Source: an uncultured Nitrospina sp. (lineage in GTDB: Bacteria; Nitrospinota; Nitrospinia; Nitrospinales; VA-1). Taken from it: a stretch of DNA of 42,080 nt. The stretch is taken from positions 1 through 42,080 of the forward strand of contig CAZMXD010000001.1 in assembly GCA_964570185.1 (NCBI GenBank). The letters run 5' to 3'. Shown here one piece after another: positions 1 through 42,080 of this stretch (position 1 is its first letter; each line of letters opens with the position of its first letter). The notes beneath the pieces were generated by a model. The model saw only the letters and a program-made list of their open reading frames with translations, was not told where the DNA came from and searched no databases. A program made the translations under genes and the position numbers.

Positions 1-386
1 ACCCCGGTTACGGATGTGATACCGGGTACAACAAGAAAAGGAATATTGGATTTCTTGGCAGCTTGTATCTCTTCACCACCGCGTCCAAAAATAAAAGGGT
101 CCCCTCCTTTGAGTCGGACGACAACTTTTCCTTCTTGGGCTTTTTCAACCAACAGTGAGTTGATTTTTTCCTGTTCCAGGCTGGCAATACCTTCTTTTTT
201 CCCGACATAAAAAATTTCAGTCTCCTTTTGTGCGAAACGAAGCAGGTCTTCATTTACCAGGTGGTCGTAAAGGATGACCTCGGCTTTCTGTAACCAGCTT
301 TTTCCTTGCAGGGTCAAAAGGCTTACATCTCCGGGGCCCGCACCGATAAGGATTATTTTCCCTGGTTTGTTCTTTGAATCATTCAT
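1..386 (-). CDS. cobA: uroporphyrinogen-III C-methyltransferase (SUMT), N-terminal part; the gene runs off the left edge
   Basis: Absent from the ORF track because there is no stop in the window. My reverse-complement translation from ATG 386..384 reads MNDSKNKPGKIILIGAGPGDVSLLTLQGKSWLQKAEVILYDHLVNEDLL...VVRLKGGDPFIFGRGGEEIQAAKKSNIPFLVVPGITSVTG. GAGPGD, GGDPFIFGRGGEE and VPGITS are classic SUMT/CysG-type motifs. The start overlaps the rsmA stop by 8 nt. Confidence 0.8.
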   Translation of the reverse strand, partial: MNDSKNKPGKIILIGAGPGDVSLLTLQGKSWLQKAEVILYDHLVNEDLLRFAQKETEIFYVGKKEGIASLEQEKINSLLVEKAQEGKVVVRLKGGDPFIFGRGGEEIQAAKKSNIPFLVVPGITSVTG

Positions 387-1167
387 TGGAAGAGTCAATG
401 TGATTGGCCAAGTTTGCGAAGTCAGACATGGTCAGGGTTTCTCCGCGTCTCGAAAGGTCAATACCGGCAAGACATGTTTGCCCTTGTTTGTTTTCAAAAT
501 TATTTTTCCAGGCTTTCAAATTATTCTTGAGCATTTTTCGTTTATGGAAAAATGCCGCATTGACTATTTTAAAAAACAGTTGTGGATCTTTCACTTGTAC
601 CTTGGGTCGAGGCAGAGGTTTCAATGAAAACAGGGTTGAATCTATTTTCGGCCGGGGTGAAAAAGCGGTATTGGGTATTTCCAAGAGCCGTTCAACCTGG
701 CAATGATACTGCACGTAAACTGATAAGGAACCGTATTCTTTATTTCCCGGTTCGGCGGTAAGTCGGTCGACCACTTCTTTTTGCATCATCAAGGTCATAG
801 ACTGAATTCTGTTGCCAAAGTGAATCAGTTTTTTCATTATATGAGTTGCGGCGTAATAGGGAAGGTTAGATACAACCTTGAACCCTCGCTCCAGGGAAGA
901 GTAGTCGTATTTCGCGGCATCTCCTTCAATGATTCTAAATGAATAGGCCTCATTTTTAAAACGATTTTCGAGTTCCCCGCATAATTTGGGATCCAGTTCT
1001 ATGGCTGTTAAGGATCTTGATAACGGGAGTAATCTCTGGGTGAGTATGGCTTTTCCGGGACCTATCTCTACGACATCATCTTCTGTATTAATTTGCGCGA
1101 GTTCGACAATGCTTTTCGCTATTTCGGAATCGACCAGAAAGTTTTGCCCGAGAGGCCTTTTTCTCAT
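379..1167 (-). CDS. rsmA: 16S rRNA (adenine1518/1519-N6)-dimethyltransferase
   Basis: 262-aa ORF. N-terminus KRPLGQNFLVDSEIAKSIVE, SAM-binding VVEIGPGKAILT and the NLPYY motif are typical of KsgA/RsmA. ATGA start/stop overlap with pdxA at 1164..1167, and pdxA-ksgA linkage is conserved. Confidence 0.93.
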   Translation of the reverse strand: MRKRPLGQNFLVDSEIAKSIVELAQINTEDDVVEIGPGKAILTQRLLPLSRSLTAIELDPKLCGELENRFKNEAYSFRIIEGDAAKYDYSSLERGFKVVSNLPYYAATHIMKKLIHFGNRIQSMTLMMQKEVVDRLTAEPGNKEYGSLSVYVQYHCQVERLLEIPNTAFSPRPKIDSTLFSLKPLPRPKVQVKDPQLFFKIVNAAFFHKRKMLKNNLKAWKNNFENKQGQTCLAGIDLSRRGETLTMSDFANLANHIDSSNE

Positions 1168-2162
1168 TGCATGGAGAGGGTAGATTGTGACAATTTACCC
1201 GCGGTTTTCAAAGCTAATTTCAGGTTTTCAGGAGAGGCTTTATTTTGGCCTACGATATCATACGCCGTGCCATGGTCAACAGAGGTGCGCAAAATAGGCA
1301 GACCCAGAGTGATATTGACTCCCATGCCGTTCATCTTGACAGGGATCATGCCTTGGTCGTGATACATGCAGATGACAGCATCGTATTTATCTGATATGTC
1401 TCTTGCAAACAATGCGTCTGCGGGGTGAGGGCCGCTTACCCTGATACCTTCTTTCTGAGCTGATTTCAAAGCGGGAAGAATAAATTCTGTTTCTTCCTCA
1501 CCAAAGATACCTTCATCTCCACAATGCGGATTGAGTCCCACCACGGCAATCCGCGGAGTTTCTGTAACATATTTCTTTAACCAGTCATGAGTTACGCAAA
1601 TAGCCTGCAAAATTCTTTCTTTAGAAATTTGTGATTTAACCTGCTCCAATGGGAGGTGGGTAGTTACTAATACCACCCGCATGGAATTGCTTTCCATCAT
1701 TAGTGTGGGCTCTTTTGAGTTTGTAAGCTGACCCAAAAGTTCGGTATGCCCTGGAAAATGGTGCCCGGCTAAATGTAAACTTTTTTTATTGATGGGGCAT
1801 GTGGTGATGGCATCTACTTCATCATTGAGGGCTAATGTAACCGCCTTGTAAATAGCTTCGTAACTGGCCTTACCGCCTTCCGCGGAGGCTTCTCCTATTG
1901 AAAGTGTTTCGGAAACATTATTCAGATCGATGATATCTATCGTGCCAGGTTGATATAAGCCTTCTTTAGGTGACGCAACCGAATGCACCCGAATTTCGGG
2001 AGCGATTTGTTCGGCTTTCTTTTTTAGCAGGCGGGCATCGCCAATGACCAGGATCTTGGTGTCGACAGACAGGACTTCATCCTGAAAAGCTTTTAAAATA
2101 ATTTCAGGTCCGATCCCTGCGGGGTCTCCCTGGGTCAAAGCAATGATGGGCGAAGCTTCCAT
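1164..2162 (-). CDS. pdxA: 4-hydroxythreonine-4-phosphate dehydrogenase
   Basis: 332-aa ORF. LTQGDPAGIGPEI near the N-terminus, HLAGHHFPGHTE, and GLNPHCGDEG...SVDHGTAYDI near the C-terminus are PdxA family signatures. Confidence 0.93.
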   Translation of the reverse strand: MEASPIIALTQGDPAGIGPEIILKAFQDEVLSVDTKILVIGDARLLKKKAEQIAPEIRVHSVASPKEGLYQPGTIDIIDLNNVSETLSIGEASAEGGKASYEAIYKAVTLALNDEVDAITTCPINKKSLHLAGHHFPGHTELLGQLTNSKEPTLMMESNSMRVVLVTTHLPLEQVKSQISKERILQAICVTHDWLKKYVTETPRIAVVGLNPHCGDEGIFGEEETEFILPALKSAQKEGIRVSGPHPADALFARDISDKYDAVICMYHDQGMIPVKMNGMGVNITLGLPILRTSVDHGTAYDIVGQNKASPENLKLALKTAGKLSQSTLSMQ

Positions 2163-2267
2163 TTTTGAGTTCTCTTAATAAATTAGGAAAAAGCTTTTAC
2201 CAATTTTAAAATTCCATAAAGTTTTTTTCTTTTTGGATAACTAAGATGGTGAAAGAAAAAGTCCTCG

Positions 2268-2306
2268 AGCAAAAAATAAACCCGCCCTTGGACTCCAAGA
2301 GCGGGT
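2268..2306 (-). terminator. rho-independent terminator downstream of pckA
   Basis: In the minus-strand sense: ACCCGCTCTTGGAGTCCAAGGGCGGGT followed by TTTATTTTTTG. The outer stem ACCCGC/GCGGGT (2280..2285 with 2301..2306) and inner stem CTTGG/CCAAG are followed by a T-rich tail, about 27 nt after the pckA stop. Confidence 0.6.
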
Positions 2307-2332
2307 ATAAAAAATTTGGTATTTGGAATCCG

Positions 2333-3988
2333 CTATTTTCTCAGCTCATGAATTTTTCCGGAAGTTTTACCTCTTTTATTAACAGGCCTGGGGCTCGCGT
2401 CGAGAATTTTACTGTCGACGTTGCTTTCATATTCCTTGAAATTTTCAATAAACTGAACTGCCAGTTCATTGGCTTTTTCATCATAGGCTTCTGGGTTTTT
2501 CCATGTGTTTCTAGGGAACAGGCATTCTTTTGGAACCCCTTTAACAGCAAGAGGAATATGGATCCCGAATACAGGATCTTCTTTGGTTTCCCCATTATCA
2601 AGCTGTCCTTCTAAAATGGCATTAATCATGGCACGTGTGTATTTTATTTCTATTCTTTTTCCCACACCATAGGCACCACCTGTCCAGCCGGTGTTGACAA
2701 GCCAGCATCGGACTTTATGTTTTGCGATTTTTTCGCCGAGCATGTCCGCATAAACGGAAGGATGCAGTGACATGAAGGGGGCGCCAAAACACGTACTGAA
2801 AATGGCGGTTGGCTCCCGGCTCATCCCTTTTTCCGTGCCTGCTACTTTTGCCGTGTAACCGGAAATAAAATGATACATGGCCTGTTCTGGTGTCATCCTG
2901 GATACAGGCGGCATCACGCCATAGGCATCGCAGGTAAGCATGATTACGTTGTCCGGATGACCTCCCATTCCGTCACGTACGGCATTGTTTATATGGCTGA
3001 TTGGATAACTTGCTCGTGTATTTTCCGTCAGGCTGGCATCATCGAGATCGAGTCTTCTGGCCTGTGGACTTAAAGCAACGTTTTCCAGCAGGGTGCCGAA
3101 TCGACGCGTACAATCAAAAATTTCTGGTTCTGACTTTTTCGAAAGACGTATTACTTTGGCATAACAACCGCCTTCAAAGTTAAAGACGCCGCGATCGCTC
3201 CATCCATGCTCGTCATCTCCAATCAGTTTTCTTTTTGGATCCGCGGATAAAGTGGTTTTGCCGGTCCCAGAAAGGCCAAAGAATATCGCGGAGTCGCCTG
3301 TTTTACCAATATTAGCGGAGCAATGCATGGATAGTACGGATTGTTTTTGCGGTAAAAGATAATTCAAAATGGAGAAAACAGATTTCTTGATCTCGCCGGC
3401 GTAACTGGTACCTCCAATTAGGACTAACTGCTTACCAAAGTCGACAATAACGAAAACTTCTGAGTTGGTTCCATCAATAGCCGGCACGGCTTTGAAATCA
3501 GGCACATGCATGACGGTAAAAGCGGGATCATGGTTCTCCAGCTTTGCCATGTCCTTAATCTGAATAAACATATTACGTGCGAACAAATTGTGCCACGCGT
3601 GCTCGGTAATTACACGTATATGGGTCTGATGCTTCGGATCACACCCTGCGCAACAATCTTGAACATAGACTTCCTTGCCTTGCAAATAAGCCAATACCCG
3701 CGAATAGAGGGCTTCAAATTGTTCTACAGAAATAGGGCGATTTACTTTTCCCCACCAGATATTTTCCTGGCTTGATGGTTCTTTAACGATAAACTTATCG
3801 TTAGGAGCCCTTCCTGTGTGCTCCCCGGTAGTTACGCATACCGGCCCTAAGTGAGATAATTGGCCTTCCTTTTTGGAAATGATGTGTTCGTATAACTCAG
3901 GAGTGGACAGGTTCCAGTGTATTTTTTTTAAGTTTTTGAGCCCATGGGTCTCTAAACCTACTTTATGCTTTAAAACATTTTGCGGCAT
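2333..3988 (-). CDS. pckA: phosphoenolpyruvate carboxykinase (ATP)
   Basis: 551-aa ORF. The kinase-1a loop FFGLSGTGKTTLS, IGDDEHGW and NTGWTGG motifs, together with the length, match ATP-dependent PEPCK. Confidence 0.95.
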   Translation of the reverse strand: MPQNVLKHKVGLETHGLKNLKKIHWNLSTPELYEHIISKKEGQLSHLGPVCVTTGEHTGRAPNDKFIVKEPSSQENIWWGKVNRPISVEQFEALYSRVLAYLQGKEVYVQDCCAGCDPKHQTHIRVITEHAWHNLFARNMFIQIKDMAKLENHDPAFTVMHVPDFKAVPAIDGTNSEVFVIVDFGKQLVLIGGTSYAGEIKKSVFSILNYLLPQKQSVLSMHCSANIGKTGDSAIFFGLSGTGKTTLSADPKRKLIGDDEHGWSDRGVFNFEGGCYAKVIRLSKKSEPEIFDCTRRFGTLLENVALSPQARRLDLDDASLTENTRASYPISHINNAVRDGMGGHPDNVIMLTCDAYGVMPPVSRMTPEQAMYHFISGYTAKVAGTEKGMSREPTAIFSTCFGAPFMSLHPSVYADMLGEKIAKHKVRCWLVNTGWTGGAYGVGKRIEIKYTRAMINAILEGQLDNGETKEDPVFGIHIPLAVKGVPKECLFPRNTWKNPEAYDEKANELAVQFIENFKEYESNVDSKILDASPRPVNKRGKTSGKIHELRK

Positions 3989-4170
3989 TGACTAGATTCC
4001 TTTATGATAAGGCGTTGAGTTACCTTAAACCCTTGTTGTTAATAAGCTTCCGCTTCCTGTAGGGTCAGATGATTAACAATAGCTTATATTATCATATTAG
4101 CCGGGGATAAAAATAGGTTTTTGGCATAAACGCACGACATTTTCAGGAAAAAAATTGGAAAATTTAGCAT

Positions 4171-5088
4171 ATGTTTAGTTTTTTGGAAAAAAAGAAAAAT
4201 GAACCGGAAATCAGGGTCCTTGCAAGGGAACGCAGTCCCTATAATGAAATTTATGTCATCCGAAAGGGCGATTATCGGGAGCTTTGGTTCAAGGGCAATG
4301 GAGATTACTTTCTTCAAAGTCGCGTAAATATAAGCCAGCAAAAGCAACTGGCCTTGGTCTATTCAAATATGATGATGGCGTCATTACTTTTTTGTCCTAA
4401 CCCCCGTAAGTTACTGATGGTTGGATTAGGCGGGGGCTCGGTCACCAATTTTCTCAGCGAGTGGTTTCCGGATTTAAAAATTGATGTGGTAGAAATTGAT
4501 AAGAAAGTAATTGAAATTTCCAAAAAGTATTTTTTTCTTCAGGAATCTAATCACTATCGAGTTTTTCAAGAGGATGGGAGAGTGTTTATCAAAAACCGAA
4601 AAGGGCAGGAACAGTACGACTGGATCATCCTTGATGCTTTTAAAAGTGGTTCTATACCCTACCATTTAAAAACCCATGAGTTTTACAAAGAAATTCGTTC
4701 TATTTTAAAACCTAACGGGGTGGTTGGATCGAACTTGTATGGTAAAGGCAATGCTTTAAAACCCCGTGACACCAAGACTTTTTTATCTGTTTTCCAAAAT
4801 ATATATTGTTTTGAGGATGCGGAGAATGTCGCGACAGTACTCATCGCAAATGATGGCCCGCGCTGGAGTGAAAGAAAAATTCGCGGGAGCGCGAAAACTT
4901 TTAAAAAAATGCCAGAACCTTTTTTAATGCAAGAGGTTGCTAAAAACTATCAGGCGGGGAAATTTGTTGAAGAGTCTGCAACCAGATTTGATGATCATTT
5001 TTCGGATAAAGGGTTTCTGCATGATGTGAACAAAGAAAACCTGCAAAATATTAAGCCCCGGCGTTATCCCATAAAAAATATTCACTGA
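4171..5088 (+). CDS. spermidine synthase-like SAM/dcSAM-dependent transferase (function not assigned)
   Basis: 305-aa ORF. LLMVGLGGGSVTNFL ... DVVEIDKKVIEISKKYF ... WIILDAF is the Rossmann-fold pattern of spermidine-synthase-family proteins. No TM segments. Confidence 0.65.
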   Translation: MFSFLEKKKNEPEIRVLARERSPYNEIYVIRKGDYRELWFKGNGDYFLQSRVNISQQKQLALVYSNMMMASLLFCPNPRKLLMVGLGGGSVTNFLSEWFPDLKIDVVEIDKKVIEISKKYFFLQESNHYRVFQEDGRVFIKNRKGQEQYDWIILDAFKSGSIPYHLKTHEFYKEIRSILKPNGVVGSNLYGKGNALKPRDTKTFLSVFQNIYCFEDAENVATVLIANDGPRWSERKIRGSAKTFKKMPEPFLMQEVAKNYQAGKFVEESATRFDDHFSDKGFLHDVNKENLQNIKPRRYPIKNIH

Positions 5089-5109
5089 AAAACGGTTTGA
5101 GAATTTTCT

Positions 5110-8100
5110 TTACCCGGGTAAGTCGAAGACCTGCACTCTTCGGCCGTCAAAGTTGGCTGCGGCCAGGCGACCGTCATGGATTGAAAGTCCGGCCGTCTTG
5201 CCAAGTTCCCCGATTCTGTTACCTTGTTTGCGATAAAAATCTATCACATCGAAATTGTTATTCAAATGGATGATCTGACTGTGCCAAAAGTCGGAGGCAT
5301 ATATTCCATATTGCGGGTCACAGGCAAGAAAATAAATATCATCGAAACCCAAATCTTCCTTACTTACTTTATTGATCAAATTTCCCTCGGCATCAAAATG
5401 CTTTAATAAGCATTCTGACCGGTCACCGATTATAGTTCCGCCCTCCTTGAGACAGAAAACTCCGCAGGGTCCATTCAAGTTTTTGGATTGCTCGGTAGTG
5501 AGCGATTGTAGGGTTTCTTTGCCATTTGAATCAAAAATTGTAATACGGTTGTGGTCAGGGTCTGCGACATGAATGTAATCTTGAGGATCGACAGAAAGGG
5601 AAAAAACATGACCAAGAATTCCTTCTTGAAATTGAAGGATAAAGTTTCCCGTCGCATCAAATTTTTTTATCGCTCCGTTACCCTCGTCAATAACATAAAT
5701 ATTATTCTGGCTATCCGTTGCCAAATTCGCTGGATATTTAAAGGCGTTAGAAGTGTTCCCCCAAGAGCCAAAATGAAACTTATATTTTCCTTCGGATGTA
5801 TAGCAAAATATATGGTGTTGCTCATAGTCGGTGACTAAAAGATCCCCGCTACTATTATGAGTAAGACCTTGCGGGGTTATGGGTAACCCGATTTCTGAGC
5901 CTGCTTTGCTGAAAGAAAAAATTTGTTTTAGCGAGGCCTGTGGCTCGGAAGGATTTGCCTCCGCAAAATTAAAAATCAAATTCAGCAAACTTTTTATTTT
6001 TGCGGTTCTTTTGAATTTCAACTCCAGTCGTTCAATTTTTGCCTGAAATTCGCTAATTTTAGCTTCCACATTAATGGATTCATCAATATCGGAAACTTGA
6101 AAAGCGGAGGCCAGTTGTTTTTGTTTTTCTCTGTAACCAAGTAATTCAAAGTTTTGGGATTTTCTTTCTCGCGAAATTTCTTGGGTCTGTCTTTCGATTG
6201 TCTCGGAATAAGATTTGAGCGCATCGATTAAATTTGAGCCTTCCTGACTCGGATTTAATATCCTGACGATTGCGGTGCCTATAACAAGCTGATGCAAATT
6301 GAGATTTTCATTGATTTCGATTCCTTTAATCATTCTTCGCATTAGATTTAACTGAAACTCTATGATGGAGATATTATTTTGAATGCCGATGGGAGTTATT
6401 TTGTCTTCCGTCCCCACTTGTTTCAGTTGTGCGTCTAGATCTCTTCTTTGTCTGCCCAAATCATCAAGTTGTATCAATAACTCTTCGGTTTTATCTTGAA
6501 AAACGGATTGAGTTTTTAGCGTGGCCAGATTTTTCTCGATCAGTTCTTTTTTTTGATTGGCAAGGGAACCGGGTTTATATCGAATAGGCCCCCATGACAA
6601 GATTTCATCCTCAAACTTAATTTCGGCAGATTGCGCCCGGATAATTTGAGAGATTTTTTCTATATCCAGATTTTCAGAATCAAAAGCAACAGGCGAGAAA
6701 TCATCAATACTGGGTTCAATGATAGAATTGTCTTCATTAACCCAATGGGGAAAGGCGGCATCCATTGTTTCAAATAACTGGGGTTCTAGATATTCAAGTA
6801 TTTGCCACTGTTCATGGAAACGGATCAATATTCTTATGGCATTTTCGGTGAAAACAGATCTTGAAGTTAGTCCGCAAACAAGGTCCTTTATTTTTTCGTT
6901 ATTCACGGCTTGCCTGGCAAGAATCTTCAAAATTTGACAATGCGCTCTTAGAGGAAATTGTAATTGCAAAAGAAGATCCATTGTCCTGCAATTTTGATGA
7001 TATTTAATAAGAAAGGAGGGCAGCTGATCGCTTCCGTCATTTCCTAAGATTTTGACCATAGACTCCTCCGATTTTTCTTTCTGGTCAAAATAATTCTTTA
7101 TTACATCTGTTGATTTTTCCCACTGGCGTAACATGCAATCAGAAAGGCTTTCCCGCTGGATCTCGCTGGTTTCGCTTTCAGAAAAATAATAAATACATTC
7201 GTAAAGCTGTTGAGATGCTTTTCGAAAGGTATTGAATTTAGAGCGGGTTTCCCGGAAGTATTTTCTGTCTTCTTCTTCGTAGGTATAAAGGTCGTGATTA
7301 AAATCTCGAAGTCCTTGAGGATCTTTTTGAATTAAAATTTGCTCTTTTATCTGTTCCTCATTAAATTGTTGGGCTTTTTCCTGCCAGATCTCAAAAGTGG
7401 ACAACATTTCTTCTCTGCATTGATTGAGTCGGTTCTCTAATAATGAGATGGCAAGATTCAAACTGGACTCAGTAATTTCTTTGCCGGCAAAGGCTAATCG
7501 TCCTAAACGAAGCGGGGATTGCATACTTAGGTTTTTAGTAGAATCGTCCAACAACTTTAAAGTGTGTTCTAATGCAACAAAAGATTTGGCCTCGTTTTTG
7601 AGTTTTTCCTGTACGAGAGAATAATAATTAACAAACTCATAGGAAGAGGGTTCCTGTTTTGAAAGCTTTTCCGACAGGATATCTTCTTCTTCTGCTGAAA
7701 CTTGATATTTATCGATTTTTGTATCAAATGTTGAGCCGATAAATAAATTTCCCGCGGTATCCACTAATGTAAGGCAAGGCGCTTCCAGTGGCATGCCTGC
7801 GCTATCAATCGAACTCAAATATTGACCGAAGCATGAAAATATCTGGATCCGGTTATTGTTAAGATCAGCGATATAAAGTAAATCGTTCGATGCGATCGAA
7901 ATACAAAGCGGATATTGGAATTGCCCGGGTTCGGTTCCGGTTTGACCGAAAGTTAAAATTTTCTGCCATTGGGAGTTGAATTTGTGTATACGGTGATTTC
8001 CGCTGTCCGCAATAAAAAAGTTTCCACAACTGTCCTTGGCAATGGATGTTGGAAACTCGAATAAGGGGGGAGCTATTAGGTTTAACGGGGTTTCGTACAG

Positions 8101-8601
8101 GTCTGCCAGGTTTTCTTCAAGAGTGGTTCCTCTTTGTCCTACCCAACCCAGGGATTTACCATCCTTGTTGAAGAATTGAATTCTGTGATTGTATCTTTCC
8201 ACCACAATTAAAACACCAGAAGAATCAAGAAGTACATCGTAAGGTTCGTTCAATTCCCCTTTATGATCTCCACAGGAACCGAAAGATTGAAGTGGCTTGC
8301 CTTGCGAATCAAATTTTTGTATTCGATGATTCCAACTGTCTGCGACAAAGATGTTACCTTCTTTATCTACGGCAATACCTTTAGGGTATTGAAGTTGTCC
8401 GATATCTTTTCCTTTTTCGCTAAAACTTGTTATCAGATTGAATTGCGGATCGTAAACCTGTATGCGGTGATTAAAATCATCGGCTAAGAGAATATTTCCT
8501 TCCCGGGTGAAGCATAGTCCGGAAGGAGGAGATAATTCCTCAGGCCCTTCTTCTTGTTTTCTATATGAATTTTTGAAATTTATTGGGAAAACGGAGGTCA
8601 T
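5110..8601 (-). CDS. large NHL-repeat protein: N-terminal NHL propeller, long alpha-helical middle, C-terminal NHL propeller
   Basis: 1163-aa ORF. About six N-terminal repeats of the type GNILLADDFNHRIQVYD, GNIFVADSWNHRIQKFD, NHRIQFFN, NHRIHKFN, NNRIQIFS. About six more lie in the last 280 aa (LLVTDYEQHHIFCYT, IYVIDEGNGAIKKFD, IHVADPDHNRITIFD ...). The middle roughly 580 aa is rich in E/K/Q/L. No N-terminal hydrophobic signal. Confidence 0.85.
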   Translation of the reverse strand: MTSVFPINFKNSYRKQEEGPEELSPPSGLCFTREGNILLADDFNHRIQVYDPQFNLITSFSEKGKDIGQLQYPKGIAVDKEGNIFVADSWNHRIQKFDSQGKPLQSFGSCGDHKGELNEPYDVLLDSSGVLIVVERYNHRIQFFNKDGKSLGWVGQRGTTLEENLADLYETPLNLIAPPLFEFPTSIAKDSCGNFFIADSGNHRIHKFNSQWQKILTFGQTGTEPGQFQYPLCISIASNDLLYIADLNNNRIQIFSCFGQYLSSIDSAGMPLEAPCLTLVDTAGNLFIGSTFDTKIDKYQVSAEEEDILSEKLSKQEPSSYEFVNYYSLVQEKLKNEAKSFVALEHTLKLLDDSTKNLSMQSPLRLGRLAFAGKEITESSLNLAISLLENRLNQCREEMLSTFEIWQEKAQQFNEEQIKEQILIQKDPQGLRDFNHDLYTYEEEDRKYFRETRSKFNTFRKASQQLYECIYYFSESETSEIQRESLSDCMLRQWEKSTDVIKNYFDQKEKSEESMVKILGNDGSDQLPSFLIKYHQNCRTMDLLLQLQFPLRAHCQILKILARQAVNNEKIKDLVCGLTSRSVFTENAIRILIRFHEQWQILEYLEPQLFETMDAAFPHWVNEDNSIIEPSIDDFSPVAFDSENLDIEKISQIIRAQSAEIKFEDEILSWGPIRYKPGSLANQKKELIEKNLATLKTQSVFQDKTEELLIQLDDLGRQRRDLDAQLKQVGTEDKITPIGIQNNISIIEFQLNLMRRMIKGIEINENLNLHQLVIGTAIVRILNPSQEGSNLIDALKSYSETIERQTQEISRERKSQNFELLGYREKQKQLASAFQVSDIDESINVEAKISEFQAKIERLELKFKRTAKIKSLLNLIFNFAEANPSEPQASLKQIFSFSKAGSEIGLPITPQGLTHNSSGDLLVTDYEQHHIFCYTSEGKYKFHFGSWGNTSNAFKYPANLATDSQNNIYVIDEGNGAIKKFDATGNFILQFQEGILGHVFSLSVDPQDYIHVADPDHNRITIFDSNGKETLQSLTTEQSKNLNGPCGVFCLKEGGTIIGDRSECLLKHFDAEGNLINKVSKEDLGFDDIYFLACDPQYGIYASDFWHSQIIHLNNNFDVIDFYRKQGNRIGELGKTAGLSIHDGRLAAANFDGRRVQVFDLPG

Positions 8602-8725
8602 GTTAGCCTTTGATGAAACGGAAGGGTGGCTGTTAGAAAATCGTGATCCTATTCAGTCAGGCCGCATTTAATCATAAAAGCCGGCATATTACAATCGACC
8701 ACGAAGGCAAGAAAACATAAAATTC

Positions 8726-9427
8726 CTACAATTTTATTGCCACACCGATTTGGTTATCGCTTTTCTTAATGTTCCATTGGTTTGAGGATTCGACCTCCTC
8801 TTGCCAGACTTTTAGGACACCGGGAAAATCTGGATGCAGATCATGAAGAATCAAAATGCCACCCCTACGGACTTTAGGGGCCCAAATATCGAAATCCACT
8901 TTTGCGCCACGGTCAAAAATCGGCTGATGATCTTCAGGAGGAACCATTTTCCCATTTTTAAGCCAACCTTTAATTCCATACTTATGAATATCTTCGGCAG
9001 ATATAATCAATGGACCAGATTCAAAGTATTCATGCCATCCATCTATAAATAAAAGGTCGATTTTTTTGTCTGCCGGCCATTGTTTAGCCGCTTTTTGGGA
9101 GTATGCGCGGCCTGAAGTCACTACTTTTTGCAATTGCCAATAAGCGATATTATCGTTCCAGGACTTCCATATGTCCTGTTCCATAATGCATTCTGCGCCC
9201 TCTATCAGGTTCCAATGGTCGAAACAATATAGATGTCCTTCTCCGGAATTCTTAATCGCATTTCCCAAAATTACCGAACTTCTGCCATGCCACGAACCTA
9301 TTTCAACAATGGTACCGGGATTGTTCAATGCTGTAAGGTAAAGTATTTCGGCATGTTCTTTTGGCATATATGGGGAAGAAATGTGTTGTGCCCGATTCCA
9401 AATATCGTCAAATGTTTTTACAAACAT
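8726..9427 (-). CDS. class I SAM-dependent methyltransferase (Methyltransf_24-like)
   Basis: 233-aa ORF. VEIGSWHGRSSVILGNAI (motif I), LLFIDGWHEY and GGILILHD follow the pattern of O-methyltransferase-like proteins common in glycan clusters. Confidence 0.7.
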   Translation of the reverse strand: MFVKTFDDIWNRAQHISSPYMPKEHAEILYLTALNNPGTIVEIGSWHGRSSVILGNAIKNSGEGHLYCFDHWNLIEGAECIMEQDIWKSWNDNIAYWQLQKVVTSGRAYSQKAAKQWPADKKIDLLFIDGWHEYFESGPLIISAEDIHKYGIKGWLKNGKMVPPEDHQPIFDRGAKVDFDIWAPKVRRGGILILHDLHPDFPGVLKVWQEEVESSNQWNIKKSDNQIGVAIKL

Positions 9428-9602
9428 GAGCTATCCTTTTGCAAAAAAATTGGGTTATGAAAATAATTCCCGGGAGTGATCAATGGAAGAATCGTTGATA
9501 AAGATTACTCGATAGGATATTTGAACGTATTTTAGTTTGCGATAATAATCGTGGCCAAAGTTACGTTTTGTAAAGGAATAGTTTTAAAACAAGATTGGTT
9601 TT

Positions 9603-11120
9603 TTAAATGGTTTTGTTGTGTCTCTTTGCAAGTAAGAATAATTGGTAATCCAGGGCAAATCCAAACATCTTGTGTTTCCACCTGAATCTGACAATTTTTG
9701 CAAAGACTTCGTAGACACATACGAAAAGTATTTTTTTGATTGGATTGTCAATCCTTCCTTTTGCCCATATTATGGTATCAGAATCAAGAAACATAAATAT
9801 ATAACTCGATATCATGGAGACCAATTCTGCCTGTTTGGTGGTGACCCACGGTGTTTGTTTTTCGTAAAGCTTCATTTGTGCCCAACCGTCGAGCTGTTTG
9901 GGTTCTTGAAAACCCAGTTTGACGGCAGTGTCGTATAGAGGTGTGCCGGGATAGGGCATGTAGATAAACATTTGTCCTCGATTGCGACTGTCATAAGTAA
10001 GAAATTTATCTAGCATTTTAATAGTGGCATCAATTTGGCCGCTGGTTTTCTTGGTTAATTCCTGATGAGTATGGTTTAACATGGGTATCCCAACCAGTGT
10101 TGAGAAGATGACTTTTACACCATACTTTTGACACTTTTCAGCAAACTTATAATTGTCTTCAACGTCCATATCTTTGTCAATGACGTCCAAGGATTCTTGA
10201 TCGCCTGATTCGGCGCCGCATAAAATGCTATAGGTCCGAGAATCTCTTAATAACTCCCAAAGTTCATCATCGGCTTCGGCTAATTGTTTAGCTCTGCCAT
10301 CGAGATTGCCGAGTCTTAAAGTCAGGCCCCTGTCGATAATACCCTTCAGGATGGCTTTCGCTCTTTTAACATTTACGAAAAATAAGCTGTCGTACAAATT
10401 GACTCCGTTGACATTGTAATTGTTCTGTAATCTTTCTAGATCATCCAGAACAGCCTCTGGATTCAATCCCACCCAGCTCCGATTATTTACGGTAACTTCG
10501 CTACAGAAAGCACACCGATAAGGGCAACCATAACTAGAGACATAATTTATGGTTCTGTTTCCAAATTCGGTCACCATGAGACATTTTTCTATGTCAACCA
10601 GATGATAGGGTAGAGATGGCCAGTCATCAATCGATTCAAGACTTCTATCAGCATTGGTAAACACATCTCCATTTTCTTTCCAAATTACTCCAGGAATGTC
10701 ATGGTAGCTCTCACCCGCCTCAATCTGTTTTACAACATCATACAAGGCTCGAGCTCCTTGCCCTTTGATCACAATATCAACATAGGGACTTTCAAGGACC
10801 TGATAGGGGTGAACTGACGGGTGCCACCCGCCCCAAACGATTTTTATGTTTTTATTTGCCTTTTTGGCAATTTCGCTTGCCTTAAGTCCCCCTTGGATTT
10901 GTAATCCGGTCATGGCAGATATGCCTAAAACCAAGGCTTCTTTTGCAGATTCTCGAATTTCCTCATAGGGGTCGGGATAGAGATTTTCGGCAATGATATT
11001 TATTGGATAACCTTCCTTGTCAAGAAAACGGGAAACGCAAATAAGGGAAATGGGAAGGTCGACGGGTTTGTAATAAGGGTCGGGTCTCGGGTTGAATAAA
11101 AGTATTGAGTTGTTCATCAA
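9603..11120 (-). CDS. B12-binding-domain radical SAM protein
   Basis: 505-aa ORF. N-terminal Rossmann-like B12-binding region (LVLGISAMTG ... VWGGWHPS), followed by the CX3CX2C cluster SSYGCPYRCAFCSE. The architecture is typical of class B radical SAM enzymes. Substrate unknown. Confidence 0.85.
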   Translation of the reverse strand: MMNNSILLFNPRPDPYYKPVDLPISLICVSRFLDKEGYPINIIAENLYPDPYEEIRESAKEALVLGISAMTGLQIQGGLKASEIAKKANKNIKIVWGGWHPSVHPYQVLESPYVDIVIKGQGARALYDVVKQIEAGESYHDIPGVIWKENGDVFTNADRSLESIDDWPSLPYHLVDIEKCLMVTEFGNRTINYVSSYGCPYRCAFCSEVTVNNRSWVGLNPEAVLDDLERLQNNYNVNGVNLYDSLFFVNVKRAKAILKGIIDRGLTLRLGNLDGRAKQLAEADDELWELLRDSRTYSILCGAESGDQESLDVIDKDMDVEDNYKFAEKCQKYGVKVIFSTLVGIPMLNHTHQELTKKTSGQIDATIKMLDKFLTYDSRNRGQMFIYMPYPGTPLYDTAVKLGFQEPKQLDGWAQMKLYEKQTPWVTTKQAELVSMISSYIFMFLDSDTIIWAKGRIDNPIKKILFVCVYEVFAKIVRFRWKHKMFGFALDYQLFLLAKRHNKTI

Positions 11121-11302
11121 TTTTTAATCAAGAAATAGACTCTAATCATAGCGATACTTTTAGCAGAAATTTTAAACGGAAGCGTTGTAATTATGAGTGA
11201 CTCTGCCTCTGGTATCAGAGACCCATTTTCAGCGTTTGATTATAACTAATTTTTAGGTGTGAAAGTCGAGTTTATACGAGTCTGTTTAAGGTGGGGCAGG
11301 TT

Positions 11303-14300
11303 TTAATCGGTAATTATATGCTTTTGAATTTCAAAATCGGAAGCGGTCCGAGTCTGCTGTATCTGGAATCGTCGAAAAAGCATTTTAGGCAATAATTTTA
11401 GCGCATCCCATTTGCTTTTGAACAAAACATTGCCTTGGCCACGATAGGTAAAATATTTTATATCCGCAAACTGATGCTTCCAAATAGAACGGAGATATTT
11501 AAAATACATTTTAAGGGAATAATTTTTAACAAAAACCCAAATATCATTGCGTTTGCATAAATAAACATAGCGGTCGCTATACAGACCTACTGTTGCTGTG
11601 CCAATATGGTAAACCTTTGACTTTGGAAGATAGACGGCTTGGAATCCTTGTAACTGGCTACGCATATTTAGATCGACATCTTCCGCAAAAATGAAGAAGT
11701 CTTCGTCAAATAGGCCGATTTGATCAAAAAGTTTTTTTCGATAAATTCCCGCTCCGGCACAGGCCCCAAAAATATAATTTTCCAGGTCGTATTGACCGAT
11801 GTCTTTTTCGCCCTGGCCTCGTCCGCCACCTGCTGACCAGGAATGGAAGAGGTCGCCTGTGTTATAAAAAACATCCCGGTTATCCAAGAACATCATTTTT
11901 GTGGTTCCCATCCCGCATTCAGGGTGTCGTTCCATTCCTTCATAAAGCTGCGTCAGCCAATCAGGGGTAACTTCTATATCATTGTTAAGTAGCGCTACAT
12001 ACTTGGCATTTGAGGTTTTAATCCCCTCATTACAGGCAATAGCGAAACCCATATTATGAGGAAGCTTTAGTAATCTCACCCACGGATATTTTTCTTCAAT
12101 CAATTCGCGGGAGCCATCCGTTGAACCATTATCAACTAAGATGACTTCAAAGTTTTTAAAATGAAGTTGTGCCAAAGAATCAAGACACATGCCGACAAAA
12201 TTAATTCCATTCCAATTGGGGACAATGACACTTACAACAGGGTTTTCGGGACAAATGCGTTCTGAAGGTTCAAGTTTTACATCCGTACTAATTACAGAAT
12301 CAATTGTGGAGCCCTGTGTTTCTTGAACTTCTTTCAGCATAGATTGAGCTCCTTGGTGGGAGGGATTTAGTTTTATACATTTTTTTAACAGTACTTTTTT
12401 TTCCCCCAGGGGGGCTAACCTAGCCATTCTAAAGAAAGCATTACCTTGAATATGCGTAAATTGTTCGGAAGAATCTGTGATTTCTTTAAATAAGGCATAG
12501 GCCCCGGATGGATTACCGATATTTTCAAGAGCAGAGGCGTTAGCATATTTTAGAGTTCCATTTTCTGGATCTCCCCCCAAATACAGGCTTAAAGTTTCAT
12601 GTTTTGGCCTTATTTCAATATCCATTTCTGATAGAGCTTTTACAATCATAGTATGTAGCCACTCTCTATCTTTTTGCGACTTAATGTCTTTAGATTCATC
12701 CAATAAATTTTTTAGCCTGTCACGATTTTTTATTGCCAACAAGCATTCGATACAGAGTTCCCAGGAATCCCAGCGTTCGGGGTGTTGTTTCCTATAGCTG
12801 TCAAAGTTTTCCAGGGCTTCTTGGTATTTTTTCTGGTTTTTTAGCTGAACTCCAACCAACAAAGAATTTTCATGGTTTGATCCAAAGTATTTTATCTCTT
12901 CTTCATACAGCTGAATTGCCTCATCAAACTTATTCAATTTGATTTTTATTGTGGCAAGATGCAATCTCAAGTCTGGCCACTTAGGAGATAATTTAATGGC
13001 TTTTTCAAAAGCCTTTTCCGCTTGTTTAGGCAAATTGAGCGCGGAATAGATTTCTCCTAAATAAAGATTGCCCTCCTTGTCGTCAGGATTCAAGCGCAGT
13101 AGATTTCGACATTCCTTGAATGCTATGGTCAATTTACCTCTTTCCAAATCTTTCCGATTTAATGCCGGGGCATGCCACTTCCCTTGTGTCAGCTCTTGCA
13201 TTTGCCGCATTTTATCCTGCCACGGTAATGAGATTGGATTTGTCGTTGTGAAAATTGAACTTTTCAAGCGGTAAACGGGGAACCTTGCCAATACCACTTT
13301 TAAAAGTTCATATTTTAAACCAGTAACTTCTTCCAGCTTTTGCATATCGAGATCTGGAAATGTTTTGATAATGTATTTAGGTTTATGTTTTATTAGCCCG
13401 CCTATTATACTGTCATAAAACCCCTCGAGATCCTTTGTGTCCCATGGACCTATTGTATAGTGGAGAAAATTATCTGCTGCCGGGCAATCGGTCAAATGAT
13501 AGAGCTGAGAGAAGGTGCCCCATACAAAAATTCGTTCGTTGGACTCTCGACGCATTCTCATGAGTCGTTTAAGAATTTTCCCCAACCTTGGAATATATAA
13601 GTATTGATCATATTTTTCATATCGCACCAGAGTTTCGCGATCAGTGGGTTTTACGTAATAAAAAAGAAGGGACTTTATATTGCAGATGAGAATGATTCCA
13701 AAAATCACCGCAACTGTTGTTGCCAGTGCATGTTCCTGGTGCATAACCCAATGCATTCCCAGACCGCATCCTGCGGAAAGCAATGCAAACCAGGGGAGAT
13801 AGTGGTACCTGGAAAACGCACGTTGTAAAACGATAGTGCTCAAAGTTATTAAGGTGAAAGTGGCCAACCAGAGTGTTTCTGCTTTAGCGACAAAGAATGC
13901 AAGTGCTGTTATACCTCCTATCCAAATAGGTAAGGCTTGCTTTATTAGTAAAGCTATTTCCGACCAAATACTGAAATGAAGAGTTTTGGTTTTAGTAATC
14001 CGCAGGGTAGTCGCCATGCGAGTCTTCATTTGCTTCAAGGATTGGGCATCCAAAAATCCAAGCTTCCACTCAATTAAATTAGAAATAATGATTACGCCTG
14101 TTGTTGCAAAGGCGAAAATCAACGCGGATGATTCTCCATGATAAATCCATACTAAAGGAGTTATGGCTCCGCCGTAAATAATCATAGTGTACTTAGCTAT
14201 GGCGGCAAGGCCAAAGCAAAGCCCGGCATAAAAAACTGAGCCATTAAATAAAAAAGCAAGCCCTGAAAAAATAAATGGGATATAAAATTGTTCGAAATTA

Positions 14301-14686
14301 AAAGAGCCGGCTGTCAGATCTGGTGAAGTTCCATAAAACGAGTAAAGTATTCCGCCTGCAAATGCGGCCCATGGATTTTGTGTGACAACCAAAACCAGCC
14401 AGTAAATGGAAATGCACGCCGCTGCATGGAAAAAAGTTTGTAAATTTCGGATCCTTGCATGACCTTTTTCGGGAGAGAAAAAAACCTTGTCGAAAAGCAT
14501 CATCTTCCACATGGGGATGCCTATAATCTGCAGGTCATCTTTCCAGCTAAAACCTTTCTTCGCAAACCGGGCGCAGTAGGTGTAAATAGCAAAATCATCG
14601 TCCAAAGGAAAGTTCCGAAAGGGCAGTCGGCAAATACCTGCCAAGACGATAATAAGTAGAATATGAAATATAATTAAAGGGTCCAT
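11303..14686 (-). CDS. three-module fusion: polytopic GT-C-like membrane domain, TPR repeats, C-terminal GT2 glycosyltransferase
   Basis: 1127-aa ORF. The first 340 aa or so are highly hydrophobic (about 10 TM), with an acidic first loop FPLDDDFAIYTY. Residues around 510-800 carry TPR-like AxxxY/FxxAL repeats (GEIYSALNLPKQAEKAFEKAIKLSP ...). The C-terminus has VSVIVPNWNG...VILVDNGSTDGS...LLNNDIEV...FAEDVDLNMR, a GT2 (rhamnosyltransferase-like) pattern. Confidence 0.8.
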   Translation of the reverse strand: MDPLIIFHILLIIVLAGICRLPFRNFPLDDDFAIYTYCARFAKKGFSWKDDLQIIGIPMWKMMLFDKVFFSPEKGHARIRNLQTFFHAAACISIYWLVLVVTQNPWAAFAGGILYSFYGTSPDLTAGSFNFEQFYIPFIFSGLAFLFNGSVFYAGLCFGLAAIAKYTMIIYGGAITPLVWIYHGESSALIFAFATTGVIIISNLIEWKLGFLDAQSLKQMKTRMATTLRITKTKTLHFSIWSEIALLIKQALPIWIGGITALAFFVAKAETLWLATFTLITLSTIVLQRAFSRYHYLPWFALLSAGCGLGMHWVMHQEHALATTVAVIFGIILICNIKSLLFYYVKPTDRETLVRYEKYDQYLYIPRLGKILKRLMRMRRESNERIFVWGTFSQLYHLTDCPAADNFLHYTIGPWDTKDLEGFYDSIIGGLIKHKPKYIIKTFPDLDMQKLEEVTGLKYELLKVVLARFPVYRLKSSIFTTTNPISLPWQDKMRQMQELTQGKWHAPALNRKDLERGKLTIAFKECRNLLRLNPDDKEGNLYLGEIYSALNLPKQAEKAFEKAIKLSPKWPDLRLHLATIKIKLNKFDEAIQLYEEEIKYFGSNHENSLLVGVQLKNQKKYQEALENFDSYRKQHPERWDSWELCIECLLAIKNRDRLKNLLDESKDIKSQKDREWLHTMIVKALSEMDIEIRPKHETLSLYLGGDPENGTLKYANASALENIGNPSGAYALFKEITDSSEQFTHIQGNAFFRMARLAPLGEKKVLLKKCIKLNPSHQGAQSMLKEVQETQGSTIDSVISTDVKLEPSERICPENPVVSVIVPNWNGINFVGMCLDSLAQLHFKNFEVILVDNGSTDGSRELIEEKYPWVRLLKLPHNMGFAIACNEGIKTSNAKYVALLNNDIEVTPDWLTQLYEGMERHPECGMGTTKMMFLDNRDVFYNTGDLFHSWSAGGGRGQGEKDIGQYDLENYIFGACAGAGIYRKKLFDQIGLFDEDFFIFAEDVDLNMRSQLQGFQAVYLPKSKVYHIGTATVGLYSDRYVYLCKRNDIWVFVKNYSLKMYFKYLRSIWKHQFADIKYFTYRGQGNVLFKSKWDALKLLPKMLFRRFQIQQTRTASDFEIQKHIITD

Positions 14687-14949
14687 ATGGGTTTAAGGTA
14701 TAACCCTCTTTCAAAGTGCTGGCTGAAGAACAGGTAATTTATTCGGCTTACCTTATCTATAATTTATCGGTAAAATTTTAAGTACGCTTTAGTCGCTATA
14801 TGGCCCGAAAGATTCAGAGGATTGGAAAAGAAAAACTAGCTTAAGTATAAATAAGGCAGACCCGAGGTTCAACCTTCTGTTCTAAACTGTCAGGGTTCGG
14901 GCCTTGCTTGCTTTTCATCTGTATATTAGAGAAAATAGTCCGAAAATTA

Positions 14950-16087
14950 ATGAATATGGTAAATGGAATGCAAGAAGATCACAGTAAACTTTTCAAAGAT
15001 ATCGAAGCTAGAATAGACCAACTCAGGGGGTTTCTTTGACGTTGAAAATAAATTAAAAACCCTTGAATCTTTGGATGAAATAATTGCCCAGCCAGGATTT
15101 TGGGAAGACAATCAAGAAGCGCAGAAGTCTCTTCAAAGCAGGTCTGCGTTGCAACGCCAGGTTGAAATTTGGAAAAACCTTCAAAAAGCCAGTGATGACA
15201 TTGGCGCCATGCTCGAATTATCGGAAGAGGAAAATGACCCCTCCTTTCTAGTTGAAGTTCAGTCCTCTTTAAAAGATCTTGATGAGCAGGTTGCTGGAGC
15301 CGAGTTTAAGGCACTCCTTTCAGAAAAAAATGATTTTAATAACGCTTTCTTAGCTATTAACTCTGGTGCGGGGGGTACAGAGTCTCAGGACTGGGCTGAT
15401 ATGTTGCTTAGGATGTACCTGCGATGGGGGGATCGAAATGGATTTAAAACAGAAGTTCTTGATACCCAGTATGGGGATGAAGCAGGGATAAAAAGTGCCA
15501 CCGTGCAATTCTCTGGTGATTATGCTTTTGGATATTTGAAAACGGAAATTGGGGTGCATCGTCTGGTAAGAATCTCTCCTTTTGATTCCAATAAGAGGAG
15601 GCATACTTCTTTTGCTTCGGTTTTTGTTTATCCCGAGGCGGATGAAGATATTCAAGTGGGAGTGAAAGAAGAAGATCTGAAAATTGATGTCTACCGCGCT
15701 TCGGGCCCCGGTGGTCAGGGCGTCAATACAACTGATTCAGCAGTTCGTTTGACCCATGTACCAACAGGTATCGTGGTTCAATGTCAGAATGAAAGATCAC
15801 AACATAAAAACAAAGCTTCGGCAATCAAGGTTTTGAAAGCTCGTTTATATGAAATAGAGCAGGAAAAGCAGGACGAGGAAAAAAAAGAAATGGAAAAACA
15901 AAAAAAGAAGATTGAATGGGGAAGCCAGATTCGTTCTTATGTTCTTCATCCTTATCGGCTTGTTAAAGACCTGAGAACCAATGTGGAAACCGGCAATGTA
16001 GATGCGGTCTTGGATGGCGACTTAGATATTTTTATCCAAGCGTTTCTGCGTTTTCTTGGTTCGGAACGGGGTGGTGCAATAAAATGA
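14950..16087 (+). CDS. prfB: peptide chain release factor 2, requires programmed +1 frameshift at 15034..15040
   Basis: Frame-0 leader MNMVNGMQEDHSKLFKDIEARIDQLRGFL ends at TGA 15037..15039. The +1 frame continues DVENKLKTLESLDEIIAQPGFWED into the tracked ORF 15071..16087. That ORF contains SPF (RISPFDS) and GGQ (SGPGGQGVNTTDSAVRLTH). The first ATG (14950) is taken as the start; 14956 and 14968 are alternatives. Confidence 0.93.
15025..15040 (+). promoter_or_regulatory. RF2 autoregulatory +1 frameshift site (internal SD AGGGGG, slippery CTT, TGA C)
   Basis: The sequence AGG GGG TTT CTT TGA C is nearly identical to the E. coli prfB site AGG GGG TAT CTT TGA C. Confidence 0.9.
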
Positions 16088-17094
16088 AGTCCGGCCTGCG
16101 TGCAGCGTTAGTCAACGATCCGTTTGGTGACCCTGGTCTTTTAGTCCGGTTCTTGTTCCAAAAACGATCAATATTGTTTGATTTGGGAGATATTTCGCCA
16201 TTAAGCCATGGAGAGCTTTTGAAAGTTTCACATGTTTTTGTCAGCCACACACATATTGATCACTTTATTGGTTTTGATCGCTTGCTAAGAGCGGTTTTCG
16301 GGAGTGCTAAAACGATTACCTTTTTTGGCCCTGAAAACTTTATTAAAAATGTGGAAGGGAAGCTAGCTGGTTTTACTTGGAACCTGGTGGATCGTTACGA
16401 AGAATCTTTGACCCTTAAGGTGGTCGAGTTGAGAGAGGGGAAGTTGCTAAAAGCCACCTTCAAGGCCATCGATAAGTTCAAGCGAATTGATGAACAAGAA
16501 GTTGAATTTACCAATGGGATAATTCTAAATGACCCGTTATTTACAGTGACTGCTGCGATTTTAGAACACAGGGTTCCCTGTTTGGGATTTTCCTTGCAGG
16601 AAAAACTTCATGTAAATATTAATAAAGACCGATTAAATACTATGCAGATTGTTGAGGGTTCGTGGCTAAATGAGTTGAAAAAATGTGTTTTGGAAGGAAA
16701 TTTGGATTCCCATAAAATAGATGTACCCTTCAAGATAAATGGAAAATCAATAAGCGAGCAATTAACTTTGGGTGAGTTGAAGCAAAAATTGATGGATATA
16801 TCACCGGGCCAAAAAATCGGATACGTTGTGGACACGGTCTATAATGAACAAAATAAAAGAAAAATTATAGATTTGGTGCAATCCGCTGATATATTTTTTT
16901 GCGAATCCCCATTTCTTTCCGACGAAGAGGCACGCGGACAGGACAGGTTTCACCTTACCTCCCATCAGGCTGGAACCTTGGCGCGAGAAGCCTGCGCCAA
17001 ACAACTTCGGGTATTTCACTTTTCGCGTAAGCATATACTTCAGCGAGAACGTTTTTATAAAGAAGCAGAAACGGCTTTTCGGGAAAATACTTAA
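16084..17094 (+). CDS. MBL-fold metallo-hydrolase (RNase Z-like)
   Basis: 336-aa ORF. The HxHxDH motif appears in VFVSHTHIDHFIGFD, with later D/H ligand positions (FHLTSHQ). ATGA start/stop overlap with prfB at 16084..16087. Confidence 0.8.
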   Translation: MKSGLRAALVNDPFGDPGLLVRFLFQKRSILFDLGDISPLSHGELLKVSHVFVSHTHIDHFIGFDRLLRAVFGSAKTITFFGPENFIKNVEGKLAGFTWNLVDRYEESLTLKVVELREGKLLKATFKAIDKFKRIDEQEVEFTNGIILNDPLFTVTAAILEHRVPCLGFSLQEKLHVNINKDRLNTMQIVEGSWLNELKKCVLEGNLDSHKIDVPFKINGKSISEQLTLGELKQKLMDISPGQKIGYVVDTVYNEQNKRKIIDLVQSADIFFCESPFLSDEEARGQDRFHLTSHQAGTLAREACAKQLRVFHFSRKHILQRERFYKEAETAFRENT

Positions 17095-17175
17095 GCGGGT
17101 TTTCGAGAAAAAAATAGACCTTGAGCTCTCATTCTTTTAGAAACATCGCTTTTTCAAAGGATATTAAGGATTTTA

Positions 17176-17868
17176 ATGTTGCAAAAGTCTTCATATGACA
17201 AAGCCAGACCTTCCAAACTCACGCAACTGCTGATTTATTTTAGGCAACTTATTTTTTCGGGCTCCCAAAACTATTGGGAGAAACGTTATTCTTTAGGTGG
17301 AAATTCAGGCGAAGGTTCTTATGGGAAAAGCGCAGAGTTTAAATCTGAGATCTTGAACAAACTTGTTCGCGAAAATTCTATCGATTTGGTTACAGAATAC
17401 GGATGCGGAGATGGAAACCAGCTTGCCTATGCGGATTATCCTAGATATATTGGGCTAGATATATCTAGGCAGGCAGTAAGCCTCTCATCTTTATTGTTTT
17501 CAGAAGACTCTACCAAAAATTTCTTTGTATACGATCCTGACCAATTTGAAACTAATCAGAAAAAATTTTCGGCCGAGTTAGTGCTATCTTTAGACGTTAT
17601 TTATCATCTGGTAGAAGATGATGTTTATCGTAAATATCTAACAAACGTATTTAACTCCGCGAAGAAATTTGTGGTAATTTTTTCTTCTAATGAGGAGGTT
17701 ACTTCGGCATTGCACTCCAAGCATGTTCGGCATAGAAAGTTTACCTGTGATGTTGAGGAATGGTTTCCGGCCTGGGAACTTAAAGAAACCATTAAGAACA
17801 ATCAACTAAAAAACAAATCGAAAATCAATGAACCTTCAATTGATTTTTTTATTTTTCAAGCCTGTTAA
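17176..17868 (+). CDS. class I SAM-dependent methyltransferase
   Basis: 230-aa ORF. Motif I is VTEYGCGDGNQL, with an acidic post-I residue (IGLDIS) and LSLDVIYHL (motif II/III region). Confidence 0.7.
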   Translation: MLQKSSYDKARPSKLTQLLIYFRQLIFSGSQNYWEKRYSLGGNSGEGSYGKSAEFKSEILNKLVRENSIDLVTEYGCGDGNQLAYADYPRYIGLDISRQAVSLSSLLFSEDSTKNFFVYDPDQFETNQKKFSAELVLSLDVIYHLVEDDVYRKYLTNVFNSAKKFVVIFSSNEEVTSALHSKHVRHRKFTCDVEEWFPAWELKETIKNNQLKNKSKINEPSIDFFIFQAC

Positions 17869-17909
17869 AACAAGTCTGGTTTTCAAAACAACTTTAAAGA
17901 ACCTTTTTA

Positions 17910-19439
17910 ATGATTTGGATTGATTTTGCCTTATTGTGGTATGCCTCCATTCGCACGTGTCTTAATCGGTGTGAATGGGCACTCAAGTGGGAAAAGCTGG
18001 CATTGGCTTTTCTATTTGCCTTGGGATTGAAAAGCTTGCTTTTATTTTTTCTGATTCGTTTGGGCATCAAGCCCAGTGTAAGTATCCAGGTAAGTTTCAG
18101 CATATTGATTTTGATTTTTACCTTGTTCCTTCCCGCAAGAGCAAGTTTCGAAGAAGAACCAACTGGGGGCAGGGTATTGTTCTCGCTGACTCTGCTATGT
18201 GTGGGCGGGCTTTTTATATTCAGCATGATCAACGCATGGTTTTTCCCGATAACGCAGTCGGATGCTATTTGGTATCACATTAGGGGCATGACTTTTTTTA
18301 ACGAGGTCCGCTTTGATTCGGATTGGGTGGTCCCGCAACTTAAACAATACTCTCCTTTCATTCCTCTCTTATTTGCTTATCTCTTTTCGTTTGAGGTGGG
18401 TTTTTTAAAGATAATTTTTCCTCTTTTATACCTTTGTCTCAATATTATTTTTTACTCGCGTGTTTTGTCTTTAACTGAAAACAAAAAAATGGCCTGTCTG
18501 TTTACAATGATCTTGGCAACAACCCCTTATTTTTGGTGGCATGGCGTGCTGCCGTTTCTTGATATGACGACAGCAGTTTTTTACTCAACTGGAATTTTGT
18601 ACTGGTATTTTTGGCTTCAAACTGAAATATTGGACAAAGTCCCTCTCCTGGTATCAACCAAAGCATTTGGCGAGGGTTCATCATTAAATAAAAATAGTTC
18701 CTATGCCATGGTTAGCGGGCTTTTATTGGGATTGGCTGCCTGGACCCGCATAGAATTTCTTTTGTATGATTTGATTCCGATTTTCTTGACAATCTTTGCT
18801 TATAACCGATATCAAAATGGAAATACAAATCCAAAATCTTTAGGAGTATTTTTTATAGCCCTGCTTTTCTTTCCTTCTATTTGGTTTTTAAATTTATTCA
18901 CATTTGAGATGGATCTCTTGAGTCAAACCGAAATGGTGAGCGGAGTTTGTATATTCTTGTGGCTCCTCGTTTTAGGCCTAAAGTTTAGAAAGTGGAAAAT
19001 TTCTGAACCAAGTGTGCTTTTGGCATTATTTGTTTCAGTTATAGGATATTTTGTTTTGCTTTTAATAGTGGGAATCGGGCCTGTTCCAGTATGGAAAAAA
19101 ATTATAATTAGTTTGTATAGAACCTCAACGGTCCATATTTTTTATTTATTTACGCCCGCTCTTGCTTTTTATCTGTTTTTTGAAAAGCTTAAAGATTTGT
19201 CCGAAGTAAAAAAGATTTTAGGTTGTTTTCTGATTTTATTTCTTTTCACCCATTTGGCGATATTTACATACGCCAATCCCAAATGGTCAACCCTCGGCGA
19301 GTTTATTTATGCGACATTTATCCAACCTGGAAATAGCGTTAACCTGTCTGATACGCGTGGGATGATGTCTTTCTATCCTGTTTTCATATTTTTTATTTCA
19401 TCACTATCTTTTGTAAGGCAGAGGCTAATTAATGGTTAA
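17910..19439 (+). CDS. polytopic membrane protein, GT-C (ArnT/PMT-like) glycosyltransferase candidate
   Basis: 509-aa ORF with at least 11 hydrophobic segments. An acidic/aromatic first loop (ITQSDAIWYHIRGM) is placed as in GT-C enzymes. No soluble domain. The family call is tentative. Confidence 0.6.
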   Translation: MIWIDFALLWYASIRTCLNRCEWALKWEKLALAFLFALGLKSLLLFFLIRLGIKPSVSIQVSFSILILIFTLFLPARASFEEEPTGGRVLFSLTLLCVGGLFIFSMINAWFFPITQSDAIWYHIRGMTFFNEVRFDSDWVVPQLKQYSPFIPLLFAYLFSFEVGFLKIIFPLLYLCLNIIFYSRVLSLTENKKMACLFTMILATTPYFWWHGVLPFLDMTTAVFYSTGILYWYFWLQTEILDKVPLLVSTKAFGEGSSLNKNSSYAMVSGLLLGLAAWTRIEFLLYDLIPIFLTIFAYNRYQNGNTNPKSLGVFFIALLFFPSIWFLNLFTFEMDLLSQTEMVSGVCIFLWLLVLGLKFRKWKISEPSVLLALFVSVIGYFVLLLIVGIGPVPVWKKIIISLYRTSTVHIFYLFTPALAFYLFFEKLKDLSEVKKILGCFLILFLFTHLAIFTYANPKWSTLGEFIYATFIQPGNSVNLSDTRGMMSFYPVFIFFISSLSFVRQRLING

Positions 19440-19911
19440 ACAAAATTGGGCTGAAAACATAATTTTAGGAATTATAGCGTTAAATATATTTGTTTTGGCT
19501 TATGTGTTTTTAATCCCACGAGCACAATTTATTATTGATCATTGGGAATGGGATTCTGAGGCTCTAATGGAAATTCAGGGAGCTATGGATATACCAAATC
19601 AGTACTCGAAAACCTATAAAGTCGCCAATCATATCCGGAATTCTACAAATAAAGATTCAGTAATTTTAATGCCCGCCGATAATTGGGAATTTGGTTCAAA
19701 CAGATCGGTTGTGATTCAACGATTGTATCCACGAGAGGTATATTTTATGGGCGACGAAAGTTTTTATAATCAAAAGAATAATGCTGACTTCGAAAAAATG
19801 GTCTATGCAATAGCCTTTCCTGATGATGGTGCTAATTTATGTTTTGAGAAAAAGTATGAAAAATTGGGTGAAACGGGTTTTGTGATTTGCAGGAGTAGCA
19901 TTCCTAATTAA
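19432..19911 (+). CDS. hypothetical protein with a single N-terminal TM anchor
   Basis: 159-aa ORF. Its start overlaps the preceding gene by 8 nt (ATGGTTAA). One TM (IILGIIALNIFVLAYVFLI) is followed by a soluble domain. It may act as the periplasmic partner of the upstream GT-C-like protein. Confidence 0.55.
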   Translation: MVKQNWAENIILGIIALNIFVLAYVFLIPRAQFIIDHWEWDSEALMEIQGAMDIPNQYSKTYKVANHIRNSTNKDSVILMPADNWEFGSNRSVVIQRLYPREVYFMGDESFYNQKNNADFEKMVYAIAFPDDGANLCFEKKYEKLGETGFVICRSSIPN

Positions 19912-20875
19912 AATTTTCTTTGTTGGTGTTAGGGTTTGCGCTAAAAAGAAGATTTTTAAAAATAGCCATACCTAATAAAGCCCAAACCATCTCGAAAACC
20001 CTATCCACGGCTGTTGCCAAAACCCCTTGTTTAAATCCTGAACCGAAGGATTGAGATAAGAAGCCAACTGCTAATTCTCTCGATCCGATGTCACTTTGAA
20101 GCATTGGAATAAGGCGAACAAAAGCTGATACGGTTGTAAAAATATAACAATTCAGAATATCAATATTTATGCCGATTGCTTTGCAGGCAAAATAAAAGCG
20201 TAAACCCATTACAATAACTAAAAACAAATTATTCAGAACTAGTTTTCTAAATAGTAGTTTATTTTGAAGAATATTATTTAATATTCTAGCTGCCTGTAGC
20301 AGAGTTTTAAAAAACCGGTTTTCTGATTTTGAAAACCTGAAAGGGCTTTTGGCAAGATAGAGAACGGTAATTACAATTCCAAGAAATACAAGTGTAAGAG
20401 GAAAAATTTTTTCGGAAAGAGTGATAGAATAAATTGAAATACCCAAGGCAATACAAGCATTAATTAATATCAACATTAAATGATCCGCTCCCAACGACCC
20501 TATAAAAGAAGTATATGGAAAATAATGCTGCCTTTTTAGATAGTTTGACGTAATGAGAGAACCGGATTTATAGACGACTCCGTTTAAGGATGAAGAAATA
20601 AAAGCAAGCCCTACCCATTCATTAAAATTTAGTTTGATATTGAAAGATTCTGTGATGTGCCGTAGTTTGTTGCCATTTATGATAATGGATAAAATGGAAA
20701 GGAAAGAAAGCGTGAAAAATAAATTCGGGTTTAATTTTGAAATTAAATAAAAATCCTCTCTATGCTGATAAAATAAATAAAAGGATATTATTGCAATTGC
20801 AATGGTGATCAAACCATTTATCCATTTCAGTAGAGGTGAAGGCATCGACTCAAATAAATTCCTTAAGTTGGTCAA
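19904..20875 (-). CDS. UPF0104 / lysylphosphatidylglycerol-synthase-TM-region-like (flippase-like) membrane protein
   Basis: 323-aa ORF with about 8 TM. The SDIGSRELAVGFL motif resembles the conserved G-x-R-E loop of that family. An alternative start at Met-11 (20845) would remove the overlap with the upstream gene. Confidence 0.6.
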   Translation of the reverse strand: MTNLRNLFESMPSPLLKWINGLITIAIAIISFYLFYQHREDFYLISKLNPNLFFTLSFLSILSIIINGNKLRHITESFNIKLNFNEWVGLAFISSSLNGVVYKSGSLITSNYLKRQHYFPYTSFIGSLGADHLMLILINACIALGISIYSITLSEKIFPLTLVFLGIVITVLYLAKSPFRFSKSENRFFKTLLQAARILNNILQNKLLFRKLVLNNLFLVIVMGLRFYFACKAIGINIDILNCYIFTTVSAFVRLIPMLQSDIGSRELAVGFLSQSFGSGFKQGVLATAVDRVFEMVWALLGMAIFKNLLFSANPNTNKENFN

Positions 20876-21938
20876 TAATGAAATGACTTGGAGAGATATT
20901 TTTGGAAATCGGCTCTCCTCTATATGATTTGTAATTGGCTATAAATTCATCAATGATTGCCGAATTAAATTTAGATAGCACGACATTTGTATTTAACCCT
21001 TCCATTCTTTCGGTTTCTTTCCTGAACAAAAGGCAGGGAATCCCTAAATACGAACATTCCTCCTGATTACTTCCGCCATCGGTAATTATAAATTCAGCTT
21101 TTCTAAGGATTTGATTGAATTCAAAAAACCCTAGTCTAGGCAGGAGGTGGCAGCCGGGCTCTTTTGCAAGAACTTCATATAAGTTTGTCTTTTTTAGAGC
21201 AACACGGGTTGGCGGATGAAGTATAAAAAGAATTTTTATTTCCTTGGAAATTTGTATTAATTTTTTAACGACTATTTTTAATTTTTCTTTTTTGGAAATT
21301 GTTTCGAACCGATGCAAACTGGCAATGGCAAATTTCCCCGAGGCCTGCTCTATTGTTTTATTTAAACTGACTTTTTCGGCCAGTCTAAGAGAATCCAGCA
21401 TGGTATTGTATTGGGTGCAAAAGGCTGTTTTTTTGTATGGCATTACATTGAGAACGGCTTTTTTGTCTTGACAAAAAAATATATCGATCAAGCCTGCCTT
21501 GGCAGAGAACACACGGGTAATTTCCTCCGGAAATGGTTTTAAATAATTAAATGACCTTAGTCCGGCTTCCACCTGAGCTACTTTTAGTCCTTGCCTCTTT
21601 GCCATTAGGGCGCCTAAAAATAAAGGAGGAGCGTCCCCATGAATTAGCACGGCGCCATGATTGTCATCACGAAAAATCAATTTACTGTTAAAAAAAGAGT
21701 ATATAAGGACGCGAAAAGACCAAAAGATCATATCGCTAACCTTGGTAATGTCTTTTTCCGTGTCGCCTATAATGATATCTGGTTTTTTAATTCCAAACTG
21801 GGTGATGATTTCATAAATGGTTTCCCTGTGTTGGGCTAAAAAAATAAAATTATAATCAATTTCCTTGTCTTCCAACGCCCTCATTATCGGTGCCATTTTT
21901 ATTATTTGGGCACGTGTGCCAACAATTATATGAAGCAT
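20850..21938 (-). CDS. UDP-N-acetylglucosamine 2-epimerase-like protein
   Basis: 362-aa ORF. The N-terminus IVGTRAQIIKMAPIMRAL matches the WecB/MnaA GTRPExIKMAP signature, followed by HGD..., VEAGLRS and ITDGGSNQEE motifs. Confidence 0.72.
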   Translation of the reverse strand: MLHIIVGTRAQIIKMAPIMRALEDKEIDYNFIFLAQHRETIYEIITQFGIKKPDIIIGDTEKDITKVSDMIFWSFRVLIYSFFNSKLIFRDDNHGAVLIHGDAPPLFLGALMAKRQGLKVAQVEAGLRSFNYLKPFPEEITRVFSAKAGLIDIFFCQDKKAVLNVMPYKKTAFCTQYNTMLDSLRLAEKVSLNKTIEQASGKFAIASLHRFETISKKEKLKIVVKKLIQISKEIKILFILHPPTRVALKKTNLYEVLAKEPGCHLLPRLGFFEFNQILRKAEFIITDGGSNQEECSYLGIPCLLFRKETERMEGLNTNVVLSKFNSAIIDEFIANYKSYRGEPISKNISPSHFIIDQLKEFI

Positions 21939-21947
21939 AGGTAAAAA

Positions 21948-22730
21948 TTATGAGGAAAAAAAATTTAGTTTTTTATAGTTTGAGGTAAACAATCGAAAAA
22001 AATCTATAAAACCAGGGGTTTTGTAAAAACTACCACTAAGTTTGCTTTGTGTGATTTTAGGAAGACTTTCTAACTTGACCATTTCAATTGCCTGAATGAT
22101 CAATTTTAGAGATAGTTCCATGTTTTTCTTTTTTATCGAAAATAGAGTGTCACTAGAATTTATCTCCAAAAATTCTTGTATTGCAATATCACCAGTATCG
22201 ATTCCGGGGTCGAGGTGAATAATCGAAGTGCCAATATTTTTAAAATCATTTTTACTTATAGCCCAGAAGTCGGAATGTACATTACGATATTCGGGAACAA
22301 TTCCTCCATGAATATTTAAAGTGTATTTCTTGGCAATAGAAAGTATTTCTGGTTTGAGGATGGAAGTTCCAAAAACAATCATTAATTCAGGTTCTAGTGA
22401 ATTAAGAATTGAAAGGCATTGTAAGTCGGAAGCATGTTTTACCCTATGTAAAGTTAACTCCCTGGGAAATGTTTTGATATGATTTGGTTTTAATAAGTGT
22501 TTCTCAATATAGTTATTAGCGAGTTTTGAATAGATCCATATCGCGCAAAGGTCTAAAATTTTTTCAGGGAATTTTTGCCATGAGGCAGACTTTACTTCGC
22601 GTAGAATTTTAGTAATTTTTTTTGTTGATGCTTCTTCAATGATAGTAGCGTCCAGCAATCCTTTTTGGTTTAAGCTGTTAGCTATAAATTTTGCCGAGCA
22701 AGAGTTGTTGGTAAGAAAAACTGTCTTCAT
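21948..22730 (-). CDS. formyltransferase-family protein (Fmt/ArnA N-terminal-domain-like)
   Basis: 260-aa ORF. LNIHGGIVPEYRNVHSDFWAI (catalytic N-x-H) and IHLDPGIDTGDI (catalytic Asp loop) match the N10-formyl-THF-dependent formyltransferase fold. Confidence 0.75.
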   Translation of the reverse strand: MKTVFLTNNSCSAKFIANSLNQKGLLDATIIEEASTKKITKILREVKSASWQKFPEKILDLCAIWIYSKLANNYIEKHLLKPNHIKTFPRELTLHRVKHASDLQCLSILNSLEPELMIVFGTSILKPEILSIAKKYTLNIHGGIVPEYRNVHSDFWAISKNDFKNIGTSIIHLDPGIDTGDIAIQEFLEINSSDTLFSIKKKNMELSLKLIIQAIEMVKLESLPKITQSKLSGSFYKTPGFIDFFRLFTSNYKKLNFFSS

Positions 22731-23584
22731 GAGATTAATTGAAGGTTTCTATTTTCAACTAGCTTGTTAAGGGTGACTATTTGAAACCCTTTAGACCTGG
22801 CCAAATCCACCATCCTTTCAATCATGGGTAATTCTTGAATTCCCGCGTAATACGGATGATCATAGAGTACAGCGAAAAATCGTTTGTCCAACTTAGATGA
22901 AAAATCTTTGAGAATAGCATTGTCATTCATATTTTTGGCTCTTAGATTTTCTAGATAGGCGACACCACCATCTCCTAAAATATTTGTAGGAACTTGCAGT
23001 AATTTAGATTCGCTTTGGACAGAAGTAATTTTTTTAAGATTTTCTCCATGGGCATCAGCTACGTAATGAAAATCTAGCGATTCTAAAACCGTGTTTAAAT
23101 CGTTAGAACCGCACCACCCTGGGGAAGAAAACCCCAGAGGTTTTTCGCCAAGAAATTTGGTCAAAGATTTTAATGCGGGGGTAATTTCTTTAAAAAACTT
23201 TTGTTTTTCCCAATTATGGCTTTCGTTTTGCCACTCTCCATGATTGGAACCCCCGTGCAAACCAACTTCGTGTCCAGCCTTTTTCAAAGATTTAATGATA
23301 TCAGGGTGAGAGTTTCCTACTTGAGGATTAATAAGAGCCATGATCAAATAATCCCACAAACCCAGTTTTTTTAAATTGGAAAGCTTTTTAGATGTTTGTG
23401 CAATTGATTTGCTTCTCAAAGGAAGCACTTTTTTGATGAAAGACCATCTAGAAGTTCCGCGTCCCATATTAACGAAAAAGGTAAATGGAACATCTAAATT
23501 TTTAGAAAGTCTGATGAGATTAGGAACCCCTTTTTTAATACACTTTGGAGTATCAACATCAAATCTAAGGCAAAAATACTTCAT
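22727..23584 (-). CDS. polysaccharide deacetylase family protein, ArnD-like (deformylase candidate)
   Basis: 285-aa ORF. FCLRFDVDT...GVPNLIRLSKNLDVPFTFFVNMG...GHEVGLHG is collinear with my recollection of the ArnD N-terminus (RIDVDT...GVP...FF..G...EVGLH). 4-nt overlap with the formyltransferase gene. Confidence 0.72.
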   Translation of the reverse strand: MKYFCLRFDVDTPKCIKKGVPNLIRLSKNLDVPFTFFVNMGRGTSRWSFIKKVLPLRSKSIAQTSKKLSNLKKLGLWDYLIMALINPQVGNSHPDIIKSLKKAGHEVGLHGGSNHGEWQNESHNWEKQKFFKEITPALKSLTKFLGEKPLGFSSPGWCGSNDLNTVLESLDFHYVADAHGENLKKITSVQSESKLLQVPTNILGDGGVAYLENLRAKNMNDNAILKDFSSKLDKRFFAVLYDHPYYAGIQELPMIERMVDLARSKGFQIVTLNKLVENRNLQLIS

Positions 23585-23626
23585 AGTTCAGTTTTTTAGG
23601 CCCAAAGTTTTTGTTAATTCGACGAA

Positions 23627-24571
23627 TCAATCTTCGTGATCAATTTTATTTTTGATTCTAAGTTGGATGTCTTCAAGAAGTTGCCGGTTTACGGCTATTA
23701 GCTCGGCGGATATACCCATCATTATTATTTGAAAACCAACGATCAGCAGGATGGAAGATAAAATTAGCGATTGGACATGACCTACCGTTTGTCCTTGAAA
23801 GAAGAAAAAAAGGTACCGACAACCAATGGCAAACCCAAGTAAAAATGTGGCTCCGCCTGCAATAGTGAAAAGCCTTAAAGGGCGGTACATGGAGTAAACT
23901 TTTAGCATCGTAATAAGAGACCGTTTCAAATAAACTCTGATACTTGGAAACAGTCTGGATTCGCGCAACTTTTCGTTTGTTTTCACCGGGACATATGTAA
24001 TGGCCAGATTTTTTTTGCCTGCGCTTATTATGGTTTCAATGGTATAGGTGAAATCCGAAACAACATTCAGTTGAAGAGCGGCATCCCTGCTATAAGCCCG
24101 AAATCCGCTTGTTGCATCTGGTATAAGCGTTCCTGATAATTGCCGGACTACCCAGCTACCAAATTTTTGGAGAAAAATTTTCATCGGTGAAAAGTGACGG
24201 ATCGTTTCAACTTGCCTGTCTCCTACCACGATATCTGCTTCTTTTCTCAAAATAGGTTGAATCAATTTAACTATGTCGCCGCCAAAGTATTGATTATCGG
24301 CATCCGTATTGACAATAATATCCGCATTCAGTTTCAATGATTCGTTAATTCCGGAAATAAAAGCTTTCGCTAGCCCCTTATTATTTGTGAACTGAAGAAT
24401 ATGATTCACGCCCAGTTTTTTCGCTACTTCTACAGTTTTGTCTGTGCTTCCATCATCAATTAAAAGAATTTCGATCTTATCCACGCCTTCAATATTTTTT
24501 GGTAGGTCTGCCAGGGTTTTAGGAAGAGTATGTTCTTCGTTTAAGCAAGGAATTTGAATGATTAGTTTCAC
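23627..24571 (-). CDS. GT2 polyprenyl-phosphate glycosyltransferase (ArnC / DPM-synthase-like) with two C-terminal TM helices
   Basis: 314-aa ORF. IQIPCLNEE...ILLIDDGSTDKT...VNTDADNQ, plus two C-terminal hydrophobic helices, gives the ArnC/GtrB architecture. Confidence 0.8.
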   Translation of the reverse strand: MKLIIQIPCLNEEHTLPKTLADLPKNIEGVDKIEILLIDDGSTDKTVEVAKKLGVNHILQFTNNKGLAKAFISGINESLKLNADIIVNTDADNQYFGGDIVKLIQPILRKEADIVVGDRQVETIRHFSPMKIFLQKFGSWVVRQLSGTLIPDATSGFRAYSRDAALQLNVVSDFTYTIETIISAGKKNLAITYVPVKTNEKLRESRLFPSIRVYLKRSLITMLKVYSMYRPLRLFTIAGGATFLLGFAIGCRYLFFFFQGQTVGHVQSLILSSILLIVGFQIIMMGISAELIAVNRQLLEDIQLRIKNKIDHED

Positions 24572-24591
24572 GGGAATAGTTATGGTATTTT

Positions 24592-26322
24592 TTAGATGAT
24601 GTTGTAGCGACGAAATATATAGACTTTATCGGCGGAAGATTGGGTTTGGAAAAGGTGAATCTGAATATCGTATGAGTTATTGATTCTTTTTACTGGGACA
24701 TTCAGTACAAATTTCTCATATTTATTATTTTCAAGAATAAATTTTAATTTAGCCTTTATGAGATTCATTTTTTCTGCTGAACGCATATCCCATTGGTCGC
24801 CCCTCAAAACAATCCAATCTGGTTTGCTTTTCATGCTTAATTCGTTATTGTGAATCATCTTAAACCCAGTGTAAAAAGTCAAAGATTCCAATTCGTTGTC
24901 AATATAGCACGTTTCTCCTTTTTTCCCATGAGTTTCAAAAAATTTAACAATCTTATCCAAAGGACCTTGGTATGGATTAGCGAGTTCTCGCCAGTATTGA
25001 AAAAAAATAGATTTAAATTGAATTTCTCGCATAAAAGTCTCATGAATACCATGCAGGTATAAATTCGGATTAACTTCGGATTGCGGGATTGGAAGTATTT
25101 GTTTCACGGGAATTAAAGGGCTAACATGAATAAAATTTGAAAAAATCAGAAAGCTCAAAAACATATATTGCCGAATAATGGAATCTTTAAAAAGGTTGAA
25201 TACTAGCCACCCTAATATAAGAAATAAGATTGGAATACATGCTGCTATATATTGCAATAAGGGAATAGAGTGTAGTGAAGCGGTTAATAAGATAAAAAAA
25301 ACAGAAATAACCAAAAGAGACAAGGACCTGTTAAATTTTTTTAAAGGTCTAAGTAATAAAAAGGGAATCAATATTAGCGGAAAAATATAGTTGTTGATTT
25401 GAAATAGGAAACCCAAAAAATGCTTAAAATAGCCTAAATAAGAAGTGTCTATAAAAGGACTTGTGGAAGTATAAAATGCTGTTATCTGTTTTGACAGGGC
25501 AGGTATAAATAAAAGCCATGGTAAACATAGTGCCGCTGTTATAATCGCGGGAATTTTTACTCTTCTTAGGTTTATTGACCCCACTTCTTTTCTATAACAA
25601 AACAAGTGAGTCAGCATTCCCATTATGAGTCCTGCGAATTCGACGTACATGGTATGGAAAAAAATAACTGAGGTAATAGTGAATGGAATAGGGTTCCATT
25701 TTTTCTTGTCAAATATTCCGATATAAAATAAAAGCATGATAGGTGTCAATAAAATAGGAATGGCAACGTAACGGGAGGTTCTGAAGTAAAGCAGAGCCGG
25801 AACACATGTGCTTAACAGGGTTGCTGCAAAAATAGCTATAGATTTTTCTTCTGTAAGTCGAATTGCTAAATGGTACAGGCAAAATATAGAAAAAAGCCCC
25901 GCGATGGCGAAAGGAAGTCGGGCCGCAAAAGTATTATTTCCCAGAAAATATAATGAAATAGACTGAAGGTAGTAGGGCAACCAGGTTCTATATATGAAAA
26001 CGCCATCCAAAATATCCGCAAATAGCATGGTTTTATTCAAACCATCTGAGTGCATGGGGAACCCATACTTTAATATGGTGGTCGAAATAAAAGTGTCTCC
26101 TCCTTCATCCACCTGTAAAACGTTGTCATCCAAACCTGCAAAAATTAACAAAAAAGCAAAAAGCAGGAGAAAGGTAATGGTAAGGTGGGATTTGAAAATA
26201 AACTGGATAGATGTCACTTTAAGAAGCCATGTTCTTAGGTATTTTAAAATTCCTTTTTTAGTATTATACCCAAGAGTATGTCCTGACGGGATCAAAACTT
26301 GGTTCGGAGCAAGCTTATTCAT
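24592..26322 (-). CDS. ArnT/PMT_2-like GT-C membrane glycosyltransferase
   Basis: 576-aa ORF. About 12 TM with an acidic first periplasmic loop (QVDEGGDTF), then a C-terminal soluble domain of roughly 150 aa. First gene of the Arn-like operon. Confidence 0.72.
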   Translation of the reverse strand: MNKLAPNQVLIPSGHTLGYNTKKGILKYLRTWLLKVTSIQFIFKSHLTITFLLLFAFLLIFAGLDDNVLQVDEGGDTFISTTILKYGFPMHSDGLNKTMLFADILDGVFIYRTWLPYYLQSISLYFLGNNTFAARLPFAIAGLFSIFCLYHLAIRLTEEKSIAIFAATLLSTCVPALLYFRTSRYVAIPILLTPIMLLFYIGIFDKKKWNPIPFTITSVIFFHTMYVEFAGLIMGMLTHLFCYRKEVGSINLRRVKIPAIITAALCLPWLLFIPALSKQITAFYTSTSPFIDTSYLGYFKHFLGFLFQINNYIFPLILIPFLLLRPLKKFNRSLSLLVISVFFILLTASLHSIPLLQYIAACIPILFLILGWLVFNLFKDSIIRQYMFLSFLIFSNFIHVSPLIPVKQILPIPQSEVNPNLYLHGIHETFMREIQFKSIFFQYWRELANPYQGPLDKIVKFFETHGKKGETCYIDNELESLTFYTGFKMIHNNELSMKSKPDWIVLRGDQWDMRSAEKMNLIKAKLKFILENNKYEKFVLNVPVKRINNSYDIQIHLFQTQSSADKVYIFRRYNII

Positions 26323-26430
26323 GGTAAAGCGGAATTATACGGTTAGATAATATGTAGCCCTATGGTATGATCGCCTATTTAGATTTATCGGCTTTAAAAA
26401 TCCCTGATATTAGCTAAAAATTTTATAAAA

Positions 26431-27150
26431 ATGGATACTCCTGAAATATCTGTAGTAGTTTTAGCCTATCGAAGTGCCGAAACGATAATGGGTTTCGTAG
26501 AATCTCTCGTCGGGTCCTTGGAAAAGGAGAATCTTCGGTGGGAAATCATTCTGGTGGGTAATTATTTTGAAGGGAAAGGAGATCGGACCCCTGAGGTGAT
26601 TACTAATATTGCAGCTCGTGAAGCGCGAATCAAGGTGGTCACTGAAATTAAAAAGGGAATGATGGGATGGGATATGAAAACAGGGTTGCAAGCGGCTACG
26701 GGTAAATCACTGGCGGTTATAGATGGGGACGGACAAATGCCTAGCGAGGATGTTGTCCGAGTATATCAATTAATGAAAGAAAATGGATTGGATCTCGCAA
26801 AAACATACCGGGCCAAAAGGAATGACGGTTCTTATAGGAAATTGATTTCCGCCGTTTATAATATCTTATTTAAAATAATGTTTCCGGGAATAAAAGCCTC
26901 AGATATAAATTCTAAACCTAAAATAATGACACGAAAATTTTATGAAAAAATAAATCTGGAATCCAATGGATGGTTCATTGATGCGGAGATTATGATTTTG
27001 GCCAGGCGGTTTAATTTAAAAATAGGAGAAGTTGAAACCGTTTTTCATAGTATGGATTCGCGTCCTTCATTTGTAAAACCTTTATCCATTCTTGAATTCT
27101 TATTTAATCTGCTTGTTTATCGAATAAGAGAATTTCTCGCAAAAGAATAA
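26431..27150 (+). CDS. GT2 glycosyltransferase (soluble, DPM-synthase-like)
   Basis: 239-aa ORF. ISVVVLAYRSAETI...ILVGNYF...VIDGDGQ (DxD). Divergent from the ArnT-like gene. Confidence 0.8.
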   Translation: MDTPEISVVVLAYRSAETIMGFVESLVGSLEKENLRWEIILVGNYFEGKGDRTPEVITNIAAREARIKVVTEIKKGMMGWDMKTGLQAATGKSLAVIDGDGQMPSEDVVRVYQLMKENGLDLAKTYRAKRNDGSYRKLISAVYNILFKIMFPGIKASDINSKPKIMTRKFYEKINLESNGWFIDAEIMILARRFNLKIGEVETVFHSMDSRPSFVKPLSILEFLFNLLVYRIREFLAKE

Positions 27151-27165
27151 TCGCATGGTATCGGC

Positions 27166-28050
27166 ATGAACCTTCTTATCACCGGGGCCTCCAGCACTCT
27201 GGGAAAAAATCTCGCCTCAGAATTGTTGAAAATTGGCAAATTTTCCATTCGGTTGCTTGAGCATCATTCGTCTGTCTCAAATGAACATTGTGAAGTCTTT
27301 AAAGGCGATCTTCAAAATATTGATAATTTAATCAACGCTTGTGCCGGAATGGATACGGTGATCCATCTGGCGGCATTGACCCACTCCCAGTCTTCTAAAG
27401 CCTATTTTAATGTTAATGTGGCGGGCACAGAAAATTTACTGACAGCCTGCCAAAAACATAATGTGAGACGGTTTATATTCGTAAGTTCTTCTGCGGCTTC
27501 TAAAAAAGGCGGTGAATATGGAGTGAGTAAGCTTCGATGCGAAGAGAGAGTTCAAAACTCATCTTTGGATTGGGTAATTCTAAGGCCTTCAGAGATTTAT
27601 GGGCCAAATATGGAAGAGGGAATCGGGAAATTAATTTCTTGGATAAAAAAGTTTCCGGTTATTCCTGTTATTGGTGATGGGTCTTATTTTTTAAGCCCGG
27701 TTTATGTGGACGATATTGTTCATGTAATGGTTAAAATTATTAAAAATGATCTGCTTATAAAACAAAATTTAAACCTATGTGGACCAGAAAAAATGACAAT
27801 GAATGAATTGATCGACCGACTTGCCCAAATCCATAGGGTTCAACGAAAAAAGATTTTTTTGCCTATATGGTTTGTCCGGCTGGGGGCAGCTTTTTTATCG
27901 ATGGTGAAATCAAAAGTTGTTTTTTCGGATCAGATTGATCGGCTTTTATGCGATAAAGATAGAACAATAAATAAAACTCAGGGCATTATTCCTTATAGTC
28001 CCAGAAAAATCGAGGAAGGGATTTTATCTTTTCAAACAAAAAAGAATTAA
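27166..28050 (+). CDS. NAD(P)-dependent epimerase/dehydratase (extended SDR)
   Basis: 294-aa ORF. LLITGASSTLGKNL (a variant TGxxGxxG) and the catalytic YGVSK (YxxxK). Confidence 0.82.
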   Translation: MNLLITGASSTLGKNLASELLKIGKFSIRLLEHHSSVSNEHCEVFKGDLQNIDNLINACAGMDTVIHLAALTHSQSSKAYFNVNVAGTENLLTACQKHNVRRFIFVSSSAASKKGGEYGVSKLRCEERVQNSSLDWVILRPSEIYGPNMEEGIGKLISWIKKFPVIPVIGDGSYFLSPVYVDDIVHVMVKIIKNDLLIKQNLNLCGPEKMTMNELIDRLAQIHRVQRKKIFLPIWFVRLGAAFLSMVKSKVVFSDQIDRLLCDKDRTINKTQGIIPYSPRKIEEGILSFQTKKN

Positions 28051-28814
28051 TCTTTTTGGCCTGTTATCAAATACTGCCCTCCAAGAGGTAACCAGCCCAG
28101 ATAAGGATCCAAAACGTTTAAGGCTGATAAAAACTTTGGAAAGAACGTTGTATAAATGATCCGGATATTTGACAAGGCAACCTGGTTAAAGTGGTTCTTC
28201 AGGGTTTTCGAGGGAATTAATACCGCGTCTTTATCAAACGGACAATCTTTCACAATTTTTTGTGTGACAGGATTAAGTGGATTATGTTCCCAAATGACTA
28301 ATTTCCCTCCCGGATTTAACAGCGAACAAAGTTTATTGATAATCTTTACATGGTCGGGATGAGGGATATGGTGGAATACGCCTGACGAGAATATCAGATC
28401 ATAATGCAAACGTCCCCATTCGGGAGAATCGTATTCCTGGAAATTCGTATCAATCGGAAACCGCGAACGAGCTTTCTCAATAGAGTCTTTAGAGAGATCT
28501 GCTCCTGTATAAACTGCGTTTGGGAAGAATTTTTTAAGGTGTCCAAACAAATTCCCCACCCCACACCCAAAGTCTAACAGTTGAAAAGGTTTTTGTGACA
28601 GGCTCGGAAAAAGAGTTTTTAATTTGTGGAGTTTTGCGGAAACAAGATTGTCTGTATCGTAACCCGTATGGCGTATAGCCTGATTTAGTAATTCATTATA
28701 ATTTTTAGAATAGGAGTCGAATGATTCGGGCATACGGTATTTATGATAAAGATTGGTATAAACTCTTATATTGGCCCATGATTTTTCCCCAGTCAAATCT
28801 GTTTTTAATTTCAA
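28047..28814 (-). CDS. class I SAM-dependent methyltransferase
   Basis: 255-aa ORF. Motif I LLDFGCGVGN, followed by GADLS and PGGKLVIWE. An alternative start at ATG 28733 (MPESF...) would remove the 74-nt overlap with the GT4 gene. Its stop overlaps the convergent SDR stop in a TTAA. Confidence 0.8.
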   Translation of the reverse strand: MKLKTDLTGEKSWANIRVYTNLYHKYRMPESFDSYSKNYNELLNQAIRHTGYDTDNLVSAKLHKLKTLFPSLSQKPFQLLDFGCGVGNLFGHLKKFFPNAVYTGADLSKDSIEKARSRFPIDTNFQEYDSPEWGRLHYDLIFSSGVFHHIPHPDHVKIINKLCSLLNPGGKLVIWEHNPLNPVTQKIVKDCPFDKDAVLIPSKTLKNHFNQVALSNIRIIYTTFFPKFLSALNVLDPYLGWLPLGGQYLITGQKD

Positions 28815-29906
28815 CCTGAATTTTGCGTCCCATTTCCAACCTTAAGTTAGAGTCCGTTAAAGATTCAATTCTATCTTTTATTTCTTCGGTTTTTCCAGTT
28901 ACATGATAACCAGTTTCGCCGTCAATAACTATGTCTTTTGCAATCCCTACCGGAGTGGCAATCAATGGCAAGCCATGGGCTGCGGCTTCAATAAGCGGTT
29001 GTCCAAAATTTTCGTACAAGGATGGGTATACAAAAATGTTTGAAGATTTATAAAGGGTTTTTAATTCTGCCTGAGTTTTTTTTCCTGTAAACGTTACATT
29101 GCTATTAAGATTTAATTGATTTGTGAGCAGTTTTAATTCTTCAAGGTATCCGCCACGTGTAACACTGCTGGTTTTTTCTTCTCCGCCAGCAATATTGAGA
29201 TGAAAAGGGATGGTCAGTTGGCTTGCCGCTTGAAGCAAGAGTTCGATTCGTCTGACACGGGCGATGCGACCTGCGAATAAAATTTGTAATTTTTCGGACG
29301 TATTTTGTTCCTTTTTAATTTCTTCAACCTCAATCCCCATGGGAATGATGTGAACCTTTTCTTTTGCGATTCCAAATTCCAAGGCATCTTCATACTCTAA
29401 TTTTGAAGACACAACAATTGCCCGCGCTCTTTTAGCGGAGGTCTTTAAGGTGAGGATGTCATAAAGGTGATAGGGCAACCTTTGTTTCAGGGATGGAAGA
29501 TAATTTTTAAAACCAAGGAGCGAACCATGAGTACTTAAAACGAAAGGCTTGTTTTTAATCAGCGCAAAAAAAAACCGCTATCCGTCTGAAAATTTCGGTA
29601 GTTATGACTGTGAAGGATATCGAAGTTTTTAAAATGAGCGAGCATTCCCGCACTTACCAAGTATCGCATTATTTTTAATTGCGAAGCAAAACGGTGGACA
29701 GAGACGTTATCGAATTTTTCCTGTTTGGGAAGCATGGAGGATACATCTGAGTAAGTGGTATACACGGGAGAAAAAATCCCATGTTTTTCCAGTCGGTTTG
29801 ATATCTGAAATGCCTGATTAACGGGGCCACAAATATAAGGTAAAAAACTTTCTATGGTACGTAAAACCTTCAAAATTGCTCCATATTTGAGGAGTCGGAC
29901 TGCCAA
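28741..29906 (-). pseudogene. GT4 (GT-B fold) glycosyltransferase interrupted by a frameshift in a 9-nt homopolymer (29566..29574)
   Basis: ORF 29559..29906 encodes the N-terminal Glyco_trans_4-like half (KVLRTIESFLPY...HSHNYR). ORF 28741..29478 encodes the C-terminal Glycos_transf_1 half (FAGRI...PSLYENFGQPLIEAAAHGLPLIAT). The two frames overlap at the T9 (sense) tract. The likely true start is TTG 29873, which forms a TTGA overlap with the upstream stop. Confidence 0.75.
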
Positions 29907-30271
29907 GTAGTGGGATGTTTAACTTGTTTTTCCAGTTCTTTTTTTTCAAGGTCAAGTATACCTATGCTTTGCGTTAGTTTGCGAACCTGATTAGTTAAGG
30001 CGGATATTCGAATGGAAAAATGAAGACAAATTACCATAAGAAATAGTAACCCAAAAAAGAATAAAGTTGAGGTAAAGAGTGTTGCCCCCACTATCTCAGA
30101 CACCCATTTAAGTAATCCCTCGGATACTGACAGGGCCAGCATAGAAGCTCCGGTGATGAGCCAGCCCATCGAATATTCTTCGCTTAGGTGTTTTCTTCTA
30201 ACCAATTCAAAAACGTAAGCAACAAGAAAAATACAGATTAAAATCGATATGATTTGAATTCTAGGTGGCAT
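29870..30271 (-). CDS. small membrane protein, DUF2304-like (GT2-associated)
   Basis: 133-aa ORF. Three to four TM with an RRKHLSEEYSMGWL motif after TM1 and a C-terminal amphipathic/coiled tail. It lies 4 nt downstream of a GT2 gene, which is the usual context for this family as I recall it. Confidence 0.65.
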   Translation of the reverse strand: MPPRIQIISILICIFLVAYVFELVRRKHLSEEYSMGWLITGASMLALSVSEGLLKWVSEIVGATLFTSTLFFFGLLFLMVICLHFSIRISALTNQVRKLTQSIGILDLEKKELEKQVKHPTTWQSDSSNMEQF

Positions 30272-30275
30272 GGTT

Positions 30276-31094
30276 TTACCTCTTGGATACGTTTCTTAGC
30301 ACGGTTACAAAGATTGATAGAAACATTTTGAAAATATAGTAGATAGTCTTATGTCCATGGTGCATTGATACTTTATCAGGACTGGCATGCATGGTGACGG
30401 GAATTTCTTTGACCTTAAGCCCGTGACGGTGCATCAGAATAATAAAGTCGGCGTCTGGATAGTCTGGCGGGTAATGATCACTCGCGGCAAAATGAATGGC
30501 TTTTCCTTTAAGCGCTTGGAATCCCGAAGTCGGGTCGGTAACTTTTTGTCCGCAAAATAAGGACGCGATTTTACCAAAAATAAAAATCCCTGCGTATCTT
30601 GCAAATGATGTTTTGTAAGAATTATTGGACAAATATCTAGAACCAATCACCACATCAATTCCATCTTTTTGTACTTCTTTGATAAGTTCTTTTATGTTTT
30701 TTGGGTCGTGCTGTCCGTCCGAATCCATTTGAATAACAAGAGAGAAATTTTTCTTGGCCGCATATTTGAACCCTGTTTGTAATGCCACACCATAGCCTGA
30801 ATTGTAAGGCAGGCTGATTACGTTGGCGCCATGACTTCGTGCTACACTTTCAGTGTTATCTTCAGAGCCATCATTAATAACTAGAATTGGAATTCCTGGT
30901 ACTTTTTTTTGGATAGACTCTAAAACCGCTCCGATATTTTTTTCTTCGTTGTAAGCGGGGATAATTATTAAGGTTTTGGGATGGCCTTTCAAAGGACCCT
31001 TGATGAAAGTGGTTTCTAATTCATCGTTTTCCAGTATGACTACCGGATCCTGTTTTAACGATGCTTGTGGTGCCTGGTAACGGAGGGTTTTCAT
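30276..31094 (-). CDS. GT2 glycosyltransferase
   Basis: 272-aa ORF. LIIIPAYNEEKNIGAVLESI...LVINDGSEDNT...QMDSDGQHD (DxD). Confidence 0.85.
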   Translation of the reverse strand: MKTLRYQAPQASLKQDPVVILENDELETTFIKGPLKGHPKTLIIIPAYNEEKNIGAVLESIQKKVPGIPILVINDGSEDNTESVARSHGANVISLPYNSGYGVALQTGFKYAAKKNFSLVIQMDSDGQHDPKNIKELIKEVQKDGIDVVIGSRYLSNNSYKTSFARYAGIFIFGKIASLFCGQKVTDPTSGFQALKGKAIHFAASDHYPPDYPDADFIILMHRHGLKVKEIPVTMHASPDKVSMHHGHKTIYYIFKMFLSIFVTVLRNVSKR

Positions 31095-31434
31095 TCAAAC
31101 AGGGTTTTAAATTGTTAAAAACTACAACCAATCATCTTAAAGAGGGCGAAACAATTGTAATTTAAAAGTAAAGAGTGATTTCAGCCTTTAAAATTTTGAA
31201 TCTACGAGTATTAAAACGGTTATTTTTTGAATAAACTTGACCCTTATTCAGCCCCTATTTTATAGGAAATATAAGCTATTGTAAACAATAGCCTTATGGA
31301 CATCGGGGGTGAGTGAGGGGTGGGGGGCGCTAAAATCCTGCAGAAACCGTGTAATTAAAAGCCCGTATGGAATGCGTATTATTAAATTATCTGATCCTGG
31401 TAATTTTCTGGCTCCTCCTGTCCAGAGTTTTACT

Positions 31435-31857
31435 TTATATTTGTTTATGGCCTGCTTTTTTCCGCAATTTATGCGTTGTTTTTGTCAAACCTTCTATTTC
31501 TCCGCCCTCCTGCTTTAATTGACCCAAAGTGTCTCTAAGCCGACTGGTCAAGGTTTTTATGAGGGTGACAATAAACTTGGGGTTATGTTCACAAAGAAAA
31601 GAAAAGCGCGATTCATCCACTACCGTTAACTTCGAGTTTTCCAATGCAATCGCTGTTGCAGACCGGGGATACTTATCGATAAGTCCCATTTCTCCAAATA
31701 AATCAGACTTTCTTAAAGTTCCGACGAGAGACCTTTTTCCAAAGTTGTTTTCCTTGTAAATTCCGATCTTCCCAGATTCAATGATATACGCATATTTGCT
31801 TCTTTCCCCTTGCTGAAAAATAATTTCTTCTTTTACAAATGTTTTGGTTGTTTCCAT
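31435..31857 (-). CDS. stand-alone cyclic-nucleotide-binding domain protein (copy 4)
   Basis: 140-aa ORF. FQQGERSKYAYIIESGKIGIY...LFGEMGLIDKYPRSATAIALE is the CAP/PKA-type beta-barrel with phosphate-binding cassette. Only a hinge helix and a short basic tail follow. Confidence 0.85.
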   Translation of the reverse strand: METTKTFVKEEIIFQQGERSKYAYIIESGKIGIYKENNFGKRSLVGTLRKSDLFGEMGLIDKYPRSATAIALENSKLTVVDESRFSFLCEHNPKFIVTLIKTLTSRLRDTLGQLKQEGGEIEGLTKTTHKLRKKAGHKQI

Positions 31858-31870
31858 AATTCGTAGCCGT

Positions 31871-32254
31871 TTAATGTTTTAGATTCAACAAAGGCCTTCT
31901 GTAATATTCTTGGAGTAAGTTCGTAGTATTCCTTAACCTATGAGATAAAACTTTCAGTAAAGGTCTTAACGCGAATGGGTCATTTTTTAATAGGTAATCA
32001 AACGTTTTTTTGCTGATTACCGAGACCTGGGTGTCTTCTAAAGCAATGGCGGTTGCCGTTCTCACCTTGTTGTCTATAAGCCCCATTTCACCGAAAATAT
32101 CATCTTTCTTAAGAGTGGCGAGCAATTTGCGTTTATCATTCTGTTTAGTTTCGGAAATAATTCCCACTTTACCAAAATCGATCATATAAGCACTGTCGCC
32201 GTAGGTTCCTTCATTAAAAATGAAGTCATATTTTTTATAATTTTTCTTTTTCAT
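31871..32254 (-). CDS. stand-alone cyclic-nucleotide-binding domain protein (copy 3)
   Basis: 127-aa ORF. FNEGTYGDSAYMIDFGKVGI...IFGEMGLIDNKVRTATAIALE. No other domain. Confidence 0.85.
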   Translation of the reverse strand: MKKKNYKKYDFIFNEGTYGDSAYMIDFGKVGIISETKQNDKRKLLATLKKDDIFGEMGLIDNKVRTATAIALEDTQVSVISKKTFDYLLKNDPFALRPLLKVLSHRLRNTTNLLQEYYRRPLLNLKH

Positions 32255-32270
32255 TGTTTGACTCGTCGCT

Positions 32271-32702
32271 TTAATAAGTCGTTAATTTTGCATTAATCGG
32301 TTCAATATGCTTTTTCATTAGCTGTTCTTTTGTTGTGGAACTCGTTCCCTGTTTCAAGAAACCCATTGTTTCTCTTAACCGGCTGGTCAAAACTTTTAAT
32401 ATAGGTAGTAAGGCTTTTGGATTTTTCTGTACAAGAGTATCAAAATTATTTCGATGTATTATGTACACCAAAGAATCTTCGAGAGCCCTGGCAGTCGCTG
32501 ATCGAGGTTGTCCGTCGATCAAACCCATTTCACCAAAAATCTCGTTTTCCTTTAATTTACCAATGACCTTTTCCCCTTCCGTTGTTTCTTGAAGTATTTC
32601 AACGGCCCCAGAGCCGACAATGAAGGCGCAATCGCTGGAGCTACCCTGACGGAAAATAGTTTCACCCTTTTTAAAGTTTTTGCTTAAATTCATTGTCATC
32701 AC
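32271..32702 (-). CDS. stand-alone cyclic-nucleotide-binding domain protein (copy 2)
   Basis: The tracked ORF is 143 aa from GTG 32702. ATG 32693 (MNLSKNF...) is the likelier start: it sits 8 nt after GAGG and is homologous to the copy-1 start. IFGEMGLIDGQPRSATARALE. Confidence 0.85.
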   Translation of the reverse strand: MMTMNLSKNFKKGETIFRQGSSSDCAFIVGSGAVEILQETTEGEKVIGKLKENEIFGEMGLIDGQPRSATARALEDSLVYIIHRNNFDTLVQKNPKALLPILKVLTSRLRETMGFLKQGTSSTTKEQLMKKHIEPINAKLTTY

Positions 32703-33009
32703 CTCATAAAGTCGTTTTTACAATGTCCAAATTATTCCGAGTTATTACATACATGACAGATTCTTCGAGGGCCTTGGCGGTTGTTGATCGTGGTTGCCCA
32801 TCGAATAAACCCGTTTCACCAAAAATCTCGTTTTCCTTTAATTTGCCAATGACCTTTTCCCCTTCTTTTGTTTCTTTAACTATTTCCACTGATCCCGAGT
32901 CAATAATGAAGGCACAGTCGCTGAGGCTTCCCTGAAGAAAAATCGTTTCACCCTTTTTAAAAACTTTGCGTAAATTCATACTAATTACCTCATTAACTCG
33001 TTTTTGTAC
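32436..33009. repeat. two-copy tandem duplication, period 286 bp (5' leader plus the first 88 or so codons of the cNMP-binding gene)
   Basis: ATG 32979 and ATG 32693 are 286 nt apart. The leaders GTACAAAAACGAGTTAATGAGGTAATTAGT-ATGAATTTA (33009..32971) and GTAAAAACGACTTTATGAGGTGATGACA-ATGAATTTA (32721..32685) align. Within the CDS there are perfect runs, for example tttcaccaaaaatctcgttttcctttaattt and ccaatgaccttttccccttc. Confidence 0.75.
32704..32979 (-). CDS. C-terminally truncated cyclic-nucleotide-binding domain paralog (copy 1), product of a partial tandem duplication
   Basis: 91-aa ORF, about 75-80 percent identical by eye to the first 88 residues of copy 2. It ends in the duplicated 5' leader of copy 2 (TGA inside TTATGAGG). 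The cassette is altered to FGETGLFDGQPRSTTA and the hinge helix is missing. May be a pseudogene. Confidence 0.65.
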   Translation of the reverse strand: MNLRKVFKKGETIFLQGSLSDCAFIIDSGSVEIVKETKEGEKVIGKLKENEIFGETGLFDGQPRSTTAKALEESVMYVITRNNLDIVKTTL

Positions 33010-33511
33010 TTTTCAACTATAAATAAGCAAATTTCAGGCCAAAAATAGTATGAAATTTAAACAATCTTCTAAGGGATTATAAATAAAAGATTTAAAGGCA
33101 AAAAAAATTAATTTATTTTGTAAATAGAATTATTTTTTCGAAAAATATTAACAATAAATAACTATTAATGTATAAATTTTCATAAATTAATGGCTTGATT
33201 AAGGAGAAGGAGGTCGATTTTTTAATTTGGGCAATTAGCCGAATGAGTTTATAAAAGCTTTTTTATCAGAAAGTATAGAAATTGGCGGGAATTCTGGAAA
33301 ATAATACTGGTTCGCAGAGGCTGGTGGAACCAATTTTGGCTTTTCATGGGGATATACTGGAAATCTCGTCTTTTTGTTTAAAGGATCAACTTCGGAATCG
33401 TTTCTACATCCTTAAAAAGCGTAAAGATTTTCATACTTTAAATTTAACTGCTACAATTATCTTGGGAAGTTTCTAAGGACCAATGGATTGGAATAACAAA
33501 GGAATTAAATT

Positions 33512-33709
33512 ATGAACGATAAAGTGTTAATCATTTCTATTTTAGGCCTTTTGGGAATCGGTTTTATAGCAGTTCTTTTTATTGCGATCCCCTGGTTTAC
33601 TAATTACCTGTTACCCAATTGGAGAGATACTTTAGTAGATAGTGGGATTGTAATGGTAGCAATTGGACTGTTTGTATATGGTTTCTATATGAATACTCGA
33701 ATGCATTGA
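33512..33709 (+). CDS. small two-TM membrane protein (paralog A)
   Basis: 65-aa ORF with AAGGA 8 nt upstream of the ATG. Two hydrophobic helices are separated by IPWFTNYLLPNWRD. It has the same length and motif layout as the next ORF. Confidence 0.6.
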   Translation: MNDKVLIISILGLLGIGFIAVLFIAIPWFTNYLLPNWRDTLVDSGIVMVAIGLFVYGFYMNTRMH

Positions 33710-33724
33710 AAACCCCATATCTTT

Positions 33725-33922
33725 ATGGATGAAAAAAAACTGATAATCATCCTTGGTTGCTTATTGGCACTGGGCTTTCTTTCCTTATTTATCGTTATTA
33801 TTCCTTGGGCCAGTTGGGAACGCGTGCCCGATTGGCAGGCAGTAGCGATTGATAATCTTTTAATGGGAATCATTTTCGCAGCCATTGTCTACGGAATATA
33901 TATGGGTTCAAAGACCATGTAG
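33725..33922 (+). CDS. small two-TM membrane protein (paralog B)
   Basis: 65-aa ORF, 15 nt after paralog A. Shared positions: M-D-K-LII-LG-LL-GF, IPW, P(N/D)W, VYGxYM. No obvious SD. Confidence 0.55.
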   Translation: MDEKKLIIILGCLLALGFLSLFIVIIPWASWERVPDWQAVAIDNLLMGIIFAAIVYGIYMGSKTM

Positions 33923-33934
33923 TTAAATCTTTTT

Positions 33935-34711
33935 TCATTTTCGCATCTTAATTACAACCACGACTAAAACCCCAGCAGAAATCAAAGTTCCCCATATACC
34001 CAATAGAAATTCGCCAATATAAAAAGTAACTCCCAAGTTAAATGCCAGCACCCCAAAAAACAAACCAGGACCTAATAAAGCCTGACCCGCGATTTGCTTT
34101 GTCTTACGGGGCGCCTTAGAATCCAACCAAGAGTTCAAGGCCCCAAAGCAGGTCAGTGTTGATGCCGCGACAATAATCCAGCCGCCAAAGTTTGTTAAAG
34201 GAATGTGGAAATATTCTCCGGGCTCCCGATAAAAATAGATTTTTCCAAGAAACCATTGGTCACCGAGAAAGGCAACGGGATCAATGATTACGTCCATCAA
34301 CATGCAAAGAATAGACGCTGAAGCGATCACTTTAAAAGAGTTTTTGATAGAATCTATTTCACCTAATCGTATGTCCCATCCGTTTTTAATAAGTGGCGCC
34401 CACAAAAACAAGCTTAACGTATAGCTGACATAAATGAGGAAGGAAAAGGAAAGAGAATCCATAAAGGGGACATTGCTGATCCATAACTCCCGATCTCTGG
34501 TTGTTTCTATATAAGTATAGAACCCGAACGGAAAGCCATTCCGGGTTGAAGAATATTCACAGATAAACGCGATGCAATAGGCCAGAAAAGTGAAGAGAAG
34601 AGAACGCAGCACGCCCATATTTAAAATAGCAATTGTCAGATAAACCGCGAGAAATATAAAAACATAGGGACGGAGTAATACCGTTCCCCAAAGTAAAGAA
34701 AGGTTTTCCAT
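33935..34711 (-). CDS. polytopic membrane protein resembling the 'carotenoid biosynthesis protein' family (Caroten_synth, formerly DUF422)
   Basis: 258-aa ORF with 7-8 TM. The motif EYSSTRNGFPFGFYTY after TM2/3 matches my recollection of that family. It starts 3 nt after the upstream SDR stop. The family call is tentative. Confidence 0.5.
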   Translation of the reverse strand: MENLSLLWGTVLLRPYVFIFLAVYLTIAILNMGVLRSLLFTFLAYCIAFICEYSSTRNGFPFGFYTYIETTRDRELWISNVPFMDSLSFSFLIYVSYTLSLFLWAPLIKNGWDIRLGEIDSIKNSFKVIASASILCMLMDVIIDPVAFLGDQWFLGKIYFYREPGEYFHIPLTNFGGWIIVAASTLTCFGALNSWLDSKAPRKTKQIAGQALLGPGLFFGVLAFNLGVTFYIGEFLLGIWGTLISAGVLVVVVIKMRK

Positions 34712-34714
34712 GTA

Positions 34715-35698
34715 TCAGCGGTGGTTTTCCTGGAACCATTGAACGGATTGGCTCAGTGCATTTTCAACAGAATTTTGCGGTAGTTTTAGGTCCCGAACGG
34801 CCTTGGAAGAATCGAAGTACATGAAGTATTTTGCCATTTTAACCCCTGCAAGGGGTACGGCAGGGGGAGTTTTAGTAATCAGATTAGACAGAGTTTCACA
34901 AGCCAAGCCAGCCGCATAGGCGACCCAATAGGGTATCTTGATAGACGGGGCCTTGATTCCCGTAATCTTCTCCAAGGCCAGAAGAATCTCTTTTAAAGAC
35001 ATATTCTTATTTCCAAGAATATACCTCTCTCCTGGTTTGCCTTTTTCCTCGGCCAGAATGTGCCCGCGGGCACAGTCCGATACATCTATCAGGTTCAACC
35101 CCGTATCCAGGTAGGCAGGCATTTTGCCGCGTAAAAAATCAAGCACAATTTTACCGGTAGGGGTTGGCTTGATATCGCGTGGGCCAATAGGGGTGCTGGG
35201 ATTTACAATGACAACAGGCAGGCCTCTGTCGTGCATCTCTAATGCGATTTTTTCCGCCTGAAACTTAGATAACTTATAATCGTTACTAAGCGTAGCCATA
35301 TCCATCAGATAATCCTCATTAGTTGGCGTATGGTCTTTTGATAGACCGATGCACCCAACCGTACTGGTATAAACCACATTTTCGAGACCCAAGTCCAATG
35401 CTATTTCCAAAATATTTCGGGTCCCAATAACATTGATATCGTAAATAAGTTTCTTATCTTTATTCCACAGGCTGTAATAAGCGGCTGCGTGGTAGAGCTT
35501 AGAGCAGCCCTTCAAAGCGGATTTCAGTGATTCTCGATTGCGGAGATCTCCATAAACTATTTCCGCATCCAATCCTTCAATATTTCTTAAATCGGAATTA
35601 CCCCGAACAAGTAACTTGATCTTGCGGCCGTCACTTAGTAGTTCGCGCGCGATGGCCGAACCCAAAAATCCCGTAGCTCCTGTTAATAGTGTGGTCAT
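34715..35698 (-). CDS. NAD-dependent epimerase/dehydratase, HpnA / dihydroflavonol-reductase-like extended SDR
   Basis: 327-aa ORF. LLTGATGFLGSAIARELL...LVRGNSDLRNIEGLDAEIVYGDLRN...YHAAAYYSLW...YKLSK (YxxxK). It is collinear with hopanoid-associated sugar epimerase (HpnA) type sequences as I remember them. Confidence 0.82.
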   Translation of the reverse strand: MTTLLTGATGFLGSAIARELLSDGRKIKLLVRGNSDLRNIEGLDAEIVYGDLRNRESLKSALKGCSKLYHAAAYYSLWNKDKKLIYDINVIGTRNILEIALDLGLENVVYTSTVGCIGLSKDHTPTNEDYLMDMATLSNDYKLSKFQAEKIALEMHDRGLPVVIVNPSTPIGPRDIKPTPTGKIVLDFLRGKMPAYLDTGLNLIDVSDCARGHILAEEKGKPGERYILGNKNMSLKEILLALEKITGIKAPSIKIPYWVAYAAGLACETLSNLITKTPPAVPLAGVKMAKYFMYFDSSKAVRDLKLPQNSVENALSQSVQWFQENHR

Positions 35699-35836
35699 AT
35701 TTTCTTATTAATAGGGGGGTCAAAGAAAACTGATGGATTAATTATAAAAAAATCTTTTTTGTAATGTATATCCAGATAGATCCATGTCTATTAGAAAGAT
35801 CAATGTTGGCAGATACGGGTCTCACGCAGAGTGGCG

Positions 35837-36862
35837 TTATAAGAAAATTTCTATTTTGGCATTTTTCTCGAGTTTGATCAGATATTTTTTAAACATCTTT
35901 TGTGACTCTCTTTTCATCAAGGTATTTAAAATATCACTCTCTGCTTTTTCGAAAGGAATGAGCGTGCTTGGAATGATCTCATCCAACTTTATGATGTGAT
36001 AACCGAATGAGCTTTGAATGATATTGCTAGTTGCCCCCTCGTCTAATTTTACCATTTCAGAGGCAATTTCCGGGATCGTACTTTTTGGATGCAGGTGCCC
36101 CAGCATACCACCATCCTTATAAGAAGCCTTATCCTCCGAATACTCTTTGGCGAGTTCAATAAAATCCTTCCCGGCTTTAATTTTCAACAAAACTTCTTCA
36201 GCCTTTAATTTAGCTTCTTCATTAATCATTTTCGCCATCTGCAAGGCCTTTTTCTGATCAGCCTTGTTTTCTAAATTCCCCGGCGATGGGATAGTACCAA
36301 TTAGAATATGCCTTACTTGATACAAGACAGGTTTAGAGAATTTTTCCTTATTTAATTCGTAAAAGTTTTTTGTATCTTCATCTTTTATTTTAACGTGAGG
36401 CGCGATTTCTAGGCGAATCAACTCGTCTTCCAGGAGCGTCCGTTTGATTTTTTCTTTAAGAGTTTCCATGTTCATACGCTGAAAGGCGAGGGCTTTGATG
36501 AATGCCGCATGACTGGGAAACTTGTCTTGGATGTTTTGTATTTCCAAATCTATTTTTGCAGAAGAAACTTTAAGCTTAAGTGAGAGGGCTTTTTGAGTAA
36601 TCAACTCCTTCATGATTATAGCCTTTAGCATCTCTCGGGCGATTAAAGTTTCTTCCGGGGGCGAAATTTTCTTGCCCTGAACTCGGGCACGCAACCGAAA
36701 AGTGACGAACTCGCTTTCCAATTGATAAGAGCTTAATGAGTTTCCGTTGACCTTTGCTACGACGGCCGGGACGGGTTTGCCGTTTAGCTCAAACACATCA
36801 GATTTTGCTCCGACAAGGCTTGGAATAAATAACAAAATTAAGAGCGGTAATTTAAACTTCAT
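35837..36862 (-). CDS. periplasmic peptidyl-prolyl cis-trans isomerase (parvulin domain, SurA/PrsA-like)
   Basis: 341-aa ORF. Signal peptide MKFKLPLLILLFIPSLVGA, a helical chaperone-like N-domain, and a parvulin core VRHILIG...FGYHIIKL. Confidence 0.85.
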   Translation of the reverse strand: MKFKLPLLILLFIPSLVGAKSDVFELNGKPVPAVVAKVNGNSLSSYQLESEFVTFRLRARVQGKKISPPEETLIAREMLKAIIMKELITQKALSLKLKVSSAKIDLEIQNIQDKFPSHAAFIKALAFQRMNMETLKEKIKRTLLEDELIRLEIAPHVKIKDEDTKNFYELNKEKFSKPVLYQVRHILIGTIPSPGNLENKADQKKALQMAKMINEEAKLKAEEVLLKIKAGKDFIELAKEYSEDKASYKDGGMLGHLHPKSTIPEIASEMVKLDEGATSNIIQSSFGYHIIKLDEIIPSTLIPFEKAESDILNTLMKRESQKMFKKYLIKLEKNAKIEIFL

Positions 36863-36964
36863 AGAGCTTGCTGGATTTTGATTTATGAATACACTAAAGA
36901 CAAACTAGGGAAAGAATATCATAATTTTAATCTGGCTTATACTTTTAGAATAGAGGATAAAAGC

Positions 36965-36997
36965 AAAAAAAAACCCTCCGACCAATTGGCCGGAGGG
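36965..36997 (-). terminator. rho-independent terminator of the outer-membrane barrel gene
   Basis: In the minus-strand sense: CCCTCCGGCCAATTGGTCGGAGGG followed by TTTTTTTTT. The stem is 36974..36980 with 36991..36997 and the T-run corresponds to the plus-strand A9 at 36965..36973. It begins 17 nt after the stop. Confidence 0.8.
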
Positions 36998-37014
36998 TTT
37001 TGGAAGAAACAAAC

Positions 37015-38439
37015 TTAGAACTTTACATCAAACTGAACGTAACCCCAGTTAATGTCATTCGCACCTGTAGCTTTCAAAGCTCTCATCGTTGTCGATGTGG
37101 TGAAATTTGAGTAACCGATCATTATCTTGGTATTAGCGTTCATCTTGGTGACCGCTGTTATATCCAGCTCGTTACCAAGAAAGTTGGTCCAATCATGCCC
37201 AGCTGTTGGCGTTCCTAGTCTAGTACTTCTTGTTGTAGGATTAGCCGAAACAGATTCAGCTGTCCAGAACCAATGGTAGTCAGCTTTTAAAGTCCAACCA
37301 GGCAGAGGCTTGATCTTTCCTCTAAGAGCAAAATCTTGTAAACCCAAACCTGATGTTCCCGCATTTCCACCGAAACCAACACCCAGGAACAGATCGATCA
37401 ATCCATAGTATTTATGACCGGTGTCATACAAGGTATTAAAACTTTTCCAAGTACCGTCTCTACCGTCTGAATCGTCAGTACCAGAAAGATAGTCATACCA
37501 TATGGTTAGACTAGGCTTCATGCTTGTATTTTTTGCCGTTCTACCTACCCGTAGACCAAACATATAAGCATCCATGTCGAAATCGTCAACATCTCTTGCC
37601 GCACCATTAGTGCCACCATTTCCAGTTATCGCACCATTATTAACACCGCCTGCGTTAGCACCGGTCTGGTAATAAAACTCAGCACGGTAATCAAAGCCAG
37701 CCAACTTACCTGCCTGGCGACCACCAAGCGTGTGGAAAGCCCAACGTTGCCCTAAATTACCTTGTTGTTCATCAGAATATACATAGTAACCAGAGAATTG
37801 ACCGCCTAATACGCCTTTGACGTTTACATGCGCCAGCCAAACATCCCAGTCGTCCGCATCATTGGTGTCAACATCTCGTCCGCCTTCTGATCGAAGAATA
37901 TAGCCCAAAGTAAGTGCGATATTGTCATGTTTGTGGTTCAAGCGTACCATATCGTGAGACTGCATACCCGGTGTCCAGATGGTGTTACCGAATAGACGCC
38001 AACCGTCAAGGAGAACTTCCTGTCGGCCGATTTTTGCGTCAAATCCCAAGGGCAGGTTCAGGAAGTTTTTAAACTGCATGTAAGCCTGATGAATACCCAC
38101 ACTACTGTCATTATCGTTTGCTGTTCCTGATGCGTTACCATCACCCGCACCATTACCCCCCGCAGTAGAACCTGTACCCGTTTCACCCCATTGCCGTGTA
38201 CTCTGCATTTGGATGAAAGCGCTCGTCGTTTCGTTTATGTTGGCTTTTGCTGCAAGACGAACGGAACTAAATACTTGGTCATCTGTTTCGTTGGTTCCTA
38301 CGTTAGTAAACTGCTCAGTTGCATCCCAACGAGTTCGAATCTGCCCGCTGAAACTGACGTCGGCTGCTTTAGCAATTTCGGTCGATACGAAAAACGCTAC
38401 GACCATCATTGCGGCTACAGTCAAAAAATTCTTTTTCAT
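37015..38439 (-). CDS. outer-membrane beta-barrel protein (alginate-export/porin-like)
   Basis: The likely start is ATG 38439 (MKKNFLTVAAMMVVAFFVSTEIAKA signal peptide), with GGAGGAG 7 nt upstream. The tracked ORF extends to TTG 38454. Alternating amphipathic strands, a GRQEVLLDGWRLFGNTIW motif reminiscent of the alginate-export family, and a C-terminal ...VQFDVKF. Confidence 0.8.
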   Translation of the reverse strand: MKKNFLTVAAMMVVAFFVSTEIAKAADVSFSGQIRTRWDATEQFTNVGTNETDDQVFSSVRLAAKANINETTSAFIQMQSTRQWGETGTGSTAGGNGAGDGNASGTANDNDSSVGIHQAYMQFKNFLNLPLGFDAKIGRQEVLLDGWRLFGNTIWTPGMQSHDMVRLNHKHDNIALTLGYILRSEGGRDVDTNDADDWDVWLAHVNVKGVLGGQFSGYYVYSDEQQGNLGQRWAFHTLGGRQAGKLAGFDYRAEFYYQTGANAGGVNNGAITGNGGTNGAARDVDDFDMDAYMFGLRVGRTAKNTSMKPSLTIWYDYLSGTDDSDGRDGTWKSFNTLYDTGHKYYGLIDLFLGVGFGGNAGTSGLGLQDFALRGKIKPLPGWTLKADYHWFWTAESVSANPTTRSTRLGTPTAGHDWTNFLGNELDITAVTKMNANTKIMIGYSNFTTSTTMRALKATGANDINWGYVQFDVKF

Positions 38440-38708
38440 GCTTGTCTCCTCCAAGTTTTAATTGGTGACTAACTACTTTAAATAAACCTAATTAATTCTT
38501 TAAAAGATCTTTAAACTTTTAAAAATGAAAAACTTAAGTAAGTTATTGAAATCTTACGTAATTAACGCAGTTATAAAATTTTACTTTAAAATCCTTGGAA
38601 CAATACCACTAAAAAAAAGAAAAATCAAAGATTATTTGATATTTAAACCACTTTTTTCTTTGCCGTAAGGTTGCCCTAATTCAACTGGTCCAAAAAGTCT
38701 GCTGCCTA

Positions 38709-40580
38709 TTATTCGGCTTTCCAGAAGTAGGTCGAAAAAGAGCTGGTACCTTTTGTTAATGAACTTAAAGTGAAGTCTTTATTCGTCCTCAAAATGTGCA
38801 CATCAGCTCCCGTATTATCTTTGCGGGGCAAAACCTTAAAAGCCGTCAGATAACCCTTTTGTTTGCTTGTCTCGAAAAACCTCTCAAATCCCTCTCGGTT
38901 TATGCCCAAAATGGCAATTCCAGAGTTATCGACAAGTACTAGCTGATTGAGTAAGCCCCCTCCCGCCGTATAATTTTTTGGAAGTACCAGAAAACGGCGA
39001 CCGCCATTTTTAACAAGCTGAAGCCTGCCTTTGTAGCGCACCGGCCTGCCTCTGCTATTATTCGTAGTGCCGTCTGTAAGGTTTCCAAATCCTTCATCTA
39101 CGACCCCGACATCGATCAAACGCGGATCATGGCCGTAGTAATCGTCTGATTTTACTATCATTTTGCCGTTGGGAGAATATACTCTCAAGTGGTACTGGTT
39201 GTCAAGAACAACGGTTTCCATGATTTTATTCCCGTTTAAATCGGTCTGTGTCAGCCCGTACAAAATAAAATGAGTTCCATGAATATCTGGAGTATTTAGT
39301 TTGCGTCCCTGGATATAGCGTCTGTTTTTAAATATGACCTTTCTTATCGGGCCCAGAAAAGGGGTTTCAAAACCTGGACTTTGCGACAATAAGGTTGGTT
39401 TTTCTCCAAAGGGACGAATGATACGAAAATAAAGGTTTGCATTCTTCCAGACATGTTTTAAACGCCTTTTTCCTCTAGGTAGTTCGAGTGCGAAAGACTC
39501 CAGTTTGTCATGCTTTTGGTTTGTTATAAAAACTTCATCTCGGCCATTACCGTTGATATCGCCTACATCTACGCCTAAAAAGCGATCAACTCCCCTTTTT
39601 GCCCTTACCTGAGTAATCTTTTGTAATTCACCTTTTTTTTGCTTATAAATCATGACCCGGTAACTGTCTATCAGAACGTACTCGTTGCTGCCGTCCCCGT
39701 TTATGTCTCCAACATCAAAGTCCACCACCTCGTAAGGAAATTGTTCTTTGTTAACAAACTCGAAAAAACTTTTCTTGTTATCAAAACTTGTCTGCATGCC
39801 CTGTCGGCTTACCCTGCTTGCTTTGTCGGTGTTTAAGTCGTCCGAAAGTACCTTTGCCTGTTTTTGCAAGGAACCATCCTTGGCAGAAACCAGCCTGTAG
39901 CTTAAAACCGTGTTTCCTTTAACGGTGCGGACATTGGGAATCAAAATTAGATCGGCATCGACTTTGCGCTTCAATCGGGAAAGATTTTTTGTTTTTAGCG
40001 CGGAAGTTTCGTTGAGTTTTTCGTCCGCCATCCACAAGCCAAAATCAAAGGCAGGGACCTCGAAACGCGGGTGCTTATGCAGTTTTTTTTCTAGATTAAA
40101 GCGCAACCGGTCCGCATCAATTTTTTTTCGTGTTTTAATTTTTGGCGGTGCGACCAAAAAAGTAAGTTTCTGGAAAAGACTTCTCACGCCATCGCCTTCT
40201 TTTGCAAGCATAGTCGGGTTGATGGCCCGGGCGTGCGAGAAATCTTTTCTTACCTCAAGAATTTCAACTTGACCCAGATCAGTTTCCTTTCGCCCGATCA
40301 TCTTCTTGGTGACAGGGTGAAAAAGTTCCCTCCCGTATCGGATGAGTTTCAGACGGTCACCCTTTTTCACTGCCATACCGCGTTTAAGATCCAAGGTGAG
40401 TCCGCTGCCTTCAACGGCAATGACGTAGCCTTCCACCGGAGGATAAAGGGCTTCAATTTGGGAAACAATCCGATCCAGGGTCGCATCGGATTGGGCTTGA
40501 GCAATACGGGGGAGGATGATCGCCGGTAAAAAGCTTATAAATAAAGCCAACTTTAGAATCTTGCTTTTAAATTTGCGCAT
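38709..40580 (-). CDS. secreted FG-GAP/VCBS-repeat protein
   Basis: 623-aa ORF. Signal peptide (LALFISFLPAIILPRIAQA). Repeats FDVGDINGDGSNEYVLID and VDVGDINGNGRDEVFI are calcium-binding FG-GAP type. Confidence 0.8.
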   Translation of the reverse strand: MRKFKSKILKLALFISFLPAIILPRIAQAQSDATLDRIVSQIEALYPPVEGYVIAVEGSGLTLDLKRGMAVKKGDRLKLIRYGRELFHPVTKKMIGRKETDLGQVEILEVRKDFSHARAINPTMLAKEGDGVRSLFQKLTFLVAPPKIKTRKKIDADRLRFNLEKKLHKHPRFEVPAFDFGLWMADEKLNETSALKTKNLSRLKRKVDADLILIPNVRTVKGNTVLSYRLVSAKDGSLQKQAKVLSDDLNTDKASRVSRQGMQTSFDNKKSFFEFVNKEQFPYEVVDFDVGDINGDGSNEYVLIDSYRVMIYKQKKGELQKITQVRAKRGVDRFLGVDVGDINGNGRDEVFITNQKHDKLESFALELPRGKRRLKHVWKNANLYFRIIRPFGEKPTLLSQSPGFETPFLGPIRKVIFKNRRYIQGRKLNTPDIHGTHFILYGLTQTDLNGNKIMETVVLDNQYHLRVYSPNGKMIVKSDDYYGHDPRLIDVGVVDEGFGNLTDGTTNNSRGRPVRYKGRLQLVKNGGRRFLVLPKNYTAGGGLLNQLVLVDNSGIAILGINREGFERFFETSKQKGYLTAFKVLPRKDNTGADVHILRTNKDFTLSSLTKGTSSFSTYFWKAE

Positions 40581-40639
40581 ACGTGTAAATAATTAAAAAT
40601 TAAATTGGTTTTGAAAATTTCCCAACTATCGTGGATCAA

Positions 40640-41854
40640 TTAACTATCCAGCAGTTGAACGGCAACCTGCGCGCCTTCTTTAATCTCCGTGTCTTCGAGT
40701 GGAAAAATCAGCAAGCCATTGGCATTGGCGGCTGATTTTAATATTCCGGATCCCTGTTCTCCCGCTGGGGTAACCGTGTACTCTCCTTGGTTAAAGGATA
40801 CGATTGCGCTTAAAAAATGAAGTCGACCCGGTTTTTTATTGATTGTGCGCGTTAGTTTGGCTTGTACGGTTTGGTGCGTTAAGTCAGAACAACCCATAAC
40901 TTTCTTCAAGGAAGGTCGAACAAACTGCTCAAAAGAGACAAAGGAAGAAACAGGGTTACCGGGGAGTCCAAAAATCGGCGTATCACCTATGCGCCCAAAA
41001 GCGAGAGGTTTCCCGGGTTTCATGGCAACCTTCCAGAAAAGCATTTCCTGTCCCATCTTTTGCAGACTGGTCTTGACAAGGTCATAGTCTCCTACCGACA
41101 CCCCACCGGATGAAACAACGATATCTGCTTGAAGGGCCCATTCAAACTTTTCCATCAAGTCTTTTTCAGTGTCCTTGGCTATACCGAGATAAGTTGGGAT
41201 GCCTCCCGCCGAGCGGATTTGTGCCGCAAGCATATGGCCATTGCTGTTATAAATTTGCGGGCCTTCCGGTTTCTGATCGAGTTCGAGTATCTCATCTCCC
41301 GTGGACAGGATAGAAACTGTTGGTCGTTGGCCTACTGCTACCTGCGAACGGCCCAGTATGGCCATCATACCTATATGCGCGGGGCTGAGAGTGACACCTT
41401 TCTTAATAATTGTCTCGCCCTTTTGCACGTCTTCACCCGCTTTTCGAATGTTTTCTTCCACATCAGCCCGGTCTTTGGCCAGGATGAAATTACCTTCCTT
41501 GTCAGTATCTTCCTGCATTAAAACCGCGTTGGCACCGGTAGGAATCGGCGCGCCTGTCATGATGCGCATGGCCTGACCCGATTTTAAGGTCCCTTTTGCT
41601 GAATAGCCGGCGGCGATTTCTTCCACAACTTCCAACTTGATCGGGTTTTCCGGATTGGCGCTGGCAATATCCGCCGCAATTAAGGCATAGCCGTCCATCG
41701 CCGAGTTGTCGAGAGGGGGATTGTTCAAACCAGCAACGATATCTTCAGCGAGAACCCTTCCAAGGGCTTGATCTAAGGATACTTTTTCAACGCCTTTAAA
41801 ATGGATTTTTTCCAGGATTTTTTGCCTGGCTTCCTGAACTTGAATCATACTCAT
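40640..41854 (-). CDS. moeA: molybdopterin molybdotransferase
   Basis: 404-aa ORF. PLDNSAMDGYA, MRIMTGAPIP, SGGVSVGDYD and GLPGNPVS are MoeA signatures. Confidence 0.92.
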   Translation of the reverse strand: MSMIQVQEARQKILEKIHFKGVEKVSLDQALGRVLAEDIVAGLNNPPLDNSAMDGYALIAADIASANPENPIKLEVVEEIAAGYSAKGTLKSGQAMRIMTGAPIPTGANAVLMQEDTDKEGNFILAKDRADVEENIRKAGEDVQKGETIIKKGVTLSPAHIGMMAILGRSQVAVGQRPTVSILSTGDEILELDQKPEGPQIYNSNGHMLAAQIRSAGGIPTYLGIAKDTEKDLMEKFEWALQADIVVSSGGVSVGDYDLVKTSLQKMGQEMLFWKVAMKPGKPLAFGRIGDTPIFGLPGNPVSSFVSFEQFVRPSLKKVMGCSDLTHQTVQAKLTRTINKKPGRLHFLSAIVSFNQGEYTVTPAGEQGSGILKSAANANGLLIFPLEDTEIKEGAQVAVQLLDS

Positions 41855-42080
41855 AATGTTTCCTTCTTTTGATACACGACTAATCTTAAGTTCCTCTTCT
41901 CGTAATCTTCCGTTGTGTTGATATTCATAAACTTTGAACGGTCCGCTTCGTTGATCTTTAATTTTTTAAATGGGAGCGCCTCAATAGAAGCAGACCCTGC
42001 GATAATTCGAGACAAGGAAAGCTCACGTCTTGACATGGCTTCAAAAAGAGGAACGATGAATTTTGGTTCGTAGATGGCGC
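41851..42080 (-). CDS. mobA: C-terminal part of a probable molybdenum cofactor guanylyltransferase; the gene runs off the right edge
   Basis: The frame is open to the window edge (AIYEPKFIVPLFEAMSRRELSL...FMNINTTEDYEK). The FxNINTxED ending and the ATGA overlap with moeA fit MobA. Only about 75 aa are visible. Confidence 0.55.
   Translation of the reverse strand, partial: AIYEPKFIVPLFEAMSRRELSLSRIIAGSASIEALPFKKLKINEADRSKFMNINTTEDYEKRNLRLVVYQKKETL

Follow-up and report, generated by a model that had tools for sequence, protein, structure and literature searches.

A predicted double NHL-propeller protein with an all-alpha core, encoded at the edge of a variable gene island in Nitrospinota

The window analysed here, a stretch of 42,080 nucleotides from an uncultured Nitrospina sp., carries on its minus strand an intact open reading frame that starts with ATG and encodes a protein of 1163 residues and roughly 133 kDa (Table 1). 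The plus-strand frame across the same interval is riddled with stops. All of the repeat motifs quoted in the initial annotation were located in the translation, both those towards the N-terminus (NHRIQVYD at residues 44–51, NHRIQKFD at 91–98, NHRIQFFN at 138–145 and NHRIHKFN at 202–209) and those towards the C-terminus (DHNRITIFD at 1016–1024 and RRVQVFD at 1154–1160), and the N-terminal sequence quoted there is correct. The protein is real and conserved, with an open frame of 1160–1273 residues wherever a relative lies on a complete contig. Its hosts are marine nitrite-oxidising bacteria. A comparison with the PADLOC-DB defence models returned no family at E ≤ 0.001.

Table 1. Features of the double-propeller gene and its surroundings in the window
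Feature	Positions	Strand	Basis or remark
Double-propeller gene, whole	5110..8601	-	1163 codons plus stop; single-copy; family confined to one Nitrospinota order
N-terminal six-bladed NHL propeller, residues 1–300	7702..8601	-	Pfam NHL, Thin/TRIM71 matches, DSSP blades; best-conserved part of the protein
Family-specific insert between N-propeller blades 3 and 4, residues 155–183	8053..8139	-	56-sequence alignment; helix 160–168 in the model
TPR-like helical hairpins capping the N-propeller, residues 301–376	7474..7701	-	Profile and structure match to TPR
First long antiparallel helix bundle, helices 378–426, 436–475 and 480–520	7042..7473	-	Predicted, AlphaFold2 models
Shorter helices 527–619 and three-stranded beta meander 661–675	6574..7041	-	Predicted, AlphaFold2 models
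Second bundle, four long helices 677–728, 736–782, 789–833 and 836–880	5950..6573	-	Predicted, AlphaFold2 models
Best-conserved core patch, residues 729–772, turn between two long helices	6286..6417	-	Alignment; core entropy minimum at 721–760
C-terminal six-bladed NHL-type propeller, residues 885–1163	5113..5949	-	DUF5128, Mala_s_1-like, TRIM3 NHL; more divergent
Conserved promoter-like element TTGTAA-N17-TTAAAT, TG two bases before the second hexamer (extended -10 type)	8666..8694	-	Ends 64 nt upstream of ATG
Spermidine-synthase-like methyltransferase, 305 aa, convergent neighbour	4171..5088	+	PF01564, E 5e-14
Methyltransf_24 (TylF-like) methyltransferase, upstream on the same strand, variable island member	8726..9427	-	Pfam
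B12-binding radical SAM enzyme, variable island member	9603..11120	-	Pfam; best NCBIfam HpnJ/BchE/ApyD, all far below cut-off
Membrane TPR-GT2 protein	11303..14686	-	About eight hydrophobic segments (residues 1–345), TPR 489–640, GT2 glycosyltransferase 817–1034

The protein had been described as two NHL propellers placed around a helical region of about 580 residues, and both the Pfam matches and the AlphaFold2 model bear this out, with six blades in each propeller and a helical core at residues 298–884. In the full-length model (pLDDT 90.4, pTM 0.88), six four-stranded blades at each end are closed by 'velcro' strands E8–13 and E892–897, and residues 306–880 are helical almost throughout. 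A pTM of 0.88 for the full length and of 0.86 for the core alone (pLDDT 89.6) points to three parts that are modelled in a defined mutual arrangement, and not to a floppy dumbbell. The two propellers are mutually homologous (BLASTP identity 27–32%, E 4e-15), and just two cysteines, C110 and C1050, are conserved across the whole protein.

The N-propeller has a mean pairwise identity of 66% across the family, with a minimum of 51%. Pfam NHL (PF01436) matches the double-propeller protein over five stretches at E 8.2e-47 (155.4 bits, cut-off 20 bits), and DSSP finds six blades in the N-propeller of the AlphaFold2 model. This domain matches the NHL domain of Thin at E 1.3e-58 and superimposes on the NHL structures of TRIM71/Lin41 (Z 37.0, rmsd 2.2 Å, 275 residues, 30% identity) and TRIM2 (Z 36.4). 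The alignments to Thin and TRIM71 stop at residue 159, and across the 56-sequence alignment R157, E162, L165, T171, F181, E182, P184, T185 and S186 are invariant at the family-specific insert. The C-propeller, for which Pfam returns DUF5128 ('6-bladed beta-propeller') and Mala_s_1-like, has a mean pairwise identity of 49% across the family and on its own matches the NHL domains of TRIM3, Thin and TRIM71 at E 2.6e-27 to 1e-25, with TRIM3 at 2.6e-27. Both propellers are acidic, the N-propeller with a pI of 5.0 and a net charge of -11 (family medians 5.0 and -14) and the C-propeller with a pI of 5.2 and a net charge of -13 (family median pI 5.8).

Between them, the 587 residues of the core contain 38.3% E, K, Q and L, versus 25.6% and 23.3% in the propellers, in accordance with the E/K/Q/L-rich composition noted in the initial annotation. 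A coiled-coil spacer is not what the modelling predicts: AlphaFold2 gives a folded all-alpha core instead of a long two-stranded coiled coil, made of TPR-like hairpins, antiparallel bundles of 40–52-residue helices and a small beta meander. The hairpins match consensus TPR proteins in a profile search (E 1.8e-6, profile positions 11–62) and the TPR domain 3ma5 in VIA-align (Z 9.2, rmsd 1.8 Å, 75 residues), while the first long bundle finds generic bundle matches only (Sso2 Z 9.8, STAT1 Z 8.2). The mean pairwise identity is about 36% over the core and 28–37% in its segments, and in the best-conserved patch D733, I738, Q750, R756 and N764 are invariant and K734, P737, F749, M757, N768, R771 and L772 nearly so.

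The absence of a recognisable motif from this middle region was upheld, as no Pfam family matched it at E ≤ 10 save for 12-bit noise. A profile search of PDB sequences with the core returned consensus TPR only, on its first ~60 positions; Foldseek gave no match at E ≤ 0.001, and the best VIA-align Z was 10.4, below the ~13 that the tool calls common for helical models. Against 1.84 billion representatives, phmmer found 42 matches to the core, 19 of them in proteins of about 1100 residues or longer, all at the internal position that the core has in our protein, and the remaining 23 in shorter proteins of 77 to 1035 residues. The core alignment profile also matched five proteins of 312–1066 residues, which we read as fragments since they lie on short contigs and carry NHL domains. 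On these searches the core occurs only within the double-NHL architecture. The NHL fold is known, and the helical core predicted to join the two propellers matches nothing known, whether among Pfam families, among PDB sequences or by significant fold similarity.

The core was found, in single copy, in 63 of 120 Nitrospinota genomes: 47 of 69 in family f1, 4 of 5 in f2, 6 of 6 in f3, 5 of 21 in f4 and none of 18 in f5–f9, a distribution by which the double-propeller family is restricted to one order of the phylum. In G053 and in the f4 genera g20 and g22 (G024, G037), PEPCK, MT and RF2 follow one another with nothing between, and in G046 only a C-propeller remnant of ~220 residues is left. By this gene content, losses take out the block together.

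The promoter-like element upstream of the gene recurs across the family. In 17 of 21 loci its core, T[AG]TG[AG]TT[AT]AAT after TTG, lies no more than 200 nt ahead of the start; across the 20 other loci (779,112 nt) the motif has 16 occurrences, all upstream of the double-propeller gene, and in the window a single one. The full pattern has two copies in the 2.26-Mb genome, the other inside a coding region. On the reading favoured below, the gene is transcribed from its own conserved promoter of the extended -10 type, and not as the passive last gene of the variable operon. Two metatranscriptome contigs lie within the gene at ≥99% identity (positions 5208–5361 and 8198–8358) and give a weak hint of expression, with DNA carry-over as another possible source.

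The gene borders an island whose content of GT2, TPR, radical-SAM and methyltransferase genes varies, within a flanking ksgA-pdxA-PEPCK-MT ... RF2 block that is syntenic across the order. We compared this neighbourhood across 20 loci from 20 other genomes. On the question whether the gene travels together with its methyltransferase and radical SAM neighbours, the answer differs by neighbour. The spermidine-synthase-like methyltransferase, whose scores fall short of every NCBIfam equivalog cut-off, lies convergent to the gene in 15 of the 20, an adjacent Methyltransf_24 orthologue is found in only one (L051, 46% identity) and an orthologue of the B12-radical-SAM gene in four. Directly upstream lies a GT2 gene in seven loci, a B12-radical-SAM gene in five, a gene of unknown type in three, and in one locus each a Methyltransf_24, PhzF, TPR-protein or divergent radical SAM gene; in locus L050 it is a 154-residue ORF of no family, with GT2 right behind.

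Across the 120 genomes, the double-propeller gene and an orthologue of the TPR-GT2 protein (by its GT2 domain) occur together in 57, the double-propeller gene alone in six, the GT2 orthologue alone in one and neither in 56, a co-occurrence that is confounded by physical linkage, since a single deletion takes out the pair, and by common descent, since related genomes are not independent. The f3 genomes G012, G013 and G016 keep both genes, on one contig, at a distance of 62–74 kb. In the f4 genus g18 (G018 and G019, 98% complete), the double-propeller gene is present but no GT2 orthologue at E ≤ 1e-60; upstream of the gene lie different GT2, GT1-TPR and radical-SAM genes. Adjacency to the island may be just inherited gene order, and the gene's own promoter argues as much for independent regulation as for shared function.

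Among known systems, the likeness to metazoan TRIM-NHL proteins (TRIM71/LIN-41, TRIM2, TRIM3, Thin/TRIM32, Brat and Mei-P26) pointed out in the initial annotation stands as far as the best PDB matches go, both by sequence (whole protein: Thin E 3.8e-55, TRIM71 E 2.4e-47) and by structure (Z 37.0), but the analogy in RNA binding is unsupported by the charge of the acidic propellers. Shared with this group are the six-bladed NHL propeller with its NHR[IV]Q[VI]F repeat signature, the C-terminal position of an NHL propeller, the helical region beside a propeller and a probably cytoplasmic location. Unlike TRIM-NHL proteins, ours has two propellers and no filamin domain, and belongs to bacteria of one Nitrospinota order. 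RING and B-box domains had been judged absent, and neither occurs among the Pfam matches at E ≤ 0.01, nor a B-box in NCBIfam; the propeller begins at residue 8 in the model, which leaves no room for an N-terminal RING. TRIM coiled coils dimerise antiparallel, whereas the 587-residue core is predicted to fold into intramolecular bundles.

Single bacterial propellers are also related. The sensor domain of PknD (PDB 1rwi) shares the NHL fold and repeat (E 1.2e-11, Z 27.8), and ScyF (NCBIfam NF035926) matches at E 5.6e-70 with 236.4 bits, short of the 350-bit equivalog cut-off, so that identity with ScyF was rejected. Both are exported or anchored (PknD extracellular, ScyF described as a PEP-CTERM protein), whereas the double-propeller protein lacks an export signal and has two propellers and an orphan core. 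One source annotates the family as 'DNA-binding beta-propeller fold protein YncE'; YncE is not among the 52 PDB sequence matches, and membership in the class of exported NHL/YncE-type propellers was rejected, as heuristic scans found no signal peptide, Tat motif or lipobox in the protein and 118 relatives.

Hydropathy and motif scans agree with the earlier view that the protein has neither a signal peptide nor a transmembrane segment, finding no hydrophobic N-terminus, Tat motif or lipobox. The highest Kyte-Doolittle 19-residue mean anywhere in the protein is 1.03, with a transmembrane segment usually reaching about 1.6 or more. Among 118 full-length relatives none has a hydrophobic N-terminal stretch or an RR motif, and the one lipobox-like string, at residue 59 of a single relative, is a chance occurrence. 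A hidden leader is impossible, because the open frame has room for just 17 further codons before the ATG (1180 versus 1163). By these heuristics the protein is probably cytoplasmic. A periplasmic or surface role reached by non-classical export would be in keeping with most characterised bacterial NHL domains, which are extracytoplasmic as in PknD, and with the membrane location of the neighbouring TPR-GT2 protein; against the scans just described, and with the conserved N-terminus forming a propeller-closing strand in the model, we consider it highly improbable. A cytoplasmic protein with an NHL domain adjoined by a helical region could instead be a bacterial analogue of the TRIM-NHL RNA-binding regulators, binding RNA on the top faces of its propellers and dimerising through its helices, and in sequence and structure alike both propellers indeed match TRIM-NHL domains best, including several whose structures were determined with RNA (TRIM71, Lin41, Brat). 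Yet both propellers are acidic here and family-wide, domains related to nucleic acids, RING and B-box included, are absent, the model assigns the helices with confidence to intramolecular bundles, and the likeness reflects a shared NHL consensus, with an NHL paralogue in the same genome closer (37% identity) than TRIM-NHL (29–30%). This makes an RNA-binding role quite unlikely.

Catalysis by one or both propellers on the product of the neighbouring tailoring enzymes, with a core that serves regulation or oligomerisation, would place the protein with enzymes of the NHL/SGL clan such as peptidyl-hydroxyglycine lyase, lactonases and strictosidine-synthase-like proteins. Pfam SGL/SMP-30 (PF08450) matches residues 20–105 with 35.6 bits against a cut-off of 26.3, and the same fold is found in PAL (3fw0, Z 30.7), SMP-30/gluconolactonase-type lactonases (Z 26–27) and strictosidine synthase (Z 25.6), Z 25–31 in all; the gene context is enzymatic, and the conservation of the N-propeller, with four invariant histidines (45, 92, 139 and 203) and the 155–183 insert, would fit an active site. 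These histidines, however, belong to the ordinary NHL consensus (NHRIQ) and are equally present in the non-enzymatic Thin and TRIM71, the TRIM-NHL matches are clearly better (Z 36–37), and the SGL match spans just 89 of 246 profile positions (130–218), a stretch that related clan families overlap. Identity to the clan enzymes is lower (10–20%), no catalytic residues were identified in the protein, and an enzymatic function seems unlikely to us. A function unrelated to the neighbours, for instance in cell structure, in the cytoskeleton or as a hub of protein-protein contacts in Nitrospinales cell biology, with the position between ksgA-pdxA-PEPCK and prfB-RNase Z simply inherited, is rather doubtful. 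In its favour, the housekeeping genes on either side keep their synteny throughout the order, the gene carries a conserved promoter of its own, the island genes next upstream differ between genomes, and none of the usual surroundings recur in f3 and G020 (there, ankyrin-repeat protein, TPR-CHAT, PhzF-like, glutamine synthetase). Against it, presence and absence track TPR-GT2 closely, with seven discordant genomes and even at 62–74 kb, and Methyltransf_24, radical-SAM and GT2 genes adjoin even in the rearranged loci of G012 and G020.

The reading that we favour, tentatively and at somewhat less than even chances, is that of a soluble, cytoplasmic, non-enzymatic bivalent adaptor that serves the neighbouring envelope-type modification module, which retains the bivalent scaffold or ruler suggested in the initial annotation. 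The family-specific all-alpha core would hold the two six-bladed propellers in a fixed arrangement; binding of an invariant partner would fall to the strongly conserved N-propeller, and the binding or positioning of a second component to the faster-evolving C-propeller together with the core. Such an adaptor would serve a strain-variable island of the membrane TPR-GT2 protein, B12- and SPASM-radical-SAM enzymes, Methyltransf_24 and a sulfotransferase. A more specific version, which we regard as unlikely, is a rigid 'ruler' scaffold in which the core fixes how far apart and in what orientation the two propellers sit, the invariant N-propeller docks on the conserved membrane TPR-GT2 machinery or on its lipid-linked or protein substrate, and the faster-evolving C-propeller and core recruit the radical-SAM enzymes and the methyl-, sulfo- or glycosyltransferases of the given strain. 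If true, the ruler would be a new kind of bacterial cytoplasmic scaffold, one that organises a modular assembly line for envelope tailoring found in Nitrospinales alone.

The window holds a single long frame at 5110..8601 on the minus strand that begins with ATG and encodes 1163 aa, the plus-strand translation of the same interval having stops throughout, and translation of the minus strand yields the N-terminus and every NHL-like motif quoted in the initial annotation. From stop to stop the frame runs for 1180 codons, and since just 17 of them lie 5′ of the first possible start, a hidden leader is impossible. The encoded double-propeller protein matches the Pfam NHL family (PF01436) at E 8.2e-47 (155 bits versus a 20-bit cut-off, in 5 stretches), with the overlapping clan families Teneurin NHL, SGL and SBBP at its N-terminus and DUF5128 (‘6-bladed beta-propeller’) and Mala_s_1-like matches at residues 919-1055. 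The C-terminal 279 residues alone match the NHL domains of TRIM3, Thin and TRIM71 (E 2.6e-27 to 1e-25) and are 27-32% identical to the N-terminal propeller. For the core between the propellers (residues 298-884), Pfam at E<=10 gave nothing beyond a single 12-bit noise match, NCBIfam matches are confined to the propeller parts, and PADLOC gave zero matches for the protein. Two other NHL-repeat proteins are encoded in the same genome, on contigs C280 (1199-1936) and C57 (1899-3719) in frames of 333 and 734 aa; at 37-38% identity to the N-propeller they are closer to it than any TRIM-NHL protein.

Among the 120 best matches listed from 5.8 billion clustered proteins, 118 have lengths of 1137-1262 aa, query coverage of 98-100% and identities from 83% down to 34%, and the other two, of 844 and 763 aa, cover 71% and 66%. 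All named sources among the matches listed are Nitrospinota (Nitrospina, Nitrospinaceae, Nitrospinales, Candidatus Nitromaritima), and the relatives are labelled ‘hypothetical’, ‘NHL repeat-containing’ or, in COG style, ‘YncE’. Location was judged by hydropathy and motif heuristics. The peak 19-residue Kyte-Doolittle mean across the whole protein is 1.03; none of the 118 full-length relatives has a hydrophobic N-terminal stretch or an RR motif within the first 50 residues, and the one lipobox-like string among them, at residue 59, was judged to be chance. Because these signals are missing and distant members carry hydrophilic N-terminal extensions of 60-90 residues, the protein is most probably cytoplasmic, as had been proposed from its lack of a signal peptide or transmembrane segment. 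The extension precedes the propeller in members from families f2-f4 (loci L050-L055, from genomes G007, G012, G013, G020, G019 and G018, and proteins P0116-P0120) and contains a recurring motif, …SSP.A.EFLD…, which the window's protein lacks.

We predicted the full-length structure with a 56-sequence family alignment (A1), obtaining a mean pLDDT of 90.4 and a pTM of 0.88, with no segment below pLDDT 50. DSSP of the model assigns six four-stranded blades to residues 8-300, the ring being closed by the N-terminal strand 8-13, and six blades to 892-1160, with strand 892-897 closing. The core was also predicted alone with a separate alignment of 32 sequences built from translated loci (A2), giving a pLDDT of 89.6, a pTM of 0.86 and the same secondary structure as in the full-length model; the coiled-coil-looking segment is therefore a predicted folded domain. 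Its helical character, noted at the outset, was thus retained, but the model replaces the extended two-stranded rod by antiparallel helix bundles. The high full-length pTM implies that N-propeller, core and C-propeller would be held in a defined mutual arrangement.

Parts of the double-propeller protein: pairwise identity within the family alignment and elements of the core in the full-length model
Feature	Residues	Position	Mean pairwise identity	Minimum	Source
N-propeller	1-300		66%	51%	A1
C-propeller	885-1163		49%	30%	A1
Core segments		core	28-37%	8-18%	A1
Short helices	306-352	core, after N-propeller			full-length model
Three long helices	378-426, 436-475, 480-520	core			full-length model
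Shorter helices	527-619	core			full-length model
Three-stranded meander	661-675	core			full-length model
Four long helices	677-728, 736-782, 789-833, 836-880	core			full-length model

The protein is under strong purifying selection. An insert between blades 3 and 4 of the N-propeller (residues 155-183, with a helix at 160-168) contains nine invariant residues and is situated past the point where the alignments to Thin and TRIM71 stop, and the most conserved stretch of the core, 721-772, lies at the turn joining two long helices. By sequence, the closest PDB entries are Thin/TRIM32 (E 3.8e-55), TRIM71 (2.4e-47) and TRIM2/3 (about 1e-29), with further matches to Brat (about 4e-24), designed Pizza proteins and PknD (1.2e-11). 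By structure, the N-propeller is most like Lin41/TRIM71 (Z 37.0, rmsd 2.2 Å over 275 residues, 30% identity) and TRIM2 (Z 36.4), which stand about 5 Z units above the next matches, Mei-P26 and Brat (both Z 31.9), SOQ1 (Z 31.3), PAL (Z 30.7), NHLRC2 (Z 30.3), PknD (Z 27.8) and lactonases (Z 26-27); Foldseek ranks the matches in the same order.

For the core alone, Foldseek returned zero matches at E<=0.001, and the best VIA-align match among 48,161 chains, a designed helical repeat at Z 10.4, falls below the level of about 13 that the tool gives as common for helical models. The first roughly 78 core residues resemble TPR domains (3ma5, Z 9.2, rmsd 1.8 Å over 75 residues), consistent with a profile match of the core start to consensus TPR proteins (E 1.8e-6), and core residues 79-261 match generic long bundles such as Sso2 (Z 9.8) and STAT1 (Z 8.2). 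ESM Atlas look-ups with residues 298-884 and 521-884 gave no usable match, and fold searches with the whole model, which were filled by single propellers, gave no solved chain aligning across propeller, core and propeller. That only generic helical-repeat and bundle matches were obtained for the core does not prove a new fold.

Searching 1.84 billion representatives with the core alone (phmmer) matched 42 proteins, of which 19 are about 1100 aa or longer and all match at the same internal position as the window protein; the remaining 23, of 77 to 1035 aa, are taken to be fragments. A core profile searched over proteins of 312-1066 aa found 5 matches, which, given the short contigs of their origin and the NHL domains in them, we interpret as fragments. 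Since the long matches share one position and the short ones read as fragments, the core appears, as judged from these searches, to occur only in the double-propeller architecture. It is present in 63 of 120 Nitrospinota genomes, as a single copy each time; among the 57 genomes with a completeness of at least 90%, 31 have it. By family it was found in 47/69 genomes of f1, 4/5 of f2, 6/6 of f3 and 5/21 of f4, all of the same order, and in 0/18 of f5-f9. Several complete single-contig genomes of genus g9 are without the gene, which is thus not essential.

Upstream of the gene lies a variable island of GT2, TPR, radical-SAM and methyltransferase genes. In the protein at 11303-14686 (-), TPRs and then a GT2 domain come after roughly eight hydrophobic segments (residues 1-345), which makes it a membrane glycosyltransferase (TPR-GT2). 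At 1127 aa, it fuses a polytopic membrane domain without a Pfam match to the TPRs and GT2; in other families of the order its parts occur as two proteins, one of about 812 aa and one of about 312 aa, and the split loci often hold a further GT2 of about 320 aa. We searched the same 120 genomes with the 313-aa GT2 domain, whose orthologues are 53-94% identical; this part is unusually conserved, at 72-94% identity across the order. G004, G005, G006 and G009, whose best matches are 36-40% identical and were regarded as paralogues, were left out. Double-propeller gene and GT2 are both present in 57 genomes and both absent from 56, with 6 holding only the former and 1 only the latter, counts to be read knowing that the two genes are usually linked, such that a single deletion removes both, and that kin genomes are not independent observations. 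Four of the six genomes with only the double-propeller gene are 57-83% complete (G095, G067, G086, G009), and the other two, G018 and G019 (98% complete), have other GT2, GT1-TPR and radical-SAM genes upstream; the GT2-only genome, G069, is 82% complete. The f3 genomes G012, G013 and G016 retain both genes, separated by 62-74 kb of a single contig.

The 20 kb around the gene were fetched in 20 genomes across four families, and the ORFs called were compared with the window proteins. A spermidine-synthase-like (SpeE-like) methyltransferase gene (4171-5088, +) is the convergent downstream neighbour in 15 of 20 loci, including G042, where it was missed by ORF calling and placed by a separate search; it is less than 3 kb away in one locus and distant or on another contig in four (G012, G013, G017, G020). 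The same-strand gene directly upstream encodes GT2 in 7/20 loci, a B12-radical-SAM protein in 5/20, unknown proteins in 3/20 and, in one locus each, Methyltransf_24, a PhzF-like protein, a TPR protein and a divergent radical SAM protein; in the twentieth (L050, G007), a 154-aa ORF of no family is directly upstream with GT2 right behind it. Genes for SPASM-radical-SAM, sulfotransferase, GT1-TPR and TylF-like proteins also occur nearby. On the question, raised at the outset, of whether the gene travels with the adjacent methyltransferase and radical SAM genes, an orthologue of the window's Methyltransf_24 is adjacent in 1/20 loci and one of the window's B12-radical-SAM gene is present in 4/20.

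Genomes without the gene preserve traces of its loss. In G053, RF2, a methyltransferase remnant (residues 7-82) and PEPCK follow in order; in the f4 genomes G024 and G037, PEPCK, methyltransferase and RF2 succeed one another directly; and in G046 (L058 7055-7762), where TPR-GT2 is gone, the last ~220 residues of the C-propeller remain beside the methyltransferase, 45% identical to residues 944-1162. G074, a complete single-contig genome, has lost the island, and its methyltransferase (L057 9771-10685) has two in-frame stops, which fits co-decay. The f4 genera g20-g22 and G046 lack the double-propeller gene but have the methyltransferase, which, persisting without that gene in g20-g22, is not strictly dependent on it. 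Strict dependence on the methyltransferase was rejected on the strength of these genomes and of G088, whose methyltransferase has one stop although the double-propeller gene is present. Co-decay was also rejected for G057, whose double-propeller gene had seemed split and whose methyltransferase had seemed to carry a stop: the gene is interrupted by a run of N, at a scaffold gap whose flanks are duplicated, and no stop occurs in the methyltransferase HSP (8-305); this gap (L059, about 8160-8300) makes two frames and mimics a pseudogene in automated tallies.

At 17910-19439 (+) lies the gene of a 509-aa protein that matches nothing in Pfam or NCBIfam and has about 10 or more hydrophobic segments; since several more membrane and unassigned genes come after it, the region at large resembles an envelope-biogenesis neighbourhood. 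RF2 (prfB, 15071-16087, +) is called from TTG at 338 aa, its orthologous frames elsewhere being 311-378 aa; a programmed +1 frameshift near the start of prfB is usual, and may explain the odd start. In f3 loci (L051 2098-7349, L052 6725-8347), a 540-aa ankyrin-repeat protein is convergent with the double-propeller gene, and genes for TPR and CHAT-domain proteins also lie near it in G012, a context unseen outside f3.

When the window and the 20 loci were aligned by eye over the 200 nt preceding the start codon, we found the motif TTG-N(15-21)-T[AG]TG[AG]TT[AT]AAT in 17 of 21, ending 40-132 nt before the start codon, and degenerate variants in the other four. Over both strands of the 20 loci (779,112 nt) we counted its 11-nt core 16 times, always at these upstream sites, and in the window once (8666-8676, versus 0.48 expected). 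The 2.26-Mb genome has two instances of the full pattern, one upstream of this gene and another at C269:451-476, which was treated as chance because it lies in a coding region on the opposite strand. The window element reads TTGTAA-N17-TTAAAT and has TG two bases ahead of its -10 hexamer, suggesting an extended -10 sigma-70-type promoter. A generic sigma-70 and terminator scan of 4000-15200 gave counts no higher than shuffles (31 versus 28.4 promoters, 15 versus 10.8 terminators), and missed the conserved element because its -10 hexamer is without A at position 2. Given this promoter-like element, the gene is probably transcribed on its own whatever lies upstream. Two small contigs of the marine metatranscriptome X20 fall within it (5208-5361, one difference; 8198-8358, none), a weak hint of expression at low depth and with DNA carry-over possible; most X20 bins and a second metatranscriptome, X21, give no cover, and as these are contigs only, such absence is uninformative.

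Support is good for the anatomy, the distribution and the core's orphan status. For function, we tentatively favour a non-enzymatic bivalent adaptor that would work with the variable envelope-tailoring island and the conserved membrane TPR-GT2. Complex prediction of the propellers (1-300; 885-1163) with the GT2 domain (313 aa), using an alignment per chain, returned ‘no answer’ (0.00) and counts neither way. It is also conceivable, though rather doubtful, that the function is unrelated to the neighbours and that inherited synteny explains the gene's position. An enzymatic propeller seems unlikely: the NHRIQ-F motifs are invariant and include His45, His92 and His139, but these belong to the ordinary repeat consensus, present in Thin and TRIM71 too, and so are no evidence of catalysis.

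The closeness of the N-propeller to TRIM-NHL domains brings to mind a TRIM-like RNA binder, which we consider improbable; every part of the protein is acidic (the N-propeller with pI 5.0 and net charge -11, against a median of -14 across the family; the C-propeller with pI 5.2 and net charge -13), a weak argument against nucleic-acid binding. Non-classical export is very improbable indeed.

Nitrospinota are the ocean's main nitrite oxidisers, and to our knowledge very little has been established about their lineage-specific cell biology. The part of the literature that we could consult on Nitrospina NHL-repeat or beta-propeller proteins contains no paper on this protein, and that on NHL, bacterial and coiled-coil proteins contains only eukaryotic TRIM-NHL and unrelated work. 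The NHL propeller itself is known; new here is its use in a paired, cytoplasmic architecture with an orphan helical core, 587 residues with no detectable relative by sequence or fold. Presence or absence of the gene, together with the membrane glycosyltransferase, splits otherwise close genomes. Even without a scaffold role, the protein makes a well-defined structural-genomics target on account of its orphan helical core. Were it to scaffold a variable envelope-tailoring module, it would add a cytoplasmic, paired bacterial use of the NHL propeller, unlike the exported single-propeller forms, and would account for the organisation of strain-specific surface chemistry in Nitrospinota.

Follow-up and report, generated by a model that had tools for sequence, protein, structure and literature searches.

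An array of single-domain cyclic nucleotide-binding proteins, apparently under sigma-54 control, conserved in Nitrospinaceae

Introduction

Bacterial cAMP and cGMP signalling is understood almost wholly through CRP-type regulators and a few fused sensors. The domain that binds cyclic nucleotides (CNB domain), its ligand pocket, and its likely mode of dimerisation are textbook knowledge. Clr of S. meliloti, a member of the CRP/FNR family, responds to both cAMP and cGMP. CbpA of P. aeruginosa is encoded by a single gene and carries an extra degenerate domain. To our knowledge, the role of output-less CNB proteins is essentially unknown despite the many entries in databases, and the signalling of marine nitrite oxidisers is unstudied. 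The closest solved relative of the proteins described here, as judged by Foldseek, is the N-terminal cNMP sensor of Bd1971, a Bdellovibrio EAL phosphodiesterase (PDB 6HQ2-6HQ7; PMC6717892). This sensor binds cAMP and cGMP at 0.8-22 μM and forms a dimer via its C-helix (PMC6717892). P. aeruginosa CbpA is cited in PMC11139211 as a second, non-CRP cAMP effector. In a literature search, in which subscription papers were thinly covered, neither cNMP signalling in Nitrospina nor operons made up of CNB-only proteins came up. In this report, an array of four CNB genes from an uncultured Nitrospina sp. is described and compared with these systems.

Materials and methods

The DNA studied, hereafter the window, was a stretch of 42,080 nt from an uncultured Nitrospina sp. 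(assembly GCA_964570185.1, contig CAZMXD010000001.1, positions 1-42,080). The host lineage is Nitrospinaceae, the main marine nitrite oxidisers. Domains were called using Pfam and NCBIfam, and approximately 37 ORFs of the window were scanned with Pfam. The score cutoff of PF00027 was 27.5 bits. Cyclases in Nitrospinota and Clostridia loci were sought with loose probes, which were validated by Pfam confirmation of their matches. An Rfam search over 30900..33700 gave no match.

Results

Organization of the array

The ORF list holds four minus-strand ORFs (32704..32979, 32271..32702, 31871..32254, and 31435..31857) with gaps of 1-16 nt, which encode, in transcription order, 91, 143 (GTG start), 127, and 140 aa. 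The four tightly spaced ORFs of the initial annotation were recovered at exactly the same coordinates, and the phosphate-binding cassettes that it had quoted for all of them (FGEMGLIDxxPRSATA or a variant) are correct. For cnbA, the gene callers place the start at ATG 32699 (142 aa); the ATG at 32693 (140 aa) is favoured by the orthologs and by the duplicated RBS. The genes and the putative end of the operon are as follows.

32704..32979, minus strand: cnbA', 91-aa lid-less partial duplicate of cnbA; barrel and phosphate-binding cassette complete, C-helix absent
32271..32693, minus strand: cnbA, 140-aa single-domain CNB protein of orthogroup A (PF00027)
31871..32254, minus strand: cnbB, 127-aa single-domain CNB protein of orthogroup B, cassette FGEMGLIDNKVRTATA
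31435..31857, minus strand: cnbC, 140-aa single-domain CNB protein of orthogroup C, cassette FGEMGLIDKYPRSATA
31273..31330, minus strand: putative operon end, with a C-rich tract at 31330..31305 and, after it, a weak terminator-like hairpin at 31294..31273

The C-rich tract can be seen in the sequence itself. A terminator scan gave the hairpin, but its hit count was not above shuffle expectation. On this weak evidence, 31273..31330 is the probable operon end.

Each ORF is a single CNB domain

PF00027 (cNMP_binding) was the sole significant Pfam domain in all four ORFs, with E-values of 3.7e-23 (cnbA'), 3.3e-26 (cnbA), 1.4e-20 (cnbB), and 4.7e-22 (cnbC). Given the cutoff, the scores of 73-92 bits put the match far above chance. 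The AlphaFold (AF2) model of cnbA (pLDDT 79) consists of a barrel (residues 4-80), helices (81-117, comprising 81-90 and 92-117), and a disordered tail (121-140), and no space is left for an output domain. Foldseek returned 624 matches to this model at E ≤ 0.001, of which the best 50 were all CNB domains; the best matches were the CNB domain of Bd1971 (39% identity) and members of the CRP family, matched in their N-terminal domains. A hinge/lid helix with a base-capping residue is present in the three full-length proteins and is missing from cnbA'.

No HTH, TM, TIR, or kinase domain was found in the four ORFs with Pfam and NCBIfam. The winged-helix DNA-binding domain is absent as well; the NCBIfam CRP/FNR models scored 16-52 bits against cutoffs of 180-300, and only over the N-terminal part of the profile. 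The N-terminal helical bundle (N3A motif) typical of PKA/Epac/HCN-type domains is also absent, with the Pfam match and the first beta-strand starting at residues 4-8. The Bd1971 N terminus likewise lacks N3A, so its absence marks a subtype and does not exclude membership of the CNB superfamily. By virtue of barrel and cassette, the four ORFs belong to the cyclic-nucleotide-binding domain superfamily (PF00027, CAP_ED). Profile and structure model agree with the initial annotation, which had read each ORF as one CAP/PKA-type cNMP-binding barrel, three of them with a C-terminal helix and none with an output module. A profile search of 1.84 billion representatives gave 95,584 matches. The best 150 were mostly long multi-repeat CNB proteins, the domain scores being additive; swamped in this way, the search shows only that the domain is very common.

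The ligand pocket is conserved

In a gapless alignment, E55, M56, R64, S65, R105, and L106 of cnbA are identical to Glu58, Met59, Arg67, Ser68, Arg108, and Leu109 of Bd1971. These six positions form the ribose, phosphate, and base-capping contacts of Bd1971, with R105 and L106 falling on the capping Arg108 and Leu109; the ligand contacts are intact. All six are invariant or nearly so in the mini-CNB family (E55 and R64 invariant, S65 nearly so), the ribose-binding E and the phosphate-binding R are kept across all orthogroups, and conservation is as high in the C-helix as in the binding pocket. The full-length CNB proteins are predicted cAMP/cGMP receptors (see Discussion). The cassette of cnbB has an Arg-Thr pair. 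Such a pair favours cGMP in PKG and CNG channels, and the paralogs might differ in nucleotide preference.

Conservation, selection, and variation of the array

The best 120 homologs were all proteins of 113-157 aa with PF00027 alone, none of them fused to an output domain, which indicates that the stand-alone state is ancestral in this lineage. In total, 259 short homologs were found. Syntenic arrays of 1-4 genes occur across Nitrospinaceae, in approximately 17 Nitrospinota species, and fall into four distinct orthogroups, A-D; the cnbB and cnbC orthogroups are each distinct and are kept in 13 loci. The content by locus is A'ABC, ABC, ABCD, BCD, BC-fusion+D, or D only, and this fluidity argues against an obligate complex of fixed composition. 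The same genomes have a second array locus with up to three more CNB genes, and no partner gene was found to co-occur with both array types.

The dN/dS values were approximately 0.2 for cnbA (against the nearest species, L001 and L002), 0.04-0.07 for cnbB, and 0.11-0.13 for cnbC. The CNB proteins are real and under purifying selection (dN/dS 0.04-0.2). A tblastn search found no remnant of the LOG-family gene or of cnbD in the window, and comparison with the relatives indicates that this lineage has lost both the fourth paralog and LOG.

In cnbA', the PF00027 match runs over profile positions 2-82 of 89. The protein shares 73% identity with cnbA, the duplication takes in the RBS as well, and this copy is missing from L001 and L002. 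Three substitutions (M->T, I->F, and A->T) lie at positions invariant elsewhere in the family. A reading of cnbA' as a decaying pseudogene, based on these changes, was dropped, because the exact protein is found on 17 contigs from several Tara Oceans samples and the branch omega, derived from the dN/dS analysis, is approximately 0.19.

Neighbouring mini-CNB genes are naturally fused in L035 (B-C, 275 aa) and in L065 (323 aa), the latter a Lachnospiraceae relative; as single MAG observations, both could be sequencing errors. Two further apparent Rosetta-stone fusions were rejected. A CNB+HTH_8 protein in L027 ends with the C-terminus of the NtrC-type gene beside it, as seen by comparison with L031, and is probably a single-cell-assembly chimera. 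A CNB+bactofilin protein in L032 is identical to cnbA of L009 up to residue 90 and differs from there on; an assembly chimera is probable here too.

A sigma-54-type element precedes the array

Two features were predicted upstream of the array.

33026..33041, minus strand: predicted sigma-54-type -24/-12 promoter element TGGCCTGAAATTTGCT, 62 nt upstream of the first array ATG
33168..33186, minus strand: candidate upstream activator site TTTATGAAAATTTATACAT, an AT-rich imperfect palindrome approximately 130 nt upstream of the -24 element

The promoter element is the sole match to TGGYMYN5TTGCW in the 42-kb window and has GG at -24, GC at -12, and the exact spacing of TGGCAC-N5-TTGCW. In every orthologous locus, the element is present upstream of the first array gene, at a distance of 61-68 nt or, in four loci, 94-117 nt, and no other block of the upstream alignment is fully conserved. 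Over 473 kb of Nitrospinota loci, searched on both strands, the strict motif occurred 17 times, each time directly upstream of a type-1 array (17/17 loci). The array is apparently one operon under a sigma-54-dependent promoter. A block reading ...TTTATACAT is partly conserved among 13 orthologous upstream regions, and in L001 and L002 the activator-site block is a perfect palindrome, ATGTATAA-N4-TTATACAT. In its AT-rich context, the assignment of 33168..33186 as an upstream activator site is tentative. NtrC-type activators (REC-Sigma54_activat-HTH_8) are present in Nitrospinaceae, adjoining the second array type.

The initial annotation held neither this element, nor the partial duplication that gave cnbA', nor the loss of cnbD and LOG.

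Genomic neighbourhood

The Pfam scan of approximately 37 ORFs found no nucleotide cyclase or PDE family in the window, as the initial annotation had stated for the 42 kb. ORFs 17910..19439 and 19432..19911 had no Pfam match. The only loosely related fold in the window is an unassigned metallo-beta-lactamase-fold protein (16084..17094). No cyclase or PDE was found within 10 kb of approximately 40 Nitrospinota arrays. The class III cyclase probe found none in the 473 kb of Nitrospinota loci, and the same probe finds cyclases in the Clostridia loci.

Twin genes for 65-aa 2-TM proteins (TM65) lie beside the array. In most relatives, a 340-aa LOG-family gene stands between TM65 and the array, which has its own promoter. 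In the distant Nitrospinaceae L087 and L088, TM65 adjoins LOG and CruF and there is no CNB gene; at the second array locus, TM65 is absent. The TM65 homolog search gave 121 proteins, all in Nitrospinota, so the co-occurrence comparison is one within the lineage. TM65 proteins had no PADLOC or Pfam match. With PADLOC, the CNB ORFs matched only the CNB part (positions ~35-162) of Pycsar effector models of ~300 residues, with E-values down to 3.6e-14 for the TIR-effector profiles, and one 374-position PycC model. The latter, PDLC00734, matched all four ORFs (E 4.6e-09 to 3.3e-04); because the same N-terminal stretch is matched as in the effector models and no Guanylate_cyc domain is present, we read this as CNB-domain overlap.

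In every type-1 locus, GT2-DUF2304 lies downstream of the array and shares its strand, and the 20-kb region around the array is syntenic throughout. L088 has the LOG-GT2 neighbourhood without any CNB gene. The genes that border the second array type encode an NtrC-type regulator, peptidase U32, and a radical-SAM protein, the last of which we take to be HpnH-like from its sequence. GC content was unremarkable.

Discussion

Proposed mode of action

The explanation that we prefer builds on what the results show, namely the domain identity, the conserved ligand contacts, the purifying selection, an array conserved together with its paralog groups, and the promoter element. We infer the ligand, the dimerisation, and the output: the proteins would be cAMP/cGMP receptors that form C-helix dimers and whose effect, in trans, is on unlinked partners, an explanation to which we give an even chance. 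One sigma-54-dependent operon would supply three full-length paralogous single-domain receptors (cnbA/B/C) together with the lid-less cnbA'. Each full-length protein is modelled as a CAP/PKA-type barrel with a canonical cassette, a hinge helix, and a long amphipathic C-helix, with neither N-terminal bundle nor output domain. An enhancer-binding protein would switch expression on. The proteins would then bind cAMP and/or cGMP with micromolar affinity and form C-helix dimers as in CRP and Bd1971, and adjacent paralogs may form heterodimers. Finally, the nucleotide would move the hinge and the C-helix and so alter the binding to unlinked partner proteins. The receptors would thus act as free-standing adaptors, comparable with the single-domain forms of response regulators and PilZ proteins, each of which does so for its own signal.

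The L035 and L065 fusions, which point to association of adjacent paralogs, and the CNB pairs linked to cNMP synthesis in Clostridia and Coriobacteriia count in favour of this explanation. The missing linkage to a cyclase or PDE, the fluid array content, and the want of a partner gene common to both array types count against it. A more specific form of this explanation, in which Nitrospinaceae pass cAMP/cGMP signals on to several unlinked targets through sigma-54-inducible, free-standing, hetero-dimerising cNMP receptors as diffusible adaptors, is tentative and, on balance, somewhat unlikely. The adaptor set would then comprise the four ancient paralog groups of this array and up to three genes at the second locus. 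We know of no earlier description of adaptor-type bacterial cAMP/cGMP signalling of this mode.

Alternative explanations

The proteins could instead form an inducible cyclic-nucleotide buffer or sink without partners, in which firing of the promoter lowers free cNMP or slows its dynamics. Several copies in one operon plus a second locus, all without an output domain, would suit such a role, as would the lid-less copy kept under selection and a copy number of 1-4 among species, which is expected if dosage outweighs identity. However, four orthogroups with group-specific conserved residues persist, which would be superfluous for a pure buffer, and the C-helix is conserved as strongly as the pocket; we consider a buffer unlikely. 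A role as microProtein-like modulators, which would pair via the C-helix with multi-domain CNB channels, enzymes, or regulators encoded elsewhere and alter their response, is quite improbable. CRP and Bd1971 dimerise by the C-helix as a rule, and Nitrospinaceae do encode MscS-CNB (486 aa) and Pyr_redox-2xCNB-Fer4 (779 aa) proteins, but these multi-domain proteins are distant (E 1e-11 to 1e-19 vs 1e-40 to 1e-66 within the mini-CNB family) and their genes are not linked to the array. The selection data effectively refute a third possibility, that the proteins are functionless, degenerating CRP/FNR remnants without the DNA-binding domain. The flux of the array in this lineage, with cnbD and LOG lost and a truncated copy gained, would fit decay, but dN/dS is 0.04-0.2, the pocket and helix residues are invariant, the promoter element is conserved, and short homologs number 259.

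The initial annotation was sound in describing bare CNB domains with intact contacts in a conserved array without linked cyclase or PDE; its two proposals about the neighbouring genes gained no specific support. The first made the array a regulator of the envelope-glycan genes next to it, here GT2, DUF2304, and the downstream same-strand glycosyltransferase cluster. GT2 and DUF2304 do follow the array in every type-1 locus with only a weak terminator between them. This adjacency is weakly informative in a region syntenic over 20 kb, however, and the synteny, from which the proposal derives, is seen in L088 without an array; the second array type has unrelated flanks, and the CNB proteins have no DNA-binding domain, which together make such regulation very unlikely. 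The second proposal was a split Pycsar-like effector, taken here as a defence effector in which a cyclic pyrimidine would be sensed by the CNB proteins, and these would gate the twin TM65 proteins. The matches to the CNB part of TIR-effector profiles and the position of TM65 beside the array in the window and its syntenic relatives speak for it. It is disfavoured, and highly improbable, since TM65 also occurs without any array (L087, L088) and is absent at the second locus, LOG and a separate promoter intervene in most genomes, the TM65 proteins match neither PADLOC nor Pfam, and no cyclase is nearby. The region is moreover a vertically conserved core-genome synteny of unremarkable GC and not a patchy defence island.

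Comparison with known systems

The Bd1971 sensor and cnbA have in common the barrel at the N terminus, the six contacts E/M/R/S/R/L, and the long C-helix, which is the dimer interface in Bd1971. The Bd1971 sensor is covalently joined to its EAL output, whereas the Nitrospinaceae chain stops after the C-helix and a disordered tail. Barrel, cassette, and C-helix are also common to the CRP/FNR family (E. coli CAP, M. tuberculosis CRP, C. glutamicum GlxR, and S. meliloti Clr), in which Clr is the best sequence match to the half made up of cassette and C-helix. Unlike these regulators, the array proteins have no winged helix, are 127-140 aa long as against ~210-250 aa, and score 32-52 bits with the NCBIfam CRP model, the cutoff of which is 266. 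The PKA regulatory subunits, with tandem CNB-A and CNB-B, match strongly at the domain level, and the two-CNB fusions of L035 and L065 recall their tandem arrangement. However, the array has no dimerisation/docking domain, inhibitor sequence, or N3A motif, and one CNB per gene in the window. Homology to Pycsar effectors, in which a CNB is fused to TIR/TM and accompanied by the PycC cyclase, is likewise at the level of the CNB domain; the array is vertically conserved and has no TIR/TM fusion, adjacent cyclase, or defence-island context.

Other stand-alone CNB proteins are also known. Mfla_1926 of Methylobacillus flagellatus (PDB 3GYD; a 180-187-residue chain, 25% identical, function unassigned) was among the Foldseek matches, and it and CbpA resemble the array proteins in having a CNB but no output, catalytic or DNA-binding, that is recognised. 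For neither of the two is a multi-paralog operon or sigma-54 control described. CNB-only gene pairs lie beside a PAS-Guanylate_cyc (class III) gene in Clostridia, Lachnospiraceae, and Coriobacteriia (L037, L038, L040, L047, L058, L065, and L074). These tandem proteins of 159-183 aa have PF00027 alone and are approximately 42% identical to cnbA over the domain; they differ from the Nitrospinaceae proteins in the linked cyclase and in a longer helical C-terminal extension. Our literature search found no paper describing this CNB-pair and PAS-cyclase module. Its presence in gut Firmicutes suggests a broader theme.

What is unusual about the array is how a well-known sensor domain is arranged in it; as a molecular system it is not of a new kind. 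It provides a clean, conserved, and strongly selected case of bare CNB proteins in ecologically dominant marine nitrite oxidisers. The promoter type, the paralog groups, and the natural variants (the lid-less copy, the fused pair, and the arrays of 1-4 genes) are handles for experiments on binding, oligomerisation, and partners. If the more specific form of the preferred explanation is true, the adaptor set would be the cyclic-mononucleotide counterpart of single-domain response regulators and PilZ adaptors.

A conserved tandem array of single-domain cNMP-binding genes

The four minus-strand genes were confirmed as a conserved operon under selection that encodes single-domain receptors of the cAMP/cGMP type in Nitrospinaceae and is located behind a conserved sigma-54-type promoter element. 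The ORF listing of the window reproduced the coordinates in the initial annotation exactly, and the phosphate-binding cassettes quoted there were correct.

Features of the array and its flanks
32979..32704, minus strand: cnbA', 91 aa, PF00027
32702/32693..32271, minus strand: cnbA, 143 or 140 aa depending on the start, PF00027
32254..31871, minus strand: cnbB, 127 aa, PF00027
31857..31435, minus strand: cnbC, 140 aa, PF00027
33041..33026, minus strand: sigma-54-type -24/-12 element TGGCCTGAAATTTGCT, starting 62 nt upstream of the first array ATG
~130 nt upstream of the sigma-54 element: candidate activator site, a weak, imperfect AT-rich palindrome
31305..31330, minus strand: C-rich tract 3' of cnbC; a weak hairpin also follows cnbC

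The ORFs are spaced by 1-16 nt, and the GC content of the array is similar to that of the surrounding DNA. PF00027 (cNMP_binding) was the sole significant Pfam match in all four (E values of 1e-20 to 1e-26), which bears out a single cNMP-binding (CNB) domain per ORF. NCBIfam CRP/FNR models matched the proteins with their N-terminal parts only, far under the cutoffs. In the AlphaFold model of cnbA (mean pLDDT 79), beta-strands (4-80) and a cassette helix (55-60) are accompanied by two further helices, at 81-90 and at 92-117, and the tail (121-140) is disordered. The model has no N-terminal helical bundle and leaves no space for a cryptic output domain. C-terminal tails are unconserved between orthologs.

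By its homologs, the source organism belongs to Nitrospinota, family Nitrospinaceae. The best 120 of 259 homologs were all 113-157 aa in length with PF00027 as the only domain, and none was fused to an output domain; hence, the stand-alone state is the family norm rather than a local truncation. Two fused ORFs in the comparison loci were rejected as probable assembly chimeras: a CNB+HTH_8 ORF from a single-cell genome (L027:9986-10726), consisting of a CNB gene and the C-terminal part of the NtrC-type gene next to it, and a CNB+bactofilin ORF from a MAG (L032:444-1262), consisting of the first 90 cnbA codons and a bactofilin gene. Such ORFs in public assemblies would mislead domain-fusion inference.

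Distribution and evolution of the array

The comparison set comprised 80 loci from a scan with one genome per species. Their ORFs were searched using hmmsearch, and tblastn was carried out with the neighbour genes of the window. A strictly syntenic type-1 locus was found in L001-L012, L022, L026, L029, and L035, and also in L013, but the 65-aa two-TM (TM65) genes were undetected there. Its order is SurA, NAD-epimerase, CruF-like, two TM65 genes on the opposite strand, the array, GT2, DUF2304, and more glycosyltransferases. This synteny across Nitrospinaceae loci establishes that the array is conserved in relatives. Clustering divided the genes into orthogroups A-D; each has distinctive conserved residues, and the cassette Glu and Arg are kept in all four. 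Most species carry A-B-C-D, and the contents seen were A'ABC, ABC, ABCD, BCD, a B-C fusion with D, and D only. D was lost from the window, L001, and L002, and tblastn detected no cnbD remnant in the window. Deep-branching Nitrospinota loci are simpler: in L022:9285-10330, the only CNB gene is D-like and follows a sigma-54 element, with one TM65 gene present, and L013:10001-11165 has two CNB genes.

A second locus in the same genomes, termed type-2, holds another 1-3 single-domain CNB genes, spaced by about 70-280 nt (L014, L015, L018-L021, L023-L025, and L031; for example, L020:5728-12378). A U32 peptidase gene forms one flank; the other is an SNase-like gene or a sigma-54 response regulator of the NtrC type. 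Upstream of the type-2 array, a HATPase_c+DUF4325 (STAS-like) gene was observed together with the SNase-like and NtrC-type genes; the U32 peptidase gene lies downstream. Group D clustered nearest to the type-2 genes, suggesting that D came first, as the ancestral copy, and that tandem duplication produced A-C.

In comparisons of the window with L001 or L002, dN/dS was 0.2 (A), 0.04-0.07 (B), and 0.11-0.13 (C). cnbA' duplicates part of cnbA in tandem, extending from ~25 nt 5' of the ATG (RBS included) to ~codon 88; it holds the whole barrel and cassette without the C-helix and is not present in the nearest species, L001 and L002. Three changes (M->T, I->F, and A->T) fall at sites that are otherwise invariant. 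Despite these changes, a fresh pseudogene is disfavoured because an identical protein with unchanged gene order is encoded on 17 contigs of several Tara Oceans samples, and omega on the cnbA' branch was ~0.19 (three-point branch lengths).

A sigma-54-type element upstream of type-1 arrays

TGGCCTGAAATTTGCT agrees with the -24/-12 consensus of sigma-54 promoters, exact spacing included, and is the only consensus match in the window (0.32 expected by chance). In ortholog loci, the element precedes the first array gene by 61-68 nt (by 94-117 nt in four of them), and it is the sole invariant block across 13 aligned upstream regions, which are poorly conserved elsewhere. In 473 kb of Nitrospinota loci, searched on both strands, the strict motif had 17 matches, each directly before a type-1 array, including arrays beginning with B (L026), the B-C fusion (L035), or D only (L022). 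Within these loci, it was absent from array-less relatives and from type-2 genes. Given this unique, conserved, and array-specific motif, the operon is very probably sigma-54 dependent and would require an enhancer-binding protein. NtrC-type activators are encoded within Nitrospinaceae, and the one adjoining the type-2 array could drive the type-1 promoter.

Neighbour genes

The TM65 proteins form an unannotated family found by homolog search in Nitrospinota only, and they had matches in neither Pfam nor PADLOC. In most type-1 loci, TM65 and the array are separated by a 340-aa LOG-family gene (PF03641 Lysine_decarbox, SLOG cluster 4; L003:3739-4761; also L004-L006, L008, L010, L012, L026, L029, and L035). 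This gene shares the strand of the array and lies upstream of the sigma-54 element. LOG was lost from the window, L001, and L002; the matching gap in the window is 32980..33511, where the divergent TM65-array pairing results from the loss, and tblastn detected no LOG remnant in the window. In L087 and L088, from more distant Nitrospinaceae, the TM gene is divergent to LOG beside CruF with no CNB gene, and in L088, GT2 directly follows LOG. These arrangements indicate that the array was inserted into an older TM65-LOG-GT2 backbone and that TM65 is independent of it.

The initial annotation had paired the array with the 65-aa genes as a possible split Pycsar-like effector. This pairing did not hold, since LOG intervenes in most type-1 loci, and a partner role is disfavoured by TM65 genes without arrays (L087 and L088) and type-2 arrays without TM65. 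PADLOC matches span just the CNB part of Pycsar effector models. A proposed role in regulating the glycan genes has synteny inside a 20-kb syntenic block as its one support, and the GT2 neighbourhood also occurs without the array. Nucleotide monophosphates are substrates of LOG enzymes, and a functional tie of LOG to TM65 or nucleotide signalling is conceivable.

C-rich, G-poor tracts (e.g., GCGCCCCCCACCCCTCACTCACCCCC) were observed after cnbC in the window and after LOG in L003-L007; they may be Rho-utilisation sites at transcription-unit ends. A GT4-type glycosyltransferase is apparently in two pieces in the window (28741..29478 and 29559..29906, minus strand): a 115-aa N-terminal ORF without a Pfam match and a 245-aa Glycos_transf_1 ORF in another frame, with an 80-nt gap. 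Because tblastn recovered this layout in every related locus, a sequencing error is rejected: the two pieces are either genuine separate genes or the product of a conserved frameshift.

Sources of cyclic nucleotides

Pfam scans of ~37 window ORFs found no cyclase or phosphodiesterase among them. A metallo-beta-lactamase fold is common to some cNMP phosphodiesterases; an unassigned 336-aa protein with this fold is encoded at 16084..17094, 14 kb from the array, with nothing tying both. Window ORFs 17910..19439 (509 aa) and the adjacent 19432..19911 (159 aa) matched nothing in Pfam or PADLOC. A loose probe for class III cyclases gave no match in the examined Nitrospinota loci and matched seven loci of Clostridia, Lachnospiraceae, Atopobiaceae, and Coriobacteriales (L037, L038, L040, L047, L058, L065, and L074; for example, L038:9977-13196). 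There, a pair of 159-183-aa CNB-only genes precedes a PAS-Guanylate_cyc (class III cyclase) gene; in L065, the pair is fused into a single 323-aa two-CNB protein. Gene content was confirmed with Pfam for L038 and L040. The hosts are gut bacteria, and a xylose-isomerase-like TIM-barrel gene sometimes lies between the pair and the cyclase gene. Thus, tandem output-less CNB genes exist beyond Nitrospinaceae, and at least one other lineage links them genetically to cNMP synthesis. No description of this operon was found in the literature. Other Nitrospinaceae CNB domains occur in fusions, with MscS-type channels and with a flavoprotein that has Fe-S domains, which suggests that cNMP signalling is present in this family.

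Ligand site, mechanism, and comparison with known proteins

In Foldseek, cnbA matched best to the CNB domain of Bd1971, a Bdellovibrio EAL enzyme, at 39% identity, and to CRP, GlxR, and MtbCRP over their N-terminal domains; another match was 3GYD, a stand-alone CNB protein. In a gapless alignment, E55, M56, R64, S65, R105, and L106 of cnbA correspond to Glu58, Met59, Arg67, Ser68, Arg108, and Leu109, published ligand contacts of the Bd1971 sensor (PMC6717892). All six are identical, so none has been lost, and they are invariant or nearly so within the family. The Bd1971 sensor binds both cAMP and cGMP (0.8-22 uM) and dimerizes via its C-helix (PMC6717892). Judged from their sequences, the array proteins are functional with an intact cNMP pocket, and cAMP/cGMP is the inferred ligand.

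The most likely mechanism, to which we give an even chance, is that C-helix-mediated dimers would pass nucleotide binding on to unlinked partners. The main rival is a cyclic-nucleotide buffer or sponge; the persistence of distinct orthogroups and a C-helix conserved as much as the pocket argue for specific interactions rather than mere buffering. A hetero-oligomeric sensor would have adjacent paralogs associate, as hinted by two natural fusions of neighbour genes (B-C in L035 and the pair in L065, each a single MAG observation), whereas the variable gene content of arrays speaks against an obligate complex of fixed composition. No literature on this operon arrangement or on Nitrospina cNMP signalling was found; stand-alone CNB proteins as such are already known, as in 3GYD and CbpA.
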